Assembly: GCA_023435925.1 (NCBI GenBank)
Contig: JAEZLF010000152.1
Coordinates: forward strand, 5,589-69,588
Length of the DNA: 64,000 nt
Reading direction: 5' to 3'
DNA from: Bacillota bacterium
Lineage (GTDB): Bacteria > Bacillota > Clostridia > Acetivibrionales > DTU013
Part shown: positions 1 through 64,000 of the stretch, in pieces
Position numbering within the stretch: position 1 is the first letter of the stretch
How the letters are laid out: each line of letters begins with the position of its first letter
Notes under the pieces: model-generated
What the model was told of the DNA's origin: nothing
The model's input: only the letters and a program-made list of their open reading frames with translations
Database searches by the model: none
Program-made: the position numbers and the translations under genes

Positions 1-1823
1 TCTTTAAAATGATTGGCGAAGGTAAAACGTCAGGTGTCTTTCAGTTGGAAAGTACCGGCATGACACAATTTATGAAGGAATTGCAGCCGGCCTCACTGGA
101 AGATATCATTGCAGGGATATCTCTGTACAGGCCGGGTCCTATGGACTCCATACCCAAGTATATCAAGAACAAAAATCACCCGGGCAATGTGGAATATGAA
201 CACCCGCTGCTGGAAGAAATTTTGGATGTGACCTATGGATGTATGGTGTATCAGGAGCAGGTTATGCAGATCGTAAGAGATCTGGCGGGATATTCCTATG
301 GCCGTTCGGATCTTGTGCGGCGCGCTATGTCAAAGAAAAAACACGATGTCATGCAAAAGGAACGGGAAAACTTTATTCACGGTATTGTGGACGAAAGTGG
401 CAAAATTTTGGTCATGGGTGCTGTAAGAAACGGCGTGGATGAGAAAATTGCCGACCGGATATTTGACCAGATGACGGACTTTGCCAGCTATGCCTTTAAC
501 AAGTCCCATGCTGCGGCTTATGCGGTTGTTGCCTATCAGACCGCCTGGATTAAGTACTATTATCCGGTTGAATTTATGGCAGCGTCTCTGAACAGCTTTC
601 TTGGCAGCAGCGAAAAGGTCTCACAATATGTCCATGAATGTAAGCAGATGGGGATTGAAGTATTGCCTCCGGATGTGAATGAAAGTGATGTCCGGTTCAC
701 GGTAATAGGTAAAAAGATTCGATTTGGTATGGCGGCAGTCAAAAACGTAGGCGAGAGTGCTGTCGGTGAATTGATATCTGAAAGAATAGAGAAAGGACCC
801 TATAAAAGCTTTGGTGATTTCTGCGAACGTATTGGCGGCAGGGACATCAATAAACGATGTGTAGAAAGTCTGATCAAATGTGGTGCATTTGATTCCTTCG
901 GCGTATTCCGATCGAAAATGCTTGCCGTATACGAAAAGCTTCTTGATGGCGTGCAGCAAAGCCGTAAGAGCAAGGTAGAAGGTCAATTATCGCTTTTTGA
1001 GATGCCCGGTGAAGCAAGCGTTGTCCAACCCGAGGAGAGTTTTCCGGATTTGAATGAATTTCCGCCCAAAGTGCTTCTAACAATGGAAAAGGAGATGCTC
1101 GGATTGTATGTTTCAGGGCATCCCCTTATGGAGTTTGAAGAAGAGCTGCGATTACAGACGACAATGAACAGTTCAGATCTGATTGAGGCAGGAACAGAAA
1201 ATGTAGAAAGCCCGGAAGCTCCTGCCGGAAACATGGATAATGGGAGCAGAACTGTAACAGATGGAAGATTTGTGACTGTAGGTGGAATAATCGCCGAGAA
1301 AAAAACCAAGACTACAAAAAGCAACAATCTTATGGCCTTTGTCACGCTGGAAGATATTTATGGAAGTATGGAGATTATTGTATTTCCGACTGTTCTGTCC
1401 CGCTTTAAAGATTTACTGGTGGATGAAAATGCTGTCTTTATTGATGGTAGAATCAGCATAAAGGAGGAAGAGCAGCCAAAAATCATCTGCGAAAGTGTAC
1501 GGCCTATCAAAAGTAGGGATGTTGGGTGTGGGAGTTTAGAAAATAGCAATGATCGTGTGAAAAACATAAGGGATAGGAAAGACAAAAGAGATAAGCTGTA
1601 TATTCTGACAGAGGAAGCAGCCGACAGTAAGGTTATGAGATCGACGTTTTCTTTGCTGAAGTATTTCAGCGGTAATATACCGGTATGTTTCTGTACGGTA
1701 GGAAGTGAGGGAAATATTACCAAAATGAACACCGAAGAATACGGTGTTGAAATTTGTGATACACTGCTTAATGAGCTAAATGAGCGATTTGGCAAAGAAC
1801 ATGTAAAAATTGTTCCCAAGTAA
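1..1823 (+). CDS. dnaE: DNA polymerase III alpha subunit, C-terminal part (5' end outside window)
   Basis: Frame stays open to the window start (FKMIGEGKTSGVFQLESTGM). YRPGPMD and NKSHAAAYAVVAYQTAW motifs, plus an OB-fold-like tail, are typical of DnaE. Confidence 0.9.
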   Translation, partial: FKMIGEGKTSGVFQLESTGMTQFMKELQPASLEDIIAGISLYRPGPMDSIPKYIKNKNHPGNVEYEHPLLEEILDVTYGCMVYQEQVMQIVRDLAGYSYGRSDLVRRAMSKKKHDVMQKERENFIHGIVDESGKILVMGAVRNGVDEKIADRIFDQMTDFASYAFNKSHAAAYAVVAYQTAWIKYYYPVEFMAASLNSFLGSSEKVSQYVHECKQMGIEVLPPDVNESDVRFTVIGKKIRFGMAAVKNVGESAVGELISERIEKGPYKSFGDFCERIGGRDINKRCVESLIKCGAFDSFGVFRSKMLAVYEKLLDGVQQSRKSKVEGQLSLFEMPGEASVVQPEESFPDLNEFPPKVLLTMEKEMLGLYVSGHPLMEFEEELRLQTTMNSSDLIEAGTENVESPEAPAGNMDNGSRTVTDGRFVTVGGIIAEKKTKTTKSNNLMAFVTLEDIYGSMEIIVFPTVLSRFKDLLVDENAVFIDGRISIKEEEQPKIICESVRPIKSRDVGCGSLENSNDRVKNIRDRKDKRDKLYILTEEAADSKVMRSTFSLLKYFSGNIPVCFCTVGSEGNITKMNTEEYGVEICDTLLNELNERFGKEHVKIVPK

Positions 1824-1904
1824 AAACAGGGAATGGTCGGTACCGGTTTAAGGCCTTATATATAAAGGGTTATAGCCATTTAAGGGACAAATTGTGTTGA
1901 TTTT

Positions 1905-2177
1905 TTGAATGAAATAATATATAGTAGTTGCGAGGTGGTTTTATTGGATGGGGAGTTAGAGAAGATTCTAGGTGAGTATGTTGTTATCAAAGCTGAAGAA
2001 AATGGTGTAAATGTGATTGGACTTACCAGAGGCAGAGATACCAAATTTCATCATACTGAAAAGCTTGATAAAGGAGAGGTATTATTGGCTCAGTTTACGG
2101 AGAATACTTCCGCAATAAAGGTGAGAGGAAAATCTAAAATATTGTGTCGACATGGGGAAATTTTGTCGGGTGAATAG
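1905..2177 (+). CDS. hypothetical small protein (90 aa, TTG start)
   Basis: ORF only. No recognisable motif and the start is uncertain. Confidence 0.3.
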
Positions 2178-2198
2178 GCCGAAAAGGGGCGTGTTAAA

Positions 2199-2396
2199 AT
2201 GTGGACAGTCGTATATATGGCTCAAAGCAAGGAAATAGCGACTACATTGCAAGAGCTGCTCACGAATGAAGGAATTCTTGTAAAACTCAGACCAATCAGT
2301 AAAAATCACGAAAATAATGATAATTATTTTGAAGTACTGGTGCCGGAAGCTGAAGTAGAAGAGGCACATAGCGTTATAATCGAAAAGGGATATTAA
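2199..2396 (+). CDS. hypothetical small protein (65 aa)
   Basis: ATG preceded by a purine-rich stretch (aaaagggg). Followed by a hairpin terminator. No function recognised. Confidence 0.4.
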   Translation: MWTVVYMAQSKEIATTLQELLTNEGILVKLRPISKNHENNDNYFEVLVPEAEVEEAHSVIIEKGY

Positions 2397-2423
2397 TTGC
2401 TTCCGATATCATGTTCGTACTTG

Positions 2424-2460
2424 AATCCCGTGTATGAAAGCAAACACGGGATTATTATAT
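2424..2460 (+). terminator. hairpin terminator
   Basis: aatcccgtgt / acacgggatt 10-bp stem followed by an A/T-rich tail. Confidence 0.45.
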
Positions 2461-2484
2461 GGGAAATTGTGTTAGGATGGTATC

Positions 2485-2901
2485 ATGTTTATTTCACAGA
2501 CATTTATTACAGTTCGATATGCGGAGACCGATCAAATGGGTGTTGTACATCACTCAAATTATGCGGTATGGTTTGAGGCGGGTAGGACAGATTTTATTAA
2601 AAAGATGGGTATGCCCTATTCCAAAATTGAGGAACATGGCGCAATGCTTCCATTATTGGAGTTGAAATGTTCGTTTAAGGGGTTTGCCAGATATGAGGAT
2701 GAGTTGGTCGTCAAAACGTACATAAAAGAATACACCGGTACCAGACTTCTTTTTCATTACGACGTATGTAAAATTAGCAATGATAAAGTGATAACAGAGG
2801 GCGAAACCCTGCATGTCTGGACAAATAGCAGTTTAAAGCCTGTCAATATAAAAAAATACAGACCGGAAATCAATGAGCTTATCGAAAAAACAGCTTTTTG
2901 A
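2485..2901 (+). CDS. acyl-CoA thioesterase, 4HBT/YbgC family
   Basis: The N-terminus ITVRYAETDQMGVVHHSNYAVWFEAGRTDF is the classic hot-dog 4HBT motif. Confidence 0.8.
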   Translation: MFISQTFITVRYAETDQMGVVHHSNYAVWFEAGRTDFIKKMGMPYSKIEEHGAMLPLLELKCSFKGFARYEDELVVKTYIKEYTGTRLLFHYDVCKISNDKVITEGETLHVWTNSSLKPVNIKKYRPEINELIEKTAF

Positions 2902-3084
2902 TTCGAAATCTTTTTCACGGCACAATCATTGCGTAAAAACATTATTATATGGTAAACTATAGCTGATTATATTCTCCGCAAGGAAGTAAATCAACAAGAA
3001 GCGGAGCATATAATGTGCTATTGCGGGCACATGAAAATCAACATGGAGTTTTGTGTCTGCGCACATTATAGCTTGGGTGGTGAT

Positions 3085-3642
3085 TTGGTGAACGTTCCGA
3101 ACATACTGACGGCAATACGGTTCTTAATGGTACCTGCTTTTGCATATCTTCTATGCACGGAGCACTACGTCTCAGCAGTGATCATTTTTCTTGCAGGTGG
3201 TTTAACAGATGTGTTGGATGGCTATATAGCAAGAAAGTATAACCTGATCACTTCCTTGGGAAAGATTGCGGACCCTATGGCTGACAAGCTGATGCAGTTA
3301 ACTGCACTGGTGATACTGTCGTTGGTTTTAAAGGTTATCCCCATTGAGTTGCTTCTCATTATTATGCTGAAGGAAATTTTTATGGGCATTGGCGCTCTTG
3401 TTTTATATAAGCAGGATCATTATGTGGTATCGGCAAATTGGTATGGGAAAATGGCTACCGTAGTTTTTTATCTGGCAATTGTCATGCTGATATTTGACAT
3501 GCCGTTCAGCAGGTGGATTGTATTAGGACTGCCTTTTAATAAATTCTTTTTTATTTTGGCGGTTATGGCAGCATTGTTCGCATTTTTTATGTATGTGAGG
3601 TCGTACTGGAAGATCAAAAAGATGAGTTCACAGAAGGTATAG
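3085..3642 (+). CDS. pgsA: CDP-diacylglycerol--glycerol-3-phosphate 3-phosphatidyltransferase
   Basis: CDP-alcohol phosphatidyltransferase motif GGLTDVLDGYIARKYNLITSLGKIADPMADKL. The ORF opens at 3013, but TTG 3085 or GVG-adjacent GTG 3088 behind GGGTGGTGA gives the usual MxNxPNxLT N-terminus. Confidence 0.85.
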   Translation: MVNVPNILTAIRFLMVPAFAYLLCTEHYVSAVIIFLAGGLTDVLDGYIARKYNLITSLGKIADPMADKLMQLTALVILSLVLKVIPIELLLIIMLKEIFMGIGALVLYKQDHYVVSANWYGKMATVVFYLAIVMLIFDMPFSRWIVLGLPFNKFFFILAVMAALFAFFMYVRSYWKIKKMSSQKV

Positions 3643-3653
3643 GATAGGGGTAC

Positions 3654-4532
3654 ATGTTTGGTTATATCGTTCCGGAAAAACCGGAAATGAAAATAAAGGA
3701 ATACGAACTTTTTAGAGCGTATTACTGCGGTGTGTGTAAATCAATCAGCAAAAGGCATGGACAGCTGGAGCGGCTGACATTAAACTATGACTCCACTTTT
3801 TTGGCGATTCTGTTGTCTGCAGTCGCCGGTGATCCTCTCAATGTGGGAAAAATGCGTTGTATTGCTCATCCTGTTGAGAGAAGACACATCATCCGGGATA
3901 ACGGTATTATTGATTACGCCTCAGACATGAATGTTTTGTTGGCGTATTATAATTTAGAGGATAAACGCCGGGATGGTAATGCAGTTGTACCGACAGCGGC
4001 AATGGTCGTGTTGGGAAGGGCATTCAGAAAGCTGAAGAAAAGATATGCCGGTCAGTGCTCCGTCATTGAGAAAAGACTGGACGATCTGGTACAGCTGGAA
4101 AAAGCGAAGTGCGCTTCTATGGATATGGCTGCAGAACCCTTCGCAAAGCTGATGGAAGAGGTTACTGCCTATAAACCGTTATGCGGCAATGAGAAAAATG
4201 AAAAAACTTTGAGATGGATCGGTTATAATCTGGGGAAATGGATTTATCTTCTGGATGCCTATGATGATATGGAGAAGGATATACAGTCAAAAAACTATAA
4301 CCCTCTAATATATCAGTATTCATATGACAATACCGATGTTGCTTCTTTCAAAGACAAAATTAAGGACAGGGTAGAGTTTAACCTGACCTATTCGCTGAAT
4401 GAAATTTCACGGGCGTTTGAACTGCTGGATATCAGGGCAAATAAAGAGATACTTGAAAACATCATCTACATGGGTATGCTCAGAAAGACGGAAAAAATTC
4501 TTGGAATGGGGAGATGTAATAGCATTGAATAA
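3654..4532 (+). CDS. conserved hypothetical protein (DUF5685-like, from memory)
   Basis: 292-aa ORF with N-terminus [29 protein letters not shown]. It abuts the J-domain gene. Confidence 0.55.
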
Positions 4533-5145
4533 TCCATATGAAGTTCTCGGAATCAAAGAAGGTGCTAGTGAGGATGAAATTAAAAAAGCCTATAGAGAGA
4601 TGGTCAAAAAATACCATCCGGATCAATACCAGGATAACCCGCTGTCAAAGCTCGCGGAGGAAAAGCTGCGAGAAGTAAATGAGGCGTATGATTATCTGAT
4701 GAAGAATTCTGCTCCGGGACGTGATACCTCATATCGTAGCAGCGGCAGCAGCGGTTGGAGCGGACAGCAGGGTGACAATGAGTTCTATAATAAGGTGAGA
4801 AGTCATATCAATAGCGGAAATGTCCAGTCAGCGGAAGATTTGCTTGACCGCAACAGCAACCGGACAGCACCCTGGTACTACCTGAAAGGCCTGATATTCA
4901 TGCGCAAGGGATGGTATGACGAAGCTTATACCCATTTGCAGCAAGCGGTCAATATGGATCCTTCCAATTATGAATACAGAAATGCATTGAACCGTATGAG
5001 TCAATCCAACAATGTGTACAGGACGAATTCATACAATAAAGGCTATAACAACGGCAATCCGGACCTTTGTACCTTATGCCAGTGTCTATGGTGCTCCGAT
5101 TGCTGTTGCGAATGTGCCGGCGCAGATTTGATTAGCTGCTGCTGA
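4525..5145 (+). CDS. J-domain protein with Cys-rich C-terminus
   Basis: [31 protein letters not shown] contains the HPD motif. The tail is [21 protein letters not shown] 4525 lies behind GGGGAG. The longer ORF from 4399 overlaps the upstream gene. Confidence 0.8.
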
Positions 5146-5232
5146 TGCTGACGGGGATCTGGTCAGCTGCTGCTGAATATAGGATGATCCGGTCTGCGGT
5201 GTGGCAATGGGTTATCAACGCGGAGGAATTGA

Positions 5233-5754
5233 ATGAATAATCATACGCTGAATACGAAAAAGGTTGCGTTAAACGGTATTCTGGGAGCACTTGCTGTAAC
5301 ATGTCTTGTACTGGCGACTGTGATGCCTGTCAACAGACTTTCATTTTACGCATTGAGTTCCTTTTTTGTTGCGGTTGTTATAGTCGAGAGCGGAAGCAGG
5401 GCAGGCTGGATCTTTTATGCGGCAACAAGTCTTCTTTCATTGATGGTTGTGCCTGAAAAGCTCGGCATTGTGCCTTATGTTATTTTTTTCGGAATATACG
5501 GCATTGTGAAATACTATGTTGAAAAGCTGAATAAAATCATTCCGGAGTATGCAATAAAGTTTGTGTACTTCAATGTTTGCGTGGGAGTTGCATTACTGAC
5601 GGTCAGCTCGCTATTTGGGAACAGCATTGTTGTCAAGCTGCCATGGGGGCTGGTTGTGATTGCTCTGGAGATCATTTTTTTTATTTATGATTTTGTATAT
5701 ACTTTATTTATCAATTATTACAGGGACAAACTAAGACCTCGGCTGAGATTGTAA
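5233..5754 (+). CDS. multi-pass membrane protein, function unknown
   Basis: GGAGGAATTGA-ATG RBS. Four to five hydrophobic segments. Confidence 0.6.
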   Translation: MNNHTLNTKKVALNGILGALAVTCLVLATVMPVNRLSFYALSSFFVAVVIVESGSRAGWIFYAATSLLSLMVVPEKLGIVPYVIFFGIYGIVKYYVEKLNKIIPEYAIKFVYFNVCVGVALLTVSSLFGNSIVVKLPWGLVVIALEIIFFIYDFVYTLFINYYRDKLRPRLRL

Positions 5755-5771
5755 AAAGAAAGGCGATCATT

Positions 5772-8156
5772 GTGGAAGATAAAACCTTAAGAATACTTGA
5801 GTTTGACAAGATAGTAAAAAAACTGACCGGAATGTGTGCTTCGGAGCTTGGCAGGGAGCTTGCCGAAGAAATGGAGCCTCAAAGAGATCTGTTACATATA
5901 ACCGGAATGCTCAAGGAAACAACAGATGCTGTGGATTTCATCCTCAGAAGAGGCAGTCCTCCACTGGGAGGCCTGCATGATGTCCGCAGCAACCTGAAAC
6001 GGGTTGAGCTGGGCTCTGTGTTGAATCCTGGCGAGCTGTTGCGGATTGGAGACACACTGCGGGCAGCCAGGAATCTGAAAAAATATTCTTCGATTGCGGA
6101 CAGGACGGATTCGGAAGGCACAAATTATATCAGCGGACTGATTGATTCTCTTGAATCCAATAAGCGTATTGAAGATAAGATCAATATGGCAATTGTGAAC
6201 GAGGAAGAAATTTCGGACAGTGCCAGCACAACATTATCAAATATCAGGAGGCAGATCAAGGAACAGCAGAATTCCATCAAAGAAAAGCTCAATAGTATGA
6301 TGAGATCTGCCACATATCAGAAGCTGATGCAGGACTCCATTGTGACCATGAGAGGCGACAGATATGTTGTGCCTGTGAAAGCGGAGTTTAAAAATGATGT
6401 GCCCGGTTTGGTACATGACTCATCAGCCAGCGGTTCCACTGTTTTTATAGAGCCTATGGCAGTGGTGGAGGCTAATAACAGTATCAAACAGCTTAAAGTC
6501 AAGGAGCAGCTGGAGATTGAGCGTATACTGCACGAGCTCACTGCAGACATTGCAGATATTCTTGAACCCTTAAAATACAACATGGGGCTTTTTGCCGATA
6601 TTGATTTTGCTTTTGCCAAAGCAAAGCTGAGTCTTGACTTAAAATGCGTTTGCCCTAAGCTTAATGTTGAAAAGCGAGTCCATATTAAGAAAGGCAGACA
6701 TCCCCTCCTGGACAGCAAAATTGTAGTCCCGATAAACCTGTGGGTGGGAAATGGTTTCAATACACTTGTGGTGACAGGACCTAATACAGGCGGAAAAACA
6801 GTCACATTAAAAACACTTGGGCTTTTCACGTTGATGGCGCAGTCGGGTCTTCACGTACCAGCGGCAGAAGGGACAGAACTAAGTATTTTTAACCGTATTT
6901 TCGCAGATATCGGTGATGAGCAAAGCATTGAACAAAGCCTTAGCACGTTTTCTTCCCATATGACCAATATTGTTAAAATACTGGCTGAAGCAGATGAGAA
7001 TTCGCTGGTGCTTTTTGATGAGCTTGGTGCCGGTACAGACCCTACAGAGGGAGCCGCGCTTGCGATGGCAATCCTTGAAAGGCTTCATCACATGGGTGCT
7101 ACCACCGTTGCTACCACGCATTACAGTGAGTTGAAGGTCTATGCCCTTACAACGGAAGGAGTAGAGAATGCCTGTTGTGAATTTGATGTGGAAACGCTGC
7201 GGCCTACCTACAATCTGCTGATCGGGGTACCAGGGAAGAGCAATGCTTTTGCAATATCCCGACGATTAGGACTTCAGGAGGATATACTGGAAAAAGCCAG
7301 GGAATTCTTATCCGGTGAAGAAATAGAGTTTGAAGATATTCTGATGACAATTGAGAAAAACCGAAGCGATACAGAGAAAGAAAGATTAAAAGCAGAAACC
7401 TTCCGGTTGGAAATTGAGGGATTGAAAAAGGAGCTGGAGGACCAAAAGCAAAAACTGTCGGTGCAAAAGGACAAGCTGCTGCGGGAGGCCAAAGAAGAGG
7501 CCAGGAAAGTACTCCTCAACGCGAAGCAGGATGTGGAAGACATGCTTGAGGAAATGAAGCGCGCCGCAAAAGAGCAGGATGAGGTTTTGAGAAATAAAGC
7601 AGCCGAAGAAGTTCGGGCAAAGCTGAGAAATGATATTAGCGGGCTTGAAGGTGCTATTTCTGAAAGTTTGTTCCCAAGACAGGGGTATATAAAGCCACCG
7701 GAGAATCTGAAACCGGGAGACAGTGTTTTGATCGTCAACCTGAATCAGAAGGGTACGGTTATTACGCCTCCCGACAAAGCCGGAGAAGCCATCATTCAAG
7801 CCGGAATAATGAAGATCAATGTTCATGTAACGAATCTGAAGCTTGTGGATGAGCAGGCCATAGAGACACGTAAATCCGGTGCGGGAAGGATTGGTATGTC
7901 CAAATCCATGAATGTCTCTTCCAGGGCGGATATCAGAGGCTTAAATGTGGACGAGGCTGTCGAAATACTGGGCAAGTTCCTGGATGATGCAGCTATTGCC
8001 GGTCTTTCAGAGGTTACAGTCATTCATGGGAAGGGTACAGGTATGCTGCGAAATGGTGTTCATCAATTCTTAAAATCAAATAGTCATGTCAAGGACTATC
8101 GGCTTGGGAAATATGGCGAGGGCGAATCTGGAGTCACAATAGTAACATTAAAGTAA
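5772..8156 (+). CDS. mutS2: endonuclease MutS2
   Basis: Walker A GPNTGGKTVTLKT, a long coiled-coil region, and a C-terminal Smr domain (DIRGLNVDEA...VIHGKGTGMLR). Confidence 0.95.
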   Translation: MEDKTLRILEFDKIVKKLTGMCASELGRELAEEMEPQRDLLHITGMLKETTDAVDFILRRGSPPLGGLHDVRSNLKRVELGSVLNPGELLRIGDTLRAARNLKKYSSIADRTDSEGTNYISGLIDSLESNKRIEDKINMAIVNEEEISDSASTTLSNIRRQIKEQQNSIKEKLNSMMRSATYQKLMQDSIVTMRGDRYVVPVKAEFKNDVPGLVHDSSASGSTVFIEPMAVVEANNSIKQLKVKEQLEIERILHELTADIADILEPLKYNMGLFADIDFAFAKAKLSLDLKCVCPKLNVEKRVHIKKGRHPLLDSKIVVPINLWVGNGFNTLVVTGPNTGGKTVTLKTLGLFTLMAQSGLHVPAAEGTELSIFNRIFADIGDEQSIEQSLSTFSSHMTNIVKILAEADENSLVLFDELGAGTDPTEGAALAMAILERLHHMGATTVATTHYSELKVYALTTEGVENACCEFDVETLRPTYNLLIGVPGKSNAFAISRRLGLQEDILEKAREFLSGEEIEFEDILMTIEKNRSDTEKERLKAETFRLEIEGLKKELEDQKQKLSVQKDKLLREAKEEARKVLLNAKQDVEDMLEEMKRAAKEQDEVLRNKAAEEVRAKLRNDISGLEGAISESLFPRQGYIKPPENLKPGDSVLIVNLNQKGTVITPPDKAGEAIIQAGIMKINVHVTNLKLVDEQAIETRKSGAGRIGMSKSMNVSSRADIRGLNVDEAVEILGKFLDDAAIAGLSEVTVIHGKGTGMLRNGVHQFLKSNSHVKDYRLGKYGEGESGVTIVTLK

Positions 8157-8170
8157 GAAAAATACAAACA

Positions 8171-8204
8171 AAATGTGAATTTTAACAAAAATTCACATTT
8201 TTTA
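8171..8204 (+). terminator. rho-independent terminator after mutS2
   Basis: aaatgtgaattt / aaattcacattt stem followed by a T-run. Confidence 0.6.
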
Positions 8205-8206
8205 TC

Positions 8207-8235
8207 TTGTATTTCTTTCCAATAACCAATATAAT
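8207..8235 (+). promoter_or_regulatory. sigma-A-type promoter candidate for the NRPS operon
   Basis: TTGTAT, 17 nt, TATAAT, located 58 nt upstream of the NRPS ORF. Confidence 0.45.
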
Positions 8236-8293
8236 TTATTTATATAGGATTTTATGTCGTCAAACATTATGATACCCCACTTATGATAACGAG

Positions 8294-11200
8294 GTGATCG
8301 CCTTGCACAATAATATTGATTTTTATCCTCTTACCCATCCACAAAAGGCAGTCTGGTTTACTGAAAAGCTGCACCCGGGCACATCCATCGGCAATGTCGC
8401 CGCAACTCTAAGAATGAAAGGAACAATCGATTTTTCAGTCCTTGAAAAGGCTATTAATCTGTTTATAAAAAATAATGATTCCATGCGTCTTCGTATTATT
8501 GAGATAGATGGAGAGCCGAAACAATATTTTTCAGAATATCAATATCATACATTTGAGACCATAGATTTTTCTGGTATGGATATCAACGAGTTATACAAAT
8601 GGGATTCATTACAATCAAAAACTCCGCTGGAATTGATTGATTCAGATTTATTTTACTTTGTACTGATAAAATTAAGTGATAATGATAACGGGTTTTACGT
8701 TAAATGCCACCATTTGATTGCAGATGCATGGTCCATGAATCTGCTCGGAAGCAGGATCATGCATATTTATTATGCAATGAAAGGTGAAAGTGAGATTCCT
8801 GAGTTGTATACTCCTTCTTATACTGACTTCATGATGAGTGAAGATCAATATATGGCTTCAAACAGATATATCAAGGATCAGGAATATTGGGACAAGATAT
8901 TTGAATCATTTCCCGAAAGGACTATATTAAAAGCAGATCCACCGGAGCATACCAGTATTAAAGCCAGACGGAAAACAATGATTGCACCAAAAAAACTCAC
9001 TGCCAGGATTTATCAATATTGCTATGAGAATAAAACTTCTGTTTTTTCTCTGTTTGTTGCCGCATTGTCGATGTATATCAACCGAGTGACTGATAAAAAT
9101 GATATCATTTTAGGGACTACGACTTTGAACAGGCTTAATACGAAAGAAAAGGAAACAGTCGGTATGTTCAATAACATTGTCCCAATTCGTATTGATATGA
9201 ATGACAACATGAATTTTAGAACCCTCATTGAGAATGTATCAAGGGAAGGGCTTAAACTATTAAGGCATCAGAAATACCCATATGATTATATTTTGAAATC
9301 GGTCAGGGAGAAGCATCAGATTACGGATAATATCTTTAATATTGTGTTGATTTATCAAAATACAAAGCTTGATATGGACCATATCAAAGAAGAATTTTCC
9401 TCTAGGTGGCATTTTAATGGTTATCAGGTAGATTCTCTGCATATTAGTATCAATGACAGAGAAAATGAAGGAAACCTTATTATTGACTATGACTATCAGA
9501 CAGACTTGTTCCATGCAAAAGAAATTGACTTTATTCATCAGAACATCATTAATGTTTTGTGGCATGCTTTGGACGATCCTGCGAAAACTGTCTCCAGATT
9601 GGAAATGCTCTCTGAAAAAGAGAAATGCAGAATACTACGAGAATTCAACAAGACCAAAATCATTTGCCCTGATGGGTTGGAAACTGATTCTTCGGAAGAA
9701 TATCACAAAGCAATGCTTAGAAAGATTCCAGCACAAACAAAATCCTATATTCTGGATAAAAATCTCAATCTTATGCCAATAGGAATTGCAGGGGATTTAT
9801 TTATTTCAGGAAAAAGCATATCAAATGACAGGCGAAAGGAACTGGTGTTTTTAGATGGAGCCGGCTTACCAAATCCGTATTCCGATGGTGACAGACTTTA
9901 TAGAACCGGTTATAAAGCCAGATGGTACCCGGACGGAGACATATTGTATCTGGGAAGTGTTGTGCCGGGAAACTCATTGAAGTCTGAAAGAATTTATAAT
10001 AAAAGTGAAATAGTAGTTGATATTTTATCCACTTTTACTGCTGAGCCTGTTGAAAGCTATATAAAATGGTGGGGAAGACAATTCGGATATCATTTAAAAA
10101 TAAACTTCGCAGGATACAACCAGATATTTCAGGAGCTTTTGAACCCTGAAAGCTTATTATCAAAGAATAATGACGGAATCAACGTCATTCTGATAAGGTT
10201 TGAGGATTTTATCAGATATGAAAACGGCTCTGATGAAGAAAAAATCAGTATACTGGAAAAAACACAGGAAGAGCTGAAGGACGCTTTTGGCAGTTTTGAG
10301 AGCAAAGCATCCACTGTGGTGGGAATTTTCCCACTGGCGCCTTATTTGGATATGAGTATAGTACTGCAGCAAAAAATTGAAAAGATCAGTATGGATTTCA
10401 AAAGAGCGCTTGAAAAGCATAAAAATGTATTCATTCTGGATTTTTGTGAGATGCAGGCAATATACGGTATTCATGAGGTATTCGATTCTCTTCAGGATAA
10501 AGAGGCGCATATGCCTTTTACAGAAGAATATTATGCAGCAATGGGAACTGAACTAGCGAGGAAAGTATGCGCGATTAGGAAGCAGACATTGAAGGTAATC
10601 GTACTGGATTGTGATAACACTCTGTGGAAAGGAATATGTGGAGAGCAGGGAGCTCTTGGTGTCCATATAACCGAACCTTACCGGCAGCTGCAGCAGTTTA
10701 TGCTTCAGAAATATCAGGAAGGATTTTTGCTTGCAGTTTGCAGTAAAAACAATGAGAAGGATGTTCTTGAAGTCTTTGAAAAGAACCCCGGAATGATTTT
10801 AGAGAAAAAACATTTTATTTCATGGAAAATCAACTGGAAAGAAAAAAGCATAAATATTAAAGAGATTGCAGAGGATTTAAATCTCGGCTTGGACAGCTTC
10901 ATTTTCGTGGATGATAATCCGCTGGAATGCTCCAAAATGGCGGAAAGCTGCCCTGAGGTATTAACTTTGCAGTTACCGTATGTAAATGAATACATACCAC
11001 TGTTTCTGAAACATGTTTGGGCCTTTGACAAGGTGAGGATAACCAATGAAGATATTCTAAGGAATGAGATGTATGAGGCAGAGGCAAAAAGAAAAACGCT
11101 ACAAAATGCAAATAGTACCTTTAAGCAATTTATGCACAGTCTCCATTTGAAAGTCAGCATGAGGGTTATTACAGACGATGAAATTGAAAGAGCGGCACAG

Positions 11201-14200
11201 CTGACACATCGTACAAATCAGTTTAATCTGAGCACGATCAGAAGAAGTGAAGAAGAATTGACTCTTTTATTAGAGAATAAATCCTATACAGGCTTTGTCG
11301 TTGAAGCGTCTGATAGATTTGGGGATTATGGCATCATCGGACTTGTCCTTTTGTATGATGACCGGGAAAAGATCTTCATTGATACATTCCTGATGAGCTG
11401 CAGAATATTTGGCAGAAATGTGGAAAATGTTATGCTCGCAGGAATCGGAAGATTTGCCCGCGAGAGAAAACGAGAGAGGATAGAGGCCGCTTTTGTATCA
11501 ACGGAAAAAAATAAACCCACTTATGAATTTATTATTCTCAATAAGTGGGAACTTCTGATGGAAGCGGATAAGCGGCAGTTGTACTGCATAAAAACAGAAG
11601 AGCTGAAAAAGAAAGTAGAGGGTGTTGAGTTTTATTATAATAAGAAGTTTGCAGATGCTAATGCAGACGGATTATATAAAGGAAATGTGTGTTTGGAACA
11701 CAAGGCAGGAGAGACCGCAAAGACTCATAGCAGCAGCTTCCTGCCGCAATATGATCCGGATTACAATGTGGAATCATATGAGCATATACGTCACAAGGAA
11801 TATATCCTGCCACTCAAATATTTGACGGCAGAAAAACTACTGCAAATTTCTTACGGGTATTGTTCTGATGCGACTTTGTCCGGATTTAATACTACTGAAA
11901 ATGGGAAACAGGAAAAACTCCTGCACATTTGGAAAAGGTTATTAAAAACAGACAAGATTGAGATAGAGGATGATTTTTTTAAGCTTGGTGGTGACTCGTT
12001 GAGTGCTGTTATTCTCCTATCAAACATCAGGAAAGAATTTGGCGTAGAGCTGGCCTTAAAGGATGTTTTCAGATCGGGTACCATTAAAAAGCTTGCACAG
12101 ATTATTGCGGGGTCAAGCAGTAAAAAGGAGGAGCATATAGAACCCGTTGAACCCAAAGCGTATTATGATCTTTCTTCTGCACAGAAAAGAATGTATATAC
12201 TCAATAAGATGGAAGGTCATTCTACAGTATATAATGAATGTCATAGAATTCTCATTGAAGGGAAACTGGATAGAAACAAGTTGGAATCCGCTTTCCAACA
12301 ATTTGTAAACAGACATGAAATTATGAGAACCGGATTTGAGATGATTGAATCGGGACCGGTTCAAATTGTATATGACGATGTAGACTTTAAAATTCCATTT
12401 GCAAAAGTAAAGGAAGAAGACGTACTTAAGGTGACGGATGAATTCATCCAGCCCTTTGATTTACGCAAACCGCCATTAATAAGAGCATCGTTGCTGGAGG
12501 TTGCTAAGGAACGTCATATTCTTTTGTTAGATGTCCATCATATTATTATTGACGGAGCGTCTTTCGGTATATTGATTAAAGAAATTCAGGCTTTATACCG
12601 GGGCAGTGCATTGAGACCGTTGCGAATCCAATATAAGGACTTTGCAAATTGGCAAAATAAATACTTAGTGTCGAATGCAATAAAGAAGCAGGAAGAATAC
12701 TGGAAGCAACAATTTAGCGATGGAATACCGGTGCTGAATATGCCGACAGATCATCCAAGGCCCGCAGTACAAAGCTTTCATGGAAGATGGTACTATTTTA
12801 AACTGGACTCTATTCAAACGGACAGACTAAAAAGCATTTGCGGCATAACAAACACAACACTGTTTATGCTGCTTTATGCTGCTTTTAATGTTTTGTTGCA
12901 CCGATACTCCAGTCAGGAGGATATTGTTGTTGGAATTCCCGTATCCGGCAGAAATCATGAGGATGTAAAAAACATTGCAGGTATGTTTGTCAATACGCTG
13001 CCAATCAGAACGAGTCCTAAAAGTAACTGCAAATTCAGCGAGTATTTAGAGGCAGTAAAAGAAACGATATTAAAGGGACTGGAGAATCAGGATTATCAAT
13101 ATGAAAATTTGGTAGACAAACTCAGCGTACAGAGAGAGCTTAACAGAAATCCGCTGTTTGATATCCTGTTTTCGATGCAGAATACGGATATACCGGATAT
13201 TCAGCTGGATGGCCTTTCTATGAAGCAGTGTAAAGTTGATAGTCACAAATCGAAATTTGATTTATCCCTGCTGGCAGCAGAAAAAAACAATGAATTAGAA
13301 TTTGGATTGGAATATTGCACAGATCTTTTTGAAGAGTATTCTATATTACGACTAAAGGATCATTTTTTGAATATTTTGAAGGACGTGTCAGACAACCTCC
13401 AAAAACCAATATCCGAAATAGAAATATTAAGTGAAGAGGAAAAGAATAAAATCTTATATGAATTTAATAGTACACAGGCGGACTATCCCCGAGATAAGAC
13501 CATACATCAATTGTTTGAAGAACAGGCAGCAAAAACACCGGATGATATTGCTGTTGTATTTGAGAATAAGGAATTGACATACTCCAGGCTTAATACGAGA
13601 GCGAATCAACTTGCAGCATTACTCAGGGATAAAGGTGTAGAACCCGGTGTAATTGTCGGAATTATGGTGAATCGATCATTGGAATTGGTTGTCGGGATTC
13701 TTGCTATCCTAAAAGCAGGTGGAGCCTATCTACCTGTCGATCCCGGTTACCCGGAGGAACGGATCAGATATATGCTTGAGGACAGCGGTATGAAGCTGCT
13801 ACTGACCTCAACTGCTCTTAACAGGCAAGCTTCTTTTGATGATATGATCTATATAAATGAGTGTTTTTCCGGTTTTGATGATGGCGTTTCTTGTTTTAAC
13901 CTCACGAATTTGAATAAATCCAGTGATTTGCTTTATGTAGTATATACTTCTGGTTCTACAGGACAGCCTAAAGGCGTAATGCTCGAGCACAGGAACATGG
14001 CAAACTTAATACATTTTCAGTACACAAAGACAGGGATCAATTTTAAGGAAAGAACCATGCAATTTGCTTCAATGAGCTTTGATGTATGTTCGCAGGAAAT
14101 ATTTTCTGCGCTGCTTACTGGTGGCACATTGGCAATCCTGAGTGATCGGGACAAGAACCGGGTTAACAGTATGTGCGAATTTATTAGGGTACAAAATATT

Positions 14201-15229
14201 AGTGTCATGTTTTTGCCTACTGCATTTTTTAAGTTTTTGGCAAGTCAGAAGGATTATTTGGAGTTGATTCCTGAAAGTGTGAAGCATATTATTGTAGCTG
14301 GAGAAAAACTAACACTAAATGAATATGCCAAGGATTTTTTCAAAAATAGGAATATCAGCCTGCATAATCATTATGGTCCTGCCGAAACCCATGTGGTGAC
14401 AACATATTCTATGGACAAAAACACAATGCTGAAGGATATCCCTTATATAGGGAAGCCCATTTCAAACACACAAATATATATTCTGGATAGCTTGCATCAT
14501 GTACAGCCAATCGGTATTTATGGAGAAATCTATATTGCCGGTGACAACGTAGGCAGAGGATACGCGAATAAGACAGATCTGACAATGAGAAGGTTTAAAA
14601 CCATTGAGATGGGCAAAACAAAAATCAGATGTTATCAAACCGGAGACGTAGGTCGGTGGATACATGACGGTAACATAGAATTTCTCGGCAGGAATGACAA
14701 TCAGGTAAAGATAAGAGGTTACAGGGTTGAACTGGAGGAGGTAGAGAAATGCTTATTAAAGCATGCCGGAATACGGGAATGTGTTGTCATAACGAGAAAG
14801 TTTCCAAACGGAAATACTGATTTGGTGGCATATTTCACTTCGGATGAAGTAGTTGATATCGATTCATTGAAAAGCACCCTAAAAAAGCATTTGCCTATTT
14901 ATATGATTCCGAAGTATTATATGCAAGTAGAAAAAATACAGTTGACGAAGAATGGAAAGGTAAATAAGGACAATTTACCAAATCTGATAATGAGTCCTGC
15001 AAAGAATAATTACACTCCTCCTGCAAGTGAAAAAGAAAAGGAACTTCTCAAAGTTTGGCGGAGTGTACTGGGAATTGACGATCTGAGTATCGAACATAAC
15101 TTTTTTGAAAATGGCGGAGACTCGCTTTTGCTTATTAAGGTTTTATTAGAAGCAGAAAAAAAGGGATATGAAATAACAGTAAAAGATATGTACTTAAAAC
15201 CGAGTGTCAAAGAATTATGCAGATCATAA
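8294..15229 (+). CDS. non-ribosomal peptide synthetase-like megasynthase, C-(A remnant)-FkbH-like-T-C-A-T
   Basis: Motifs in order: HHLIADAWS (C1); SYILDKNLNLMPIGIAGDLFISG...YRTGYKARWYPDGD (A6-A8-like remnant); VLDCDNTLW (HAD-IIIC/FkbH-type); FFKLGGDSLS (T1); HHIIIDGASF (C2). The A domain shows LTYSRLN, YTSGSTGQPKG, NHYGPAET, GEIYIAGDNVGRGY, YQTGDVGRW and GRNDNQVKIRG. T2 is FFENGGDSLL. The start may instead be TTG 8303, behind GAGGTGA. Confidence 0.9.
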   Translation: MIALHNNIDFYPLTHPQKAVWFTEKLHPGTSIGNVAATLRMKGTIDFSVLEKAINLFIKNNDSMRLRIIEIDGEPKQYFSEYQYHTFETIDFSGMDINELYKWDSLQSKTPLELIDSDLFYFVLIKLSDNDNGFYVKCHHLIADAWSMNLLGSRIMHIYYAMKGESEIPELYTPSYTDFMMSEDQYMASNRYIKDQEYWDKIFESFPERTILKADPPEHTSIKARRKTMIAPKKLTARIYQYCYENKTSVFSLFVAALSMYINRVTDKNDIILGTTTLNRLNTKEKETVGMFNNIVPIRIDMNDNMNFRTLIENVSREGLKLLRHQKYPYDYILKSVREKHQITDNIFNIVLIYQNTKLDMDHIKEEFSSRWHFNGYQVDSLHISINDRENEGNLIIDYDYQTDLFHAKEIDFIHQNIINVLWHALDDPAKTVSRLEMLSEKEKCRILREFNKTKIICPDGLETDSSEEYHKAMLRKIPAQTKSYILDKNLNLMPIGIAGDLFISGKSISNDRRKELVFLDGAGLPNPYSDGDRLYRTGYKARWYPDGDILYLGSVVPGNSLKSERIYNKSEIVVDILSTFTAEPVESYIKWWGRQFGYHLKINFAGYNQIFQELLNPESLLSKNNDGINVILIRFEDFIRYENGSDEEKISILEKTQEELKDAFGSFESKASTVVGIFPLAPYLDMSIVLQQKIEKISMDFKRALEKHKNVFILDFCEMQAIYGIHEVFDSLQDKEAHMPFTEEYYAAMGTELARKVCAIRKQTLKVIVLDCDNTLWKGICGEQGALGVHITEPYRQLQQFMLQKYQEGFLLAVCSKNNEKDVLEVFEKNPGMILEKKHFISWKINWKEKSINIKEIAEDLNLGLDSFIFVDDNPLECSKMAESCPEVLTLQLPYVNEYIPLFLKHVWAFDKVRITNEDILRNEMYEAEAKRKTLQNANSTFKQFMHSLHLKVSMRVITDDEIERAAQLTHRTNQFNLSTIRRSEEELTLLLENKSYTGFVVEASDRFGDYGIIGLVLLYDDREKIFIDTFLMSCRIFGRNVENVMLAGIGRFARERKRERIEAAFVSTEKNKPTYEFIILNKWELLMEADKRQLYCIKTEELKKKVEGVEFYYNKKFADANADGLYKGNVCLEHKAGETAKTHSSSFLPQYDPDYNVESYEHIRHKEYILPLKYLTAEKLLQISYGYCSDATLSGFNTTENGKQEKLLHIWKRLLKTDKIEIEDDFFKLGGDSLSAVILLSNIRKEFGVELALKDVFRSGTIKKLAQIIAGSSSKKEEHIEPVEPKAYYDLSSAQKRMYILNKMEGHSTVYNECHRILIEGKLDRNKLESAFQQFVNRHEIMRTGFEMIESGPVQIVYDDVDFKIPFAKVKEEDVLKVTDEFIQPFDLRKPPLIRASLLEVAKERHILLLDVHHIIIDGASFGILIKEIQALYRGSALRPLRIQYKDFANWQNKYLVSNAIKKQEEYWKQQFSDGIPVLNMPTDHPRPAVQSFHGRWYYFKLDSIQTDRLKSICGITNTTLFMLLYAAFNVLLHRYSSQEDIVVGIPVSGRNHEDVKNIAGMFVNTLPIRTSPKSNCKFSEYLEAVKETILKGLENQDYQYENLVDKLSVQRELNRNPLFDILFSMQNTDIPDIQLDGLSMKQCKVDSHKSKFDLSLLAAEKNNELEFGLEYCTDLFEEYSILRLKDHFLNILKDVSDNLQKPISEIEILSEEEKNKILYEFNSTQADYPRDKTIHQLFEEQAAKTPDDIAVVFENKELTYSRLNTRANQLAALLRDKGVEPGVIVGIMVNRSLELVVGILAILKAGGAYLPVDPGYPEERIRYMLEDSGMKLLLTSTALNRQASFDDMIYINECFSGFDDGVSCFNLTNLNKSSDLLYVVYTSGSTGQPKGVMLEHRNMANLIHFQYTKTGINFKERTMQFASMSFDVCSQEIFSALLTGGTLAILSDRDKNRVNSMCEFIRVQNISVMFLPTAFFKFLASQKDYLELIPESVKHIIVAGEKLTLNEYAKDFFKNRNISLHNHYGPAETHVVTTYSMDKNTMLKDIPYIGKPISNTQIYILDSLHHVQPIGIYGEIYIAGDNVGRGYANKTDLTMRRFKTIEMGKTKIRCYQTGDVGRWIHDGNIEFLGRNDNQVKIRGYRVELEEVEKCLLKHAGIRECVVITRKFPNGNTDLVAYFTSDEVVDIDSLKSTLKKHLPIYMIPKYYMQVEKIQLTKNGKVNKDNLPNLIMSPAKNNYTPPASEKEKELLKVWRSVLGIDDLSIEHNFFENGGDSLLLIKVLLEAEKKGYEITVKDMYLKPSVKELCRS

Positions 15230-15247
15230 TTCTTCAGGAGATTAGGA

Positions 15248-17161
15248 ATGACGAATAAAGTATATCTGATTCTGGTTTGTATTACTACCGTTTTACTTGC
15301 TTTACTGGAAGTTTACCTAAATAAAAGTGTGAAAAGTAAAAAAACGATACATGCTTTTTTTGAATATGCAATTCTAAGCATTGGCATTACAAACATTGGC
15401 TATATTTTGATGCTCACGCTGGAGATTTTTTTTCAGTATTATAATACGATTTCTTTTGTATATATCATATTTTTAGGCGCATCTTTTTTTCCTGTGTTTT
15501 TTCTTTTGTTTGGATTGGCTTTTGCAAAACGGGATTTTTCTTTTGAGAGAAAGTATTTGTTTTTATTTGTTATACCGGTGCTAACAAACATTGTTTTATG
15601 GACGAACAGCAGCCATAATCTTTTTTATAAAGAGTACCTTACAAGCTCGGAATACATATATGGACCGTATTTCCTGGTACACATTTTATGGCTATATGGG
15701 TGCGTATTGATTGGGATTGGTAAGCTCTTGTCCTTCTCTATAAAGAATGCAGGTTTCTTTTCCAAGCAGGCTTTGCTTATTATCGCAGGTACTGTACTAC
15801 CTCTCGTTCTTGATGTCGTGTGGATAATGGGAAGCTTTCTTGATATTGAATATTTGAAAATGTTTTCCCAATATGATATTACCCCGATAACTTTTACTTT
15901 TGCAATTATCTGTTATGCACTTGCAATTTTTAAGTTTGATTTTTTAAATGTCGTTCCAATTGCTCTGCAGAGAATAGTGGATATCATATCCGACGGTTTT
16001 ATTGTGATTGATGAAGATTTCAATATTATTGATTATAACGAAACATTTTTAAGTAATTTCAGTAAAATAGCGGATTTTAAGAGGAAAGATAATATCATTG
16101 ATGTATTGGTGGAAAACAATGTACCAGGCATAGATTCAGCGTTGCTCGCCGGTTACTTAAGAAAAGCAGTGGGAAATAAAGAATCTGTGCTGTTTGAAAA
16201 GCAAATAGTATCCAGTGATTTCAATAAATATTTCACAGTTGAAATAACCCCTATTTTTTCTGAAGATAAGAAGAGCTATAATAAGGAAAAGCTTGTAGAG
16301 CGCAAAGGAAAATCCAGTTTGATTGGCATTATCATCCTGCTTAAAGATATTACAGAGCATAAGATGAATCTGAAGGCATTAAAGGAAAACCAGGAAATCC
16401 TCCTCGAACAGGAGCGTCTTGCGTCGCTGGGGCAATTGATCGGTGGAATTGCACATAATCTGAAGACGCCGATCATGTCGATATCCGGAGGTATAGAGGC
16501 ACTTAGGGATCTGACATTCGAATACAGAGATTCAATTGATGATAAAAGTGTTACCGAACAGGATCACAAGGAAATCGCCAGAGAAATGATGTCCTGGTTG
16601 GACAGGATGAAGCCCTATTGCGGGTATATGTCGGATGTGATATCGGCAGTTAAGGGACAAGCTGTTCAGATGAATGCATCTGTAACAAGCAAATTTACAG
16701 TAGATGAACTCATCAAAAGGGTAGATCTGTTGATGAAACATGAACTGAAGAAATACCACTGTATTTTAAAGACTGAAATGAATATTGATAAGAGTACCGA
16801 AATCAAAGGGGAGATTACCAATCTGGTACAGGTTTTCGATAACATCATCATCAATGCCATGCAAGCATACGAAGGCGAAAATGGGTCAATTGACTTGAAA
16901 ATTACACGTAGTGGTGATAATGTTGAATTTATATTTAAAGATCAAGGGAAGGGTATTCCAAAGCAAATTGCGGATAGATTGTTTAAGGAAATGGTTACTA
17001 CGAAAGGCAAAAAAGGTACAGGACTGGGTTTATACATGTCATATTCCACCATTAAAGGCCGATTTGGCGGGAACATGTCTTTTGTATCGAAGGAAGGACA
17101 TGGAACTACCTTTTTTATATCCATACCGTGTATAGCATACAACAGACAGGAGGCAGAATAG
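15248..17161 (+). CDS. sensor histidine kinase with N-terminal polytopic (7TM-type) domain and PAS-like region
   Basis: About 7 hydrophobic helices in the first 240 aa. H-box LGQLIGGIAHNLKTPI. HATPase_c motifs (NLVQVFDNIIINAMQA, DQGKGIP, GTGLGLYMS). AGGAG RBS 18 nt after the NRPS stop. Confidence 0.85.
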   Translation: MTNKVYLILVCITTVLLALLEVYLNKSVKSKKTIHAFFEYAILSIGITNIGYILMLTLEIFFQYYNTISFVYIIFLGASFFPVFFLLFGLAFAKRDFSFERKYLFLFVIPVLTNIVLWTNSSHNLFYKEYLTSSEYIYGPYFLVHILWLYGCVLIGIGKLLSFSIKNAGFFSKQALLIIAGTVLPLVLDVVWIMGSFLDIEYLKMFSQYDITPITFTFAIICYALAIFKFDFLNVVPIALQRIVDIISDGFIVIDEDFNIIDYNETFLSNFSKIADFKRKDNIIDVLVENNVPGIDSALLAGYLRKAVGNKESVLFEKQIVSSDFNKYFTVEITPIFSEDKKSYNKEKLVERKGKSSLIGIIILLKDITEHKMNLKALKENQEILLEQERLASLGQLIGGIAHNLKTPIMSISGGIEALRDLTFEYRDSIDDKSVTEQDHKEIAREMMSWLDRMKPYCGYMSDVISAVKGQAVQMNASVTSKFTVDELIKRVDLLMKHELKKYHCILKTEMNIDKSTEIKGEITNLVQVFDNIIINAMQAYEGENGSIDLKITRSGDNVEFIFKDQGKGIPKQIADRLFKEMVTTKGKKGTGLGLYMSYSTIKGRFGGNMSFVSKEGHGTTFFISIPCIAYNRQEAE

Positions 17162-18670
17162 ATGCGGAGAAAAGCACAAGCAACCAGGTCAAACTACAGA
17201 ATCCTTGTCGTGGACGACGAGATAGGCATTATTGACTCTCTGTCCGTTGTTTTGAAGCGGAGCGGTTATGACTTTACCGGATTGGTGGATCCGCTGGAGG
17301 CTATTGAAAGAGTAAAGACGGAACATTTTGATTTGATGATTCTGGATTTTCTGATGTATCCTATTCATGGCGACAAGGTGGTGCAGACAATCCGGGAGTT
17401 TAATAGTGAATTGTACATTTTACTGCTAACAGGACATAAGGATCTGGCACCGCCTCTTGAAACTATCAAGGCTCTGGATATTCAGGGTTATTGCGAAAAG
17501 AGTGACCGATTTGACCAGCTGTTATTACTTGTAGAATCGGGAATCAAATCCATCTCGCAGATGCGGACTATCAAGAAATTCAGAGACGGTCTTAACAAAA
17601 TACTAGAAGCTGTGCCGAAGATTTATTCGCTCCAGCCTATCGATTCCATATTGCAGGATATACTGTCAGAAATCATGCCTTTGGTGGATAGTGAGAACGC
17701 GTTTATTTTAGTTGATGATACTACGGATATTATTGCCGGTAACAAAAGTATATTTAAAGGTATTGGTAAGTATAAGGCGGAGATTGACTGTTTTATGGAG
17801 ATGCTGAGCCCGAATCTCATGGAACACATCGGATATTCAAGGATATCCCGGCAGGTGGTTAAGCTGGAACAGAGTGTGATATTACCGTTGATCAACGAAT
17901 TTCATCAGACCATTGGCGTTATATTTGTTGAAAGTACAAATATTGAGGATGGCCTGAAGCTGTTGGAGATCTACTCGAATCAGGCGGCATCTTCAATTAA
18001 CAATGCCTTTCTTCATTCACTGGTCAATATGAAAAATGATGAACTCAATAAAACATATGACCTGCTCAAACTTAGATATATGGATACAATTGAAGCATTA
18101 AGGCAGGCCGTTGATGCAAAGGATATTTATACCAGAGGCCATTCTGACCGCGTTGCCTATTATGCCGTCAGAATCGGTGAAGCTGCAGGAATGACAGCAC
18201 ACGAGCTTGAAACTCTCCGAATCAGCGGTGTCTTTCATGATATCGGGAAGATTGGAACAGCGGACGACATTTTACTGAAAACCGACAGGCTTGACGACAG
18301 GGAGCTATTGGAGATACAAAAGCATCCAATTAAGGGAGCTCGAATTTTATCGGCGGTCTCCATGTTTAAGGATGTGGTTCCAATAGTGAAATGTCACCAT
18401 GAAAGAGTGGATGGAACGGGTTACCCGGATGGTTTAAAAAAAGATGAAATACCATTGTCGGCAAGAATTATATCAGTGTCCGATGCATTTGATGCCATGA
18501 TGTCCGACCGGCTTTACCGATCGAAGCTAAATCTTGAAGAAGCGAGGCAGCAGTTGATTAACGGCTCAGGCACACAATTCGATGAGGACATTGTCTCGAT
18601 ATTCATAAAGCTCATCGATGGCACAGGCTTTGGCGAAATGCTGAAGGAAACTGCTGCCACATATGAGTAA
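17162..18670 (+). CDS. response regulator with HD-GYP (c-di-GMP phosphodiesterase-type) output domain
   Basis: REC domain (ILVVDDE, DLMILDFLM), a central GAF-like spacer, and HD-GYP motifs HSDRVAYY, FHDIGKIG, HHERVDGTGYPDGL. The ATG directly abuts the kinase stop codon. Confidence 0.85.
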   Translation: MRRKAQATRSNYRILVVDDEIGIIDSLSVVLKRSGYDFTGLVDPLEAIERVKTEHFDLMILDFLMYPIHGDKVVQTIREFNSELYILLLTGHKDLAPPLETIKALDIQGYCEKSDRFDQLLLLVESGIKSISQMRTIKKFRDGLNKILEAVPKIYSLQPIDSILQDILSEIMPLVDSENAFILVDDTTDIIAGNKSIFKGIGKYKAEIDCFMEMLSPNLMEHIGYSRISRQVVKLEQSVILPLINEFHQTIGVIFVESTNIEDGLKLLEIYSNQAASSINNAFLHSLVNMKNDELNKTYDLLKLRYMDTIEALRQAVDAKDIYTRGHSDRVAYYAVRIGEAAGMTAHELETLRISGVFHDIGKIGTADDILLKTDRLDDRELLEIQKHPIKGARILSAVSMFKDVVPIVKCHHERVDGTGYPDGLKKDEIPLSARIISVSDAFDAMMSDRLYRSKLNLEEARQQLINGSGTQFDEDIVSIFIKLIDGTGFGEMLKETAATYE

Positions 18671-18748
18671 CCATCATCCTCCAGGGAGACTTTTTAGACT
18701 TTCCAGCAGTATTTTCGAAGAGACTTTCCAGCAGCGTTTTCGGAGAGG

Positions 18749-18777
18749 TTGACATTATTTGCTGTATACATTAAAAT
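18749..18777 (+). promoter_or_regulatory. sigma-A-type promoter candidate for typA
   Basis: TTGACA, 17 nt, TAAAAT. Confidence 0.5.
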
Positions 18778-18896
18778 AAAGTGTTGTATTTGGGCGCTAT
18801 TACACGTCTATAATAAAACTAGGGAAAATGCAACTTTATTTTACGTTTATAAGTCAAATAGTATGACTTGTTTATGAGGACTGGAAGGGGAACACA

Positions 18897-20717
18897 GTGG
18901 CAACGAAAAGAGAAGATATCAGAAACATTGCAATTATTGCACATGTAGATCATGGAAAAACAACACTGGTTGACGGAATGCTGCGACAAAGCGGTATTTT
19001 CAGGGAGAACGAGCAGGTACAGGAAAGGGTCATGGATTCCAACGACCTGGAGAGAGAACGAGGCATTACCATACTGGCAAAAAACACAGCAGTGCAGTAC
19101 AAAGGGACGAAAATTAATATCGTGGATACACCTGGACACGCGGATTTCGGCGGTGAGGTTGAGCGTGTTCTAAAGATGGTGGATGGCGTGCTGCTGCTTG
19201 TCGATGCATTTGAGGGTCCGATGCCTCAGACAAGATTTGTTTTGCGCAAAGCTTTGCAACTTAATTTAAAACCCATCGTCGTCGTAAATAAGATTGATAG
19301 ACCGGAGGCAAGGCCGGCTGAAGTTGTTGATGAAGTACTGGAGCTGTTTATTGAATTGGGCGCAGATGATGAGCAGCTGGAATTCCCTGTGATTTATGCC
19401 TCGTCAAGGGACGGATATGCAGTGCAGGATCCGCAGGATGAAAAGAAGAACCTGGAACCGTTGATGGCCTGTATCATGAAGTATGTACCGGCTCCCGCCG
19501 GTGAACCGGATAAACCTCTCCAACTATTGGTTTCCAACATCGACTACGATGAATATGTAGGCCGAATAGCCATCGGACGAATTGACAGGGGCAGTGTTAA
19601 ATCCGGTCAGCAAACCGTTGTTTGTAAAAAAGACGGAAAGATGCAGACAGGGAAAATCAGCAAGCTTTATAAATTCGAAGGGCTCAGAAGAGCTGAGGCA
19701 CCTGAAGCATCTCTTGGAGATATTGTTGCAGTTGCAGGTTTTGCCGAGATCAATATCGGCGAGACGATCTGTGATGTTGACACACCTGAAGCATTGCCTT
19801 TTATCAATATTGATGAACCAACCATTAATATGACCTTCAGCGTAAACAACAGCCCATTGGCAGGCAGAGAAGGCACCTATGTGACCTCAAGACATCTTCG
19901 CGACCGACTTTTCAAGGAGCTTGAGACGAATGTAAGCATGCGGATTGAGGAGACGGAAAGTCCGGATTCGTTCCTTATATCAGGCAGAGGCGAGCTTCAC
20001 CTTTCCATTCTTATTGAGACGATGAGGAGGCAGGGGTATGAGTTCCAGGTATCCAAGCCTAAGGTCATTATGAAGGAAATGGACGGCGTTGAATACGAGC
20101 CCATCGAACTGCTTATGATCGATGTACCTGAGGAATTCATGGGCGTTGTCATGGAAAAGCTGGGCACCCGGAAAGCTGAAATGGTGAATATGCACTCTGC
20201 TACAGAAGGTTACATGAGACTTGAGTTTAAAATTCCGGCCAGAGGCTTGATCGGTTACCGCTCAGAGTTTTTGACGGATACCAAGGGCAATGGTATAATG
20301 AACCATATATTCAATGGACACGAACCCTATAAAGGTGAGATAACAAGCAGAGCAAGGGGTTCGCTGGTTGCCTGGGAAGACGGAGAGGCAGTAACTTACG
20401 GCCTGTACAATGCACAGGAAAGAGGCATTTTATTTATATCTCCCGGTGCCAAGGTCTATGAGGGTATGGTGGTCGGAGAAAATGCCAGAAACGATGATAT
20501 TGTGGTGAATGTCTGCAAGAGAAAGCATGTCACAAATATGAGGGCCTCCGGTTCAGATGAAGCACTGCGGTTGACTCCTCCCAGAAATCTGAGTCTGGAA
20601 CAGGCGTTGGAATTTATTTCAGACGACGAGCTGGTAGAAATTACTCCGAAAACGATGAGAATCCGAAAAAGAATACTGAATACGGAACAAAGGGCAAAGA
20701 TCAGAAGTAAGCAATAA
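18897..20717 (+). CDS. typA: translational GTPase TypA/BipA
   Basis: [33 protein letters not shown] and NKIDR G-motifs. The full-length architecture is EF-G-like. Confidence 0.95.
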
Positions 20718-20762
20718 TAGTTATTGCTGTTTTACGGCAAAAAAAGAGCGGGTGGTGACTCT

Positions 20763-21917
20763 ATGATCGATCAAAATACGAAGGCTTCCAATACGAAGGG
20801 TCCTGTTACAAAGACTCCTAAAAAGAACAGGAGAAGAAGAGGAATGAAAGCTGTCTCTTGGCTGCTTGCTTTGCTGTTGTTTGCAGCTGTGGCAGTCATA
20901 GGGTTTGTCTCTGCCTATGATTATGTAATGAAAAATCATACGGATGCCAGCAAAAATGAGCCAATCGTTGTAGATGAAGCAAAAGCTGTTGAATTTGTGA
21001 TCGAGAAGGGCTCCAATACGTCAAAGATTGCCGCACAGCTTTTTGAGAAGGGCTTGATTGAAAATGAAACAATATTCAAGCTGCTTTCAAAAATCAATGG
21101 ATATGATTGGACGTATCAGTCGGGTACCCATATTGTAAGCAGTGAATTAAGTTATGATGAAATGATGAGGGTGCTTTCCAGCTCTGCTGCTACCAGAAAG
21201 GTAACCATACCGGAGGGTAAGACGTTCAGACAAGTGGTTGACATCCTGTATAACAAGCAGATCATCAAAAATAAAGACAGTTTTATAAAGGCTGCCAACA
21301 CAGAGGAATTTGATTATTCTTTCCTGAAGAGTATTCCTGATAGAGAGTACAGACTTGAAGGCTATCTGTTCCCTGATACATATGAATTTGATAGAAATGT
21401 AAGTGACAGGGAAGTCATTATCAAGATGCTGGACAATTTTGAAAGAAAGTTTAAATCGGATTATGTGGAAAAAATGAAGCTTCTTGATTATGAGATGACG
21501 ATGGACAAAATCATTACGTTGGCATCCATTATTGAAAGGGAGGCCAGCGATCCGGATGACCGCTATCTGATAGCGGGAGTATTGTACAACAGGCTGTCCA
21601 ATAAGGATAAGACCCTTAGAAAGCTTCAGGTGGATGCTACCATACAGTATATTTTATTAAAGAAAACAGGGGAATATAAAGACCGTGTCCTATATGCGGA
21701 TCTTGAGATAGACGACCCATATAACACTTACCTGTACGAGGGACTTCCGCCCGGACCCATTTGCTGCCCGGGTGAAGCATCCATTAAGGCTGCGTTGTAT
21801 CCGGAGAACACGAATTATTTATATTATGTGGCCAAGAACGATGGAACCGGCAGTCATCAGTTTTCGAGAACTTTTAAGGAGCATCAGGCGGCAATAAAGA
21901 AATACGGAGTGAAGTGA
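20763..21917 (+). CDS. mltG: endolytic murein transglycosylase MltG (YceG-like)
   Basis: N-terminal TM anchor. LEGYLFPDTYEF and IASIIEREA motifs. ATG 20763 lies behind GGTGGTGA; the ORF opens at TTG 20724. Confidence 0.85.
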   Translation: MIDQNTKASNTKGPVTKTPKKNRRRRGMKAVSWLLALLLFAAVAVIGFVSAYDYVMKNHTDASKNEPIVVDEAKAVEFVIEKGSNTSKIAAQLFEKGLIENETIFKLLSKINGYDWTYQSGTHIVSSELSYDEMMRVLSSSAATRKVTIPEGKTFRQVVDILYNKQIIKNKDSFIKAANTEEFDYSFLKSIPDREYRLEGYLFPDTYEFDRNVSDREVIIKMLDNFERKFKSDYVEKMKLLDYEMTMDKIITLASIIEREASDPDDRYLIAGVLYNRLSNKDKTLRKLQVDATIQYILLKKTGEYKDRVLYADLEIDDPYNTYLYEGLPPGPICCPGEASIKAALYPENTNYLYYVAKNDGTGSHQFSRTFKEHQAAIKKYGVK

Positions 21918-22011
21918 TGTTGAGGGGCTGTTTTGGTATTACGGAACAGCCTCTTTTAATGCGCGGACTGTGTCGGTGAAGTAAAAAGCAGAGCTTAGGA
22001 AAGGATAATGA

Positions 22012-22668
22012 ATGGTCAATCAGGATTTTATCAATGACTATATACGGAGCAGATTCAGACCAAGCACCGGGATACTTACGGAGCTGGAACAATATGCAAG
22101 GGATCATCATGTACCTGTTATTACTCCGGAAGTTGCCAGATTGCTTGTTGTCCTGGGCAAAATGATAAAGCCCGTCCGCATACTGGAGGTTGGGACCGCG
22201 ATTGGGTATTCTGCAATCCTTCTTGCCGGTGTTCTTGCACCCGGAGGAAGAATTGATACGATCGAACGCCATGAGGCCATGCTTTTAAAAGCACGGGAAA
22301 ATATAAAAAAAGCCGGGCTTGAGAATGTAATCAGCGTGATAGCAGGAGATGCACAAGAGGTTCTTCAATGTCTCGACAAGCAATATGACATGATTTTTTT
22401 AGACGCTGCTAAGGGGCAATACCCTGAATTTCTGCCGGAGTGTCTGAGGATGTTGAAGCCAGGCGGCCTTCTTGTATCGGACAATGTGCTTTTTAAAGGA
22501 ATGGTAGCAAGCAACGATTTGATTGTCAGAAGAAAGAAAACCATTGTAAACAGGATGCGTACATACCTTGACAGTATATGTGAGGATCCGTGGTTGGATA
22601 CGAGCATTCTGCCTGTCGGTGATGGCGTAGCACTTTCATATAAGCGGACGGAAAGGTTGGAAGACTGA
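22012..22668 (+). CDS. class I SAM-dependent O-methyltransferase (YrrM/TrmR-like)
   Basis: ILEVGTAIGYS SAM-binding motif and FLDAAKGQYPEF. Sits in the conserved mltG / methyltransferase / U32 context. Confidence 0.8.
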   Translation: MVNQDFINDYIRSRFRPSTGILTELEQYARDHHVPVITPEVARLLVVLGKMIKPVRILEVGTAIGYSAILLAGVLAPGGRIDTIERHEAMLLKARENIKKAGLENVISVIAGDAQEVLQCLDKQYDMIFLDAAKGQYPEFLPECLRMLKPGGLLVSDNVLFKGMVASNDLIVRRKKTIVNRMRTYLDSICEDPWLDTSILPVGDGVALSYKRTERLED

Positions 22669-23930
22669 TGATTGAAAATATGAAAGAAGTGGATAAAATT
22701 CAAAATAAAGTAGAACTTCTGGCTCCCGCAGGTAATCTGGAAAAACTAAAAATGGCAGTTATCTATGGAGCAGACGCAGTTTATCTGGGCGGTGAAGAAT
22801 TCGGGCTGAGAGCATCTGCCGGTAATTTCAGTGCGGAGGATTTGGCGGAAGGTATCGCTTTCGCTCATGACAGAGGCAAGAAGGTCTATATGACCATGAA
22901 TATTATTCCCCATAATGAAGACTTTGAAAATATGCCTGACTATATACGGCAGGTACGGGATGCAGGAGTGGATGCCGTTATTTTCTCCGACCCGGGCATT
23001 TTTGACATGCTGAGGCAGGAAGCTCCTGAAATGGAGCTCCACCTGAGCACCCAGGCCAACAATACCAATTGGAGAAGTGCTTCCTTCTGGCATAGAATGG
23101 GTGTAAAGAGGGTAATACTTGCAAGAGAATTATCCCTTCAGGAAATTAGCGAGATCCGGAGAAATGTCCCTGCGGATCTGGAACTGGAGATGTTTGTCCA
23201 CGGTTCCATGTGCATTTCCTACTCCGGCCGTTGCCTGCTCAGTAATTATATGGCGGACCGGGATTCCAACCGCGGCCTCTGTGCTCATCCCTGCAGATGG
23301 AAGTACCATCTGGTAGAAGAAAAAAGGCCCGGTGAGTATATGCCGGTGTTTGAAAATGAACGTGGCACCTATATCTTTAATTCAAAGGATCTCTGCCTGA
23401 TTGAACATATTCCGGAGATCATTGAGAGCGGTATAACCAGTCTGAAAATTGAAGGCAGGATGAAAAGCTCCTATTATGTAGCTACAGTGGTTAAATCCTA
23501 CCGTGAGGCGTTGGATGCGTATATTGCCGATCCGGAGAACTATAGCTATAATGGAGAATGGCTGGAAGAAATGTCAAAGGCCAGCCATAGGGAATACACT
23601 ACGGGGTTCTATTTAGGAAAGCCGACCGGTAAGGAACAGATATATGAGTCCGGTTCGTATATACGGGAGTATGATTTTGTCGGACTGGTCACTGCCTACG
23701 ATGTCGATTCCGGGATTGCGACAATCGAGCAGCGCAACCGGTTCGCAGTGGGGGAAGAGCTTGAGGTGGTTTCTCCCGTCGGGCCTTACTTTATTCAGAA
23801 AGTGCATTCCATGAGAAATGGCGATGGAGAGGAAATTGAAGTAGCACCCCATCCTCAGATGACAGTATACATGCCGGTGGACAGACCGGTGGAGCCCTAT
23901 ACGATGCTCCGGCGCAAGGGAAAAGATTAA
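22668..23930 (+). CDS. peptidase U32 family protein (YrrO/TrhP-like)
   Basis: ELLAPAGNLEKLKMAVIYGADAVYLGG N-terminus and E..VHGSMCISYSGRCLLS motif. Start overlaps the upstream stop (TGATG). Confidence 0.85.
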   Translation: MIENMKEVDKIQNKVELLAPAGNLEKLKMAVIYGADAVYLGGEEFGLRASAGNFSAEDLAEGIAFAHDRGKKVYMTMNIIPHNEDFENMPDYIRQVRDAGVDAVIFSDPGIFDMLRQEAPEMELHLSTQANNTNWRSASFWHRMGVKRVILARELSLQEISEIRRNVPADLELEMFVHGSMCISYSGRCLLSNYMADRDSNRGLCAHPCRWKYHLVEEKRPGEYMPVFENERGTYIFNSKDLCLIEHIPEIIESGITSLKIEGRMKSSYYVATVVKSYREALDAYIADPENYSYNGEWLEEMSKASHREYTTGFYLGKPTGKEQIYESGSYIREYDFVGLVTAYDVDSGIATIEQRNRFAVGEELEVVSPVGPYFIQKVHSMRNGDGEEIEVAPHPQMTVYMPVDRPVEPYTMLRRKGKD

Positions 23931-24015
23931 CCGCATTTTTCAAGCCCATTCATGTGATGAAGATCGGGTCAGGACTTTGATAATAGTGAAAGTAAAGTAC
24001 AGTAAACTGTATATG

Positions 24016-24066
24016 AACCCCTTTCAACGGAAAGAATTTAGATTAGTTTGTTGAAAGGGGTTTTTA
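24016..24066 (+). terminator. hairpin terminator after the U32 gene
   Basis: aacccctttcaac / gttgaaaggggtt 13-bp stem followed by TTTTT. Confidence 0.5.
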
Positions 24067-24067
24067 T

Positions 24068-25786
24068 TTGTTTAAAAAAAGAGCTCATATCATAACCGGT
24101 ATTTTTTTTACACTATTTATTTGCATATCAATAAGAATAGCTTTTATCTATTTCTTTTCAAACAGGCCACTGGCAGAGTCAGCCTTCCGCCAAAGGCTAT
24201 CCAGCAGCAACGTTGAGTCGTTTAGAGGTAATATTCTTGACAGAAACGGTATACCTTTTACGAACCGGGATGAGAAATATGAAGCTGTTATCAAACCGGC
24301 GTATATGCCTAAGCTGCAAAGCGAACGGGAGAAAGTCAGCACAGCACTCGGCATCAGCCCGGATATTATCAATCAGCTGACATCAAAGAGCAAGGCAACT
24401 ACCATTGAGACAAATGAAGCAGGAAGCAAGGCAATTCTGGAGATGAAGCCGGAATGGGTTTCGATATTGCATTCATTGAACCGGTACGATAACGGAACAC
24501 TGGCAAAGCATGTCATCGGGTATTTAAGCAAAAAGGATCAGGTTGGGCAGGCAGGCATTGAAAAGATGTATGACCGTGAACTTCGTGATAATTATCTATT
24601 TGAGCTTGGAACTGTGGTGGATGCCGCTAAGAATCCCATAAAAGGCATGGGCTACAGGGTAAAAAGATGGGGCACCGATCAAAAGCTGAATGTGAGGCTG
24701 ACATTGGATTACCATATTCAGAAGATTGTTGAGAGTACAATGGATGAAAACGGAATATCGGGTGCAGTAGTTGTAGAGGATATTGCAACCGGGGATATAC
24801 TGGCGATGGCCAGCAAGCCTGATTATGATCAGTATGCGGTTGAGGAATATCTGGGCAGCAGTCATAATGAGCTCTTCAATAAAGCAACCGCTGCTTATAA
24901 TCTTGGGTCCGTATTTAAAATCATTGATGTGGCCGCTCTGTATGAAAATAATATTACATTTCAGGATGAAAGCACAGAAAATGAAAGCCTTGACAGCGGC
25001 AATCTGTACGGGGATAGCCCTTTCGGGGACAGTCTGCATGATGATACCTATTTCTGTGAAGGTTCCGTTCAAATTAATGGCCTGATTTTTAAATGCTCTT
25101 CCTACTTTGATGGCGGACATGGTGAGGTAAATCTTGAACAAGCATTTGCAAAATCATGTAATGCTTATTTCATTGAATTATGTCAGAGAATCGGTTACAG
25201 GAATCTGATCCGTATGGCTCAAAAATTCGGGCTAGGTGCAGAAACAGGGGTAGCGGGGCAAGGCATCAGTGAGGCCAAAGGAAGTTTGCCTGGTATCAAC
25301 AGCTACTACAGTAAGGCGGATATCGCTAATCTGTCAATCGGACAAGGTGTACTGCTGGCAACTCCATTACAGGTTGCCGACATGGTTGCAACTGTTGCCA
25401 ACGGAGGAATAAAGAATCGGATCAATATAGTAGATTCGGTTATAGATCATGAAGGCCGGGTGGTTGCTGATATCCGGGTAAAACAAGGACAGCGGATCAT
25501 TGGGAAAAGCACGGCAGACAGGATCAAAGAACTCATGGAAGCTGTCACGATATACGGGACAGGAATGGATGCTGGAATGGAGTATTATGGCGGTGCAGGT
25601 GGAAAAACAGGCAGCGCTGAAACCGGTTCTGCGGATGTGGTACATGCATGGTTCGCGGGATATTTTCCGGTTGCCGATCCCAAATACGCCATAGCTGTTT
25701 TTGTAGAGAATGGACAGTATGGCGGTAAAACTGCGGCGCCTGTATTTGCTGAAATCGCAAGAGAGATGAAGGATAAGGGGTATTGA
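24068..25786 (+). CDS. class B penicillin-binding protein (PBP2/SpoVD/FtsI-type transpeptidase)
   Basis: N-terminal TM segment. SxxK (LGSVFK), SxN (KSCNAYF) and KTG (GGKTGSAE) motifs. TTG start. Confidence 0.85.
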   Translation: MFKKRAHIITGIFFTLFICISIRIAFIYFFSNRPLAESAFRQRLSSSNVESFRGNILDRNGIPFTNRDEKYEAVIKPAYMPKLQSEREKVSTALGISPDIINQLTSKSKATTIETNEAGSKAILEMKPEWVSILHSLNRYDNGTLAKHVIGYLSKKDQVGQAGIEKMYDRELRDNYLFELGTVVDAAKNPIKGMGYRVKRWGTDQKLNVRLTLDYHIQKIVESTMDENGISGAVVVEDIATGDILAMASKPDYDQYAVEEYLGSSHNELFNKATAAYNLGSVFKIIDVAALYENNITFQDESTENESLDSGNLYGDSPFGDSLHDDTYFCEGSVQINGLIFKCSSYFDGGHGEVNLEQAFAKSCNAYFIELCQRIGYRNLIRMAQKFGLGAETGVAGQGISEAKGSLPGINSYYSKADIANLSIGQGVLLATPLQVADMVATVANGGIKNRINIVDSVIDHEGRVVADIRVKQGQRIIGKSTADRIKELMEAVTIYGTGMDAGMEYYGGAGGKTGSAETGSADVVHAWFAGYFPVADPKYAIAVFVENGQYGGKTAAPVFAEIAREMKDKGY

Positions 25787-25899
25787 ACAAGGGCCATGAA
25801 CTGCGGATGAATGAAATCAAAACCAGAGTTTTCCCGATAAATAATTGAAACCATGTACTAAAATGAATACATGAGATTGTGAAATATTTATTTTATGGG

Positions 25900-25928
25900 T
25901 TGTAAATAATGGAAGTGCATGTTATAAT
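25900..25928 (+). promoter_or_regulatory. sigma-A-type promoter candidate (extended -10) for the hyd-like operon
   Basis: TTGTAA, 17 nt, (TGT)TATAAT. Confidence 0.45.
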
Positions 25929-25946
25929 GTACTTAAATCCAAACAA

Positions 25947-25964
25947 TAGTTAATAAATTAACAA
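25947..25964 (+). promoter_or_regulatory. Rex-type operator candidate
   Basis: TAGTTAATAAATTAACAA matches the clostridial Rex consensus TTGTTAA-N4-TTAACAA at 13 of its 14 specified positions (N4 unconstrained). It lies just downstream of the -10 box. Confidence 0.5.
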
Positions 25965-26207
25965 AAATAACGATCGATTTAAATCTTTATATTCCACTTC
26001 TTTGAACGGCTTTCGAACAGCATCATGTTGTACCGCACAGATTGCAGCATGGTTTTACACCGATTGTTTTCCGAAAAATTAACTTTAGCAAAAATCAACT
26101 TTCGAGAAGAATCAACATTTACAAGGAATTGTTAAAAAAACACCAATGTAAGCATTTGTATGGCGATATTCCCAATTCGATTCATGTTATCTGCGAGGAG
26201 GGTTTTT

Positions 26208-26741
26208 ATGGGTGTTCAGACGAAAGCATGCGCGTGCAGAAAAGAGACAGACCAGGAAAAGCTTGCAAGAATTGCTGCAGTCATCGAGGACTACAGAGAC
26301 AAAGAGGGCAGTCTGATACAAATATTACACATGGCACAGGGCATTTATGGATATCTGCCTCTCCAGGTCCAGCAATTCATTGCAGAAAAGCTTGAGAAAC
26401 CACTGTCTGAGGTCAGCGGCGTAGTTACCTTCTACTCTTTTTTCTCAACGCAGCCAAAAGGTGAAAATACCATACGGGTCTGTCTGGGTACAGCCTGCTA
26501 TGTAAGGGGCGGAAAGAAGATCATTGACAAGCTGAAGGAGATACTGGATGTAGACGTAGGAGGCACAACCAGGGACGGAAAGTTTTCATTGGAAGTCATG
26601 CGGTGTATCGGGGCTTGTGGGCTGGCACCGGCTATGACGATCAACGACAGGGTTTATAAACAGGTCAATCCTGATAAGCTCAGAAGCATTCTCAATACCT
26701 ATGGGGGAGGTGGAAAGCATGCCGCTGAAAACAAAAATTGA
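26208..26741 (+). CDS. NuoE/HydC-like [2Fe-2S] subunit
   Basis: VCLGTACYVRGG...RCIGACGLAP thioredoxin-like 2Fe-2S motif. ATG 26208 lies behind GAGGAGGG. Confidence 0.85.
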   Translation: MGVQTKACACRKETDQEKLARIAAVIEDYRDKEGSLIQILHMAQGIYGYLPLQVQQFIAEKLEKPLSEVSGVVTFYSFFSTQPKGENTIRVCLGTACYVRGGKKIIDKLKEILDVDVGGTTRDGKFSLEVMRCIGACGLAPAMTINDRVYKQVNPDKLRSILNTYGGGGKHAAENKN

Positions 26742-29700
26742 TCAAACGGATGACCTCTTTAAGATAAAAGAGTGCTATGATGAAAACCTGAAAAACATAG
26801 ATTTTGAAATACTGGTTTGCTCCGGTGCCGGGTGCATTTCTTCCAATTGCCAGGAGGTAAAGGATGCATTGATCAAATGCCTGGAAGAAAGGCTGCTGAC
26901 AGAAAAGGTAATTGTGGCTGAAACCGGTTGTATCGGTACTTGTGACCTGGGACCAGTGATGATCATTCATACTTTAAAGGAGTTTGGAGATCTATTGCGG
27001 GGAAAAGGTGTTATCTATACAAAGCTGACACCGCAGGACATCCCGTCTATCGTGGAAGCACATCTGGTCAATGGCAGTATCATATCAGATAAAACCTATT
27101 TTGATCCGAGGAAGAATGTGAACGTGCCATATATTGAGGATATTGACTACTTTAAAAATCAGGTGAAAATAGCGCTGAGAAACTGTGGTACTATTGATTT
27201 TGCTTCCATGGAGCAGTACATTGCAAAGGATGGGTATATGGCCATTGCAAAAGTATTGAAGGAGTATACACCACAGCAGGTAGTTGACGAGGTGAAAAAG
27301 GCAGGTTTGAAAGGGAGAGGCGGTGCAGGCTTTCCCACCGGAGTGAAGCTGGAATCAGGTATGAAAGCTCCAGGACCGGTAAAATATCTGGTTTGTAATG
27401 CGGATGAGGGTGATCCCGGGGCTTTTATGGACAGAAGTATTCTTGAAGGCGACCCCCACAGCATCATTGAAGGGATGCTGATCAGCGGTTATGCGATTGG
27501 TGCTGCGAATGGTTATGTTTATGTCCGTGCAGAATATCCGCTGGCTGTGGAAAGACTTGATCTGGCAATCCAAAAGGCAAGGAAGGCCGGACTCCTCGGC
27601 GATCATATACTGGGTACAGGCTTCTCATTCGATCTGGAGATCCGAATTGGGGCAGGTGCTTTTGTCTGCGGAGAAGAAACCGCGCTGATGGCATCGATTG
27701 AGGGGGAACGCGGAGAACCTCGTCAAAAGCCTCCATTTCCGTTCCAGCGGGGCCTATTTGGAAAGCCGACGATTATCAGCAATGTAGAGACCTATGCAAA
27801 CATTCCACCGATCATTCTGAAAGGCAGCAGCTGGTTTTCCCGTTTTGGAACAGAAAACAGCAAAGGAACAAAGGTTTTTGCTCTGGCCGGTGCTATCAAT
27901 AATACAGGAATTGTGGAAGTACCTATGGGCACAACACTGGGGGAAATTGTTTTTAATATCGGTGGAGGCATACGAAAAAATAAGGAGTTTAAAGCCGCTC
28001 AGACCGGTGGACCTTCCGGAGGCTGCATCACCAGAGACCACTTAAATACGCCGATGGACTATGATTCTCTTGTGAAGCTCGGCGCGATTATGGGCTCCGG
28101 TGGCTTGATTACCATGGATGAGGACACCTGTATGGTGGATATGGCACGATTTTTTATGGAATTCATACAGGAGGAATCCTGTGGAAAGTGTGTACCTTGC
28201 AGGCTGGGCACGAAACGGATGTTGGAAATCCTTGAAAGAATCACGAAAGGACAGGGCGAAGAAGGAGATATTGAAACGCTGGAGGAGCTTGGCGAAATGA
28301 TTAAGGAAGCTGCCGTATGCGGACTTGGTCAAACTGCGCCGAATCCTGTGCTTAGCATGATTCATAATTTCAGAGAAGAGTACGAGGAGCATATTAAATA
28401 CAAGTACTGCAGAGCCGGGGTATGTGCTGATCTGTTTATTTCACCTTGCCAGAACGCCTGTCCGGCGGGTGTTAATGTTCCCGGTTATGTCTCGCTGGTA
28501 GCTGCTGGGAGATTGAGAGATGCGTATAATCTTATCAGAAAGGAAAATCCTTTTCCTGCTGTGTGCGGCAGGGTATGCACCCATGAGTGTGAAAGCAAAT
28601 GCAGAAGAGGCCAGTTGGACGAACCAGTTGCCATAGCCGACCTGAAACGGTATGTAGCGGACTATGTGCTGAAAAATGAAATGCCTTATCTGGATCTGGT
28701 ATTTCCAAAGAAGGGAAAGAGTGTCGCAATTATCGGTGCCGGACCATCCGGACTGACCTGCGGATATTATCTGGCAAGACTTGGCTATGAGGTGGATGTT
28801 TATGAATCTCAGCCTATAGCAGGCGGTGTTTTAGCCTTTGGAATTCCTGAATACCGGTTGCCTAACGAAGTACTGCAGCATGAAATCAGAATGATTGAAC
28901 AGGTTGGCGTCAAGATCCATCTTAATACCGAAATAGGCTCCGATATCACCTTCTACCAACTGAAGAGCAGCCATGATGCGCTTTATATAGCAACGGGGAC
29001 ACAATTTTCCAATCAGATCCGTATTCCTGGAGAGGATTTGAAAGGAGTATATCACGGACTGGATTTTCTCAGAGACGTCAATCTGAAGCACGATGTAAAA
29101 ATCGGAGGCTCCGTAGCGGTCATCGGAGGCGGTAATACGGCAATTGACGCTGCAAGAACAGCATTAAGGCTTGGGGCAAAAGAAGTTACAGTTCTTTACA
29201 GACGGTGCATGGAGGATATGCCTGCTGACAGCAGAGAGATAAGGGACGCAGAGGAAGAAGGCATCCGAATAATTCCTCTGGTGGCGCCGTTAAGCTTTAT
29301 TGGAAAGGACAGAGTCAGGGAAATCGAATGTGTCCGAATGGAACTGAAGGACTTTGATAATAGCGGGCGCAGAAAACCAAAGCCTATACCGGGATCGGAG
29401 TTTCAACTGAAGGTGGATCTGGTGATCCCGGCTGTCAGTCAGTATTCCGATCTTCCGTTTATTAACAGGGATGAGGTAGAGGTTACTCAGTGGGGAACAT
29501 TTGTCACAGACCGGGATACGTTGATGACAAAGATGAGAGGTGTATTTGCAGGCGGGGATGTTGTACGGGGCTCGGACACGGTCATTAAGGCTATTGCCGA
29601 CGGTAAAAATGCGGCAAAGGCCATCGACAAGTATCTTGGAGGCAAAGGCGTTCTGAATACCGGCGAAGATATTGATATTCCTGTGGCAGTGGATGAAAAA

Positions 29701-29847
29701 GAAATACTGGAGCATGAGAGATTTCCGATGAAATTCCTTCCTCCGCAAGAGCGCCGCTACAGCTTTGATGAGGTAGCTGTGGGCTTCCACAAGCTCAATG
29801 CCATTGCAGAAGCCATGAGATGTCTCAGATGCGACAGGAGGTGCTGA
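26719..29847 (+). CDS. NuoF/HydB-like flavoprotein fused to a GltD/NfnB-like NADPH-FAD module (1042 aa)
   Basis: GRGGAGFPTG (FMN/NADH site) and ESCGKCVPCR mark the NuoF part. From about 28396 the GltD-like part shows CGRVCTHECESKC, VAIIGAGPSGLTCGYYLA, VAVIGGGNTAIDAART and GVFAGGDVV. Confidence 0.85.
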   Translation: MPLKTKIDQTDDLFKIKECYDENLKNIDFEILVCSGAGCISSNCQEVKDALIKCLEERLLTEKVIVAETGCIGTCDLGPVMIIHTLKEFGDLLRGKGVIYTKLTPQDIPSIVEAHLVNGSIISDKTYFDPRKNVNVPYIEDIDYFKNQVKIALRNCGTIDFASMEQYIAKDGYMAIAKVLKEYTPQQVVDEVKKAGLKGRGGAGFPTGVKLESGMKAPGPVKYLVCNADEGDPGAFMDRSILEGDPHSIIEGMLISGYAIGAANGYVYVRAEYPLAVERLDLAIQKARKAGLLGDHILGTGFSFDLEIRIGAGAFVCGEETALMASIEGERGEPRQKPPFPFQRGLFGKPTIISNVETYANIPPIILKGSSWFSRFGTENSKGTKVFALAGAINNTGIVEVPMGTTLGEIVFNIGGGIRKNKEFKAAQTGGPSGGCITRDHLNTPMDYDSLVKLGAIMGSGGLITMDEDTCMVDMARFFMEFIQEESCGKCVPCRLGTKRMLEILERITKGQGEEGDIETLEELGEMIKEAAVCGLGQTAPNPVLSMIHNFREEYEEHIKYKYCRAGVCADLFISPCQNACPAGVNVPGYVSLVAAGRLRDAYNLIRKENPFPAVCGRVCTHECESKCRRGQLDEPVAIADLKRYVADYVLKNEMPYLDLVFPKKGKSVAIIGAGPSGLTCGYYLARLGYEVDVYESQPIAGGVLAFGIPEYRLPNEVLQHEIRMIEQVGVKIHLNTEIGSDITFYQLKSSHDALYIATGTQFSNQIRIPGEDLKGVYHGLDFLRDVNLKHDVKIGGSVAVIGGGNTAIDAARTALRLGAKEVTVLYRRCMEDMPADSREIRDAEEEGIRIIPLVAPLSFIGKDRVREIECVRMELKDFDNSGRRKPKPIPGSEFQLKVDLVIPAVSQYSDLPFINRDEVEVTQWGTFVTDRDTLMTKMRGVFAGGDVVRGSDTVIKAIADGKNAAKAIDKYLGGKGVLNTGEDIDIPVAVDEKEILEHERFPMKFLPPQERRYSFDEVAVGFHKLNAIAEAMRCLRCDRRC

Positions 29848-29849
29848 GA

Positions 29850-31637
29850 ATGATTAATCTGATCATAAACAATAAAGAAGTTTCGGCCCGGGAGGGCGAT
29901 ACGATACTGGAGGCAGCAAAGAGAAATAACATTGTGATTCCGCATTTCTGCTATATGGAAGGTGTACATCAGGCGGGTTCCTGCAGGATCTGTGTGGTTG
30001 AGGTAGAGGGGGCAAAAACACTTCAGGCCTCTTGCCTGGTACAGGTTCGCGAGGGAATGGTTGTCCGGACCAATACGCAGAAGGTGAAAAAAACCAGAAA
30101 GCTTCTATATGAGCTGATGCTGTCGGATCATCCGAAGGATTGCCTGAGCTGCGGAAGGAATCAGAGCTGTGAATTTCAGAAGCTGGGAGAAATGATGGGG
30201 ATTCAGGAGCAGCGATTTGAAGGAGAAAAATCGAAATCATATCTGGATGACCAATCCCCGTCTATTGTAAGAGATACCTCTAAATGTATTTTGTGCAGGC
30301 GATGTGTTGCGGTATGTAATCAAATACAGGGGGTCGGTGTGCTGAATGTTCAGCACAGAGGTTTTAAGACGGTGATCGGGCCTGCCGCAGAGCTTCCGTT
30401 GAATCAGGTGAACTGTACTTATTGCGGTCAATGTACAACGGTTTGTCCGGTGGGTTCATTACAGGAAAAGGACTCCACAAAAGCGGTGTGGGATGCGCTC
30501 TATAACACTGGTAAGAGGGTGGTGATTCAGACGGCCCCTGCAGTGCGAGCCGCTCTGGGAGAGGAATTTGGCTATGAGCCCGGCACACTGGTTACGGGAA
30601 AAATGGCAGCGGCATTGAAGGAACTAGGTTTTGACGATGTATTTGACACGAATTTTGCTGCCGATCTTACCATCATAGAGGAGGGAAGTGAGCTCCTTTC
30701 CAGAATAAACGATGCTTTCTCCGGAAAAGGGACAGTACTTCCCATGATTACGAGCTGCAGCCCCGGCTGGATCAAATATGTGGAGCATACGTGGCCAGAC
30801 GAGCTGGATCACCTATCCAGCTGCAAATCGCCCCATATGATGTTGGGAGCTCTTGTCAAAAGCTATTACGCGGATAAGCTGGGCATTGATCCTCAAAAAC
30901 TGTTTGTTGTATCTGTAATGCCCTGTACTGCTAAAAAGTATGAGATTACGCGGCAGGAAATGAGGAACAACGGGTTGGCTGACGTTGATGCGGTGCTGAC
31001 AACAAGAGAGCTGGCGCATATGATAAAGGAATCGGGAATTGATTTTTGTTCTCTGGAAGATAAGGAATTTGATCATCCGCTTGGATTGTCCACCGGAGCG
31101 GCTGATATTTTCGGTACTACCGGCGGTGTAATGGAAGCGGCTTTGCGAACGGTTTATGAGCTGATCACAGGTCGGGAACTGCCTTTTGATAAGCTGCATG
31201 TTGAGCCGATCGCAGGGCTGGAGAGAATAAAAACAGCGCAGCTTCTGATTCAGGATCCTTTACCCGATTACAAATTCCTTGACGGGGTTATATTAAAAAT
31301 TGCAGTCACCAGTGGATTAAACGGAGCCGCAGAACTGATGAAGGAAGTATCCGCGGGCACATCGCCTTATCACTTTATTGAAGTAATGGGATGCCCGGGC
31401 GGTTGTATCAGCGGTGGCGGGCAGCCAAGAACGACGACAAACGAGGTCAGATTGAAGCGGTTGGAAGCAATATACAGAGAGGATGAAGGGAAGACGCTGA
31501 GGAAATCCCATGAGAACCCGGCTGTCACCCGTCTGTACGAGGAATTTCTGATGAAACCTCTTGGTCACAAATCCCATGAACTGCTTCATACCCATTACAG
31601 GAAAAGGGGAATATTTAATCAATATGATAATGAATAA
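29850..31637 (+). CDS. [FeFe]-hydrogenase HydA-like protein (M3-type) with variant L1 motif
   Basis: N-terminal 2Fe-2S, HPKDCLSCGRNQSCE and 2x CxxCxxCxxxCP motifs. H-domain motifs: TSCSPGW (L1 variant), MPCTAKKYE (L2), EVMGCPGGCISGGGQP (L3). ATG lies behind AGGAGG. Confidence 0.85.
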   Translation: MINLIINNKEVSAREGDTILEAAKRNNIVIPHFCYMEGVHQAGSCRICVVEVEGAKTLQASCLVQVREGMVVRTNTQKVKKTRKLLYELMLSDHPKDCLSCGRNQSCEFQKLGEMMGIQEQRFEGEKSKSYLDDQSPSIVRDTSKCILCRRCVAVCNQIQGVGVLNVQHRGFKTVIGPAAELPLNQVNCTYCGQCTTVCPVGSLQEKDSTKAVWDALYNTGKRVVIQTAPAVRAALGEEFGYEPGTLVTGKMAAALKELGFDDVFDTNFAADLTIIEEGSELLSRINDAFSGKGTVLPMITSCSPGWIKYVEHTWPDELDHLSSCKSPHMMLGALVKSYYADKLGIDPQKLFVVSVMPCTAKKYEITRQEMRNNGLADVDAVLTTRELAHMIKESGIDFCSLEDKEFDHPLGLSTGAADIFGTTGGVMEAALRTVYELITGRELPFDKLHVEPIAGLERIKTAQLLIQDPLPDYKFLDGVILKIAVTSGLNGAAELMKEVSAGTSPYHFIEVMGCPGGCISGGGQPRTTTNEVRLKRLEAIYREDEGKTLRKSHENPAVTRLYEEFLMKPLGHKSHELLHTHYRKRGIFNQYDNE

Positions 31638-31962
31638 GCTGCTACAGTTCGTCTAAAAAAGGGGAAGAAGAGTATACCTCACATATTGGAAACGAACTGG
31701 AAACCTTATGGTTATGGCTTTCAGTTCGTTTCCGGGAGATGTGTATATAAAATCCAGTAGCTATTGACCATATCTATTACCGCATTCTCCCATTGGAGGA
31801 TGTTTTCAAGGTCCGGTAAGCTTCATGTGAAATAGAAGGGCGAAAGCAATAGTTGAAGATTTATGCGGAACATCCAACCATGCTTATTGATATTTGTCGG
31901 AACTTTTGATAATATGCTCGTAGACATTGCGGATGAGAGCTGTTCTTGAGGATAATGAGAAA

Positions 31963-33774
31963 ATGGGCGTGTTTAAAAAGTTATCTATAAAAATCCAATT
32001 ATTTCTACTGATATCATGCATCATTATTGTGGTACTATTTGTAATTTATTTTATTTACAACAGGACTTCCGGAATCGTTACCAATACAAATAAGGATTAT
32101 ACCAACAAGATCATTTACCAGATTAAAAACAACATATCCTCCAACTGTAATGTAATCAATAGAATATCCTACAGTGTAGTATACAACAAGGTTGTACAGC
32201 AATACATGCTGGAAAGCGACGCTGCAACTAAGTACAGTCTATATGATAAGCTGATCAACTTTTTAAGCAATATGATAGAGATTAAGGATGGAATCATTGA
32301 TATTGCCTTTATTTCAGAAGAGGGCAACAGCTTTGATATGAATGGATTTTCCGATATTTGTGGGGAAATTGGCGACATACCGTTTATGGATAACAAAACA
32401 CCGTATTACACCGGTTTAATGTCCTATGAAGAAGGTGGCAGGATTGAAAACTGCATCATTGCATGTTCAAATGTGGTTTCGGTTGAGAAAGGCAGGCAAT
32501 ATGGACAAAAAATCGGTACTGTATACATTGTCCTGGACCCAAATGCAATTATCAGTGAAGACTATGATAAGGAGAATGATGTCGGGAGCTATATCTACCT
32601 TATGGATCGGAACCGGAATATATTGTTTAACGGAAGAAATGCGGCTCTGGAAGCAGAACTGGTAAACATGGACTATCACCAGCAAATACAAATGAATATT
32701 CTGGAAGGTAAGCTGGGGAAAACGGACAACCTGATTCAGCTTCAGGAAATAGAACAACTGGAAGGCTGGATTGTATGCATCACACCAATGCAGGTCCTTT
32801 TAAAAGAGGTCGACATCATTAAAAAGCTGGGAATCACTGTGCTGCTGCTGGCATTAACGTTGATAGCCATACCTTTCAGGATCATTGGAAATAACATTAT
32901 CCGCCCCATGAAAAAGTTCATCGCTTTTATGACAGAAGTAAAAGAGGGAAATTTGAAAAATCTGAAAAAGAGAATTCATCTTGAAGGTTATGCGGAAATA
33001 AACGCTGTCGCGCAGGAGTTTAATTCAATGCTTGATGAAATAGACTCCCTGACTCGCAGGCTGGTTGAAACAAACAGTATGCTATATAAAGCGGAGCTTG
33101 AAAACAAACAGTCGGAGCTGGCGTTTTTAAGGAGCCAGATCAATCCTCATTTCCTATATAATACCTTTGAATCTTTTAAAGGTATGGCATCGGCAAAGGG
33201 TGTACCTGAAATAAAGCAAATGCTCACGTCACTGAGCAATATCTTTAAATACAGCGTTAGAAGCGCGTCGATGGTTTCATTAGGGGAGGAAATTGAAATT
33301 GTCAAGTCCTATATCAGCATTCAGCAAATTCGCTTTTGCGACCGATTTGATGTTTTCTATGAGCTTGAGGAGGACGTATTGGATTATAAAATTCCTAAAA
33401 TGATACTTCAGCCGATTGTTGAAAACTCTGTTTTCCACGGCCTTGAACCAAAGCTTGAGAAGGGGCATTTATGGATAGGGGGAAGGAAGACGGTAGAGGA
33501 TGAACTTATTGTATGGGTCAGAGATGATGGAATAGGACTCGCAAGTGGCAGCTTGAGAAACCTTTCAGATAAGCTGAACGACAATAGTGAGAAAACCGGG
33601 GAACAAGAAAATTCTAATTATAGCGTTGGACTGAAAAATGTAAGCAACCGTATAAAATTAATGTATGGCAAAGAGTATGGAATTGAAATAACCAGCATAC
33701 AAGGGGAATATACTCAGGTATTGGTTAGAATCCCCATAGGAGGGAACAGCGATTTACAAAGTATACATTGTTGA
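31963..33774 (+). CDS. sensor histidine kinase, YesM/LytS-type (HAMP + His_kinase + HATPase)
   Basis: Two TM segments flank an extracellular domain. FLRSQINPHFLYNT H-box. MILQPIVENSVFHG and VRDDGIGL motifs. Confidence 0.8.
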   Translation: MGVFKKLSIKIQLFLLISCIIIVVLFVIYFIYNRTSGIVTNTNKDYTNKIIYQIKNNISSNCNVINRISYSVVYNKVVQQYMLESDAATKYSLYDKLINFLSNMIEIKDGIIDIAFISEEGNSFDMNGFSDICGEIGDIPFMDNKTPYYTGLMSYEEGGRIENCIIACSNVVSVEKGRQYGQKIGTVYIVLDPNAIISEDYDKENDVGSYIYLMDRNRNILFNGRNAALEAELVNMDYHQQIQMNILEGKLGKTDNLIQLQEIEQLEGWIVCITPMQVLLKEVDIIKKLGITVLLLALTLIAIPFRIIGNNIIRPMKKFIAFMTEVKEGNLKNLKKRIHLEGYAEINAVAQEFNSMLDEIDSLTRRLVETNSMLYKAELENKQSELAFLRSQINPHFLYNTFESFKGMASAKGVPEIKQMLTSLSNIFKYSVRSASMVSLGEEIEIVKSYISIQQIRFCDRFDVFYELEEDVLDYKIPKMILQPIVENSVFHGLEPKLEKGHLWIGGRKTVEDELIVWVRDDGIGLASGSLRNLSDKLNDNSEKTGEQENSNYSVGLKNVSNRIKLMYGKEYGIEITSIQGEYTQVLVRIPIGGNSDLQSIHC

Positions 33775-35182
33775 TGATGAGAGCTGGATTGTTGAAGGTC
33801 TAAAATCAGATATCAATTGGCAGGAATATGGTTATTATGTCATAGGTCAATCTTACAATGGGTTTGATGCTTTTGATAAAATTATTGATAACAGGCCGGA
33901 TCTGGTATTTACCGACATCAGAATGCCGGGAATGAACGGGCTGGAGCTTATTGAAAAATGCAGCCATATTTTGCCTTATACTGCATTTATCGTGATGAGC
34001 GGATATGCCGAGTTTTCCTATGCCAAGGAAGCGATGCAATATGGTGCTATGGGATATTGCCTGAAACCCCTTGACGAAGATGAAATAACAGGCTTGCTCA
34101 AGAAAACCAAAACCTTTCTTGAAAAGAACCGGGCATCTGCCGGGGATGATTTACTTTTGCACATAGGAAGCTGGAGCACAATGTCGGAGGAGAGAGTATC
34201 GAGTATACTCGAAGCAAGAGGATTGTTTTTAGGAAAAAAGGAACCGGTAATACCTATTGTTTCCATTGGACCTGAAAAGCTTGTTTTTCCCAGCTCTATC
34301 AGTGTAATAGGCTTAAATTTGGGCCTGGACGAAAACGGATATTTAATTCAACAAAGCGAAGAAACGGATAGGGATATTGTCGAACACCTGAAAATGGCCG
34401 TCAGTGAAAGTATGCCGGGTATAGGCATAGGCAACGGTATCAGGTCAGCGGGTGATATAAGAGTGTGTATGGAGTCGGCTATTCTGGGAGCATATCAGTT
34501 TTTTGCCGTAGGAAGACCCGGCGTATACAAGGCAGAGGAAATCTCAGACAGCAGTATTCGAAGTATCCTGACGTTGCTTGAAGAAAAGATAACAGCGAAG
34601 GACATGGTTGAAACTGACAGAATAATGAATGAAATTACAGATGAATTCAGGGCAGGTAAATATAATATAAAGCATGCCTTTATCATATATAATACAATTA
34701 TGTCGGTATTATACAAAGGTGCTTCCGAGCAATATGAGGACTTTGTGTTTGCTTCCGAAGAGCTGGTTAAAATGTTCGGCAATGCCTTTAATATGCTGGC
34801 AAGTTTGAAAAAATCAATACTTGGAGATATTAACACCCTCCGTAACTATTTGCCGTCGGATATAAAAAATGATTATTTCAAAGAGATTGTGAAATACATA
34901 GATGAAAACTTTTACAAGGATATATCCATACAAACCGTATCACAAAGGTTTAGCATTAATCTGAACTATTTATGCCAGCTTTTTAAAAAAGAAATGGATA
35001 CCACCTTTACAAATTATCTAAGAAGGCTCAGAATATCCTACGCATGTAAGCTACTGAAAGAGACTGATTTAAGCGTAAGCATAATCAGCGAAAGAGCCGG
35101 CTTTGGCGATTATTTCTATTTCAGCCGTATTTTCAAAAAATATACCGGTACAACTCCCAGCTTATATAGACAAGCCCAATAA
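33752..35182 (+). CDS. response regulator, REC + AraC-type HTH (YesN-like), probable ATT start
   Basis: The REC N-terminus YKVYIVDDESWIVEGL...DLVFTDIRMPGMNG lies upstream of the first ATG (33923). The only plausible initiator after the in-frame TAG (33737) is ATT 33752, 7 nt after AGGAGGG. C-terminal AraC HTH (GFGDYFYFSRIFKKYTG). Confidence 0.75.
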   Translation: MYKVYIVDDESWIVEGLKSDINWQEYGYYVIGQSYNGFDAFDKIIDNRPDLVFTDIRMPGMNGLELIEKCSHILPYTAFIVMSGYAEFSYAKEAMQYGAMGYCLKPLDEDEITGLLKKTKTFLEKNRASAGDDLLLHIGSWSTMSEERVSSILEARGLFLGKKEPVIPIVSIGPEKLVFPSSISVIGLNLGLDENGYLIQQSEETDRDIVEHLKMAVSESMPGIGIGNGIRSAGDIRVCMESAILGAYQFFAVGRPGVYKAEEISDSSIRSILTLLEEKITAKDMVETDRIMNEITDEFRAGKYNIKHAFIIYNTIMSVLYKGASEQYEDFVFASEELVKMFGNAFNMLASLKKSILGDINTLRNYLPSDIKNDYFKEIVKYIDENFYKDISIQTVSQRFSINLNYLCQLFKKEMDTTFTNYLRRLRISYACKLLKETDLSVSIISERAGFGDYFYFSRIFKKYTGTTPSLYRQAQ

Positions 35183-35217
35183 CAAACTAAAAATAGGACA
35201 TATTATAAGTTATTTTC

Positions 35218-35247
35218 AACTATACGCAAAAGTATAGTTTTATTTTA
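35218..35247 (+). terminator. hairpin terminator
   Basis: aactatac / gtatagtt stem followed by a T-rich tail. Confidence 0.4.
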
Positions 35248-35282
35248 TTATTGATATCAGCAAATGAACAGGGGGTCTAAAG

Positions 35283-36203
35283 TTGAACAAATCGTTGAAC
35301 AAATCATTGTACAAAAAATTGTATAAAAACAGGTATATCTATATTTTACTTCTTCCTCTTTTATTGTATTATGTAATATTTGCATATGTTCCAATGTATG
35401 GAATTACCCTTGCCTTCAAGGAATTCAATTATGCCAAGGGCATTACAGGAAGCACATGGATCGGCCTGCAGAATTTTCAAAACCTTTTCATCTATGATGA
35501 TTTCTGGACTGCTGTAAAGAATACGATAGTGATCAGTGGCAGCAGACTGGTTTTTGAATTTCCCTTTCCGATTGTATTAGCATTATTGTTAAATGAAATT
35601 AGTAGCGATAAAATAAAAAGAATTTACCAGACGGTTTTTACATTTCCCCACTTCTTATCCTGGGTTGTTCTGGGCGGTATTTTGATGAACGCTCTAAATG
35701 ACATGGGGGTAGTGAATCAAGTTCTTTCAGCTTTAGGCATGGAAAAGTTTAGCTTCTTCACAAATCCGACAATATTTAGACCTTTGTTATACATAACTAA
35801 TTTGTGGAAAGAGGCGGGCTGGGGGGCGATTATCTACCTCGCCGCGATAGCCGGAATAAATCCGGAGCTTTATGAGGCGGCTCATGTTGACGGCGCCAAT
35901 AGGCTGCAACAGATGAGGGCCATTACCTGGCCTTCCATACGAAGCACAGCGGTGATTATGCTTATTTTGGCAGTGGGACAAATGATGAATGCAGGCTTTG
36001 ACCAGGTATATAATCTTTATAACGCTGCAGTTTACAATGTGGGAGATATATTGGATACGTTTATTTTCCGCAGGTCCTTTACTGGGGCCATGAGCTTTGG
36101 TGCATCAACTGCCGTTGGGTTGATCAAGTCAGTCATTGCATTTACACTACTGTTTAGCACAAACTTCATTGCAAAAAAAATGGGAGAGGAAGGAATCGTA
36201 TAA
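35283..36203 (+). CDS. ABC sugar transporter permease (LplB/YteP-type)
   Basis: Six TM segments. EAA-like loop (AAIAGINPELYEAAHVDGANRLQQMRAITWPSI). Confidence 0.85.
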   Translation: MNKSLNKSLYKKLYKNRYIYILLLPLLLYYVIFAYVPMYGITLAFKEFNYAKGITGSTWIGLQNFQNLFIYDDFWTAVKNTIVISGSRLVFEFPFPIVLALLLNEISSDKIKRIYQTVFTFPHFLSWVVLGGILMNALNDMGVVNQVLSALGMEKFSFFTNPTIFRPLLYITNLWKEAGWGAIIYLAAIAGINPELYEAAHVDGANRLQQMRAITWPSIRSTAVIMLILAVGQMMNAGFDQVYNLYNAAVYNVGDILDTFIFRRSFTGAMSFGASTAVGLIKSVIAFTLLFSTNFIAKKMGEEGIV

Positions 36204-37111
36204 TGGATGTATCTGGTGTTGCGGAGAGAACCGCTGCAAGAGGAAAGAAAGACTTTTTTGAAAGAATGATTGTAATTTTTCTAGGACTACTCGCTATTGG
36301 AGTTGCATTTCCGTTTTACAACACACTGATTATATCCTTTGCGGATGAAGCGGCGGTTGGGAAACAGTTGGTCTACCTTCTTCCGGTCTCAATTGATTTC
36401 TCTGCATATAAGGTCATTTTTGAGGACAGCACGATTGTAAGTTCATTCCTGGTGTCAGTGTTTATTACGGTTGCAGGGACCGCTGCAAGTATGCTTATTT
36501 CCACAGCGGGCGCATATGCCTTATCGAAAAAGGACTATCCAGGAAGAAATTTCTTTATGAATGCCATCGTATTTACCATGCTCTTTAGCGGAGGATTGAT
36601 ACCATTTTATTTAACAGTAAAGAATCTGGGACTTACGAACACCTTGGCCTCTTTGATTTTACCATCTTTGGCAAATACGTTTTATTTAATAATTATGATA
36701 AATTATTTTAGGGGAATACCCGCAAGCATTGAAGAATCAGCTAAGATAGACGGAGCAAACGACATTTTAATACTAGTGAGGATTATCATACCCGTTTCGG
36801 TTCCGACCATTGCGGCTATCTCTCTCTTTTATGCTGTTGACAAGTGGAATGCATTCTACCATGCAATGCTTTTCATGAGCGATCCGAAGAAATATCCTCT
36901 GCAGTTAATGCTGCGTGAAATTCTGGTGAACTACAGTCAGATGTTCAATTCAACAGCGGCGGTTTCCATGAGCGTGTCCAGCAAACCGGTTTACCAGGAA
37001 TCACTTAAGATGGCGGTGGTTGTTGTTACGGCTCTTCCTATTTTGATGGTGTATCCGTTTATTCAGAAGTATTTTGCGAAAGGCATTATGATCGGCTCCG
37101 TAAAAGGCTGA
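36203..37111 (+). CDS. ABC sugar transporter permease (LplC/YtcP-type)
   Basis: EAA-like loop (IEESAKIDGANDILILVRIIIP). Start overlaps the upstream stop. Confidence 0.85.
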   Translation: MDVSGVAERTAARGKKDFFERMIVIFLGLLAIGVAFPFYNTLIISFADEAAVGKQLVYLLPVSIDFSAYKVIFEDSTIVSSFLVSVFITVAGTAASMLISTAGAYALSKKDYPGRNFFMNAIVFTMLFSGGLIPFYLTVKNLGLTNTLASLILPSLANTFYLIIMINYFRGIPASIEESAKIDGANDILILVRIIIPVSVPTIAAISLFYAVDKWNAFYHAMLFMSDPKKYPLQLMLREILVNYSQMFNSTAAVSMSVSSKPVYQESLKMAVVVVTALPILMVYPFIQKYFAKGIMIGSVKG

Positions 37112-37191
37112 TTACAGGTGCAAAAAAGTGTTTTAAACCTGAAAATAGCGGCGTACATGCTGTTATTAATAAAAATGGAGGGATTTATATC

Positions 37192-38865
37192 ATGAAAAGA
37201 ATGAAACAACTGTGGGCAATTCTATTGGTCATTGTATTGATCGGAAGTTGCTTCGTCGGCTGTGGCCAAAGCAATGAAAAAGACACGGGAACGACCACGA
37301 CCACCGGCTCACAAACAGTGTCGGGGACCGACAATTCAACGCAAGAGGAAAAAGTCGAAGACAATCCTTTTGCAGAACCTATGGAATTTACAATCGCTAA
37401 TGCAGAGATTACAGATTATGAATTAAATGATGAGCTTGCGCAATACTATTTTGAGAAATTTAATTTCAAACTCAAGCCTGTGCCTGTGACACAAAATGAC
37501 TATAAAGAAAAGGGTAAAATTTGGGCTGCTTCAGGAGAATTACCGGATATATTTACCTATGGTATAACCGGTTCAGAGGAAGCTGCAACCAAAAAGAGCT
37601 GGATTGACCAAAAGATTATCAGAGCATTACCGAAGGATTTGAGTGCGTATCCGAATGTACAAACCATTATGTCGCAGCCGGATGTACAATCACAAAAGGA
37701 GCCTGATGGAAGTTTTTACTTCTTTGCCATAAGCGCTTATGCGACACCTGATGGGTGGGCTTCCGATAGAAACCTTCTGGTCAGGAAGGACTGGATGGAA
37801 AAGCTCGGATTCAAAGATCCGCAGAATTTTGATGAATTTATAGCAATGTGCAAGGCATTTGCCGAGAAAGATCCGGATGGGAATAATAAAGCAGATACCA
37901 TAGGATTTGCTCCGAATTTTTACGCATATATGGCACAGCTTTCTCTTTCTACAGATTTACCTAACATTACAAACGGTTCCTGGGTGAATGAAGACGGAAA
38001 ATGGATACCATATTATGCATCACCTAAATACGTTGACTATTTGAGGCTTATCAGAAGAATGTACACAGAAGGTGCATTAGATAAGGATTTTGCCATAAGA
38101 AAGAATAACGAAGGTGGGGATCTTTTCGCACAAGGAAGAATCGGATGTATGGCATATAATTCACAGCCTAAACTTCTTAAAGTAGTTAAAGATAATTTTG
38201 AAAAAAATACCGGCCTAAAATTTTTCGATAGTGTAAAGGTATTAAGAATGTGGCCAAATTCTCAAGGTGACGTGTATCACTATACAGAAAGCACTTATTG
38301 GACAGATATGATCTTTAACGCCGCAACTGTTGATGATAAAAAGATGGATAGGTTCCTTCGTTTCCTGGATTTTGTAAATTCTGATGAGGGTATAATGATC
38401 AAAAGATACGGTATCCCGGAAAAAGACTTTAAACTTGAAGACGGAAAGCCTGTAATACTAAGAGAAAAGAATGCAGATGGCACTTATAAGGAATTATTAA
38501 CTCTTTACCCTTCACTTTTTATGTGGAGAGACTTGCCTGGAGCAATGGTGGATTTGGATTTTATCGAAGATGCAGCAAACTATGCAAATTTTGGCGAGGA
38601 TGTTGTAAATCATTCTGCAACTGAACGTAACCATCAATTAGAAAACACAAAAACCATTCCTACAAATTTTGCGATTAACGGGATGGATGTACCCGCAAAG
38701 GCAAACTATTCTATTACGATGAAGGATGAGGTTATAAAGGTTGTGCTGGGTAACGAAGACCCTGAGAAGATGTGGAAGGCAACTCTGGAGAGATTTAACA
38801 AGATTGGTCTTCAGGATGTAATCAATCAAGTCAACGAAAAGGCACAGGAGCTGGGGATAAAGTAG
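37192..38865 (+). CDS. extracellular solute-binding lipoprotein (LplA-type, family 1)
   Basis: Signal peptide with lipobox LIGSCFVGCG. At 557 aa the size is typical of LplA-like binding proteins. Confidence 0.85.
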   Translation: MKRMKQLWAILLVIVLIGSCFVGCGQSNEKDTGTTTTTGSQTVSGTDNSTQEEKVEDNPFAEPMEFTIANAEITDYELNDELAQYYFEKFNFKLKPVPVTQNDYKEKGKIWAASGELPDIFTYGITGSEEAATKKSWIDQKIIRALPKDLSAYPNVQTIMSQPDVQSQKEPDGSFYFFAISAYATPDGWASDRNLLVRKDWMEKLGFKDPQNFDEFIAMCKAFAEKDPDGNNKADTIGFAPNFYAYMAQLSLSTDLPNITNGSWVNEDGKWIPYYASPKYVDYLRLIRRMYTEGALDKDFAIRKNNEGGDLFAQGRIGCMAYNSQPKLLKVVKDNFEKNTGLKFFDSVKVLRMWPNSQGDVYHYTESTYWTDMIFNAATVDDKKMDRFLRFLDFVNSDEGIMIKRYGIPEKDFKLEDGKPVILREKNADGTYKELLTLYPSLFMWRDLPGAMVDLDFIEDAANYANFGEDVVNHSATERNHQLENTKTIPTNFAINGMDVPAKANYSITMKDEVIKVVLGNEDPEKMWKATLERFNKIGLQDVINQVNEKAQELGIK

Positions 38866-38891
38866 TAGAACGAGCTTCTTAGGACACCCAA

Positions 38892-39013
38892 AAATAATAG
38901 CTTCCGATTCTTTTCCGGGGAACCATGCTAACCAGGTTGCATAGGCGAGTAGAAAGCTTTAGCTTGCGACCAGCCTGCTCCATTCCTCAGAAAAGAATCG
39001 GAGCTATTTATTT
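38892..39013 (+). repeat. long inverted repeat (24-nt arms, 74-nt loop)
   Basis: aaataatagcttccgattcttttc ... gaaaagaatcggagctatttattt. The arms are complementary apart from two 1-nt indels. Confidence 0.6.
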
Positions 39014-39264
39014 AGCGAAAGCTTCTGTAAAGGCTGCCGGCTGGGAATTCCCGGCAATTTGAGCAACGTCACAGTCCCACTCCTCTTAGTTCAGATCCCG
39101 ACGGAATTACTGCAATACACCTTACAGACTCATTTAGTTTTGTTGGCGGCTTCATTGCACGGTGGTACAAAGATCCTGCAGGTGTGGAGCATAGCTCGGA
39201 AACACTTAGAGTAATGTGCGGAGAATTTTTAAAGATAAATATGGAGATATATGGGGGTGCTTAG

Positions 39265-40341
39265 ATGCAATACGTTCAAAACTGGGAAAAAACAAAAGCC
39301 CGACTTAAAGCATTCTGGGATGGGGAGATCGTAGACCGATGCTGTATAGCTGCATTTGCGCCAAAGGAAAACAGTAAATACAAGCGAATACCATTTCCAA
39401 CAGACGAGAAAGAAAAAATTAGATATTGGACAGATGGGGAAGCTGTATTAGAGCGAGAGGTGAATCACTTCGAAAACACCTTCTTCGGAGGCGATGCGTT
39501 CCCACAGGTTTTTTTAGACCTGGGAGCTGCAGGACATGCAGGATTTATCAAAGGAAGCAGGTACCGTTTTGAAAATACGGTATGGTTTTCCCCTATATTT
39601 GATGATATTGAGGCCAATGATGTGAAATTTGACGAGAATTCCTTCTTATACCAGAAAACAATAGAACTGGCAAAATACTATGTTAGTATGAGTAATGGTA
39701 GGTATTTCGTGTCTATGCCTGACATTTCCGGAAATGCGGATGCTCTTGCTCATTTAAGAGGAAGCGAAAATCTGCTGGTGGACATGATTACTGAAAAGGA
39801 TTGGGTTCACAGGTCACTCGACAGGATCCAGGACATATCTCTAAAAGTCCATGAAGAAATCTATAACATTGTGAAAGAGAACAATGAAGGTGGATCCAGC
39901 ATCGGGTGGCTGAATACCTGGGCACCGGGCAAGCACGGTCAGATGCAGTGCGACATGTCGGTCATGATTTCTCCGGAATGCTTTCAGGAGTTTATCATGC
40001 CTGAGCTTAAGATGCAGACGGATTGGATGGATCGATCTTTATACCATTTCGACGGTATAGAACAACTTAGGCATCTTCCGGCTCTTCTTTCAATCCAGAA
40101 GCTGGATGCCATCCAATGGACCTGTGTAGAGGGACAGCCGTCTCCACTGGAATATATTCCATATTTGAGGGAGATTCAGAAGGCTGGAAAGAAATTAGTG
40201 ATTCGCTATAACAACCTTGCAGAAATTGAAATCTTACTTGAGCAGCTCTCTTCAAAGGGTTTACTGATTGTAACGCGGGCACCGTCGGAAGATGAAGCGA
40301 AACGAATTATTAAGGTGGCTGAAAAGCTTACGCATGAATAA
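39265..40341 (+). CDS. uroporphyrinogen-decarboxylase (URO-D)-like family protein, function unknown
   Basis: 358-aa ORF. DMSVMISPECFQEFIMPELK resembles the URO-D/MtaA family core. Assignment is from memory only. Confidence 0.4.
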   Translation: MQYVQNWEKTKARLKAFWDGEIVDRCCIAAFAPKENSKYKRIPFPTDEKEKIRYWTDGEAVLEREVNHFENTFFGGDAFPQVFLDLGAAGHAGFIKGSRYRFENTVWFSPIFDDIEANDVKFDENSFLYQKTIELAKYYVSMSNGRYFVSMPDISGNADALAHLRGSENLLVDMITEKDWVHRSLDRIQDISLKVHEEIYNIVKENNEGGSSIGWLNTWAPGKHGQMQCDMSVMISPECFQEFIMPELKMQTDWMDRSLYHFDGIEQLRHLPALLSIQKLDAIQWTCVEGQPSPLEYIPYLREIQKAGKKLVIRYNNLAEIEILLEQLSSKGLLIVTRAPSEDEAKRIIKVAEKLTHE

Positions 40342-40419
40342 CCTTCTAACATGAAACGGTTTCAGAAATATGCAGAAAAAGTAATTAGAGAAGGTTGTTA
40401 AGATATATCTAGGGAGAAT

Positions 40420-43197
40420 GTGATGATGATCAATCAGTATATGGAGTTGTTGAAAAACCCGCCTGCCGACGCAAGAAGCTGGACAAGGTGGTGGTGGTAT
40501 GGGTGTGCAGTGACAAAAGAGGAGATCACAAGGCATCTAAGCTTCATGAGGGATGCCAATATAGGTGGTGTCGAGATACAGGTGGTATATCCGCTGCATC
40601 GGGACGACAATGTTAAGGGGATCAGAAATATTGATTACTTTTCACCTGATTTTTTTGATGTAATAAAGCATGCCGTTGACACAGCCGAGAGCTTTGGGAT
40701 AAAGGTGGATTTCACCCCGGGATCCTTCTGGCCCTTTGGAGGTCCTGTGGTAACCCGTGAGATGGCGCCGCAGTCAGCCATACCGATTCAGATAGATGTG
40801 TGCGGACCCCGCAGCTTCAGCTTCGATTTCACCACAAGGATTTGCGGAGATATCGTGGGTGCTGTGATGGGAAAAATGGAACAGGGCTGTATGATAGAGG
40901 AAACCATAAGGGATATACGGGAAAAAATAAAGCCCAAATATCTTTATTCCTGGCCTTGGGGCGAGGAGCTTAAAGAGCTTGAAATACCGGAGGGGGACTG
41001 GAAGATCGTTGCTTTTGTGGTGGCGGACTACAGGCAAACGCTGCCTGCCCCCGGGCGCAATGCGGGAGGCTACGCCATTGACCACTGCAGGAAGGATATT
41101 GCTCAATATTTCTTTAATACAGCCGTAGGCCCGCTGGTGGAGAAGATTGGAAGAGGCAGACTGAACGGGTTCTTCTGTGATTCCATCGAGGTTGCGGGAC
41201 ATAACTGGACAGAAGGGCTTTTTGATGAATTTAAAAAGCGCAGAGGATATGATCTTAAACCGTATATATATGCGTTGTGGGGTGAGGTTGGAAATGTGAC
41301 TCCCCATATACGCTATGATTATTATAAAACCATGTCCGAGCTTACGGTGGAGAATTTCTTTGAGGAATTCGGAAAGTGGTGCAGGGAAAACGGGTCCAAG
41401 TCAAGGATACAGGCTCATGGAACGTGGGGAGATATTTTGAAAGCCTATGCTGCTGCTGATATACCGGAGGGGGAGACCTTTGGTGAGAATGACAGGCTGG
41501 CGGTGAACACAATACATAGAAGGCTTCCGGCTTCGGCGGGACATCTATATGGCAAAAATATTATTTCCAATGAGTCCTTCACCTGGCTTAGAATGCCGAG
41601 GTTCAAGGAAACGCTGGAGAACATGAAAGCCGCTGTTGACGCGATATTCCTGGACGGAATGAACATGATTGTAAACCATGGCTATTCATACACTCCGGAG
41701 AGCGCCGGAAAGCCTGGCTGGGCTTTCTACGCCTCATCACATATATGTCACACAAACACCTGGTGGCCTTATTATAGAAATTTATCAGAATACATTCAAA
41801 GAGTGTCAGCCTTCCTGAGACTGGGGAGAAATGTGGCTGAAGTGGGAATATACCTGCCCCAGGCTGATGTTTGGTCTGAGAACCAGATGGGGGATCTGCA
41901 CCTTGCAATGAAGCTTGAGGAATATATCGGACGGGATGTAGCGGACAAAATCAACAAAGCGGGGTATTGGTTTGACTATCTGAACGATGAGGCATTGACA
42001 AGCCTTGGCAGGATGGAGGAAGAGGGGCTTGTCATAAATGACAATGCTTATAAAGTGATTATCCTGCCTGAGGTGAAAAGACTACCTTTAGATACCATTG
42101 GTAAGCTTACAGAGTTTGTGGAAAACGGAGGTATCCTTATTGCAGCCGGATGCATACCAAGTGAAGGCTGTGGTTTGCTTAATGCAGAGGATAATAGCAA
42201 GACTGTAAGGGAGTCGATGCAAAGACTTTTTGGAAACAGCTCAGGGAGGTCTCATACTGTCGGCAAAGGCATTGCGCTAAAGACAGATGATAAATATGAC
42301 AGCCTTATTGAAGCAGTTAGTAAGGTTATTATACCGGATGCAAAGATCGTTGGAAATGACGATTGTATCGGGTATATTCACCGCAGGGTTGAAAGAAAAA
42401 GCAGCAAAGATAAGGCATGGGATGATATTTATTTTATCTCCAACATCTCTGATGGTTATAAGGAAACAGTAATCGAATTTAAAAACAGCAGAAAAGATTA
42501 TATTATTCTAGACCCCATGAATGGCATTCAAAGAACGGATATGAGAAATGATAAGCTCTCTGAGGGAAGAACATGTGTAAATATAGGGTTTGAACCTTAT
42601 GAATCAGTGATCATTATTTTCTCTGAAGAGGTATCGGAAGAAAATGCCGTGCTTTTTGAAAAGTTCTTTTATTCAACAAAGCATGTTGATTTATCGGAAG
42701 GCTGGGAATTTTCAGTGCCCGCGAAAAAATACAGCTGTCATATGGATGAAATCAACACCTGGGAAAGTATTCAGGAGCTTAAGCATTTTACGGGGCAGGG
42801 AATATATAAAAAGACGGTTCATTTAGATAAAAGTATCCTTGAGGCGGGTGCAATCACGCTGGAATTTGAAAAGGTGGGAGAGGTTGCTGAGGTCTGGGTG
42901 AATGGAATACAGGCTGGAGTTCTGTGGAAAGCACCGAGAAAGCTTGACATAAGAGAGCAGCTTCGCGAAGGTAAGAATGAAATTGTTGTGAAGGTGGTAA
43001 ATCTCTGGATTAATGCGGTGATTGGCCCTGATTGGGTTGATGAGCGTATTGAGGGAGCAGTGATTGAGGAGTGGCCATATTTTAGTGACGTAATTAATCA
43101 TACAACAAAAAGAAGGCTGAATCCCTGGAGAGAAAGGAACATGGTTTTAGAACCTTTACCGTCGGGATTAGGAGGCAAGGTTACTCTAAGCTACTAA
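40420..43197 (+). CDS. large glycoside hydrolase-like protein (GH106-like N-terminus, C-terminal galactose-binding-like domain)
   Basis: 925 aa. FxNPPADARSWTRWWWYG N-terminus is typical of this glycosidase family. C-terminal VWVNG...LREGKNEIVVKV jelly-roll motif. Sugar-utilisation context. Confidence 0.55.
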   Translation: MMMINQYMELLKNPPADARSWTRWWWYGCAVTKEEITRHLSFMRDANIGGVEIQVVYPLHRDDNVKGIRNIDYFSPDFFDVIKHAVDTAESFGIKVDFTPGSFWPFGGPVVTREMAPQSAIPIQIDVCGPRSFSFDFTTRICGDIVGAVMGKMEQGCMIEETIRDIREKIKPKYLYSWPWGEELKELEIPEGDWKIVAFVVADYRQTLPAPGRNAGGYAIDHCRKDIAQYFFNTAVGPLVEKIGRGRLNGFFCDSIEVAGHNWTEGLFDEFKKRRGYDLKPYIYALWGEVGNVTPHIRYDYYKTMSELTVENFFEEFGKWCRENGSKSRIQAHGTWGDILKAYAAADIPEGETFGENDRLAVNTIHRRLPASAGHLYGKNIISNESFTWLRMPRFKETLENMKAAVDAIFLDGMNMIVNHGYSYTPESAGKPGWAFYASSHICHTNTWWPYYRNLSEYIQRVSAFLRLGRNVAEVGIYLPQADVWSENQMGDLHLAMKLEEYIGRDVADKINKAGYWFDYLNDEALTSLGRMEEEGLVINDNAYKVIILPEVKRLPLDTIGKLTEFVENGGILIAAGCIPSEGCGLLNAEDNSKTVRESMQRLFGNSSGRSHTVGKGIALKTDDKYDSLIEAVSKVIIPDAKIVGNDDCIGYIHRRVERKSSKDKAWDDIYFISNISDGYKETVIEFKNSRKDYIILDPMNGIQRTDMRNDKLSEGRTCVNIGFEPYESVIIIFSEEVSEENAVLFEKFFYSTKHVDLSEGWEFSVPAKKYSCHMDEINTWESIQELKHFTGQGIYKKTVHLDKSILEAGAITLEFEKVGEVAEVWVNGIQAGVLWKAPRKLDIREQLREGKNEIVVKVVNLWINAVIGPDWVDERIEGAVIEEWPYFSDVINHTTKRRLNPWRERNMVLEPLPSGLGGKVTLSY

Positions 43198-43306
43198 AAG
43201 GAATATGGGGAGGCGCCGGATCGTGTGAAAAGTTCAGGACGCCTCCTCTGCATACAAAATCTCAATTGTTGCTTCACGCAATTGTTGCTTCTACAACAAA
43301 ATTTCA

Positions 43307-43335
43307 TTGACAATGTTTGTAAACCAACATATAAT
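43307..43335 (+). promoter_or_regulatory. consensus sigma-A promoter
   Basis: TTGACA, 17 nt, TATAAT (perfect consensus). Confidence 0.6.
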
Positions 43336-43375
43336 TGAAATGCAATTATGACTATTTTTGAAAGGAGTTGTTTTA

Positions 43376-43411
43376 ATGTCTGTAAAAATAGTAAAGGTGG
43401 TTTTTTACTAA
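43376..43411 (+). other. 11-codon mini-ORF (MSVKIVKVVFY) behind a strong RBS, leader-peptide candidate
   Basis: GAAAGGAG, 8 nt, then ATG. A paralogous arrangement occurs at 59447. Confidence 0.3.
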
Positions 43412-43611
43412 CTGAATATTGGCACGGGAATACAAATGTCCATGAAGCTAACGGCGTTATTTGTATGACCGGTGCAACTCTTTTCGAGCAACCGAGTGGC
43501 AGGGATGAAGCATTGGCTGCATTAACGGACGTATGAACAAGCAGAATTTAAGCATACGGCTGGTTACTGAGTTATTGTTCAGCCTTGAAATGTGTATAAA
43601 ACGTATGGTAG

Positions 43612-43637
43612 ACACGCATTGGTAGCGTGTTTTTTTA
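43612..43637 (+). terminator. rho-independent terminator (hairpin 1)
   Basis: acacgc / gcgtgt stem followed by TTTTTTT. Confidence 0.5.
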
Positions 43638-43669
43638 TTGTATTTTTACTGCTTTTATACTTCTTTCAG

Positions 43670-43702
43670 AAACCCGCAGGTGGTCGTTACCTGCGGGTTT
43701 TT
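43670..43702 (+). terminator. rho-independent terminator (hairpin 2)
   Basis: aaacccgcaggt / acctgcgggttt 12-bp stem followed by a T-run. Confidence 0.65.
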
Positions 43703-43749
43703 GCATGCTTTTTTGGTTGCAGGATGAGAATAATGATAAGGAGTGATGT

Positions 43750-43905
43750 ATGATGAAAAAGAAGAAGAGTGCATTTGATTATATGAAGGAAATACGAAAT
43801 AGTTGGGTGATAAACCCTCGTACCAGAGTACAGGAAAATGAACTGAAGAACAAAAAGAAACGAAGACAGGAAGAAAGAAATTTGACGAAGGATGGGTATG
43901 AATAA
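43750..43905 (+). CDS. small basic protein (51 aa), unannotated in the ORF track
   Basis: AAGGAG RBS 6 nt upstream of the ATG. Sequence MMKKKKSAFDYMKEIRNSWVINPRTRVQENELKNKKKRRQEERNLTKDGYE. The stop overlaps the rsgA ATG (TAATG). Confidence 0.45.
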   Translation: MMKKKKSAFDYMKEIRNSWVINPRTRVQENELKNKKKRRQEERNLTKDGYE

Positions 43906-44975
43906 TGAATATAAAGGATTATGGTTGGAACGAATTTTTTGAACAGGAGTGGAGGGGGCTGGTCGCAGACAAAGTCTGCTGCTCGCCCATGCATCCGGCC
44001 AGAGTTGTGGCGGATTATGGGCAGCGGATCCGAATGGCATCAGACTTAGGAGAACTGGTTCTGAACAGACCGTTGCATAAGTCCGGCAATGGTATGCAGT
44101 TGGCTGTCGGAGATTGGGTTGCTGTTGAGAATGCCGGCGATGCTAATAATGCAGCGATCCGCTTTATATTGGCAAGAAAAACGAAGTTTTCCAGGGCTGC
44201 AGCCGGAGTTGAAGTGAAGGAGCAGATTGTAGGAGCTAATGTAGATATCGTTTTTCTTCTCCAATCTCTTAATAAGGATTTCAATATGAGAAGGCTGGAA
44301 AGATATCTGATTGCGGCATGGGAGAGCGGGGCGATGCCTGTAGTTATACTGACCAAAGCGGATTGCTGTGAGGATATTGCAGAGAAGCTGGCTATCGTCT
44401 ATAACACTGCACCGGGGACGGAAGTTCATGTCATCAGTTGTGTAACCGGTGAAGGAATTGCTGAAATAAGGAAATATTTCGAACAGGGAAAGACAGTGGC
44501 GCTTCTGGGGTCATCCGGTGTTGGCAAATCCACATTGGTCAACACGCTGGTGGGAAAAGAGCTTTTTAAAACCCAGGAAATCCGCGAGGATGACAGCAAG
44601 GGAAGGCACACCACAACTCATAGAGAGCTTCTGCTTTTGCCTGAGGGAGGACTGATTCTTGACACACCCGGAATGCGGACATTGTCGCTGTGGGAAGCAG
44701 ATACAGGGATGGAGATGATGTTTGGCGATGTGGAGGAGCTGATCAAGCAGTGTCGTTTTTATGATTGCAAACATAACAGTGAGCCGGGGTGTGCAGTCAG
44801 AGCAGCACTCCATAGCGGAACACTGGAAATGAAAAGGTGGGAAAGCTGGTTGAAGCTGCAAAAAGAGCTGGTACATCTGGAAGCCAAGAAGGACGGAAAG
44901 CTGCGGCTTCAGGAGAAGAACTGGGGCAAGCAGATTGCAAGGTTTCAAAAGGAACTATATAAGGGGAGGGTATAA
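43905..44975 (+). CDS. rsgA: ribosome small-subunit-dependent GTPase A
   Basis: Circularly permuted GTPase motifs (LTKADC, GSSGVGKSTLVN, DTPGMR) and a C-terminal zinc motif CRFYDCKHNSEPGCAV. Confidence 0.9.
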   Translation: MNIKDYGWNEFFEQEWRGLVADKVCCSPMHPARVVADYGQRIRMASDLGELVLNRPLHKSGNGMQLAVGDWVAVENAGDANNAAIRFILARKTKFSRAAAGVEVKEQIVGANVDIVFLLQSLNKDFNMRRLERYLIAAWESGAMPVVILTKADCCEDIAEKLAIVYNTAPGTEVHVISCVTGEGIAEIRKYFEQGKTVALLGSSGVGKSTLVNTLVGKELFKTQEIREDDSKGRHTTTHRELLLLPEGGLILDTPGMRTLSLWEADTGMEMMFGDVEELIKQCRFYDCKHNSEPGCAVRAALHSGTLEMKRWESWLKLQKELVHLEAKKDGKLRLQEKNWGKQIARFQKELYKGRV

Positions 44976-44976
44976 A

Positions 44977-45966
44977 ATGGATATCAAAATACGAAGTGAG
45001 AGAATTTCGGATTATAACAGTATAGCAAGTATTAATTACGAGGCTTTTCTTGGATGGCATCCCGATAATCCGTATGTTTCAGAACCCATATTGGTGGATC
45101 TGCTCAGACACAATTCAATGTTTGACCCTGAATTATCATTAGTTGCAGAATTTGATGATAAAGTTATCGGACATGTGCTTTTTTCTCCATTCAGGTTTAT
45201 TGTTTTAGGCAGGGAGCAGGTGGGGGTAGTATTGGCTCCCGTGGCTGTGAAACCGGAATTCCAGAATAAAGGTGTAGGAAGTATGCTGATAGAAGAAGGT
45301 CACAAAAGAGCCAGGGAAAAAGGATTCGCTTTTTCCCTGCTTTGTGGACATGTGGAATATTATCCGAGATTCGGTTATAAGACCGGCATGTTTTCACTAT
45401 CCGGAGTTAATGTAAGCATCTGTTTGGAAAGTTTTAATGATGAAGGCTTTCATGAAAGGCCGGTCAATGGGAGGGATACGGAATGGATTTTTGAAGAATG
45501 GAAAAGCCAACATGCATCGGATGCTCTTGCAATATCATCCGGCAAGAATATTAGTGAATGGAGTAATCACAATATGCAATGCCGTTGTTCAGTTATTAGC
45601 AAGAATAACAGAATCTTGGGATATGTCAGATATGCCCGTTCAAAAAGACTGAACATCAAGGAATTGGTGTGTAAGAGTGAGGATATTACGGATATACTGT
45701 CATATCTTGCCTGGAAAAGCTATGGTAGGGCTCAGGGGGAAATGAGCATTGCATTACCTTTTGAAACATTACAAGCATCACTTGGTAATGCCGGTGATTA
45801 CAAAGTAACTGATGAGCGAGTTGCATATAAAGCTTTTATGATAAGGACTCTAGAGTATACGAGCCCTATTGATGAGTATTGTGAAAAAGTTGAAAAAGAG
45901 GTGATAAAGCCCGGCATCATTGCTTTCCCTGCAATGTTTGATGTAGATGACGGGAGGGATGAATAA
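44977..45966 (+). CDS. GNAT family N-acetyltransferase (YhbS-like N-domain plus unknown C-domain)
   Basis: VAVKPEFQNKGVGSMLIEEG acetyl-CoA motif and GHVEYYPRFGY. ATG lies behind GGGGAGGG. Confidence 0.75.
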   Translation: MDIKIRSERISDYNSIASINYEAFLGWHPDNPYVSEPILVDLLRHNSMFDPELSLVAEFDDKVIGHVLFSPFRFIVLGREQVGVVLAPVAVKPEFQNKGVGSMLIEEGHKRAREKGFAFSLLCGHVEYYPRFGYKTGMFSLSGVNVSICLESFNDEGFHERPVNGRDTEWIFEEWKSQHASDALAISSGKNISEWSNHNMQCRCSVISKNNRILGYVRYARSKRLNIKELVCKSEDITDILSYLAWKSYGRAQGEMSIALPFETLQASLGNAGDYKVTDERVAYKAFMIRTLEYTSPIDEYCEKVEKEVIKPGIIAFPAMFDVDDGRDE

Positions 45967-46077
45967 ATGAAAGGAAAGATATTTAAAGCAATGAGACTGT
46001 AGACTTATAAAATTGCAGCTCTGTAAAAATTAGCTTTAGAGTATTTACATATTGAGGTAAAATAAGGTATAATGTTC

Positions 46078-46106
46078 TAAATAGAACATAAGTTCTTTTT
46101 GGCTTT
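46078..46106 (+). promoter_or_regulatory. -10 box with overlapping LexA (Cheo/SOS) box candidate
   Basis: TATAAT (46078-46083) is followed by aGAACataaGTTCt (46093-46106), a perfect GAAC-N4-GTTC core. Confidence 0.4.
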
Positions 46107-46504
46107 CAAGAATGAGTCTGGATAATCATTGTTGATATTGATGAAATTGTTTTATGGGGGGAAGAAAATGATAAGTGATATGAAAAAGGCGATTATCCCG
46201 ATATCCTGTTTGGACGATATTAGAAATGATATATCCTCATTTGCACAGCGCAGTGATTTGAATGGATTTCAAAAATAGAAAGTTGCGGAATGAAATGGTA
46301 TTACGAAAGCGTACCAAGAAATCTAAAAGTACTATTTGATAATGTGACATAAGCATGCAGAGTACAGAAGGCACAGTGCGGAAACCAGAACGCAGCAGCA
46401 GCCTGCCCTCAAGAAAGCTGGAGAAAAGTATAACTGAAAATAGTTATTGTAATATACAGCTTATTATATGAATGTGATATAATTAAGGTCTGGGGGAAGA
46501 GAGT

Positions 46505-46864
46505 ATGGCAGATAATATTTTTGAGTTCATGGAAAAGATGTACGCTGATTTAAAGAGCGATATCAACTCTGTAAAGAGCGACATAAGTTCTTTAAAGAGC
46601 GATATGGTCTCTGTAAAAGGCGACATAAGTTCTTTAAAAAGCGATATCAACTCTGTAAAGGCTGAGCTTAAAGCAGAAATACAGTCTGTAGGTAATCAGG
46701 TTGCAAGACTTGAGAATGACCACGGTAAAAAGCTGGATGCTTTGTTTGATGGTTATAAGCAGTTGGCAGAAGGGCAAGAGGAGTTAAAATCACAGTTGCA
46801 TGATTTGGCTTTAAAGGTAGATAAACAAGAAGTAGAGATCAAAGTTATCAAGGGCGGTAGATAA
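46505..46864 (+). CDS. coiled-coil protein with five perfect heptad (21-nt) repeats
   Basis: GGGGGAAGAGAG RBS. Heptads SDINSVK/SDISSLK/SDMVSVK/GDISSLK/SDINSVK, then a further heptad-like coiled coil. Confidence 0.6.
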   Translation: MADNIFEFMEKMYADLKSDINSVKSDISSLKSDMVSVKGDISSLKSDINSVKAELKAEIQSVGNQVARLENDHGKKLDALFDGYKQLAEGQEELKSQLHDLALKVDKQEVEIKVIKGGR

Positions 46865-46954
46865 ACGGTGTAATCTCTACTTTCAATGGAGGTTAAATAT
46901 TGTTCAGAAATCTTAGGATTGACATATAGCTTAAATCAAATGTATACTAGTCAG

Positions 46955-47285
46955 AAATATATAAAGCAAGGGCATTGATGAGAAGAAGTAAGAATTGATT
47001 GGTTTCTACAGAGAGTTCCCGGTTGGTGAGAGGGGCAGAAAACATCATTCTGAATACATCTCTGAGCTTCACACCGAAAAGAAGGGATGGAAAACGTGTC
47101 TCTCGCTTTAGTAGGCTGTTGACGGAATCCTGCACCCGTTATAGTGCTAGAGGATAACATGCTGTTGCAAGCATTCGTCCTTGATAAGGTCTGCACTGCA
47201 AAGTGCCGGTAAATTGAGGTGGTACCACGGGAACAAGACTCTCGTCCTCTGAGTAATTCAGAAGACGAGGGTTTTTTTATTCTGC
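46955..47285 (+). promoter_or_regulatory. T-box leader (Tyr specifier) with terminator
   Basis: Promoter TTGACA-18-TATACT (46919-46948). AGAGA and GGTGAGA stem I elements. GAA-UAC-A specifier (47055-47057). T-box AAATTGAGGTGGTACCACGG (47211-47230). Terminator 47239-47279. Confidence 0.85.
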
Positions 47286-47358
47286 GGGGAATAATATTTT
47301 CTGTTTTCTGCACATGGGGGTCGGAAAACTGATGCATCAAAATGGCGAAAGGAGCACG

Positions 47359-48579
47359 ATGATGGTTTCAATGGATGAGCAAATTAGAATTATTGCAAAA
47401 GGAGCCGAAGAAATTATTAACACAGATGACCTGAAGAGAAAGCTTGAGAGGTCACAAAAGACTGGAATACCGCTAAAGGTTAAGCTTGGTCTTGACCCGA
47501 CTGCCCCGGATATTCATATCGGGCATGCGGTTGTGCTGCGTAAAATCAAGCAGTTTCAGGATCTGGGGCATAGAGCGGTTATTGTCATTGGGGATTTTAC
47601 CGGTATGATTGGAGACCCTACCGGAAAATCCAAAACAAGAAAGCCGCTGACTCGAGAGGAAGTTATAGAGAATGCTAGGACCTATGAAAGGCAGATTTTT
47701 AAAATACTTGACAGAGAAAAGACAGAAGTCCGGTTTAACAGTGAATGGCTGTCAAAACTGAATTTTGCAGATGTTATCGGTTTGGCCTCCAAGTGCACGG
47801 TTGCAAGAATACTGGAGAGGGATGATTTTCAAAGCCGCTTTCAAGCCCACGAGAGTATTGGGGTTCATGAGTTTTTCTATCCTTTGATGCAGGGCTTTGA
47901 TTCCGTAGAGCTGAAATCAGATGTTGAGCTTGGTGGTACAGATCAGAGGTTTAATATTCTGATGGGGAGAAATCTGCAAAAGGACTATGGACAAGAAAGC
48001 CAGATCGCCTTATTTATGCCTATTCTTGAAGGGACCGATGGAGTAGAAAAAATGAGTAAAAGCCTGGGAAATTATATCGGCATTCATGAGGAGCCAAACG
48101 ATATCTATGGAAAGGTAATGTCGATACCCGACAATTTAATCGTAAGATATTTTATGCTTGCCACCGATATACATCCGGATGAATTAAGCGAAATAAAAGA
48201 AGCATTGGACTCCGGCAAGATGAACCCTCGTGATATGAAGATGAAGCTTGCAAGAGAAATTACAGGCTTATACCACGGATCAGAAGCGGCTGCATTGGCA
48301 CAGGAGCATTTCACAATAGTGTTTCAGAAGCATGAAATGCCGGAAAATGTTCCTGAGTATTGGATTTCCGCAAGCATGTTTGAAAAAGATGAAATTGACC
48401 TTGTGAAGCTGTTGGTACAGATAGGCTTTTCATCAAGCAACAGTGAAGCCAGAAGGCTGATTTCACAAGGAGCCGTAAAAGTGAATGGCAATAGAGTTGA
48501 TGCTTTTAAAGTAAAAGGCCTCTGTGATGGTGATGTGGTTCAGGCCGGCAAGCTCAGGTTCATACGAATCAGAGTCTAG
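47359..48579 (+). CDS. tyrS: tyrosine--tRNA ligase
   Basis: HIGH (DIHIGHAV) and KMSKS (EKMSKSLGN) motifs. C-terminal S4-like domain. ATG lies behind AAAGGAG. Confidence 0.95.
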   Translation: MMVSMDEQIRIIAKGAEEIINTDDLKRKLERSQKTGIPLKVKLGLDPTAPDIHIGHAVVLRKIKQFQDLGHRAVIVIGDFTGMIGDPTGKSKTRKPLTREEVIENARTYERQIFKILDREKTEVRFNSEWLSKLNFADVIGLASKCTVARILERDDFQSRFQAHESIGVHEFFYPLMQGFDSVELKSDVELGGTDQRFNILMGRNLQKDYGQESQIALFMPILEGTDGVEKMSKSLGNYIGIHEEPNDIYGKVMSIPDNLIVRYFMLATDIHPDELSEIKEALDSGKMNPRDMKMKLAREITGLYHGSEAAALAQEHFTIVFQKHEMPENVPEYWISASMFEKDEIDLVKLLVQIGFSSSNSEARRLISQGAVKVNGNRVDAFKVKGLCDGDVVQAGKLRFIRIRV

Positions 48580-49043
48580 AGTTGGTTGCTTGTTTATGCT
48601 TCTTTATTATTCGTACAATTTAGAATTCAATTAGAAATTGGACGGGGAAGAGGTGCTTTATATACGTTAATCGCCACGTAATATTGATATTAAAGTGAAA
48701 AAAGATGATTGCGACATGCAGGAAAAATTGCAAAAGGTCTTGACAAGGCCGTGTCCACTGTGTAATAATATTCCAAATAATACGGCAATGCTGCGAAAAA
48801 GGGTTGTGATTATATCACCCAAAGATGGATAATGGCAAACAGCTGCGTGTATGATAATAAGGTAGATTATGCCGCCGATGGCGGATAATATTTAGTGAGT
48901 GTGCATAAGAGCTGATAGCTTGAGCTGCATAGGGGTGCAGAAGCCCTACACGTGGGACAATACCCCGCGGAGTCACTTGGAATGTATCATTCATTCAATG
49001 TGATTCTGCGGGGTTTTTATATTTAATGTGGGGGGGAGTGGAA

Positions 49044-49823
49044 ATGATGAATGCACTTATTAAATACTATGAGGAGTATGATGAAGATGCACGCTTGCAA
49101 AAAGATAAGACGCACTCCATAGAATTTCTGACAACTGTTAAATATTTTGAAAAGATATTTCCGAAAGGAGCCTCGGTGCTTGATGCATGTGCGGGAACAG
49201 GTGCTTATTCCTTCTATCTTGCAAAAAAGGGTTATAAAGTTACCGCAGGCGACCTTGTACCCTATAACGTAGGTTTAATTGAAAAAAAGCAATCAGAAAC
49301 AAAACTGCTTGAAAATATTTACTTAGGTAATGTACTAGATTTGTCTATGTTTGAGGATGAATGCTTTGATGTGGTTTTGTGTATGGGAGCACTATATCAT
49401 CTTCAGAAAAAAGTAGAAAGGGTTAAAGCTATAAAAGAATGCTTGCGGGTATTGAAAAAAGACGGAATTCTTGCAACAGCTTATATCAACAGATATGCAG
49501 CTATATTGTGCAATTGCGGGGATGAACTTGCTAATATTGATGAACTACTGGAATACAGTAAAAATAGCTTCAAGAACAATTTCTACGGGTCAACACCTAA
49601 AGAAATAAAAGAGATTATGTCGGGAGCGGGGATTGAGGAAATTTGCAACATAGGTACGGATGGAATAGCTTATGCTATCAAACCGAAAATCGATCATTCT
49701 GATGATAAAGCATTTGAAAAATGGCTTGAGTATCACTTTGCAGCTTGTGAAGATGAAAATATTCTGGGGTATAGTTTACATGGTTTGCATTTTGGAAGGA
49801 AGAGGCGAGATCATGCAAAATGA
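49044..49823 (+). CDS. class I SAM-dependent methyltransferase
   Basis: VLDACAGTGAYSFYLAKKGYKVTAGDL motif I and a FDVVLCMGALYHL post-motif. ATG lies behind GGGGGGAG. Confidence 0.8.
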   Translation: MMNALIKYYEEYDEDARLQKDKTHSIEFLTTVKYFEKIFPKGASVLDACAGTGAYSFYLAKKGYKVTAGDLVPYNVGLIEKKQSETKLLENIYLGNVLDLSMFEDECFDVVLCMGALYHLQKKVERVKAIKECLRVLKKDGILATAYINRYAAILCNCGDELANIDELLEYSKNSFKNNFYGSTPKEIKEIMSGAGIEEICNIGTDGIAYAIKPKIDHSDDKAFEKWLEYHFAACEDENILGYSLHGLHFGRKRRDHAK

Positions 49824-50026
49824 TACTTATAACATATATACAAAATCAGCAAAATACTACGATATCGTATGGGATAAGAGCTATAGAAAGATATAGAAGA
49901 AAAGCTATCGCTCAAATACAGTTATTATCAGCAGCTTAAAGAATATCTATCATTAATAAGTAATCCGCAGATGAACAAAGTGGAGAAATTACTCGAAATA
50001 TAATAGGTGGAGGGAAAAGGTTCAAG

Positions 50027-50578
50027 ATGGAAAATCCGAAATTAGTGAAGCCTTCTGTTGAATATATGAGCAGTTATATAGCTGCATGCAGGGAGTATGC
50101 AGAAGCAGGATTAAAGGAATATGATGTTTTTGGTGGAGAAAGTCCTGCTCCCGAGCTTATTCAAACTCTGCTCATGAAATATGAAAATGAAAGCAGAGGA
50201 ATCGGGCTTCCTGAGGGATGGGTGCCAAGCACCGTTTTCTGGCTTGTTGATGAAGGCGAATACATTGGGGCCGGGAATATCAGACATACTTTGACAGAAC
50301 CGCTGAAAAAGTTCGGCGGACATATCGCTTACGAAATAAGACCTTCAAAATGGGGAAATGGCTATGGTACATTGCTGCTTAAACTGCTTCTAAGGGAAGC
50401 TGCAAGGTTAGGTATTCAAAGTGCGCTTCTGACTTGTGCTGCCGGTAATTCAGCGTCAGCCAGGGTAATGGAGAAAAATGGCGGGACCTTGATAGATTGC
50501 ATTACCAATATCATTGACGGGAATGAGCGTCCGACTCGCAGGTACAGAATTGATACAGGTCAATTAGTGAAGGAATAG
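50027..50578 (+). CDS. GNAT family acetyltransferase
   Basis: IRPSKWGNGYGTLLLKLLLREAARLG acetyl-CoA-binding-like motif. Confidence 0.65.
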   Translation: MENPKLVKPSVEYMSSYIAACREYAEAGLKEYDVFGGESPAPELIQTLLMKYENESRGIGLPEGWVPSTVFWLVDEGEYIGAGNIRHTLTEPLKKFGGHIAYEIRPSKWGNGYGTLLLKLLLREAARLGIQSALLTCAAGNSASARVMEKNGGTLIDCITNIIDGNERPTRRYRIDTGQLVKE

Positions 50579-50644
50579 TGAAAATGAAACAGATAGTTTT
50601 TCCTACTGCATATGATAAAATGCACTTTAACGAGGTTATGAATT

Positions 50645-51571
50645 ATGATACTTAGTGCATCACGCAGGACAGATATTCCGGCATATTATTCTCAATGGCT
50701 ACTTAACCGGTTGCAGGCAGGATTCGTATTGTCACGGAATCCCATGAACCATGCTCAGGTGAGCAAAATTGAGTTATCGCCTGACGTTGTTGATTGCATT
50801 GTATTTTGGACGAAGAATCCCCGAAATATGATGGATAAGCTGGAAGCCATTGATGCATTGGGCTATCGATACTATTTCCAATTTACATTAACGCCTTATG
50901 ATCAATCCGTCGAAAAAGGATTGGGTGATAAGGAAGAAATCATAAAGACCTTCTGTTTGCTGAGTGAGAAGATTGGAAAAGAAAAGGTTGTATGGAGATA
51001 TGATCCCATTATCATAAATGAAACACTAGACTTTAGGTATCATACAGAACGGTTTTCAAGGCTTTGCAGCAAACTCTACAAGCATACCGACCAGTGTATT
51101 ATAAGCTTTGTAGACCAATACGCCAAATTGAAAACCAATCTTTTGAGGGATATCAGCACAGAAGAGATGATTGAACTAAGTAAAATGATTTCATCAACGG
51201 CAAGAGACTTCGGTATTGCAGTGAAAGCCTGCTCCGAGATGCCTTTTCTGTCTGAGTATGGCGTTGGACAAGCCCATTGCGTTGACAGAGGACTCGTAGA
51301 GAAAATTTGCGGATATAGCCTTGATATTAAGAATGACAAAAATCAACGTGATTCCTGTGGTTGCTTTGAAAGCTTTGATATTGGTGCATACAACACTTGC
51401 AGGAATGGTTGTGTTTACTGTTATGCCAATTACAGCGATGCATCTGTAAGCAATAACTGCCAAAGGCACGATCCCGAAGGTGAGTTGTTAATTGGCAGTA
51501 TTGCTGATAAAGATAAAATAGTAGTAAGAAATGTAAAGTCACATCGATGCGGGCAACTAAAATTATTTTAG
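50645..51571 (+). CDS. DUF1848 domain protein (Cys-rich, putative Fe-S)
   Basis: ILSASRRTDIPAYY N-terminus and C-terminal Cys cluster CGCFESFDIGAYNTCRNGCVYCYAN. Confidence 0.7.
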   Translation: MILSASRRTDIPAYYSQWLLNRLQAGFVLSRNPMNHAQVSKIELSPDVVDCIVFWTKNPRNMMDKLEAIDALGYRYYFQFTLTPYDQSVEKGLGDKEEIIKTFCLLSEKIGKEKVVWRYDPIIINETLDFRYHTERFSRLCSKLYKHTDQCIISFVDQYAKLKTNLLRDISTEEMIELSKMISSTARDFGIAVKACSEMPFLSEYGVGQAHCVDRGLVEKICGYSLDIKNDKNQRDSCGCFESFDIGAYNTCRNGCVYCYANYSDASVSNNCQRHDPEGELLIGSIADKDKIVVRNVKSHRCGQLKLF

Positions 51572-51698
51572 ATATTGAATTGATGGTGACAGGGGGCGTG
51601 TGGTAGGGGGACGGGGTTGTTGTCACACATCTCCCAGTCACGCGTCCCCCGCTGTCATGACGTCACGGACGCATTGGCGAGCGGCTGCCTGAACTCAA

Positions 51699-53324
51699 CT
51701 AACTTGTGTGTAGTTTTTGTTCTTCCTCCTGGATCACTTTCTTATCGATCCGTTCAAAGAGAATTTCCACCTGCCCAAGCTCCCGACCGACGGGAATTTG
51801 TGTATGCTGCCATGTTGCGTTTTCTATCCCTAAGAAATTTCTTACCTTTGCAGACGAAAAGGGAAGAAAGGGGTCAAGCAGGATTGAAAGATTTGCAATG
51901 AGCTGCACACAGGTATTCAGAGTTTCCTTACACTTTTCCATATCGCTTTTTACTGTTATCCAGGGCTGCTCTTCATCAAAGTATTTGTTTGCTGCACGAA
52001 TCAATGTAAAAATGTTATCAAGAGCTTCCTTGAAGTTACCTTTCTCTATGAGTCCTCCTATGGTGGAGAATAGCCGGCTTAGCGGCTGTATAATTGCCGG
52101 ATTGGTATTTGCCTCAGGCACCTTGCCTTCAAAGGATTTCAGTATAAACAGTAAACTGCGGTTTACAAAGTTCCCGTAAGCACCGAGAAGCTCACCGTTA
52201 TGACTGTTGATGAATTCCCTCCAGGTAAAGTCGGTATCCCTTTTTTCCGGTCCGTTGCTGATCAAAAAATATCGAATGGAATCCGGATGGTACCGTTCAA
52301 GGATATCTTTTGCCCATATAGCCCAATTGCCGCTGGTTGAAATTTTCTTGCCCTCTAAGGTCAGGTACTCGCTGGATATGATATCGTCCGGCAGCTTTAG
52401 TTGCACATCGGTGCGGCCCAAAAGCAGCGAAGGCAGAATAATGGTATGAAAGGGTATATTGTCCTTTCCGTGAACATAATAGTGCCTGCAGCTATTCCAG
52501 ATTTCAGTAAAATCGAGCCCTTGTTGTTGACATAATGTGTGACAGTCCGAAAGGTATCCAAGGACATTTTCGGCCCAGATATATATTTTTTTACCGTCAA
52601 ATTCATCCTTCGGGACATCGATACCCCAATCCAGGTCCCGTGTCAGGCTTCTGTCACGAAGTCCTTCATAGATATACCTTTTGGATAGTTCATATGCATT
52701 TTTCCTCCATCCAGTGTGGTTTTCAACATATTGCTCCAGTTGATCCTTCATACGGGTCACAGCCAGGAAAAGATGGTTAGTGGATCGAAATTCAGGCGTT
52801 TCACCACAGATACTGCATTTTGCCTGAAGGAGGCTTTCCGGTTCCAGTACACTTCCACAGGCTTCGCACTGATCTCCTCTGGCAAATTCACCGCAATGCG
52901 GGCATAGCCCCTTCACAAAACGGTCGGGCAGAAACTGCCTGCATTTCGCACAGTACGCTTGTGGGGTACTTTTTTCGTAAACATATCTGCCTTTGTATAG
53001 ATTTCGGTGGAAATCTGTAACAAAGTTTTTGTGCTCTTGACTGGATGTCTTACCATAAAGGGTATAGGAAAAGCCCAGGCGGCAAAAGCAGTCGCAAAAT
53101 TCATGATGGTAGAAGTCACTGATTTCTACAGGCGTCTTGTTCTCCTGCCTGGCTCTGATTGTTACAGGCGTACCATGGCAGTCGCTGCCGGAAACAAAAA
53201 AGACTGTGTCACCTTTTGCTCTGTAGTATCGAGCCAGTACATCCCCCGGCAATAATGCAGCTATATGTCCAATATGCAATGAACCGTTTGCATATGGCCA
53301 CGCTCCTCCGATTAATACATTCAT
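51699..53324 (-). CDS. metG: methionine--tRNA ligase (short form, four CxxC knuckle motifs)
   Basis: PYANGSLHIGH (HIGH) and KISTSGN (KMSKS variant). CAKC, CPHC, CEAC and CSIC in the connective peptide. No C-terminal tRNA-binding appendix. Confidence 0.95.
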   Translation of the reverse strand: MNVLIGGAWPYANGSLHIGHIAALLPGDVLARYYRAKGDTVFFVSGSDCHGTPVTIRARQENKTPVEISDFYHHEFCDCFCRLGFSYTLYGKTSSQEHKNFVTDFHRNLYKGRYVYEKSTPQAYCAKCRQFLPDRFVKGLCPHCGEFARGDQCEACGSVLEPESLLQAKCSICGETPEFRSTNHLFLAVTRMKDQLEQYVENHTGWRKNAYELSKRYIYEGLRDRSLTRDLDWGIDVPKDEFDGKKIYIWAENVLGYLSDCHTLCQQQGLDFTEIWNSCRHYYVHGKDNIPFHTIILPSLLLGRTDVQLKLPDDIISSEYLTLEGKKISTSGNWAIWAKDILERYHPDSIRYFLISNGPEKRDTDFTWREFINSHNGELLGAYGNFVNRSLLFILKSFEGKVPEANTNPAIIQPLSRLFSTIGGLIEKGNFKEALDNIFTLIRAANKYFDEEQPWITVKSDMEKCKETLNTCVQLIANLSILLDPFLPFSSAKVRNFLGIENATWQHTQIPVGRELGQVEILFERIDKKVIQEEEQKLHTS

Positions 53325-53384
53325 TATAAAACCTCATTTCTTATTATTTAGTGGGATAATCAAATTGTTACTCAAAATATGCAT

Positions 53385-53715
53385 TAAAAAAGCCCTCACC
53401 TCCAGGATACTATCCTGGGGACGAGAGCATGATACTTCGTGTTACCACCCCGGTTTATTGATACTTCGCAGCATCAACCTCAGTAAGAACTAATGTAAGC
53501 AGATACATCCTTCCAGGCTTACACGCCATTCTCCGGCACGGTAACGGGTGCATACGTTGCAGCCTATAAGCGGAGGGACATATCGTTTGTTCTGCCTCGC
53601 TTATTCGGTGCAATAGCTCCAAGACCATCTTCAGTCAGCTATTCTTTACTCCCTCTCAGCAAACGGAGTTCTCTGTAAAAGACATCCATGACTTACTCTT
53701 CTTTTCATCGCGTTT
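53385..53715 (-). promoter_or_regulatory. T-box leader upstream of metG (minus strand)
   Basis: Minus-strand reading: promoter TTGACT-17-TAATAT (53749-53721). cAGAGAac and gcTGAGAggg stem I elements. AUG in the specifier region (53628-53626). T-box AACCGGGGTGGTAACACG. Terminator ccccaggat/atcctggagg followed by a T-run (53425-53386). Confidence 0.75.
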
Positions 53716-53855
53716 CCAGTTTTTCTCTATATATTAATACGCTTAAAGGTTCAAGTCAATAGGTTGTGAAGGAATTACTTCAAAACCTTTGCCGAATTTT
53801 ACCTCAGATGCTTATGGAGCGGTTCCGGGGTTGGAGAATATAAGCAAACGATGTG

Positions 53856-53884
53856 TTGACAATATAGTTCAACAGACATATAAT
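53856..53884 (+). promoter_or_regulatory. consensus sigma-A promoter
   Basis: TTGACA, 17 nt, TATAAT (perfect consensus). Confidence 0.55.
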
Positions 53885-53922
53885 ATGTTTATTAAATACA
53901 TAAACAGAAGTGGAGTGAGTAA

Positions 53923-54693
53923 ATGATACACAAACTAGCAAACATGACTATAGAAGAAATTAAAAATGGATATGCATTTTTGAACCAAGATGATAAATAC
54001 ATTTGTAACATTTGTGGAATGGAATATCAAAATGGAGAGATTTTTAAGGTGAAGGAGAAATATTATGCTGCCAGCAAGATGATAAAAATGCATATTCAGA
54101 CCGACCATAATGATATGCTGCACATACTCTGTTCCTATGACAAAAAGCATGCAGGAGTCACTGAAAATCAAAAGGAACTGCTGAGTATGATTTCATCAGG
54201 TATGACGGATAATGAAATCGCAAAAAAAACAGGTGTCGCTCCCTCTACGATCCGGCATCAGAGGTTTGTATTCAGGGAGAGAGCGAAACAGGCAAAGCTT
54301 TATCTGGCAATTTATGAACTTGCTATGCAGGGAGCTGAGAGCAATAAAAAGGCAACAAGTAAAAAGGAAAGAATTATTGATGTTCATAAAGGAGCGAAAA
54401 TGGTGGATGATAGATACTTTACAACAGAAGAAGAGGAAGAGAAAATCATTCAAAATATGTTCTCATCATTTGAACCGTTAAAGCTGAAGGTTCTTTCTTC
54501 AAAAGAAAAAAAGAAGATCATAATACTGAAGAAGATCTCGGAACAGTTTGACAAAAAGAGGCGATACAGCGAGAAGGAAATCAATTCGATCATTAAGGAG
54601 ATATATGATGATTTCGCAACGGTACGGCGTTACCTGATCGAATATGGATTTATGGAACGGACAAATGATTGCAAGGAGTATTGGCTGAAATAG
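53923..54693 (+). CDS. transcriptional regulator, HTH + C-terminal DUF2087 domain
   Basis: LuxR/sigma-70 r4-like HTH (MTDNEIAKKTGVAPSTIRHQRF). The DUF2087-type tail is RRYSEKEINSIIKEIYDDFATVRRYLIEYGFMER. Confidence 0.65.
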   Translation: MIHKLANMTIEEIKNGYAFLNQDDKYICNICGMEYQNGEIFKVKEKYYAASKMIKMHIQTDHNDMLHILCSYDKKHAGVTENQKELLSMISSGMTDNEIAKKTGVAPSTIRHQRFVFRERAKQAKLYLAIYELAMQGAESNKKATSKKERIIDVHKGAKMVDDRYFTTEEEEEKIIQNMFSSFEPLKLKVLSSKEKKKIIILKKISEQFDKKRRYSEKEINSIIKEIYDDFATVRRYLIEYGFMERTNDCKEYWLK

Positions 54694-54811
54694 CAATCTA
54701 CACAATTAAGATTTGAATATGACACATAGCTGTCAAATTTGCTGATATATAATTTGATCAGATTATAGCAGTGAGCACAATACAATACAGTATATCTAAA
54801 GGAAAATAGAC

Positions 54812-55681
54812 ATGCACTTTAAAGAGGTAAAGTCAATTTTATCGCCCCGCAACGGTATGAACATATACCGCGGCTGCACCCATGGCTGCATATACTGCGA
54901 CAGCAGGAGCAAATGCTACAATATGGAGCATGACTTTGAGGATATTGAGGTTAAAAGCAATGCACCGGAGCTATTGGAAGCGGCTCTTCGGAAAAAACGC
55001 AAAAAGTGTATGATTGGCACCGGTTCCATGTGTGACTCCTATATGCATATTGAGCTTGAGCTGAACCACACCAGAAGGTGCCTTGAGATCATTGACCGAT
55101 ATGGATTCGGCCTGTCTATTCAGACAAAATCCAACCGTATTCTGCGTGATCTGGAGCTGCTGAAAAGTATAAACCGGAAATCAAAATGCGTTGTTCAAAT
55201 GACACTCACCACCTATGACGAAAGCTTGTGTAAAATCATTGAACCAGCTGTAAGCACCACAAAAGAACGTTTTGAAGTATTGAAAATCATGCGTGACAAT
55301 GGTATCCCAACAGTTGTCTGGCTTGATCCGATTCTGCCGTTCATCAATGATACAGAGGAAAATCTAAGAGGGATTCTGGATTATTGCATTAGGGCTCAGG
55401 TATATGGCATTATATGCTTCGGTATGGGGCTGACTTTGCGGGATGGCGACAGGGAATATTTCTATGCAAAGCTTGACCGGCATTTTCCCGGACTGAAGCA
55501 GCGATATATAAAGAAATATGGATATGGCTACGAGGTTATGAGCGATAACAACGATAAGCTGATGGGCATTTTTTACAATGACTGTAAAAACCATGGTATT
55601 GTCAGCAATAATGATGAGATTTTCAGGTATTTGAATACATTTGAAGAGAAACTGCAAGTGGAGCAGCTCAGCCTGTTTTGA
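54812..55681 (+). CDS. radical SAM protein, SPL/DNA-repair-photolyase-like family
   Basis: NIYRGCTHGCIYCDS (CxxxCxxC) near the N-terminus. Size and layout resemble SplB-like proteins. Confidence 0.75.
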   Translation: MHFKEVKSILSPRNGMNIYRGCTHGCIYCDSRSKCYNMEHDFEDIEVKSNAPELLEAALRKKRKKCMIGTGSMCDSYMHIELELNHTRRCLEIIDRYGFGLSIQTKSNRILRDLELLKSINRKSKCVVQMTLTTYDESLCKIIEPAVSTTKERFEVLKIMRDNGIPTVVWLDPILPFINDTEENLRGILDYCIRAQVYGIICFGMGLTLRDGDREYFYAKLDRHFPGLKQRYIKKYGYGYEVMSDNNDKLMGIFYNDCKNHGIVSNNDEIFRYLNTFEEKLQVEQLSLF

Positions 55682-55702
55682 GCACTGAAAGCTTCAGAGC
55701 GA

Positions 55703-55948
55703 TTATCTTTTGCGTTTTTTATTTATTAAGAAATCATACATATCTTCCAAATCATTGAACCCCATTTGCAGAGCATTCTGCCTTGCTGTGCCTACGAGAA
55801 CCTGAACGCCATCGCCGTGATCATGAATGTAGGTCTGCAAAAAATTACCGTTCAGGTCAACACCGCTCCACTTCTTACTGTTGATTTTTTGCAATCCAAG
55901 TCTTAAGGCTATTGATTTGATATCACCTGTTGTAAATCTGTATGGCAT
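55703..55948 (-). CDS. HicA-fold-like small protein, putative toxin partner (lacks the usual GSH(H) motif)
   Basis: 81 aa. The pattern ...IHDHGDGVQVLVGTARQNALQMGF resembles the HicA C-terminal H..d.l..GTl..il.qaG. Overlaps the upstream ORF by 40 nt. Confidence 0.3.
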   Translation of the reverse strand: MPYRFTTGDIKSIALRLGLQKINSKKWSGVDLNGNFLQTYIHDHGDGVQVLVGTARQNALQMGFNDLEDMYDFLINKKRKR

Positions 55949-56382
55949 TCAGATAATACCTCCATGATTTTGTGCATATCGTTGTACCTTGCAAGCCTTC
56001 GCAAATAAGGGTAGTGGCCTCTTCTGTTTTCGATATGTCTGAAGAAATCAACCCTTTTCAGATAGTCGGCAGCATAATCCAATACATTCCCAGCTAAATC
56101 CTCCAGCGCGTCGATTAGTGTAGTACCTTCACCATGGATCAGAAGCTCATTGAGTGAAATGGTGAATCCGCCAAGTTCCTGGTCTTCCTCTATGAATGGG
56201 TGAAACTTATAGTTACTGTCCAGAATTTCTTCAAATATATCGGTTGAAACAATAGAAACTCGTCCCTCAACAGAGCTTTTTTGATTTTTCGTAATAACTT
56301 CATAGCCAGCAGCGGCTTCTCTGATAATGGACGGTAAATGCTGTTTTGTATCGCTTATGGATTTTTCATGAATGATACCCAT
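55909..56382 (-). CDS. Phd/YefM-like antitoxin-type protein with extended C-domain
   Basis: ISDTKQHLPSIIREAAAGYEVITKN resembles the Phd/YefM N-terminus. AAAGGAG RBS. Tandem operator-like repeats lie upstream. Confidence 0.4.
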   Translation of the reverse strand: MGIIHEKSISDTKQHLPSIIREAAAGYEVITKNQKSSVEGRVSIVSTDIFEEILDSNYKFHPFIEEDQELGGFTISLNELLIHGEGTTLIDALEDLAGNVLDYAADYLKRVDFFRHIENRRGHYPYLRRLARYNDMHKIMEVLSECHTDLQQVISNQ

Positions 56383-56417
56383 ATAATTCAGCTCCTTTTA
56401 CTATTTCTATTATAAAA

Positions 56418-56453
56418 CATAATGTCCATAATGTCCATAATGGTCATAAAATA
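56418..56453. repeat. 9-bp tandem repeat x4 (CATAATGTC CATAATGTC CATAATGGT CATAAAATA)
   Basis: Read directly. On the minus strand it sits immediately upstream of a TATAAT box (56414-56409) of the TA-like operon. Confidence 0.8.
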
Positions 56454-56588
56454 AAATTATTAAACATATTATTTTTTGAGTAATTTTGTTGAGGTACCAA
56501 TATTTATGATAAAATTGTGGGTGGGGTAGTTCTTTAATTAAATAGCTCATGAAAACCGTAAATGATTACCTTGGGGAGGAATACAAAA

Positions 56589-57044
56589 ATGTTTGATATA
56601 AGTAGATTTAAAGGAATTGTTGAGTCTTTTTACAAACAACTGCTTAATACGAATACAGAAATCACCAGTATAAAATTATCGGAGGAAAAATTCTCTCTTA
56701 GAGAAATCATAGGACATCTGATTGATTCAGCGTCCAACAATCATCAAAGATTTGTCAGACTGCAATTTGAGGATCTGCTGGATTTTCCCGGGTATGACTG
56801 TGAAGAATGGGTAAGAATTCAGAAATATAATAGTCTGGACTGGAATGTGTTGGTTACGCTTTGGTACCAATACAACGTTCTGCTCCTTCATGTTATTGAA
56901 AAAATAGATGAGACAAAGCTTAAAAATGTATGGGTTAAAAATGAAGAAACTCCCTGCCTGGAGTTTTTGGTTAATGACTATTACAGACATCTGAAAGTTC
57001 ATATGGAGCATTTTTCCAATAGGCGAGACGAGCTGCCTGAATGA
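56589..57044 (+). CDS. DinB/YfiT-like family protein
   Basis: REIIGHLIDSASNNHQRF (DinB-type His motif) and a C-terminal YRHLKVHMEH. ATG lies behind GGGGAGG. Confidence 0.65.
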   Translation: MFDISRFKGIVESFYKQLLNTNTEITSIKLSEEKFSLREIIGHLIDSASNNHQRFVRLQFEDLLDFPGYDCEEWVRIQKYNSLDWNVLVTLWYQYNVLLLHVIEKIDETKLKNVWVKNEETPCLEFLVNDYYRHLKVHMEHFSNRRDELPE

Positions 57045-57273
57045 GGAGACATTCTATTTTGTTTGCTTCTTTCCCAAATATGACATACTGTTGTCAACTG
57101 TATTTTATTACAATGAGGAAGAACAATTTATAATGAACATAGCGATTTTGGTTACTGTAATCAAACAAGAGGGTACAAGGCATAAACATCGCTGTTAAAG
57201 ACCTTATTGTTGATGTAATAATATACATAATATAGATAAGATAATATAGATAGGATTTGGAGGGAGAAGAAAA

Positions 57274-58101
57274 ATGATAGAACTGCCGGAAGCCTCTACA
57301 TTGGCAAAACAGATCAATGCCACCATAAGTGGGAAAAAAGTGATGAATGTGTATGCGGCTCAATCGCCTCACAAATTTGCCTGGTATTATGGAGATCCGC
57401 AAAATTATCATCATTTACTCCAGGGGAAGGTAATCGGAAGGGCTGCAGGTTTTGGCGGAATGGTTGAAATCAAAGCAGAAGATGCAATTTTGCTGTTTGG
57501 AGACGGAACAAATTTAAGATTTTACTCAGAGAATGAGAAACGGCCTTTAAAACATCAGCTTCTTATTGAATTTGAGGATTTTACTGCAATGAGTGCATCC
57601 ATTCAGATGTATGGCGGGATATGGTGCTTTCCGGCTGGTGAGTTTGATAACAAGTATTATCTTATTGCAAAAGAAAGGCCATCTCCTCTTTCGGACCAAT
57701 TTAATGAAACACTTTTTTATGCTATTGTATCGGAGCCGGATAACGAAGGACTAAGTGCAAAAGCACTACTTGCTACAGAGCAAAGAATACCCGGTCTGGG
57801 CAATGGCGTATTACAGGATATTCTTTATAATGCAGGGATCCATCCGAAGAAAAAGGTTAAGTCATTCACTGATCAGGAAAAATCCATTCTGTTTCATGCT
57901 ATCAAATCTACGCTTGCCGAAATGACTTTCCTGGGTGGCAGAGATACGGAAAGAGACCTGTTTGGCTGCTTTGGCGGGTATAAGACCAAGGTTAGCAAAA
58001 ATACGGTAGACAAGCCCTGCCCTAAATGCAATACTATAATCAGGAAAGAAGCTTATCTGGGAGGAAGCGTTTATTTTTGCCCCACGTGTCAAAGCCTATA
58101 G
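57274..58101 (+). CDS. Fpg/Nei-family DNA glycosylase-like protein (Ile2 instead of Pro2)
   Basis: MIELPEA N-terminus (canonical is MPELPEV). H2TH-like region EQRIPGLGNGVLQDILYNAGIHP. C-terminal zinc finger CPKCNTIIRKEAYLGGSVYFCPTCQ. Confidence 0.75.
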   Translation: MIELPEASTLAKQINATISGKKVMNVYAAQSPHKFAWYYGDPQNYHHLLQGKVIGRAAGFGGMVEIKAEDAILLFGDGTNLRFYSENEKRPLKHQLLIEFEDFTAMSASIQMYGGIWCFPAGEFDNKYYLIAKERPSPLSDQFNETLFYAIVSEPDNEGLSAKALLATEQRIPGLGNGVLQDILYNAGIHPKKKVKSFTDQEKSILFHAIKSTLAEMTFLGGRDTERDLFGCFGGYKTKVSKNTVDKPCPKCNTIIRKEAYLGGSVYFCPTCQSL

Positions 58102-58202
58102 AGGCGGCTTAGCGAGATATAGGCGAGATATAGGATATCGTAGCAAGAAATCGGTTATTTACCATGACAGATCATATGATAAAAGAAAGAAGGTGCAAAA
58201 TT

Positions 58203-58646
58203 ATGCAATGGAATGAAATCTTTCCGCAGGAACAGAAACCCACAATGGAGGATATTGCAGACTATATTGGCGGAGATGCTAAAGAATTATGGCAGGGACT
58301 TATGAATTACATGGAAACGGCCTATAATGTGAAACCTAAGCTATCCTACAGCGGATGCTCCGGTAAGCCCGGTTGGAATGTGAAGTTCCAGAAGAGTGGT
58401 CAGTCATTTGGCACATTGTATCCTGAGGAAAACTCATTTTCAGTATTAGTCGTCATCAGTTATAAATTATCCTCCTCAATGGAAGCAATTCTTCCAAAGC
58501 TGAATCCGGACATTGCTGAAATGTACAGACAGGCTGGAGACTATATGAAGCTGGGCAAGTGGATGATGTTTCAAATTCGGGATGCATCGGGAGTGGAGGA
58601 TTATAAAAACATTATATCTGTAAAGATGCTTCCGAAGTCAGCATGA
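58203..58646 (+). CDS. DUF3788-like protein
   Basis: MQWNEIFPQEQKPTMEDIADYIGG...KPGWNVKFQKSGQSFGTLYP. Family assignment is from memory. ATG lies behind GAAGGTG. Confidence 0.55.
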   Translation: MQWNEIFPQEQKPTMEDIADYIGGDAKELWQGLMNYMETAYNVKPKLSYSGCSGKPGWNVKFQKSGQSFGTLYPEENSFSVLVVISYKLSSSMEAILPKLNPDIAEMYRQAGDYMKLGKWMMFQIRDASGVEDYKNIISVKMLPKSA

Positions 58647-58670
58647 TTTTTGTAAGCAGAGGTGATATGT

Positions 58671-58991
58671 ATGAATGTTATTATTACTTTGATTGTAATT
58701 GACATATTATTACCCGGACTTATAACATGGGTATTGTACAGGTTTAAGCCCAAATTCCTATGGTGTGCTCCGGTTTTTGTACTGTTGGCTTTATCCTTCT
58801 TATTCATAAGAGATATTAATGTAATTACAACCGAACCTACTTTTGCAGAAAAATGGGAACTATACTTTCACAACGATTGGTCGATGGGATTGTATCTAGT
58901 ATACTTACCTATCGTTGCAGCAAGTTCTATTTTTACACTGGTAGCTTATTTGATCAAACTTTTTAAAAAGAAAAATTTCCAAACCGAGTGA
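58671..58991 (+). CDS. small membrane protein (3 TM), unknown function
   Basis: GAGGTGA RBS. Hydrophobic segments. Confidence 0.5.
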   Translation: MNVIITLIVIDILLPGLITWVLYRFKPKFLWCAPVFVLLALSFLFIRDINVITTEPTFAEKWELYFHNDWSMGLYLVYLPIVAASSIFTLVAYLIKLFKKKNFQTE

Positions 58992-59097
58992 CGGATACAA
59001 AGTGGTAGTTGCAGAAGCATTCATTACGTCTGCACATAGACAGTTGAATGCCAAGGAGAGAGCTTGGGGCAGACTTTAGCTATAGCTGTTTAGTGTC

Positions 59098-59272
59098 TTG
59101 AGAAGGGAACCTGGCAGGTTTATAATGTAATTGTACATGATGTTGTGTACATTGCGGTATCCGGAGCCGACTTTTGTACAGAAGGGAGTGGTCTGAGTTG
59201 AAGATTGCAATGGAGGTGGCCATTAATTAATGGCCGGAGGCGTGTCAGGCTGAAAGGTCTGACCGCCTTTTT
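59098..59272 (+). ncRNA. orphan promoter-to-terminator unit (about 140 nt), sRNA or cis-regulatory RNA candidate
   Basis: TTGAGA-17-TATAAT (59098-59126). TGTACA occurs three times. An 18-bp perfect palindrome GGCCATTAATTAATGGCC is flanked by GGAGG. Terminator ggcgtgtcag/ctgaccgcc followed by TTTTT (59239-59272). No ORF with an RBS. Confidence 0.3.
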
Positions 59273-59359
59273 GTATATACGCCCGATATGGATCCCGTTC
59301 TGAAACGATAGAGCAGCTTGAAGAAGTCTTAAGCAAAAATGTTTATAACTGTTCTTTCT

Positions 59360-59389
59360 CTTGACTGACAGTAAAATATTGTAATACAA
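59360..59389 (+). promoter_or_regulatory. sigma-A-type promoter candidate
   Basis: TTGACT, 18 nt, TACAAT. Confidence 0.45.
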
Positions 59390-59446
59390 TGGTTATAGGT
59401 ACATGCAAATTATTTTTGAAATCAACACGAAAGGAGTGTTTTAATA

Positions 59447-59482
59447 ATGATTATAGTATGCGTTGAGGTGGCCATCCTTTAA
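59447..59482 (+). other. 11-codon mini-ORF (MIIVCVEVAIL) behind a strong RBS, leader-peptide candidate
   Basis: GAAAGGAG, 9 nt, then ATG. The 5' module is homologous to the one at 43340-43411. Confidence 0.3.
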
Positions 59483-59641
59483 TTGAATAAATGCAAAGCG
59501 TACAGCAGCAGCCATACTCCGGAATTTTGGCCGGTTTGCTTATTATGCCTTTGCATCATCGTTATGTAATAACCCTTAGCCTGATCATGCAGGTGAATGA
59601 AAGAAGTGCGGTAGAGGTTATCGTGCTTTTGTTTTATGTAA

Positions 59642-59703
59642 GGGGACATTTAAAACAGTGTCCTTTTGTAAAACCACAGGTGGTTATTCTCTGTGGTTTT
59701 TTT
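59642..59703 (+). terminator. two consecutive terminator-like hairpins
   Basis: First hairpin: ggggaca/tgtcc(tt) followed by TTTT. Second hairpin: aaaaccacag/ctgtggtttt followed by a T-run. Confidence 0.55.
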
Positions 59704-59725
59704 ATGCCCGGAGAGGTAGATGTGT

Positions 59726-59819
59726 CCGGATAGGGCGATATGCCAGCCGGATAGGGTGATATGCCAGCCGGATAGGGCGATATGCCAGAGAGGCAGGTGC
59801 GCCCGGATAGGGAGATGGG
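59726..59819. repeat. 21-bp tandem repeat, 3 full copies plus 1 partial (CCGGATAGGG[C/T]GATATGCCAG)
   Basis: Full copies at 59726-59746, 59747-59767 and 59768-59788. A partial copy ccggatagggagatggga lies at 59802-59819. Confidence 0.9.
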
Positions 59820-59832
59820 AGTGTGAATCCAA

Positions 59833-60147
59833 TTGAAATACCGAAATGCAAAAGCAATTCTTCCGGAACATCTCTGGAGAGAACTGCAGCAATATGTTCA
59901 GGGAGAAATTATTTATGTTCCGGAGAATAAGCCGATAAGAGCCGGATGGGGCGAGACAAACGGCACAAGGGAAAAATACAGCAGCAGAAATAACGAAATC
60001 ATAATGCTTTACAGAAATGGAGTCAGCAGGGAGGAGATTGCAGAAAAATATCATCTTTCGGAATACAGTATCAAGAAGATCATATACTGCAGTAAGCAAT
60101 TTTATGAAAGAGTAAGTGCGGGTGCCGGAAATCAATTGGTCAAATGA
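59833..60147 (+). CDS. small HTH protein (CD3324/Mor-like family, from memory)
   Basis: 104 aa with a TTG start. ILPEHLWRELQQYVQGEIIYVP...WGE..G.R N-terminus and a C-terminal HTH-like GVSREEIAEKYHLSEYSIKKIIY. Confidence 0.55.
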   Translation: MKYRNAKAILPEHLWRELQQYVQGEIIYVPENKPIRAGWGETNGTREKYSSRNNEIIMLYRNGVSREEIAEKYHLSEYSIKKIIYCSKQFYERVSAGAGNQLVK

Positions 60148-60164
60148 TATGAAACATACATGAA

Positions 60165-60193
60165 AAATAAGCCTGGTCAGGCTTATTTTTTTT
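60165..60193 (+). terminator. rho-independent terminator
   Basis: aaataagcctg / caggcttattt stem followed by a long T-run. Confidence 0.65.
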
Positions 60194-60403
60194 ATGTAAA
60201 GGAAGTTTAACAGAAACGTAACGGAAGCCTAAAATAAGGCTGAAAGCAGTTGAAAGCGGCGGTAAGAGACGGAAAGAAGAGTGGAAAGCGGTTGAAAGCG
60301 GCAGCTTAGGATGAATCATGAAAAAAGCTTTGCAAATTGGAATAGTTGCGATAAAATAGTACTTCCATGGGAGTAAAAGGAAGTCTGTATTTGGAGGGTC
60401 ACT

Positions 60404-61381
60404 ATGATTGCTGTTAAAGGGCTGTGTAAAACTTTTAAAGTAGCAAAGCGCTCTGCCGGCTTCAAAGCGGCGGCAAAGGCATTATTTAAAAGGGAATATG
60501 CAGAAATTGAGGCCTTGCAGAATGTTTCCTTCAACATCAGCGAGGGTGAGGTGGTGGGCTATATTGGACCCAACGGGGCAGGAAAGTCCACCACCATTAA
60601 GATCATGAGCGGTATTTTACTGCCTGACAGAGGTGATTGCCGAATCATGGACAGAGTTCCATGGAAGGAGAGAATCGAGCATGTCAGAAATATTGGTGTT
60701 GTTTTCGGCCAGCGATCACAGCTTTGGTGGGATGTGCCGGTTATTGATTCCTTTGAGCTTCTGAAAGATATATATAAAATACCTCAGCCGGAATACAAAA
60801 AGAGTTTTGATATGCTTGTTGAAATGCTTGACATAGCAGAGATTATTCAATCGCCAGTCAGACAGCTGAGTCTTGGACAGAGAATGCGCTGTGAAATCGC
60901 TGCATCCCTGCTCCACAGCCCAAGGATACTTTTCCTTGACGAACCGACTATTGGGCTGGATGCAGTTTCAAAGATTGCTGTCCGAAATTTCATTAAAAGC
61001 ATCAATAAAGAAAAGAAAGTCACTGTTATTCTGACGACTCATGACATGCACGACATTGAGGCTTTAGCTGAACGGATCCTGCTGATCGGAAAAGGCAGAA
61101 TACTGTATGATGGGGATATTGGCAGCCTGAGAAGCCGATTTGGAGCAAGTAAAACGATCACGGTGGAATATGTAGAAAATAACCGGCCTCTAAAAATCCC
61201 CGGGACAAAACTGATCTCCCAAACGCCGGAACGTGCGTCATTATCTGTGGATACCAGAGTGAGCAATGTTTCCGAGGTAATATCCATGCTTTCCGATCGG
61301 TTGCAATTATTGGATGTAACCATAGAAAATCCGCCAATTGAAGACATTATCGTTGATTTATACAGGGAGTATGAAATATGA
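60404..61381 (+). CDS. ABC transporter ATP-binding protein
   Basis: Walker A GPNGAGKST, signature LSLGQRMR and Walker B ILFLDEPT. GGAGGG RBS. Confidence 0.9.
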   Translation: MIAVKGLCKTFKVAKRSAGFKAAAKALFKREYAEIEALQNVSFNISEGEVVGYIGPNGAGKSTTIKIMSGILLPDRGDCRIMDRVPWKERIEHVRNIGVVFGQRSQLWWDVPVIDSFELLKDIYKIPQPEYKKSFDMLVEMLDIAEIIQSPVRQLSLGQRMRCEIAASLLHSPRILFLDEPTIGLDAVSKIAVRNFIKSINKEKKVTVILTTHDMHDIEALAERILLIGKGRILYDGDIGSLRSRFGASKTITVEYVENNRPLKIPGTKLISQTPERASLSVDTRVSNVSEVISMLSDRLQLLDVTIENPPIEDIIVDLYREYEI

Positions 61382-62181
61382 GAATGTACCTTTCAGTGTT
61401 CAAATTGCGGCTGCTCAATGGCCTGCAATACAGAACAGCAGCCTTGGCCGGTTTGGCAACACAATTTTGCTGGGGTTTTATGTTTATTATGGTTTATGAA
61501 GCCTTTTATCTGAATGGAACGGCAGGAGCTGCTATTTCGTTGGAACAACTGGTTGATTATATGTGGCTACAGCAGGCGTTTCTTGTGTTTATCGCTCTTT
61601 GGTTAAGAGATTCAGAGCTTTTCAGCCTGATTACAAGCGGAAACATTGCATATGAGCTATGCCGTCCCTGTGGGATTTATGAGTTCTGGTATGCCAAGCT
61701 GTTGGCCCAAAGATTTTCCGGAGCAATGCTGCGGTGCTTTCCCGTTCTCATCATTGCTGCTTTACTACCCGATCCTTACGGATTATCGGGGCCTTCGGGC
61801 ATTGCTGCTGCTGTTTTGTTTGCGGTGACGCTTATGCTTGGACTGCTGATGGTAGTATCCATCTCTATGCTGATTTACATATCCGTTTTTATCACCATGT
61901 CTCCGGTAGGGTCCTTTCTAATGATAGGTGTTTTGGGAGAATTTTTTGCCGGAATGATTATTCCTATACCGTTAATGCCTCATTGGCTTCAAAGAATAGC
62001 ATATTTTCTTCCGTTTCGGTTGGCGGTGGATCTGCCGTTCCGGGTTTATAGCGGAAATATTCCGGTAATGGAAGGAATCCGGAGTATTATTATTCAGGCG
62101 ATATGGCTCGTATTTCTTGTTTTACTGGGAAGAGTTTTAATGAAGAAGGCAATAAAAAAAGTTGTTGTGCAGGGAGGTTGA
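61378..62181 (+). CDS. ABC-2 family permease (DUF990-like)
   Basis: Six hydrophobic segments. Start overlaps the ATPase stop (ATGA). Confidence 0.7.
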   Translation: MRMYLSVFKLRLLNGLQYRTAALAGLATQFCWGFMFIMVYEAFYLNGTAGAAISLEQLVDYMWLQQAFLVFIALWLRDSELFSLITSGNIAYELCRPCGIYEFWYAKLLAQRFSGAMLRCFPVLIIAALLPDPYGLSGPSGIAAAVLFAVTLMLGLLMVVSISMLIYISVFITMSPVGSFLMIGVLGEFFAGMIIPIPLMPHWLQRIAYFLPFRLAVDLPFRVYSGNIPVMEGIRSIIIQAIWLVFLVLLGRVLMKKAIKKVVVQGG

Positions 62182-62186
62182 TATAT

Positions 62187-62969
62187 ATGAAGCTGTACTT
62201 AAAATACTTTCTTATCCTCTGGAAGTCACAAATGCAGTATCGGACTTCCTTTTGGCTCCTTTCTGCCGGACAGTTTTTTATACCGTTTTCCGTTTTTGCA
62301 GGTCTGTACTTTTTATTTGAAAGGTTTGGGAGCATCAAAGGGTGGAGCTTTTTCGAGGTAGCTTTATGCTTTTCGGTTGTACATATGGCTTTTTCAATCA
62401 GCGAGTGTTTTGCCAGGGGATTTGATTCCTTTTCGGGAATGGTATCAACAGGCGAGTTTGACAGGGTATTGGTTAGACCGAGAAGTACGGTTGTGCAGGT
62501 GATAGGGTCTAAATTTGAATTTACTCGAATAGGCCGGTTGTTTCAAAGTATTGTTGTTATGGTGTGGGCACTGATTAACCTACCAGTTAGCTGGAATGTG
62601 TTAAAAGTAATAACATTGGTTTTAATGGTAATAAGCGGAGTTTTCATATTTACCGGAATATTTATTCTGGCAGCGACATTGTGCTTTTGGACAATTCAGG
62701 GGATCGAGGTTGCTAATATTTTTACCGATGGCGGGAGGGAAATGTCACAGTATCCCCTCAACATATATAAGAAATGGGTTACGCGCTTTTTCACTTTTGT
62801 CATTCCCTTTGGGTGTGTGAATTATTACCCCTTGTTGTACATAATTGACAAGGTTGACAGTAACCAAATCTTATATATGCTGTCGCCGCTATGTGGGATT
62901 GTGTTCATCCTGCCTTGCATCCTGATATGGAGAATCGGAGTGAAGCACTACAAGTCCGCCGGATCATAG
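62187..62969 (+). CDS. ABC-2 family permease (DUF990-like), second subunit
   Basis: ATG 62187 lies behind GGGAGG. MKLYLKYFLILWKSQMQYRTSFWL N-terminus and multiple TM segments. Confidence 0.7.
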   Translation: MKLYLKYFLILWKSQMQYRTSFWLLSAGQFFIPFSVFAGLYFLFERFGSIKGWSFFEVALCFSVVHMAFSISECFARGFDSFSGMVSTGEFDRVLVRPRSTVVQVIGSKFEFTRIGRLFQSIVVMVWALINLPVSWNVLKVITLVLMVISGVFIFTGIFILAATLCFWTIQGIEVANIFTDGGREMSQYPLNIYKKWVTRFFTFVIPFGCVNYYPLLYIIDKVDSNQILYMLSPLCGIVFILPCILIWRIGVKHYKSAGS

Positions 62970-63049
62970 TTTAGTGATACACCACCGTCCTCAGCCCGTC
63001 CCCCCGTCCTCTTTATCCCTCTGTCGCATATACGTTGCAATAACTTATG

Positions 63050-64000
63050 TTATTTTATAGGCTGCAGGCTAATCCTGCGGCTTTTAACAAAACCCATTAC
63101 ACTGTCAATAGCATAACCGATGATGGAAAGCACGATGAATGCGGTTGCCAAAGTGTGATAACCTGACATTGCACTGGAAACAGGAACGTTGACGGCTTCG
63201 GCAAAAAGAGATACAAATCCGGCATCAATCAGCAATTTATCAGTGAACATGAAGTAAATCAATATGCTTACAGCGATGTTGTTTATGGTGTTGAAAATAG
63301 CCAGCGGAAGATCCCATCGCATGACGATGAATTTATAGATTGAAAGGATAAACTGCACAATGGCCAATATTACAATTGCAAAAATGTATGACTGCAGCTG
63401 TTCGATATTAAAGAACGGCGCCAGAAGAGTTAACTCATTACCATTCATGCCATACCATCCAATAATATGAGGCCGGACTACAAATAGTACGGTGAAGAAC
63501 ACGTTAAAGAACAAACCTACTATCGTTTCCACTCGTGATATTTTATTCTTGGAGGGTGTTGGCCATGGAGGCAAATCATCAACGGACCATTTTGCTTTTT
63601 TAAAGGGCAGATTTCCTTCATGAACACCGACTCTATCTAACATGACAAAAATGATTGTGACCCAAAGGAATCCATTAGTAATACCGCTAAAGGCCGAAGA
63701 GAGTATACTTGCAAAAAAATCTGCTGCGAATTGAAAAGAGACCTCCGCCGGCTTTGATACCAAACCGATCAGATCAATAAAAACAAATACAATAGCTGCA
63801 ATTCCTGTTACCAGCTTGAGAATGGAAATGTAGCTGTCATATAAAGCAGGTCCGATGAGGTATTTATTTGTCTGACGGTATTCGTTTGCAAGCTTCATAG
63901 GGTTGCCCAATTGTTCCAGCGCATCGCGAATATCCTCCTGTGTTGGCTGCTCCGGCAGCATGTCTTCTATATTGGCCTTCAGCTCTCTCTTTACATCATC
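63050..64000 (-). CDS. polytopic membrane protein with N-terminal cytoplasmic helical domain (HAAS/DUF1700-like?), 5' end outside window
   Basis: The reading frame stays open upstream of the first Met to the window edge (..DDVKRELKANIEDMLPEQPTQEDIRDALEQLGNP). At least six TM segments follow. Confidence 0.5.
   Translation of the reverse strand, partial: DDVKRELKANIEDMLPEQPTQEDIRDALEQLGNPMKLANEYRQTNKYLIGPALYDSYISILKLVTGIAAIVFVFIDLIGLVSKPAEVSFQFAADFFASILSSAFSGITNGFLWVTIIFVMLDRVGVHEGNLPFKKAKWSVDDLPPWPTPSKNKISRVETIVGLFFNVFFTVLFVVRPHIIGWYGMNGNELTLLAPFFNIEQLQSYIFAIVILAIVQFILSIYKFIVMRWDLPLAIFNTINNIAVSILIYFMFTDKLLIDAGFVSLFAEAVNVPVSSAMSGYHTLATAFIVLSIIGYAIDSVMGFVKSRRISLQPIK

Follow-up and report, generated by a model that had tools for sequence, protein, structure and literature searches.

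Three tightly packed genes at positions 8303-18670 of the window, which is the whole 64,000-nucleotide stretch of DNA that was analyzed, raise the question of why a nonribosomal peptide synthetase (NRPS) should be followed directly by a signaling pair. The genes encode the NRPS, a HisKA_7TM histidine kinase and a REC-DUF3369-HD-GYP response regulator and, like all parts of the cassette and its borders described below, lie on the + strand. An initial annotation suggested that a small molecule is made by the NRPS and sensed by the kinase, and that c-di-GMP is lowered in response. After testing, this reading is the best supported one, given the co-variation of the 7TM domain with the synthetase and the intact HD-GYP motifs. 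We consider it slightly better than an even call that the three genes make a small molecule and read it back in an autoinducer-like circuit.

The NRPS open reading frame extends over 8294-15229. The gene itself more likely begins with a TTG at 8303, because the ribosome-binding site GAGGTG and this TTG (8290-8305) are kept across homologues, as GAGGTG-N6-TTG in L003, L004 and L005; the corresponding database protein (P0001), with 2308 amino acids, is consistent with this start. The kinase gene (15248-17161) starts 18 nt past the NRPS stop codon (TAA) and is preceded by an AGGAG ribosome-binding site (15236-15240). The regulator gene (17162-18670) begins with an ATG that directly abuts the TAG of the kinase gene (17159-17161). 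The initial annotation had these gene coordinates, the 18-nt gap, the AGGAG site and the abutting ATG right. Stop and start codons overlap in homologous loci (-1 to -29 nt), and the gaps here are 18 and 0 nt.

The promoter candidate for the NRPS gene (8207-8235) consists of a -35 element, TTGTAT (8207-8212), a 17-nt spacer and a -10 element, TATAAT (8230-8235). Consensus alone performs at chance level, as a promoter scanner lists 42 sites in the window compared with 41.6 expected in shuffled sequences, and this site is not among them because its -35 element matches at only three of six positions. Support comes instead from conservation. In six loci whose NRPSs share only about 50-65% identity, the -10 sequence CCAATATAAT is invariant and the -35 sequence CTTGTAT nearly so, although the spacers have otherwise diverged (alignment A4). 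Upstream, a terminator-like hairpin (8170-8203) with a perfect 14-bp stem, a 4-nt loop and a U-run presumably closes the mutS2 unit. Its predicted free energy is -12.3 kcal/mol (z -4.43), none of 200 shuffled sequences folds as well, and it is partly kept in relatives; the terminator scanner missed it because it has fewer than three G-C pairs.

The same scan yielded no convincing terminator within the trio, the only + strand hits (12345-12364 and 15113-15126) being weak, located in coding sequence and at chance frequency, and a hairpin at the NRPS-kinase junction (15210-15234) lacks a U-run. On its downstream side the cassette is delimited by a separate, strong typA promoter (18749-18777; TTGACA-17-TAAAAT, 11 of 12 matches), and the scan found no terminator between 18670 and this promoter. 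Thus, the earlier proposals of a promoter at 8207-8235 and of no terminator between the genes hold, the former by virtue of conservation and not of consensus score. Co-transcription, also proposed there, is supported indirectly by the 0-18 nt gaps, the single conserved promoter and the lack of an internal terminator. These features support the view of the trio as a single operon-like module.

The predicted domain order of the NRPS is C-FkbH-T-C-A(Pro)-T. The N-terminal condensation domain, C1, is starter-type by position (8318-9634; Pfam Condensation E 2.4e-92) and has HHLIADA at residue 136; it is the family-defining domain, and served as the query for a metagenome scan. A stretch between C1 and the FkbH module (9749-9943) appears to preserve the C-terminal core motifs of a vestigial A domain. 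Its invariant columns (alignment A3) read I/L/D...LYKTG-like...ARW.P.GDI, it matches A-domain C-terminal regions in other NRPSs, and one homologue gives a faint AMP-binding_C match. The FkbH module (10061-11530) is made up of FkbH_N (10061-10522) and a HAD/FkbH core (10586-11530), matches PF21211 (27.3 bits) and TIGR01686 (285.7 bits, cut-off 146.65), and carries DCDNT (DxDxT) at residue 769 and the cysteine motif SCRI at residue 1032, both of which are invariant in eight homologues. It is predicted to be a glyceryl loader that replaces an A domain.

The first carrier domain, T1 (11912-12103; PP-binding E 2.7e-16), has GGDSL at residue 1229, and the second condensation domain, C2 (12164-13456), has HHIIIDG at residue 1412; PF00668 matches the protein twice, with 726 bits in total. 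The A domain (13514-14959; PF00501 272.7 bits; TIGR01733 435.6 bits, cut-off 317.4) contains the core motif TSGSTGQPK and the proline-type code DVQFIAHV-K, for which a GrsA fragment was the extraction reference; the same procedure reproduces DAWTIAAICK. The protein ends with the second carrier domain, T2 (15041-15223; PP-binding; GGDSL at residue 2271). All catalytic motifs of the NRPS were found, and a terminal release domain (TE or R) is absent; TE columns are empty throughout its clade in the alignment. Domain order, and a code aligned to the GrsA reference, predict (acyl)glyceroyl-proline as the product.

No homologues of PPTase, TE, R or GGDEF were detected in the window by tblastn with queries from related loci, and the window lacks a dedicated exporter. 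The earlier statement that accessory genes are absent is correct within the window for PPTase, TE and exporter, but it does not extend beyond it, because relatives carry a TE or R domain fused to the NRPS, a PPTase gene beside the module and, in some cases, genes for ABC exporters. A 4HBT thioesterase is encoded at 2485-2901, inside conserved housekeeping synteny.

The kinase comprises a 7TM domain (15275-15958), a PAS-like domain (15986-16267), HisKA (16427-16540) and HATPase (16814-17128), with PF16927 (HisKA_7TM) scoring 122.5 bits against a cut-off of 28.6. Its catalytic motifs (His403, NIIINA, DQGKG and GTGLGL) are present, and REC and HPt domains are lacking. A confident AF2 model of the sensor (pLDDT 85.8) has seven transmembrane helices. 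Foldseek places this model closest to lipid-binding GPCRs, with weak E values of 2e-3 to 3e-2 that possibly reflect a generic likeness among seven-helix bundles.

In the regulator, REC (17201-17527), a DUF3369/GAF-like domain (17537-18019) and HD-GYP (18095-18589) are supported by Pfam matches above cut-offs (HD_5/HD for the last of these), and a DNA-binding output domain is lacking. This is the "RpfY" architecture within the RpfG family (bioRxiv 10.1101/2021.11.05.467447), and domains and motifs together indicate an RpfY-type protein. The phospho-acceptor Asp in MILD, the HD residues, HHERVDGTGYP and RLYR (the RxY[K/R] motif) are intact, which points to phosphodiesterase activity. An output other than c-di-GMP hydrolysis, either 3'3'-cGAMP hydrolysis or protein-protein contacts, would alter the last step only and is compatible with other readings of the module. 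The best solved-structure match of the HD-GYP regulator is the cGAMP-specific V-cGAP3 (5z7c, E 3.4e-37); the substrate-contact motif KPG, responsible for contact with the second base, is KTD in this protein, at a position that is variable across the family; and certain members of the RpfG family have weak catalytic activity and work via protein interaction (bioRxiv 10.1101/2021.11.05.467447). However, HHExxDGxGYP is retained in 56 of 56 family regulators, characterized REC-DUF3369-HD-GYP proteins hydrolyze c-di-GMP (same source), and a GGDEF-EAL gene adjoins the module in L007. We consider such an alternative output distinctly unlikely.

Nine full-length or C-FkbH homologues of the NRPS (41-81% identity) were looked up, from at least three different genomic contexts, and all nine have the kinase and regulator directly downstream. 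In the opposite direction, an NRPS is immediately upstream of a related 7TM kinase in 78 of 78 assessable genome loci (those with at least 3 kb of sequence upstream of the kinase), and the distance from NRPS end to kinase start is -29 to about +80 nt in most of them. Among the assessable metagenome loci, which were chosen via the C1 domain, about 46 of 48 have the kinase downstream. Of 73 loci, 53 have a REC-HD-GYP gene no more than 3.5 kb away and 64 have one within 11.5 kb; in the other nine, the regulator is of a different type or no regulator lies within reach. The co-occurrence analysis suggested by the initial annotation thus reveals near-universal linkage in both directions, the opposite of what it had named as contrary evidence, namely NRPS homologues that are never linked to the kinase/HD-GYP pair. 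The conserved cassette recurs in uncultured anaerobic Firmicutes, well over a hundred in number and in many cases from guts. The partner NRPSs are of the types C-FkbH-T-C-A-T(-TE), C-A-T-C-A-T-R, C-A-T-R and C-A-T-TE. Most are C-A-T-C-A-T-R enzymes from gut Clostridia MAGs, which occur in 47 sister modules with a related kinase subfamily.

These counts bear on whether the arrangement is simply fortuitous, with an NRPS and an unrelated two-component pair brought together in a low-GC islet between mutS2 and typA. The GC content of the cassette is 35-39%, compared with 43-46% for its flanks, and the flanking genes (mutS2, typA and mltG) are housekeeping genes. However, the linkage persists at 41% NRPS identity and in unrelated contexts, including L007 (with PPTase, GGDEF-EAL and ABC exporter genes), L010 beside mltG, and Dehalobacter sp. 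DCM. Independent loci show the linkage in 78 of 78 cases and in about 46 of 48, so that fortuitous adjacency is effectively refuted, and we assign it a negligible probability. The recurrence of one conserved synthetase-sensor-regulator cassette therefore suggests that the same bacteria produce a small molecule and perceive it. We found no earlier description of the NRPS-kinase-regulator linkage in the literature searched, in which the dipeptide-aldehyde family was represented by citing papers.

Sliding identity delimits a hypervariable "specificity cassette" (13793-15967) that covers the A-domain pocket, T2, the position of the lost TE and the 7TM sensor. Identity in this block is 12-61% against Gly- and Ser-type relatives and 50-84% inside the Pro clade, whereas its flanks show the same degree of conservation in either comparison. 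In relatives that carry the cassette at this mutS2-typA site, the DHp and CA domains, REC and HD-GYP retain 75-97% identity, and the A domain and 7TM domain fall together to 41-55% precisely at the switch of the A code from Gly or Ser to Pro, which coincides with loss of the TE. The 7TM domain is unchanged where the A domain switches from Ser to Gly. The divergent block is one uninterrupted stretch of DNA, and a single recombination event could account for the joint jump in the absence of functional coupling.

A partial Mantel test on 41 C-A-T-C-A-T-R modules, with kinase-core similarity held constant, relates similarity of the 7TM domain to similarity of the A code (r=0.47, p<=5e-4, a significance that is overstated by the relatedness of the sequences). 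The correlation persists at r=0.17-0.19 when C1, C2, R, A1 and A2 are also controlled for, and the kinase core exhibits no such correlation with the A code (r=-0.05, p=0.89). The 7TM domain also correlates with C1 and C2 (r=0.67), and therefore much of the signal is co-inheritance with the whole NRPS. Overall, 7TM domains are closer to the partner NRPS than to their own catalytic core (r 0.67 vs 0.43), which supports a sensor domain that follows the synthetase and not the kinase core to which it is attached.

In the circuit that we favor, FkbH would load glycerate from 1,3-bisphosphoglycerate onto the NRPS, and C2 would join it to proline activated by the A domain, an initial step that is partly established. 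Acylation by the N-terminal C domain probably precedes this condensation. Without a TE, the glyceroyl-prolyl thioester would probably be released either by cyclizing into a morpholine-dione-type ring or through a hydrolase acting in trans. The adjacent kinase would then sense the small and probably lipophilic product within the membrane through its GPCR-like 7TM domain, as the co-variation suggests. Phosphorylation of the REC domain by the kinase would lead HD-GYP to hydrolyze c-di-GMP, or possibly 3'3'-cGAMP, with intact motifs as the basis for this step, and this hydrolysis would switch lifestyle. Such a circuit would be quorum sensing or autocrine, of the Rpf/DSF kind, with agr-like specificity groups.

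Alternatively, the genes might only be co-expressed, so that production and c-di-GMP lowering are synchronized while the kinase senses something else, for instance a lipid from host or diet, membrane state or the signal of another species. This would explain a tight operon and universal linkage equally well, would accommodate the Ser-to-Gly change that leaves the 7TM domain as it was, and is in keeping with the size of the HisKA_7TM family (19,449 clusters at 50% identity, E<=1e-3), whose fold is not generally tied to NRPS products. However, two patterns are not predicted by a cue that has nothing to do with the product. The 7TM domain is more similar to the partner NRPS than to its own core and keeps a partial correlation with A-code residues, and it diverges jointly with the A domain at the step to Pro and TE loss while the signaling core stays at about 80-90% identity. 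We therefore regard co-expression alone as somewhat unlikely.

The co-variation serves equally well a reading in which the kinase detects accumulation of the producer's own, possibly membrane-active or protease-reactive, product in the envelope and adjusts physiology via c-di-GMP, as feedback or self-protection and not for communication. The lack of a dedicated exporter in the window fits this reading, and related R-terminated NRPSs make reactive peptide aldehydes. However, the regulator has no DNA-binding output with which to induce resistance or efflux genes, and ABC exporters adjoin the module in some relatives, which implies that the product leaves the cell. We consider feedback of this kind decidedly improbable.

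Returning to the autoinducer-like circuit, the module is best read as working like the Rpf/DSF system (rpfF-rpfC-rpfG of Xanthomonas) without being a member of it. In both, a synthase gene adjoins genes for a polytopic sensor kinase and a REC-HD-GYP regulator, and the output, here predicted, is c-di-GMP turnover and not transcription. In contrast, the synthase is an NRPS instead of an RpfF-type crotonase (enoyl-CoA hydratase), the sensor is a HisKA_7TM protein without REC or HPt instead of the hybrid RpfC, the regulator has an extra DUF3369/GAF-like domain, and the hosts are anaerobic Firmicutes. With agr (AgrBDCA of staphylococci and clostridia), the module shares an operon layout for signal production and a polytopic sensor kinase and, at one transition, a contiguous hypervariable block over the part that determines synthesis specificity and the sensor domain, with kinase core and regulator conserved. 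This block pattern is present at the boundary between Pro/TE-less and Gly/Ser types and absent between Ser and Gly types. However, the agr signal is a ribosomal thiolactone peptide, and its regulator is a LytTR transcription factor, in place of a nonribosomal signal and a cyclic-dinucleotide phosphodiesterase, both of them predicted.

An autoinducer synthase gene also adjoins a gene for a multi-pass membrane kinase in CqsA/CqsS (Vibrio) and LqsA/LqsS (Legionella), and kinases of the CqsS/LqsS type bind a small lipophilic ligand in the transmembrane domain. Those synthases, however, are PLP-dependent acyl-CoA transferases, and the output is a phosphorelay to transcription. Signaling molecules made by NRPS-like enzymes are known from Vfm (Dickeya) and Pvf (Pseudomonas), and that of Vfm is read by a two-component pair of the same cluster; unlike the module, these are multi-gene pathways of Proteobacteria with transcriptional output and without a HisKA_7TM sensor or HD-GYP regulator.

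More tentatively, and with a probability a little short of even, a class of small NRPSs in anaerobic Firmicutes, including the gut C-A-T-C-A-T-R enzymes, may be autoinducer synthases, each paired with a dedicated GPCR-like 7TM kinase and an HD-GYP regulator. If so, this would be a widespread and previously unrecognized quorum-sensing system with agr-like specificity groups, whose output is c-di-GMP and not transcription. We take C-A-T-C-A-T-R to be the layout of the gut dipeptide-aldehyde NRPS family, for which host protease inhibition has reportedly been proposed as the function by Guo et al. in 2017 and by Schneider et al. The N-terminal C domain type is common to the C-A-T-C-A-T-R partners of the kinase subfamily and the window NRPS (31-37% identity), but in the latter FkbH replaces the first A domain and a reductase is lacking, so that this enzyme cannot make an aldehyde. 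Citing passages attribute peptide aldehydes in gut commensals to Guo et al. 2017 (as cited in PMC8210680) and ruminopeptin to Schneider et al. (as cited in PMC12327764).

FkbH likewise takes the place of an A domain in vioprolide and cystomanamide modules, where glycerate is loaded on the T domain, and in the case of vioprolide a neighboring C domain joins a fatty acid to glycerate as an ester (PMC8949500). Those modules belong to large myxobacterial assembly lines, whereas the enzyme described here has two modules, comes from an uncultured Bacillota/Clostridia-like bacterium and, unlike them, carries a fused-in A-domain remnant.

The NRPS, the HisKA_7TM histidine kinase and the REC-DUF3369-HD-GYP response regulator form a compact plus-strand cassette (8170-18777) inserted between two housekeeping genes, mutS2 (5772-8156) and typA (18897-20717). 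Both were assigned by NCBIfam equivalog models, and more housekeeping genes flank the site on either side. The GC content of the cassette is 35-39%, compared with 43-46% in the flanks. The NRPS open reading frame spans 8294-15229; its start is probably the TTG at 8303, because homologues keep GAGGTG-N6-TTG and the database entry is 2308 amino acids long. The kinase (15248-17161) and regulator (17162-18670) follow on the plus strand. The junctions are as the initial annotation described them: 18 nt with an AGGAG separate the NRPS stop from the kinase ATG, and the regulator ATG directly abuts the kinase TAG. In homologues, the kinase start is frequently overlapped by the NRPS stop (-1 to -29 nt), which points to translational coupling of these two genes.

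A perfect 14-bp hairpin with a U-run (8170-8203; dG -12.3; z -4.4) closes the mutS2 unit. The promoter proposed just downstream, TTGTAT-17-TATAAT (8207-8235), did not hold up as a consensus match, being absent from the scanner output and belonging to a class of sites no more numerous than in shuffled sequence; it is upheld by conservation across loci. The -10 element CCAATATAAT is invariant, and the -35 element nearly so, in six loci whose NRPSs are ~50-65% identical and whose spacers have otherwise diverged, a pattern that argues well, on comparative grounds, for a real promoter. A terminator scan and a fold of the junction agree with the earlier observation that no credible terminator lies inside the gene trio. 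A hairpin at the NRPS-kinase junction (15210-15234) was rejected as a terminator, having no U-run and a z of -1.78. Neither the scanner nor folding found a terminator 3' of the regulator, and read-through into typA is possible; typA has a strong promoter of its own at 18749-18777. At the level of sequence, the trio appears to be tightly coupled under one conserved promoter.

The initial annotation had offered, as one possible reading, that these genes make and sense a signal, and had named co-occurrence of their homologues as a check. A search with the whole NRPS yielded 12 proteins at 95-100% query coverage, including that of the window, the others being 41-81% identical to it. Context was examined for eight of these homologues and for one related C-FkbH enzyme, and in all nine loci the next gene downstream encodes a HisKA_7TM kinase, with a response regulator behind it. 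Metagenomes scanned with the N-terminal C domain as seed gave 79 loci, ~48 of them with enough downstream DNA to judge; a kinase follows the NRPS in all of these but two (L136 and L166), and is usually followed by REC-(DUF3369)-HD-GYP. Co-occurrence bears out the linkage in both sets.

The same association is seen from the kinase. Relatives of the 7TM domain were collected by an alignment scan of one genome per species, and the best 80 of 229 were deduplicated and joined with the earlier loci. Searching proteins with the 7TM region yielded nothing longer than 450 amino acids; these truncated sequences served as alignment rows but carried no context. Among the loci from these best 80 of 229 and the earlier set, NRPS domains lie directly upstream of the kinase in 78 of 78 with at least 3 kb of upstream DNA. 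Of 73 loci, 53 have a REC-HD-GYP gene within 3.5 kb downstream of the kinase and 64 have one within 11.5 kb; the others carry REC-HATPase proteins, REC with a 190-amino-acid domain, or nothing in reach. Almost every host among the best 80 of 229 relatives is an uncultured member of the Clostridia, represented by a MAG from the gut of a human, rabbit, chicken, mouse or ruminant. Overall, the linkage spans several NRPS chemotypes in well over 100 uncultured Clostridia, which come from bioreactors and from the guts of humans, rodents, rabbits, chickens and ruminants. Judged from sequence, the association of NRPS, kinase and regulator appears near-obligate across wide divergence.

The partner NRPS is most often of the type C-A-T-C-A-T-R (47 loci). 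Other types are C-FkbH-T-C-A-T-TE (seven loci), C-FkbH-T-C-A-T without TE (three, plus the window), C-FkbH-...-R (one), C-A-T-R (four) and, by domain queries, C-A-T (four, with a TE by Pfam in the one scanned). C-A-T-C-A-T-R is probably the domain order that characterizes the dipeptide-aldehyde NRPSs of the gut. A role as host protease inhibitors has been proposed for that family, according to two secondary sources (PMC8210680, PMC12327764).

Several of the nine NRPS loci share the mutS2-typA site; mutS2 or typA is nearby in only ~16 of ~165 loci, and the genomic contexts are many. At one locus (L007), helicase, GGDEF-EAL and PPTase genes surround the module and an ABC exporter lies downstream; at another (L010), the module follows mltG. 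At least 15 loci have a PPTase gene immediately before the NRPS. The complete genome of Dehalobacter sp. DCM carries PPTase, NRPS, kinase and HD-GYP regulator genes at another site. In this strain (L171, CP092282.1; 16861-19260), a DDE transposase gene (17072-18514, minus strand) is inserted at the first helices of the kinase 7TM region, with 7TM residues 1-44 before the insertion and residues 14-245 after it, so that part of the region is present on both sides. Therefore, the sensor of this cultured carrier is probably broken.

Modules at the single mutS2-typA site of related genomes (window 8157-18896; homologous loci L022, L083, L095-L097 and L117) carry different NRPS types, namely C-FkbH-T-C-A-T, C-A-T-C-A-T-R and C-A-T-R, and their kinase cores and regulators are still ~70-90% identical. 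One of them, L117, is missing the regulator, and typA directly follows the kinase. The gap between kinase and regulator is 0-4 nt or an overlap in window-type modules and 110-560 nt in many C-A-T-C-A-T-R loci (for example, L018, 11794-11912, and L024, 11704-11927). About ten loci have other genes between kinase and regulator, such as an alpha/beta hydrolase gene in L021. Locus L047 has an MscS-type channel gene immediately after the kinase and no regulator in the available DNA.

The NRPS comprises, in order, C, an A-domain vestige, FkbH_N and FkbH, T, C, A and T, and its sequence indicates a complete, intact two-module enzyme. The FkbH domain scores 285.7 bits against TIGR01686 (cut-off 146.65) and retains the HAD motif DxDxT (as DCDNT) and the SCR(I) cysteine, both invariant in eight homologues. 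The catalytic histidine motif is retained in both C domains, as is GGDSL in both T domains. C1 is called a starter domain by position only, its matches among solved structures being a mixture of starter and elongation C domains. The A-domain piece between C1 and FkbH (9749-9943; NRPS residues ~483-547) is a remnant of the C-terminal core motifs, and all homologues keep it; therefore, what FkbH displaced was apparently just the N-terminal core of an ancestral A domain and not a whole module. The pocket code of the intact A domain was extracted by alignment to a GrsA fragment, which itself yields the textbook code DAWTIAAICK. By this reference the window code, DVQFIAHV-K, is that of proline; in relatives the code is that of Ser (DVWHFSLVDK) or Gly (DILQLGMVWK).

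As in other members of its family, the FkbH domain would load glycerate from 1,3-bisphosphoglycerate. In vioprolide, a fatty acid is esterified onto glycerate by the neighbouring C domain (PMC8949500). C2 would then join the (acyl)glyceroyl unit to proline. The NRPS contains no TE or R domain and ends at the close of T2. Release might occur by attack of the glycerate hydroxyl on the glyceroyl-prolyl thioester, which would close a six-membered morpholine-dione ring. The tendency of the prolyl amide towards cis may aid this reaction, which would explain why the TE is lost only in the Pro clade. It is conceivable instead that release is performed in trans by a 4HBT-family thioesterase, whose gene (2485-2901) lies 5.4 kb upstream within conserved housekeeping synteny. 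Against this, the thioesterase gene also adjoins TE-containing relatives (locus L005).

Among window-type relatives, the kinase core, REC, DUF3369 and HD-GYP domains are 75-97% identical, and C1, FkbH and C2 are near 60-70%. Between the window clade and the others, the A and 7TM domains drop jointly to 41-55%. A sliding comparison reveals a low-identity block that begins at about NRPS residue 1834, in the A pocket, takes in T2 and the TE position, and ends at about kinase residue 240, where the 7TM domain ends; in its flanks, conservation between clades equals that within clades. The break coincides with the change of pocket code (Pro in the window clade, Ser or Gly in relatives) and also with loss of the TE. 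This block, which resembles the hypervariable region of agr, is contiguous DNA and could stem from a single recombination event. The change from Ser to Gly code does not involve the 7TM domain.

Partial Mantel tests were applied to 41 complete C-A-T-C-A-T-R modules. With kinase-core similarity controlled, modules with similar 7TM domains tend to have similar codes in their two pockets (r=0.47, p≤5e-4), a value to be read knowing that permutation tests are liberal for related sequences such as these. The correlation is r=0.17-0.19 when C1, C2, R, A1 and A2 identity are also controlled. The kinase core is not correlated with the pocket codes (r=-0.05, p=0.89), and likeness of the 7TM domain follows C1 and C2 (r=0.67) more closely than its own catalytic core (r=0.43). 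These results are supportive, but not decisive, evidence that the sensor follows the synthetase.

By sequence the kinase is complete: its N-terminus matches HisKA_7TM (122.5 bits), a PAS-like segment comes next, and an H-box (His403) and the N and G boxes are all present. For residues 1-261, a confident AlphaFold model (pLDDT 85.8, pTM 0.81) has seven transmembrane helices and a short hairpin. Foldseek comparison of this model with the PDB gave marginal matches only (E 2e-3 to 3e-2, TM 0.55-0.65), all of them eukaryotic GPCRs, with the lipid receptors LPA1 and S1P1 at the top. We regard this resemblance as a lead and not as homology; the matches fit, but do not prove, a ligand pocket within the predicted seven-helix bundle. 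The 7TM domain would sense the NRPS product, and the kinase would control the regulator, which in turn would lower c-di-GMP. The NRPS-linked kinases are one subfamily within HisKA_7TM, which as a whole comprises 19,449 clusters at 50% identity (E≤1e-3). One locus (L073, 8445-12406) has one NRPS followed by two tandem HisKA_7TM kinases, with REC-HD-GYP only after the second.

The REC-DUF3369-HD-GYP organization of the regulator corresponds to the "RpfY" architecture of Galperin and Chou (bioRxiv 10.1101/2021.11.05.467447). The HD, HHERVDGTGYP and RLYR motifs are intact, and the protein appears to be a complete phosphodiesterase-type regulator. In PmGH, the backbone of the HD-GYP KPG motif contacts the second guanine. 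This base-contact motif is KTD in the window (~18290-18300; residues ~378-380) and KES, KTD, KEA or another variant among sister regulators, of which 56 of 56 keep HHExxDGxGYP. The closest solved relative is a cGAMP-specific enzyme. Control of NRPS transcription by the regulator was rejected because the protein has no DNA-binding domain. In the most divergent C-FkbH-type modules (L010, 11561-12586; L045, 11773-12795; L015, 2611-3633), the regulator consists of REC and a C-terminal domain of ~190 amino acids without a Pfam, NCBIfam or PDB match, which may be a new output domain in place of HD-GYP. At two other loci (L014, 11861-13084; L085, 2754-3983), the gene following the 7TM kinase encodes REC-HATPase and not REC-HD-GYP, which suggests a longer phosphorelay in some variants.

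Known quorum-sensing-like circuits, such as DSF, CAI-1, agr and Vfm, encode a synthase beside its receptor. In its working the module resembles the Rpf/DSF cluster, where a synthase is likewise combined with a membrane kinase and with a regulator of the REC-HD-GYP kind, and also agr, CqsA/CqsS and Vfm; it is a member of none of these, because its synthase and sensor come from other families. A literature search turned up no account of an NRPS linked with a 7TM kinase and an HD-GYP regulator; primary papers on gut NRPSs may mention one. Interest in the module goes beyond this locus, since NRPSs presumably of the gut dipeptide-aldehyde type share it and it provides candidate ligands for orphan sensors. 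A product family of gut NRPSs without a known role in the producer is thereby offered a concrete, testable native function, and the large, ligand-less HisKA_7TM family is supplied with candidate ligand-receptor pairs. The module also suggests a possible route from small non-ribosomal metabolites to c-di-GMP-dependent motility, adhesion and sporulation in gut anaerobes.

Feedback on the NRPS leader by a c-di-GMP riboswitch is not supported, because an Rfam scan of the window and of three homologous loci (L003, L007 and L018) detected nothing but two T-box leaders, both distant from the cassette. These score above the Rfam gathering score and lie at 46966-47252 (plus strand, 108.8 bits), upstream of the open reading frame 47314-48579 (plus), and at 53414-53717 (minus strand, 95.9 bits), upstream of 51699-53324 (minus); neither is connected with the cassette. 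An exact 14-nt direct repeat, AGACTTTCCAGCAG (18696-18709 and 18721-18734, spaced 25 nt), lies downstream of the regulator stop and upstream of the typA promoter. Sites with at most two mismatches to this repeat occur four times in the window, compared with 0.41 expected by chance, and the repeat may be a typA operator or a scar of cassette insertion.

Follow-up and report, generated by a model that had tools for sequence, protein, structure and literature searches.

Among described systems, those closest to the synthetase analyzed here are the C-FkbH-T modules of the vioprolide, cystomanamide and corramycin pathways, which have the architecture FAAL-ACP-C-FkbH/HAD-T and load glycerate (PMC8949500, PMC10099666). 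Non-ribosomal peptide synthetase (NRPS) modules share a conserved C-Acore platform, and two kinds of modified adenylation (A) domains have also been described (PMC10510592). The first is the pseudo-Asub of keto-acid A-KR modules such as StsA (PDB 6ULW), an A-like, non-catalytic element, conserved apparently for structure, which mimics the small C-terminal subdomain and sits beside a working A domain. The second comprises the interrupted A domains (e.g. TioS, PDB 5WMM), in which a foreign domain (M, KR or Ox) is inserted in Asub, while all ten motifs and activity are kept.

The window, i.e. the whole stretch of 64,000 nucleotides that was analyzed, derives from an anaerobic member of the Bacillota and encodes an NRPS that follows the vioprolide type in that an FkbH/HAD unit replaces the A domain and is followed by a carrier domain; going by the published descriptions, the expected chemistry would be alike, i.e. 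glyceryl loading and acylation by the preceding C domain. It differs from that type in its host (the vioprolide-type host is a myxobacterium), in the lack of FAAL-ACP upstream of C1, which was found neither in the protein, where C1 is the very N-terminus, nor in the 64-kb window, and in carrying a stub of an A domain between C and FkbH. Like the pseudo-Asub of StsA, this stub is A-like, non-catalytic and apparently conserved for structure, but it is a remnant of the large core, and its module has no working A domain left. As in the interrupted A domains, the foreign domain is joined near A8, but A1-A5 and A8-A10 are missing, and no A-like sequence follows FkbH before T1. Nothing specific on an A-domain remnant beside FkbH was found in the open-access literature searched. 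Taking the evidence below together, we consider it probable that the stub is a non-catalytic pseudo-Acore scaffold, retained in a natural exchange of a serine loader for a glycerate loader.

Domain order and genomic neighborhood

The NRPS gene (positions 8294..15229, forward strand, as are all features below) is a single uninterrupted reading frame of 6.9 kb encoding 2311 aa, with the domain order C1-stub-FkbH-T-C2-A-T and without a release domain, as judged from the list of open reading frames with translations and from Pfam and NCBIfam domains. C1 (aa 1-440; 8294..9613; PF00668; AF2 pLDDT >90) has the features of a starter-type condensation domain, namely its N-terminal position, an intact His motif (HHLIADAWS, motif alignment) and a fold nearest to known starter C domains, the best single-domain Foldseek targets being CDA-C1 (4jn5) and RzmA (7c1l) with TMt 0.85-0.90. 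The FkbH unit, which has 2593 homologues, is complete (aa 575-1120; 10016..11653; TIGR01686, PF21211), with FkbH_N at aa 590-743 and the HAD-IIIC phosphatase/glyceryl-transferase core, in which the DCDNTLW motif is present, at aa 765-1079, where TIGR01686 scores 285.7 bits vs a cutoff of 146.65. Thus, an FkbH above its family threshold stands in the A-domain position of a C-FkbH-T module, followed by a variable linker (aa 1121-1205) and the carrier domain T1 (aa 1206-1275, PF00550, profile boundaries aa 1207-1270), which together span 11654..12118. The stretch between FkbH and T1 (aa 1063-1209) was considered as a degenerate Asub and rejected, as it gave no A-domain matches and evolves near neutrally. 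Module 2 (12164..15223) consists of C2 (aa 1291-1721), an intact A domain (aa 1741-2222) and T2 (aa 2240-2310); its 10-residue code is DVQFIAHV-K, which we take to be proline-like.

Two linked partner genes identified by Pfam follow: the first (15248-17161) codes for a histidine kinase of the HisKA_7TM type, the second (17162-18670) for an HD-GYP response regulator. Upstream of the NRPS gene lie mutS2, a DnaJ-TPR protein, DUF5685 and other genes. The 7TM kinase gene is located directly 3' of the NRPS gene in 16 related loci, with two copies in L001, and nothing specific describing such an NRPS and 7TM-kinase cassette was found in the open-access papers searched.

An adenylation-domain remnant between C1 and FkbH

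C1 is followed by the C-A linker LSEKEKCRILREFNKTKIICP and a degraded remnant of the N-terminal helix of an A domain (together aa 441-482; 9614..9739), recognized in alignments. The left deletion junction lies within these residues, and the TIxQLFEEQ helix is still visible in two relatives, L008 (NTIHQLTEEQ) and L001b (DTLRSLFEGQA). The stub proper has two blocks, delimited by conservation and the AF2 model: block A (KSYILDKNLNLMPIGIAGDLFISGK, aa 483-507; 9740..9814), the strand pair leading into A6, and block B (GDRLYRTGYKARWYPDGDILYLG, aa 532-554; 9887..9955), the A7 hairpin, in which the catalytic A7 Asp has become Tyr540, a position occupied by Y/C/H/I/F/N across the family. Between them, a variable loop (aa 508-531; 9815..9886) aligns in place of the G(V/L)ARGY half of A6 and ends in a conserved NPY. 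Downstream, in place of A8, a variable linker (aa 555-574; 9956..10015), K/E-rich in most relatives and marked by alignment, pN and pLDDT <50, forms the right junction, which coincides with the Acore/Asub hinge.

The first-pass annotation had placed a vestigial A-domain fragment at 9735-9965, in agreement with the segment (aa 481-555; nt 9734-9958; peptide QTKSYILD...ILYLGS) for which we find homology to NRPS A domains in their A6-A7 part. The stub indeed aligns with the intact module-2 A domain of the same protein (BLASTP, 30% identity over 97 columns, E 2e-9; Smith-Waterman score 93 vs 29.8 ± 4.6 in 1000 shuffles, z 13.9), and its score against the A domain of a relative, L010, is 205 (z 38). 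Its entropy is normal (3.83 vs a protein mean of 3.96 bits), so the similarity is not explained by low complexity, an alternative that had been raised at the outset. The profile alignment that had been suggested as a check gave a match of the stub alone to positions 300-376 of the 409 of TIGR01733 (E 8.5e-10), which at 38 bits, with the family cutoff at 317, is homology of the stub and not full family membership; PF00501 gave no score with the stub fragment alone. With phmmer, ~45 distinct NRPS A-domain sequences were matched in the PDB, e.g. LgrA 507-586 and PheA (1amu) 348-440, and an exhaustive search with the stub fragment returned 35,602 proteins at E ≤ 0.001, the best 150 of which, ranked by summed score, are giant multi-A-domain synthetases, unhelpful for finding orthologous stubs. 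A word-index protein search with a 162-aa fragment yielded 25 candidates and no matches, the index being seemingly ill-suited to such a query.

Compared with sister A domains, ~310 residues carrying A1-A5 are absent in the junction alignment, and no A_N similarity was found in aa 441-575. The losses listed by the first-pass annotation, i.e. absence of A1-A5, YRTGD turned into YRTGY, and GRxDxQVKIRG gone, are all seen in the sequence and alignments; the A8 motif and the Asub with its A10 Lys are missing altogether. In intact A domains, which are ANL enzymes, A6-A7 contribute to the nucleotide site, and one could imagine a residual pocket that binds a nucleotide or substrate-like ligand and gates FkbH or C1. 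We find this barely credible, as the A3 P-loop, A4-A5, the ribose-holding A7 Asp, the A8 hinge and the A10 Lys are absent or mutated, and ~75 residues cannot form a pocket.

Ancestry of the stub and the loader exchange

The C1-stub-FkbH-T arrangement with identical junctions occurs in 14 proteins (the window protein, P0001, L001b, P0271, P0272, L002-L009 and L031), the single domains of the relatives having only ~50-65% identity to those of the window protein, and three of the relatives (L002, L003, L005) being syntenic orthologues behind mutS2. The window and most relatives come from metagenomes, and P0272 and P0013 share a contig and resemble the parts of a split gene, so that a truncated A domain might in principle be mimicked by a frameshift or by a chimeric contig. 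However, the reading frame in the window is uninterrupted, the junctions are the same in all 14 independently assembled sequences, and no stop codons occur in the 11 that were translated, which makes the probability of an assembly or annotation artefact negligible.

In a neighbor-joining tree of C domains that took in 13 of the 14 stub proteins (L031 was left out), the C1 domains of these proteins are monophyletic (bootstrap 89/100) and branch from within a wider set of C1-A-T proteins in which the A domain is complete. The first-pass annotation had proposed to look for relatives with a full A domain at the stub position, and such proteins are available (L010, L011, L013, L014, L017, L018, L020, P0273 and others). 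The stub is most similar to the A6-A8 region of the full A domains in loci L010-L020 (41-54% identity), compared with 30% for its own module-2 A domain and 30-40% for those of relatives, and the alignment to full A domains stops at YLG/RxD (the GRxD of A8). Several of these proteins belong to a group of Ser-type synthetases from uncultured Clostridia with the order C1-A-T(-C-A-T) (L010, L011, L013, L014, L018, L020, P0292), which share with the window locus an orthologous starter C1 (45-55% identity), the C-A linker, the unusual RW[YF]PxGDI signature and the downstream 7TM kinase, in several cases also the HD-GYP regulator. Their A domain is complete, its pocket is of the serine type, and FkbH is lacking. 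At the level of sequence, these relationships support the view that an ancestral C1-A-T module supplied the A domain from which the stub descends, in line with the origin proposed in the first-pass annotation.

That annotation had further held that the A core was replaced by an FkbH-type loader. The exchange of loaders stands, but not the replacement of the core, as FkbH is joined downstream, at the hinge. As read from the junction alignments, FkbH took the place of Asub, possibly of Asub and T, and not of Acore, and A1-A5 were lost by a separate, clean internal deletion of ~310 residues. In the course of events that emerges, the ancestral lineage was of the Clostridia type and had a C1-A-T(-C-A-T) synthetase, in which a complete FkbH loader became joined at the Acore/Asub hinge and the residues with A1-A5 were excised, with either event possibly coming first; no intermediate with a full Acore followed by FkbH was seen in the genome scan or among the metagenome matches listed. 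T1 may be ancestral or may have come in together with FkbH, its similarities to the two sets of carrier domains overlapping (27-41% vs 30-43%). Since all 14 proteins share the junctions and 13 of them fall in one clade, the exchange happened once, before radiation of the clade.

With regard to substrate, the A domains of the nearest C1-A-T relatives have the code DVWHFSL[IV]DK (by alignment to GrsA, whose sequence was checked against 1amu), and a serine-type pocket is found in many C1-A-T A domains, those of the nearest relatives included. The pocket segment best matches EntF, Txo1, Txo2 and FscH, which are listed as Ser-activating (PMC11253843). Judged from these nearest relatives, the ancestral substrate was likely serine. 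By analogy with characterized C-FkbH-T modules, FkbH would take a glyceryl unit from a phosphoglycerate and load it onto T1, where the starter-type C1 would acylate it, and C2 would join it to the residue activated by the module-2 A domain; because of this proposed chemistry, the position-1 building block would have changed from serine to glycerate, its alpha-hydroxy analogue. No fixed differences were found when C1 was searched for clade-specific substitutions marking an amide-to-ester switch.

Conservation, predicted fold and role of the stub

Selection acts very unevenly across the region between C1 and FkbH. Amino acid identity to orthologues is 72-88% in block A (pN 0.14-0.21, pS saturated) and 65-83% in block B (pN 0.10-0.25), compared with pN 0.21-0.28 in C1, FkbH_N and HAD. 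By contrast, pN reaches 0.51-0.69 in aa 460-482 (the N-helix remnant), near neutrality, 0.43-0.53 in the loop aa 508-531 (21-25% identity), 0.50-0.64 in the hinge linker aa 555-574 and 0.50-0.66 in the post-FkbH linker; adjacent linkers fall to 7-33% identity between orthologues, and omega in the flanking linkers, where computable, is ~0.3-2.5 and mostly near 1. In a comparison in which synonymous sites are saturated and the blocks are short (23-25 codons each), the coding sequences thus show blocks A and B to be under purifying selection as strong as that on the catalytic domains. The first-pass annotation had called the fragment a scar and a fossil, and some of what is seen would suit a neutral remnant, i.e. 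domain-swap junk that serves as a tolerated spacer and slowly decays: the catalytic determinants are all gone (A1-A5 absent, A7 Asp variable, A8 lost), and the N-helix remnant, the loop and the hinge linker evolve almost neutrally. The label does not fit the two blocks, which keep the same boundaries in 14 proteins from different MAGs while the linkers around them are randomized, and which are predicted to fold with high confidence; recent gene conversion among members, which might mimic such conservation, does not fit the saturated synonymous sites. A neutral scar is therefore highly improbable.

In the AF2 model of the stub, the core has a pLDDT >90, with strands at 483-487 and 499-505 in block A and at 534-544 and 550-555 in block B, and the top-50 Foldseek matches are all NRPS A domains. 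A combined model of C1 and stub matched the didomains of Txo2, Txo1, LgrA, TycB, SrfA-C and EntF with TMq 0.72-0.79 over ~870 columns, vs 0.60-0.68 for C-only targets, with a pLDDT of 65-82 for the stub and an rmsd to the didomains of 7-9 Å (6.1 Å for EntF). The stub is accordingly predicted to fold like the matching piece of an A domain and to occupy that piece's place on the C-A platform, although its placement on C1 may just reflect C-A didomains learned by AF2.

One of the Foldseek matches bears on a different function. The FscH mini-construct (6EBY chain B), cut artificially from an active, MbtH-dependent A domain, contains the same A6-A8 segment of ~77 residues as an independent unit, described as an 'interface forming region' and crystallized bound to the MbtH-like protein FscK, and it matches the stub in both sequence (E 7.7e-7) and predicted fold (TMt 0.76). 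Moreover, C-A platforms can mediate dimerization, as in FmoA3 (PMC10510592). The stub might therefore be a docking surface for some other protein, such as an MbtH-like one or an enzyme acting in trans, or for a second copy of the synthetase in a dimer, and not a scaffold for C1. We regard this as rather unlikely: a six-frame motif scan of the 64-kb window, a weak test, detected no signature of an MbtH-like protein, the neighbors are housekeeping genes, a kinase and a regulator, and besides the two-component pair no conserved partner adjoins the gene.

Returning to the scaffold reading, the N-terminal helix remnant and the A6-A7 beta piece would survive as a folded pseudo-Acore, which would keep C1's partner surface on the C-Acore platform occupied and fix where the FkbH-T arm departs. 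C1 may need the stub for folding or geometry, because it co-evolved with an A domain; this history would also explain how independent C-FkbH modules manage with short linkers. Such fusions (P0002, P0015, P0021, P0095, P0105) have only ~3-25 residues between C and FkbH, and therefore the stub is not generally required. When the C-FkbH proteins among the 120 best FkbH homologues are compared, a stub is confined to P0001, a close relative. In P0003 and P0005, ~105 unrelated residues are inserted at this place; an interpretation of that insert as an A9-like (LPxYM) remnant was rejected, as neither NCBIfam nor phmmer vs the PDB supported it. That C1 continued to rely on the surface of its former partner, so that a minimal, independently folding part of Acore was locked in as a scaffold, is an explanation we put forward tentatively, at somewhat less than even odds.

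The choice of cut site is still a difficulty in loading-domain exchange for NRPS engineering, and this clade represents a natural, successful swap in which a hydroxy-acid loader took over from an amino-acid activator to which it is not homologous, with its breakpoint at the Acore/Asub hinge and a minimal core piece preserved by selection in at least 14 proteins. Two testable design rules are suggested, namely that the A8 hinge is usable as a fusion point, and that the upstream C domain may be satisfied only if the A6-A7 piece is retained. If the scaffold reading is true, cutting at the A8 hinge and keeping A6-A7 would be a natural blueprint for loader swaps, and evolutionary entrenchment would have a clear example within a megasynthase. 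The stub is also a second kind of A-derived pseudo-domain beside the known pseudo-Asub. For the family itself, the exchange would mark a predicted route from amide-linked acyl-serine products to ester-linked acyl-glycerate products.

The segment between C1 and FkbH

The NRPS gene is a single uninterrupted ORF (window 8294-15229, + strand) encoding 2311 aa, in which Pfam and NCBIfam place a first condensation domain (C1, aa 1-440), a stretch without domain assignment (aa 441-575), FkbH_N (aa 590-743), an FkbH/HAD-IIIC domain (aa 765-1079; TIGR01686, 285.7 bits vs. a cutoff of 146.65), a first carrier domain (T1, aa 1207-1270), C2 (aa 1291-1721), the module-2 adenylation (A) domain (aa 1741-2222) and a second carrier domain (aa 2240-2310). 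The peptide at aa 481-555 (nt 9734-9958), which the first-pass annotation had read as a vestigial A6-A8-type fragment of an A domain, is genuinely similar to A domains. BLASTP against the protein's own A domain gave an E value of 2e-9, and low complexity can be ruled out as the cause, since composition is ordinary and the local alignment scored 93 vs. 29.8 +/- 4.6 for 1000 shuffles (z 13.9). On its own, the fragment hits TIGR01733 (positions 300-376 of 409, E 8.5e-10) and ~45 distinct solved NRPS A-domain sequences (e.g. LgrA 507-586, PheA 348-440), and an exhaustive phmmer search with it returned 35,602 matching proteins; the Pfam AMP-binding model gives it no score, as expected for a fragment spanning ~75 of 384 profile positions.

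Motifs A1-A5 are absent, A8 is entirely lost and the A7 motif has changed from YRTGD to YRTGY, as the same annotation had correctly described; A6 lacks its ARGY half. Across the family, the catalytic A7 Asp position is occupied by Y, C, H, I, F or N. At the level of sequence, these features establish that the segment, here called the stub, derives from an A domain and has no catalytic function; that it still binds a ligand is implausible, with A3-A5, the A7 Asp and the small subdomain (Asub) all missing.

Origin, junctions and relatives

Thirteen further C1-stub-FkbH-T proteins were recovered with the FkbH part, the C1 part and a junction alignment of three sequences as queries: P0001 and its 1925-aa paralogue L001b on the same contig, P0271, P0272, L031, and L002-L009, which come from MAGs assigned mostly to Bacillota or Clostridia. 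The stub recurs in 14 independent assemblies, which excludes an assembly artefact. In L002, L003 and L005, mutS2 lies directly upstream as in the window (74-84% identical), and these are therefore syntenic orthologues. All members share one anatomy from C1 to FkbH_N: a C-A linker (LSEKEKxxILxEFN..IIYP); a short, eroded piece of the N-terminal helix of the A domain, still recognisable in L008 (NTIHQLTEEQ) and L001b (DTLRSLFEGQA); conserved beta block A (K.YILDKNLNLMPIGIAGELYIS; aa 483-507 in the window protein); a variable loop with NPY/F at its end; block B (LYKTG-x-xARW[YF]P[DE]GDIxYLG; aa 532-554); and a variable linker, K/E-rich in most members.

Relatives retaining a full A domain at this position, recovered with these queries as well, are numerous (e.g. 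L010, L011, L013, L014, L017, L018, L020 and P0273-P0300), carrying a C1 that is 42-55% identical to that of the window followed by a complete A domain and T; identity of C1 to C2-type domains is only 21-25%. In a neighbor-joining tree built from 58 C domains, the C1 domains of the 13 stub-type proteins placed (L031 left out) form one clade (bootstrap 89/100) nested in C1-A-T proteins. The A6-A8 segments of full A domains at genome loci L010-L020 show 41-54% identity to the stub, vs. 30% for the module-2 A domain of the same protein and 30-40% for module-2 A domains of relatives, and the stub shares with C1-linked A domains an unusual RW[YF]PxGDI signature, where generic A domains have RWLPDGNIE. 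These data show that the stub arose once, inside the C1-A-T lineage, and support the proposed descent from an ancestral C-A-T module.

Explicit alignment to full A domains located the junctions. Similarity spans the linker and the first 15-20 A-domain residues, is interrupted by a gap of ~310 residues that opens ahead of A1 and extends past A5 to the PIGKPI loop, restarts at K.YILD and ends exactly at YLG|R-xD, which is the hinge between the large subdomain (Acore) and Asub (PMC11253843). The FkbH unit starts at the natural N-terminus of free-standing FkbH proteins; the stub is thus joined to FkbH at the Acore/Asub hinge. A complementary remnant occurs independently in P0100, a metagenome protein of 868 aa with the order FkbH-(Asub-like piece)-T, whose remnant (~615-735) keeps A9 (LPRFMAP) and has NGE instead of NGK at A10, losing the catalytic Lys. 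Here FkbH did replace the A core, leaving a pseudo-Asub; this type was seen in only 1/120 best FkbH homologues.

Substrate pockets were read as ten residues by alignment to GrsA, verified residue by residue against 1amu. The module-2 A domain of the window reads DVQFIAHV-K, which we take to be a proline-like code. The nearest C1-A-T relatives (L010, L011, L013, L014, L018, L020) and P0292 read DVWHFSL[IV]DK, with other codes in some more distant C1-A-T proteins (P0273, P0275, P0276, P0280). The best PDB matches of the L010 pocket segment are EntF, Txo1, Txo2 and FscH, all listed as serine-activating (PMC11253843), and the nearest living relatives are accordingly predicted from their pockets to activate serine. 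Given this serine-type pocket, glycerate, the alpha-hydroxy analogue of serine, most likely took serine's place, which would be a swap of chemically similar building blocks.

Several members differ beyond the stub. L001b (L001 887-6664), L005, L007, L008 and L009 carry ~200-300 extra residues between FkbH and T1, with T starting at ~aa 1413-1439 vs. ~1200 elsewhere; the extra region of L001b is annotated as Glyoxalase_4 (PF13669), as in FkbH proteins P0013 and P0015, and such an FkbH-VOC-T order may mean that the glyceryl unit is modified. Stub-type NRPSs also occur in MAGs assigned outside the Bacillota, labelled Ignavibacteriales (L006, with L024 as a related locus) and Deltaproteobacteria (L007, L009), which come from one sequencing project, one MAG having two paralogous copies; these occurrences reflect either horizontal transfer or binning error.

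The window genome is that of an anaerobic member of the Bacillota, with Fe-only hydrogenase, mutS2, typA and mltG genes nearby. The NRPS ends on its second carrier (15224-15229), with no thioesterase, reductase or terminal C domain; neither a stand-alone alpha/beta thioesterase nor a PPTase was found in a scan of ~20 larger ORFs lying within 1-36 kb, the sole thioesterase-like gene there encoding a hot-dog 4HBT protein (2485-2901). Directly 3' lie a HisKA_7TM histidine kinase (15248-17161) and an HD-GYP response regulator (17162-18670). In 16 related loci (L001, which carries two copies, L006-L008, L010, L011, L013, L014, L018, L020, L022-L025, L028), C1-type NRPSs, both stub-type and with full Ser A domains, are followed immediately by this kinase, at 33-52% identity and for the most part over nearly its whole length where the locus permits; in four or five of these loci the HD-GYP regulator shows 63-69% identity. 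The three genes, for a small acyl-peptide synthetase, a 7TM sensor and a c-di-GMP output, appear to form a conserved cassette that may be a signalling system; we found no literature on an NRPS and 7TM-kinase cassette. G+C in window 8001-18000 is low (NRPS 0.35-0.39, kinase-regulator stretch ~0.40) compared with 0.43-0.46 in the housekeeping genes on either side, and the NRPS, placed between mutS2 and the kinase, has the location that it also has in L002, L003 and L005, suggesting that the cassette was acquired as one unit by horizontal transfer in an ancestor of these organisms.

Constraint and fold of the stub

Had the stub been a neutral scar, or fossil, as the first-pass annotation proposed, it should have drifted like the linkers. 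In codon alignments, the window gene was set against four close relatives, among them the three syntenic orthologues, and several pairs from a second subclade were compared as well; synonymous sites were saturated (pS 0.7-1.1), and therefore the proportion of nonsynonymous differences (pN) was used, with linkers of the same protein serving as internal controls. Against the four relatives, pN was 0.21-0.23 for C1, 0.22-0.28 for FkbH_N and 0.20-0.27 for HAD, and 0.14-0.21 and 0.10-0.25 for stub blocks A and B, rough values given their length of 23-25 codons. By comparison, pN reached 0.51-0.69 in the N-helix remnant, 0.43-0.53 in the inner stub loop, 0.50-0.64 in the hinge linker and 0.50-0.66 in the post-FkbH linker, four regions in which omega, where computable, was ~0.3-2.5 and mostly near 1. 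The pattern held in almost every pair, the sole exception being block A in one recently diverged paralogue pair. Unconstrained parts of the protein are randomised at this divergence while the stub blocks are held like catalytic domains, which shows purifying selection on the stub and contradicts a neutral scar.

Modelling agrees with a retained native A-domain fold. An AF2 model of aa 455-575 has pLDDT >90 for the strands of both blocks, and all of its best Foldseek matches in the PDB (50/50) are NRPS A domains, with 72-99 columns aligned. Among them is 6eby_B (TMt 0.76; by sequence E 7.7e-7), in which precisely this stretch of the A domain of FscH, a Ser activator, was crystallised as a 77-residue construct together with an MbtH-like protein, so that the piece can exist as an independent unit. 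In a model of aa 1-580 (C1 pLDDT >90, stub 65-82), matches to C-A didomains (Txo2 6p1j, Txo1, LgrA, TycB, SrfA-C, EntF) reached TMq 0.72-0.79 over ~870 columns, vs. 0.60-0.68 for C-only targets. The stub is thereby modelled roughly at the A6-A8 position on the conserved C-Acore platform (PMC10510592), by a predictor trained on such didomains. The best single-domain matches of C1 are starter C domains (CDA C1, RzmA with C8-CoA; TMt 0.85-0.90).

Proposed role of the retained stub

By analogy with the characterised C-FkbH-T modules for vioprolide, cystomanamide and corramycin (PMC8949500, PMC10099666), FkbH would load a glyceryl unit onto T1, C1 would acylate it, and C2 would extend the acyl-glyceryl unit with the module-2 residue. 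Conservation and models point to the stub as a pseudo-Acore scaffold that would occupy the old partner surface of C1 and fix the take-off point of the FkbH-T arm from the platform. Independently arisen C-FkbH fusions (P0002, P0015, P0021, P0095, P0105) have linkers of only ~3-25 residues, which argues that a stub is needed in this lineage, through entrenchment of the contact between C1 and Acore, rather than by FkbH modules generally. P0003 and P0005, two C-FkbH-T proteins with a C domain 38% identical to C1, carry a ~105-residue insert between C and FkbH (~447-555) with no detectable similarity to A domains or anything in the PDB. The stub might instead serve dimerisation, or docking of an MbtH-like or other partner, a less likely reading for which 6EBY is a precedent, although a six-frame scan of the window turned up no MbtH motif and no candidate partner is conserved nearby.

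C-FkbH-T modules are already known, and the window NRPS differs from vioprolide-type loaders in having no FAAL-ACP. The pseudo-Asub of StsA is a known A-derived non-catalytic element, whereas the stub derives from the core; nor is it one of the known interrupted A domains, as most motifs are missing. In a limited search of the open-access literature, with characterised myxobacterial modules compared by description, we found no account of a stub from Acore lying between a C domain and FkbH. The case is of relevance to both the evolution and the engineering of NRPSs.

Follow-up and report, generated by a model that had tools for sequence, protein, structure and literature searches.

The most likely product of the operon hydC-hydB::gltD-hydA is a soluble [FeFe]-hydrogenase of the HydABC type, whose single β subunit is predicted to have two distinct sites for pyridine nucleotides. 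An NAD(H)-type FMN site would be inherited from bifurcating HydB, and an NADP(H)-type FAD site would reside in a GltD cassette that, judged from alignment, replaces the C-terminal 2×[4Fe-4S] ferredoxin-reducing domain (B3/B4) of HydB. The three genes form a tight, stand-alone operon at positions 26208–31637 on the + strand of the window, the whole 64-kb stretch of DNA analyzed (Table 1). Inspection of the open reading frames and junctions agreed with the initial annotation of a HydABC-like operon, including the 23-nt overlap of the hydB::gltD start with the hydC end and the 2-nt gap before hydA, whose AGGAGG (29835–29840) lies within the 3′ end of hydB::gltD. The promoter-like site upstream matched best of all sites in the region; such sites are no more numerous than in shuffled sequences, so it is weak evidence. 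The leader upstream of hydC matched no Rfam family. Beyond hydA, a strong hairpin (z = −3.85; 0 of 200 shuffles equally stable) is a possible transcript end; it has no U-tract, and a terminator scan gave no flag there.

Table 1. Features of the hydC-hydB::gltD-hydA locus (nucleotide positions refer to the window, residues to the fusion protein)
Feature	Position	Strand	Details
Promoter-like site	25900-25928	+	TTGTAA-17-TATAAT with TG extension; 10/12 match; ~280 nt upstream of hydC
hydC	26208-26741	+	177 aa; ATG 26208, preceded by GAGGAGG; stop 26741
hydB::gltD	26719-29847	+	1042 aa; ATG 26719, preceded by GGGGGAGGTGG; stop 29847
N-terminal thioredoxin-like [2Fe-2S] domain of HydB, B5 site	26803-27057	+	C34, C39, C71, C75; partial PF01257 match
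FMN/NAD(H) core and B1 [4Fe-4S]	27292-28392	+	C488, C491, C494, C534; Bfu-type GAFM signature; Complex1_51K, SLBB, NADH_4Fe-4S
Hinge motif H558-x5-C564-x4-C569, Zn/"B2" site of Bfu enzymes	28390-28425	+	aligns with HIRDKKCPAGVC of solved HydB/StnB/NfnB chains
Circularly permuted GltD/NfnB-type cassette	28441-29847	+	~470 aa; predicted FAD, NADPH, 2×[4Fe-4S]
Cassette distal [4Fe-4S]	C577, C628, C1035, C1038	+	ligand mapping
Cassette proximal [4Fe-4S]	C581, C620, C624 plus K643 or C616	+	ligand mapping
Cassette FAD motif GAGPSG	residues 673-678	+	sequence motif, GxGxxG
Cassette NADPH motif GGGNTA	residues 803-808	+	sequence motif; YRR also present
hydA	29850-31637	+	595 aa; ATG 29850, 2 nt past hydB::gltD stop
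H-domain of HydA	~30513-31607	+	Fe_hyd_lg_C, Fe_hyd_SSU
Hairpin, candidate transcript end	31686-31735	+	17-bp stem; MFE −37.2 kcal/mol; ~50 nt past hydA stop

The HydB half of the fusion is predicted to be of the bifurcating HydB/BfuB type, because its best solved relatives are bifurcating HydB and StnB chains and the Bfu-specific parts are kept. It scored 734 bits against A. mobile HydB, 714 against A. woodii HydB, and 650 against both S. ovata StnB and T. kivui HydB, compared with ~400 bits for non-bifurcating Nqo1. The match to the A. woodii HydB core (7e-213) extends up to the Zn hinge. In Pfam, a weak N-terminal 2Fe-2S_thioredx match (residues 29–113) is followed by Complex1_51K (192–363, 1.9e-46), SLBB, and NADH_4Fe-4S (474–558, 3.5e-36). 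Conservation was counted over 72 fusion homologues of 50%–85% identity. The N-terminal [2Fe-2S] site, B1, the H/C/C hinge, and GAFM are all kept and invariant; the four B5 cysteines and the hinge residues H558, C564, and C569 are each present in 72/72, and the motifs GRGGxGFP, DPGAFMDR, and GAGAFVCGEETAL show little or no variation. The GAFM residues A202/M204 are Bfu-specific according to Schut et al., and the hinge corresponds to the Zn-stabilized linker of Bfu enzymes (PMC10482914; PMC11829005). At the FMN site, NADP-using T. kivui HydB differs in a single comparison (CGESTAL versus CGEETAL), the only hint on NAD/NADP preference. The small subunit, HydC, is of the NuoE/BfuC [2Fe-2S] type carrying the C1 cluster (Pfam 2Fe-2S_thioredx, PF01257, 2.7e-50). 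Among solved structures it is closest to A. woodii HydC (7q4v_C, 2.5e-45), with which both Cys pairs align.

Homology to HydB ends at C569, and C577 is already a cassette residue; the switch placed by the initial annotation at ~28396 (residue 560) is indeed at this junction. The cassette is thus joined seven residues past the Zn hinge, where bifurcating HydB, StnB, and NfnB bear the mobile B3/B4 domain. After C569, Pfam, alignment, and motif searches found no CxxCxxCxxxCP motif and no Fer4 match. According to structural papers, ferredoxin is reduced at B3/B4 in the C-terminal domain of BfuB, which receives electrons from the mobile C1 cluster and is anchored by the Zn linker. That the module takes the place of this domain, rather than merely extending HydB, goes beyond the initial annotation and is the mechanistically important point. 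An assembly artefact as the source of the fusion was ruled out by full-length homologues in >120 database clusters and relatives encoded in 243 species genomes. AF2 modeled the fusion poorly (pLDDT 65.8, pTM 0.47, junction <50), and the placement of the cassette with respect to C1 and B1 therefore stays a proposal.

The C-terminal ~470 residues are predicted to form a complete GltD/NfnB-type unit, as first annotated, with eight Cys plus K643 and both the FAD and the NADPH motifs. Pfam assigns Fer4_20 (564–654, 1.3e-26) and Pyr_redox_2 (668–962, 9e-30). The cassette matches 9bov_A (1e-130, residues 102–567), T. maritima NfnB (4ylf_B, 8e-111), and GltD (5e-84). Cluster ligands were mapped on the model of Csac NfnA C108/C147/C151/K170. 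These ligands, GxGxxG, GGGNTA, and YRR are invariant in 72/72 homologues, except C616 (68/72). The tail of the fusion (residues ~999–1039) aligns to the N terminus of 4ylf_B (residues 3–43), and the cassette is of the circularly permuted kind that the Stn/Nfn-Bfu transhydrogenases have in their long subunit, a relationship additional to those first annotated. Indeed, in the Stn/Nfn-Bfu enzymes (NfnABC; S. ovata 8oh5, C. saccharolyticus 9bov, T. sibiricus 9n5u) the cassette likewise starts with PCxxACPA, ends with RCLxC, and has a conserved Lys near the FAD-proximal cluster; there it is the NADPH entry wire. NfnAB/NfnSL (T. maritima 4ylf, P. furiosus 5jca), relative to which the module is permuted, likewise have the NfnB fold with FAD, a pair of [4Fe-4S] clusters, and the GxGxxA/YRR NADPH site. 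Unlike those enzymes, the locus has no NfnA/S partner ([2Fe-2S], second FAD) and hence lacks the other exit path that FAD-based bifurcation requires.

HydA, judged from its motifs, is a genuine M3-type [FeFe]-hydrogenase catalytic subunit and catalytically credible. Its Pfam domains are Fer2_4, NuoG 4Fe-4S, two Fer4, Fe_hyd_lg_C (7e-93), and Fe_hyd_SSU, and it bears the full CpI-like accessory cluster set. It scored 881.7 bits against the NCBIfam hydrogenase model NF040763 (cutoff 765) and 2e-185 against A. woodii HydA1 (7q4v_A). The motifs L1 TSCSPGW, L2 MPCTAKKxE, and L3 ExMxCPGGCxxGGGQP do not vary among 60 partner HydAs. The TSCSPGW variant is the same as in the active A. woodii enzyme, where Ser for the Cys H-cluster ligand is documented to be harmless. 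The initial annotation had left open either an NADP(H)-linked, possibly bifurcating hydrogenase, which fits, or an Stn-like NADH/Fd/NADP+ transhydrogenase, which does not. In the latter, HydA would be an Fe-S scaffold only and no H2 would be made. In favor of such an enzyme are the building blocks shared with Stn, a BfuBC-like core and a permuted GltD module, and the lack of hydE, hydF, and hydG noted in the initial annotation: a scan of all ORFs of at least 150 aa found none in the window, and the sole radical-SAM protein (54812–55681) is PA0069/Rv2578c-type. Maturase genes, however, are commonly not linked to hydA. The invariant H-cluster motifs and the NF040763 score make this alternative very improbable. 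The long A subunit of Stn/Nfn-Bfu (8oh5_C, 9bov_A, 9n5u_A) is NuoG-like with a dead FdhF-like domain and no H-cluster, and itself bears the GltD module (residues ~102–567) as a mid-potential input path, whereas StnB keeps B3/B4 and reduces ferredoxin.

The reading that we tentatively favor, at somewhat short of even confidence, is that NADP(H) substitutes for ferredoxin on the gated branch, so that H2 is coupled to both NAD(H) and NADP(H). Electrons from H2 would pass through the HydA cluster chain to the [B1-FMN-C1] flavobicluster, as in HydABC. The high-potential electron would remain on FMN and reduce NAD+. We infer that the gated low-potential electron would pass from the HydC C1 cluster to the distal and then the proximal cassette cluster, FAD, and NADP+, bypassing B3/B4 and ferredoxin. 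The net reaction would be 2 H2 + NAD+ + NADP+ ↔ NADH + NADPH + 2 H+, without ferredoxin. In fermenters it would run toward H2, with NADPH helping to drive H2 formation from NADH. The potentials are about −380 mV for NADPH and −280 mV for NADH (PMC9304861, Table 1), and by our Nernst calculation their mean, −330 mV, is the potential that the H+/H2 couple has at ~1.4e-3 bar H2.

Against obligatory coupling, the NAD and NADP pools differ little in energy (~100 mV), so it is not thermodynamically forced. NADH at FMN and NADPH at FAD might instead be joined to the H-cluster by plain Fe-S wires with no gating, giving a non-bifurcating NAD(P)H:H+ oxidoreductase with NADPH:NAD+ transhydrogenase side activity. 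Non-bifurcating HydAB(C) enzymes also characteristically lack B3/B4. In glutamate synthase and Stn, the GltD fold simply passes electrons from NADPH into Fe-S clusters, and the Stn module has "lost the ability to bifurcate". We regard this arrangement as rather unlikely: non-bifurcating HydB homologues lack B2–B5 entirely, whereas here the N-terminal [2Fe-2S], Zn hinge, GAFM, and HydC/C1 are kept, and their invariance across 50%–85% identity argues that bifurcation-associated parts are still under selection. Moreover, each of the three subunits has its closest relatives among proven bifurcating enzymes. No characterized close homologue was found that would make it an ordinary NADH hydrogenase, a possibility that the initial annotation had raised.

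Ferredoxin reactivity could persist, because in NfnAB, which shares this fold, the distal [4Fe-4S] is where ferredoxin docks. Docking there, or at the HydA accessory clusters as in monomeric CpI-type enzymes, would turn the enzyme into a hub for four partners (H2, NAD, NADP, Fd), such as a HydABC equipped with its own Nfn-like outlet. In clostridial fermenters, PFOR supplies reduced ferredoxin, and four more divergent fusions (P0147, P0151, P0164, P0182) retain a 2×[4Fe-4S] ferredoxin-like domain after the cassette. That retention also shows that having the cassette does not in itself mean loss of the ferredoxin site. Here the dedicated docking domain and its Lys-rich loop are missing, and the locus has no conserved ferredoxin gene. 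Both cassette termini supply distal-cluster ligands, placing that cluster next to the hinge; tethered seven residues away, it may be buried. A role for ferredoxin is unlikely and the more doubtful of these two alternatives to the coupled NAD(H)/NADP(H) hydrogenase.

The HydABC enzymes of A. woodii (7q4v/8a5e) and T. kivui (8a6t) have the same three subunits and C-B-A order, but their HydB ends in the B3/B4 domain and they have one nucleotide site. The NADP-specific bifurcating hydrogenases T. kivui HydABC and C. autoethanogenum HytA-E/FdhA similarly couple H2 to NADP(H) in a NuoF-based complex; they use NADP at the single FMN site and ferredoxin as second acceptor, with no GltD module. In HydDB, the protein neighboring HydA has the diagnostic domains, GltD and NuoF, of both A2 (glutamate-synthase-linked, uncharacterized) and A3 (bifurcating). 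The rule "GltD but not NuoF" files the locus as plain A3, and a 2026 pipeline testing glutamate-synthase domains first would make it A2. Neither class describes the architecture, which the rules hide. It is mentioned in one 2018 genome paper as the "second trimeric hydrogenase" of Vallitalea guaymasensis L81 (peg.3894-3896; PMC6163223), an annotation remark with speculation on glutamate metabolism and no biochemistry, family survey, or Stn/Bfu link. A literature search found no biochemistry for any HydB::GltD hydrogenase.

Among related loci, hydC lies upstream of the fusion gene in 73 of 81, and all loci with at least 58% identity keep the three-gene order as far as their contigs allow. No fourth gene, ferredoxin gene, or NfnA-like partner is conserved across the compared loci. 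The HydA-linked fusions are monophyletic (90% bootstrap). Their sister fusions pair with formate-dehydrogenase subunits, partners that show the same mid-potential third-substrate spectrum as Bfu enzymes. The HydB::GltD hydrogenase design is common in anaerobic bacteria and, if the favored reading is true, would link hydrogen gas directly to both NADH and NADPH.

The hydC, hydB::gltD and hydA genes (see the table) are tightly coupled, and on re-reading the open reading frames their positions and junctions agree with the initial annotation. The neighboring genes are unrelated to the operon: BipA, MltG/YceG, an O-methyltransferase, a U32 peptidase and a PBP are encoded upstream, and a sugar-type two-component system and an ABC transporter downstream. 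Together with the gap 5′ of hydC and the hairpin at the 3′ end, this indicates a stand-alone three-gene operon. Promoter and terminator scans around the operon gave background levels only, and no Rfam family matched the ~420-nt leader 5′ of hydC. A scan of the 64-kb window found no hydE/F/G, nfn, or rnf genes, which confirms the absence of maturase genes from the window noted earlier. Long antisense ORFs lie within the fusion and hydA genes and recur in 60–64 related loci; they are most likely shadow ORFs of conserved sense-strand codons and not genes. Elsewhere in the window, amid housekeeping genes, lies an NRPS gene for a protein of 2311 aa (two condensation, one AMP-binding and two PP-binding domains), followed by genes for a 7TM histidine kinase and an HD-domain response regulator.

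Coordinates of the operon, its flanks and related loci (L, loci in other genomes; P, related proteins)
Feature	Location	Strand	Details
hydC	window 26208-26741	+	RBS GAGGAGG
hydB::gltD fusion gene	window 26719-29847	+	1042 aa; 23-nt overlap with hydC
hydA	window, start 29850	+	2 nt past fusion stop; AGGAGG at 29835-29840
AT-rich intergenic gap	window 25787-26207		420 nt; 5′ of hydC
Best promoter-like site	window 25900-25928		leader ~280 nt if used
Strong hairpin	window 31686-31735		3′ of operon
Antisense ORF (example)	window 29290-29790	-
NRPS gene	window 8294-15229
Histidine kinase and response regulator genes	window 15248-18670
Second hydA paralogue	L023 10746-12467
Stand-alone GltD/NfnB-like gene	L027 3165-4433; L052 3195-4466		Spirochaetota/Brevinematales
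Sister-branch loci	L073, L074, L076-L080 (~8000-10800); L065, L067, L069, L071 (~8100-10500)
FdhA-like gene with in-frame stop	L077 3539-6310
Divergent-fusion loci	L082 5001-8333; L083 5001-8117		P0147/P0164/P0151/P0182 group
~650-aa class members	P0200 (L081 153-7114), P0186, P0203, P0204, P0232, P0260, P0264, P0275

Residues 30–575 of the fusion align over their full length with solved B-subunit structures from enzymes proven to bifurcate, namely A. mobile NiFe-HydB (1e-219), A. woodii HydB (2e-213), S. ovata StnB, T. kivui HydB and the NfnB subunits of C. saccharolyticus and T. sibiricus, whereas respiratory NuoF is a far weaker match to this half. The Pfam domains follow one another as a weak N-terminal thioredoxin-like [2Fe-2S] domain, NuoF FMN, SLBB, NuoF 4Fe-4S, Fer4_20 and Pyr_redox_2. 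Conservation was assessed across 72 full-length fusions (50%–85% identity), in all of which the predicted ligands, the FMN/NADH loops, the DPGAFMDR motif and the His and two Cys of the hinge are invariant, with the exception of C616. The FMN/NAD(H) site and the B1 [4Fe-4S] cluster typical of Bfu enzymes are represented by Complex1_51K and NADH_4Fe-4S matches, with C488, C491, C494, and C534 as invariant B1 residues alongside the FMN and NADH loops. Schut et al. (2022; PMC9304861) describe three Bfu-specific residues near the FMN, A202, M204, and F182 in A. mobile numbering. A235 and M237 of DPGAFMDR correspond to the first two in 72/72 sequences; F182 was not located in the fusion alignment. 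The alignment to the solved BfuB chains also covers the hinge motif H558-IKYKY-C564-RAGV-C569, which in bifurcating B subunits forms the Zn (“B2”) site reported to stabilize the linker to the C-terminal domain (PMC10482914, PMC11829005). H558, C564, and C569 of this hinge, and C34, C39, C71, and C75 of the N-terminal [2Fe-2S] cluster B5, are identical in every one of the 72. HydC matches PF01257 (2.7e-50) and its Cys pairs align with those of A. woodii HydC, so that by sequence a BfuC subunit with the [2Fe-2S] cluster C1 is present as well.

None of the solved BfuB chains can be aligned beyond residue ~575, where their ferredoxin-like C-terminal domain with the two [4Fe-4S] clusters B3 and B4 starts. 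In the fusion this domain is missing: there is neither a Fer4 Pfam match nor a CxxCxxCxxxC motif, and the C-terminal end reads RCLRCDRRC. The sequence continues instead with the GltD-type cassette, which begins with C577, seven residues past hinge C569, and no gaps occur at the junction among homologues. Residues 575–1042 match the GltD-like insert of C. saccharolyticus NfnA (9bov_A residues 102–567, 1e-130), followed by T. sibiricus NfnA and S. ovata StnC and, after them, stand-alone NfnB and GltD; these alignments bear out the GltD/NfnB-like C-terminal unit first proposed from the sequence. The last ~40 residues (FPMKFLPPQERRYSFDEVAVGF...RCLRC) align with the N terminus of canonical NfnB, which indicates that the cassette is circularly permuted, as is the Stn/Nfn-Bfu insert, and its boundaries PCxxACPA ... 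RCLxC are the same as in that insert. The motifs for FAD (GAGPSG) and NADPH (GGGNTA, then YRR) are present, and the Stn/Nfn-Bfu arrangement of FAD, NADPH site and two [4Fe-4S] clusters is thus recognizable in the fusion sequence.

The cluster ligands of the cassette were mapped from the structure paper on C. saccharolyticus NfnA, where C108, C147, C151, and K170 are given as ligands of the FAD-proximal cluster. The proximal cluster of the cassette would be bound by C581, C620, and C624 plus K643 or C616, and the distal cluster by C577, C628, C1035, and C1038. K643 and the FAD and NADPH motifs are found in 72/72 fusions, and the alternative ligand C616 in 68. With these predicted positions both termini of the cassette would meet at the distal cluster, which could explain how one cassette splices into different Fe-S wires and would place the distal cluster next to the hinge. 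An AlphaFold2 model of the fusion (1042 aa, 34-sequence alignment; pLDDT 65.8, pTM 0.47, with junction and cluster loops below 50) is unusable for inter-domain geometry. Bifurcation at the cassette FAD, as in NfnB, is unlikely, because there is no second exit path or NfnA-like partner and because the closest modules, those of Stn, are reported to be non-bifurcating. In NfnAB/NfnSL, by contrast, the NfnA/S partner ([2Fe-2S] and FAD, with the NAD site) gives the FAD its second exit path; no NfnA/S-type partner is encoded in the operon, and none is conserved among 81 loci.

HydA (595 aa) has the full M3 architecture and matches A. woodii HydA1 (2e-185). It scores 881.7 bits against NCBI curated model NF040763 (“NADH-dependent [FeFe] hydrogenase, group A6”; cutoff 765), and its H-cluster motifs, L1 TSCSPGW, L2 MPCTAKKYE and L3 EVMGCPGGCISGGGQP, identify a group A H-domain. 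In 60/60 partner HydAs, L1 is TSCSPGW instead of TSCCPxW, with L2 and L3 intact. We rejected this motif as the mark of a dead H-cluster: it is also the state of A. woodii HydA, an active enzyme in which Ser301 replaces the Cys ligand of [4Fe-4S]H and, according to the published structure, itself serves as ligand, with the H-cluster signature and activity reported as unaffected (Katsyv et al.). HydA should be a working hydrogenase. An extra invariant Cys (C325, SSCKSP; window 30822) accompanies TSCSPGW (residues 298–310; window 30741–30779) in all 60; both are shared with A. woodii HydA1 and absent from T. kivui and CpI. One related locus carries a second HydA paralogue, 57% identical to that of the window, ~870 nt 3′ of the hydA that belongs to its fusion-type operon.

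The intact H-domain, passing the curated model, contradicts a Stn-like transhydrogenase with a silent HydA, a reading that is hardly credible. In Stn/Nfn-Bfu the GltD module resides in a NuoG-like A subunit devoid of an H-cluster; here the NuoF-like subunit carries it, alongside an A subunit that is a complete hydrogenase. On both counts, the Stn-like option of the initial annotation is not supported. Its suggested alignment to StnABC, HydB and NfnB assigns the HydB half to the bifurcating B subunits and the cassette to the NfnB/Stn type. In its predicted working the fusion complex resembles a HydABC/Stn hybrid, a strict member of neither.

According to structural studies of HydABC, Stn and NfnABC, electrons are bifurcated at the [B1-FMN-C1] flavobicluster (PMC10482914, PMC11829005, Katsyv et al.). 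The high-potential electron is described as passing to NAD at the FMN, and the low-potential electron via mobile C1 to B3/B4, the site of ferredoxin docking in the C-terminal domain of BfuB. The fusion family has kept all parts of this machine except B3/B4, whose place would be occupied by a two-cluster wire to the FAD and NADPH site. The simplest reading of a retained core with B3/B4 exchanged for the cassette is that NADP(H) replaces ferredoxin on the gated branch (2 H2 + NAD+ + NADP+ <-> NADH + NADPH + 2 H+), which we consider to have a little less than an even chance of being right. Anatomy, conservation and B3/B4 loss are observed in the sequences; the wiring, the nucleotide specificities, the coupling and the lack of a ferredoxin requirement are predictions. 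Physiological potentials have been quoted as about −280 mV for NAD, about −380 mV for NADP and −414 mV for H2 at 1 bar (Schut et al., 2022; PMC9304861). From these we calculate that at ~1.4e-3 bar H2 the H+/H2 couple lies midway between the NAD and NADP pools, so that in thermodynamic terms a shallow bifurcation or confurcation makes sense at the H2 levels of natural environments. NADPH could help to drive NADH oxidation to H2, or H2 could charge the NADPH pool.

A fuller form of this proposal, in which the complex is a ferredoxin-independent case of the Bfu mechanism, is put forward tentatively and with some doubt. Electron pairs from H2 (from formate in a sister branch of fusions) would be split to NAD+ at the FMN and to NADP+ through C1 and the cassette, with H2 or formate as mid-potential donor and NAD+ and NADP+ as the high- and low-potential branches. 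The loss of B3/B4 also fits an uncoupled NAD(P)H hydrogenase, but this would leave the invariant B5, hinge, GAFM and C1 without explanation and seems rather unlikely. The non-bifurcating S. wolfei Hyd1ABC and S. aciditrophicus HydAB differ in this respect: their β subunit lacks B2–B5, whereas the fusion, from which B3/B4 are gone too, has kept B5 and the hinge site invariant. We also regard retention of ferredoxin use, at the distal cluster of the cassette or on HydA, as rather unlikely.

The family also falls between existing classification rules. Schut et al. (2022; PMC9304861) used IPR017896 (ferredoxin-type 2x[4Fe-4S]) in selecting the Bfu family, and their selection domains probably exclude the fusion, which lacks a BfuB C-terminal B3/B4 domain; GltD and fused forms are not mentioned in that paper. 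HydDB defines group A2 by a neighboring GltD “but not NuoF” and A3 by NuoF; the fusion carries both and fails the A2 rule, so that HydDB would silently file the locus as A3. The rules of a 2026 gut-hydrogenase pipeline would call it A2. Since “bifurcating” A3 or “uncharacterised” A2 depends only on the order of the NuoF and GltD tests, surveys probably misassign the family. Only the 2018 genome paper on Vallitalea guaymasensis (PMC6163223) was found to describe the architecture explicitly, in a single paragraph, and no biochemistry of any HydB-GltD/NfnB fusion was found in the openly accessible literature searched. A glutamate-synthase link, as proposed for Vallitalea, was rejected: no gltB was found at HydA-type loci, and GltB-like genes are restricted to a distant branch in Dehalococcoidia.

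At ≥72% identity, over 120 protein clusters consist of full-length fusions, whose annotations go no further than NuoF or FAD-dependent oxidoreductase. In a pattern-limited scan with a single genome for each species, a relative is encoded in 243 genomes, among them Oscillospiraceae, Christensenellales, Peptococcaceae, Desulfitobacteriia, Ca. Dichloromethanomonas, Haloplasma, Brevinematales/Spirochaetota and Armatimonadota. The relatives of the source organism are uncultured Oscillospiraceae/Bacillota MAGs (85% identity to L001, a related locus). Wherever the contig extends far enough, the order hydC - hydB::gltD - hydA is kept in all loci of ≥58% identity, and the related loci compared have no conserved fourth gene. 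In two of them hydC is directly preceded by an additional GltD/NfnB-like gene that stands alone and shares 40% identity with the cassette. The HydA-linked clade is monophyletic in the neighbor-joining tree of the NuoF half (90/100 bootstraps) and coherent in that of the GltD half. Only this clade (90%) and an Fdh/GltB-linked clade are supported; backbone bootstraps are below 10 in the trees of both halves, so a single origin of all NuoF-GltD fusions was not adopted and no claim is made on the number of fusion events.

A sister branch, NuoE - NuoF::GltD (~50% identity), occurs in Dehalococcoidia, Bipolaricaulota and Brocadiia with partners other than HydA: either a ~905-aa molybdopterin formate-dehydrogenase-type subunit, or a 235-aa NuoG N-terminal fragment with a ~530-aa GltB-like protein. 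At L076, a locus with the formate-dehydrogenase-type partner, a prismane/CO-dehydrogenase-family gene lies upstream. At L077 the FdhA-like gene is split by one in-frame stop at about residue 360, after which homology resumes directly; the stop could be a selenocysteine (TGA) codon. In the divergent fusions P0147, P0164, P0151, and P0182 (36%–38% identity), a ferredoxin-type 2x[4Fe-4S] domain follows the cassette, which is there inserted and not terminal; P0151 is preceded by a molybdopterin oxidoreductase and a polyferredoxin, and P0147 stands alone. A recurrent class of ~650-aa proteins has no FMN domain; NuoF contributes only its B1-cluster helix bundle, which is combined with the hinge and the permuted GltD cassette. 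One member, P0200, is encoded directly 5′ of a NuoG-like gene and nuoJ/nuoK-type genes, a context that points to an assembly similar to complex I in which an NADPH/FAD input module replaces NuoF.

Anaerobic communities of guts, digesters and sediments owe their H2 balance to electron-bifurcating hydrogenases, whose mechanism, with its FMN flavobicluster, moving C1 gate and B3/B4 ferredoxin exit, is still debated. The fusion family represents a genuine architectural variant of these enzymes that is widespread, well conserved and uncharacterised, with a clear and testable mechanistic prediction. It provides a natural experiment in which the bifurcating core is whole and the ferredoxin exit has been swapped for an NADPH flavin module, in genes that at present pass for ordinary “A3 bifurcating” or “A2 unknown” hydrogenases. 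If uncoupled, the fusion would show which of the Bfu features do not suffice for bifurcation. If H2 is coupled to NADH and NADPH without ferredoxin, the complex would act as a hydrogen-coupled transhydrogenase, the first case of a flavobicluster enzyme with a pyridine nucleotide, not ferredoxin, as low-potential acceptor, and the permuted GltD cassette would be an insertable module, pluggable into the input or output wire of one bifurcating core. The low-potential branch would then gain a simple spectroscopic handle, because NADPH is easily followed and ferredoxin is not, and a ferredoxin-free route between H2 and NADPH would be of biocatalytic interest. For many Clostridia, Christensenellales, Peptococcaceae, Brevinematales and others, metabolic models would have to be revised accordingly.
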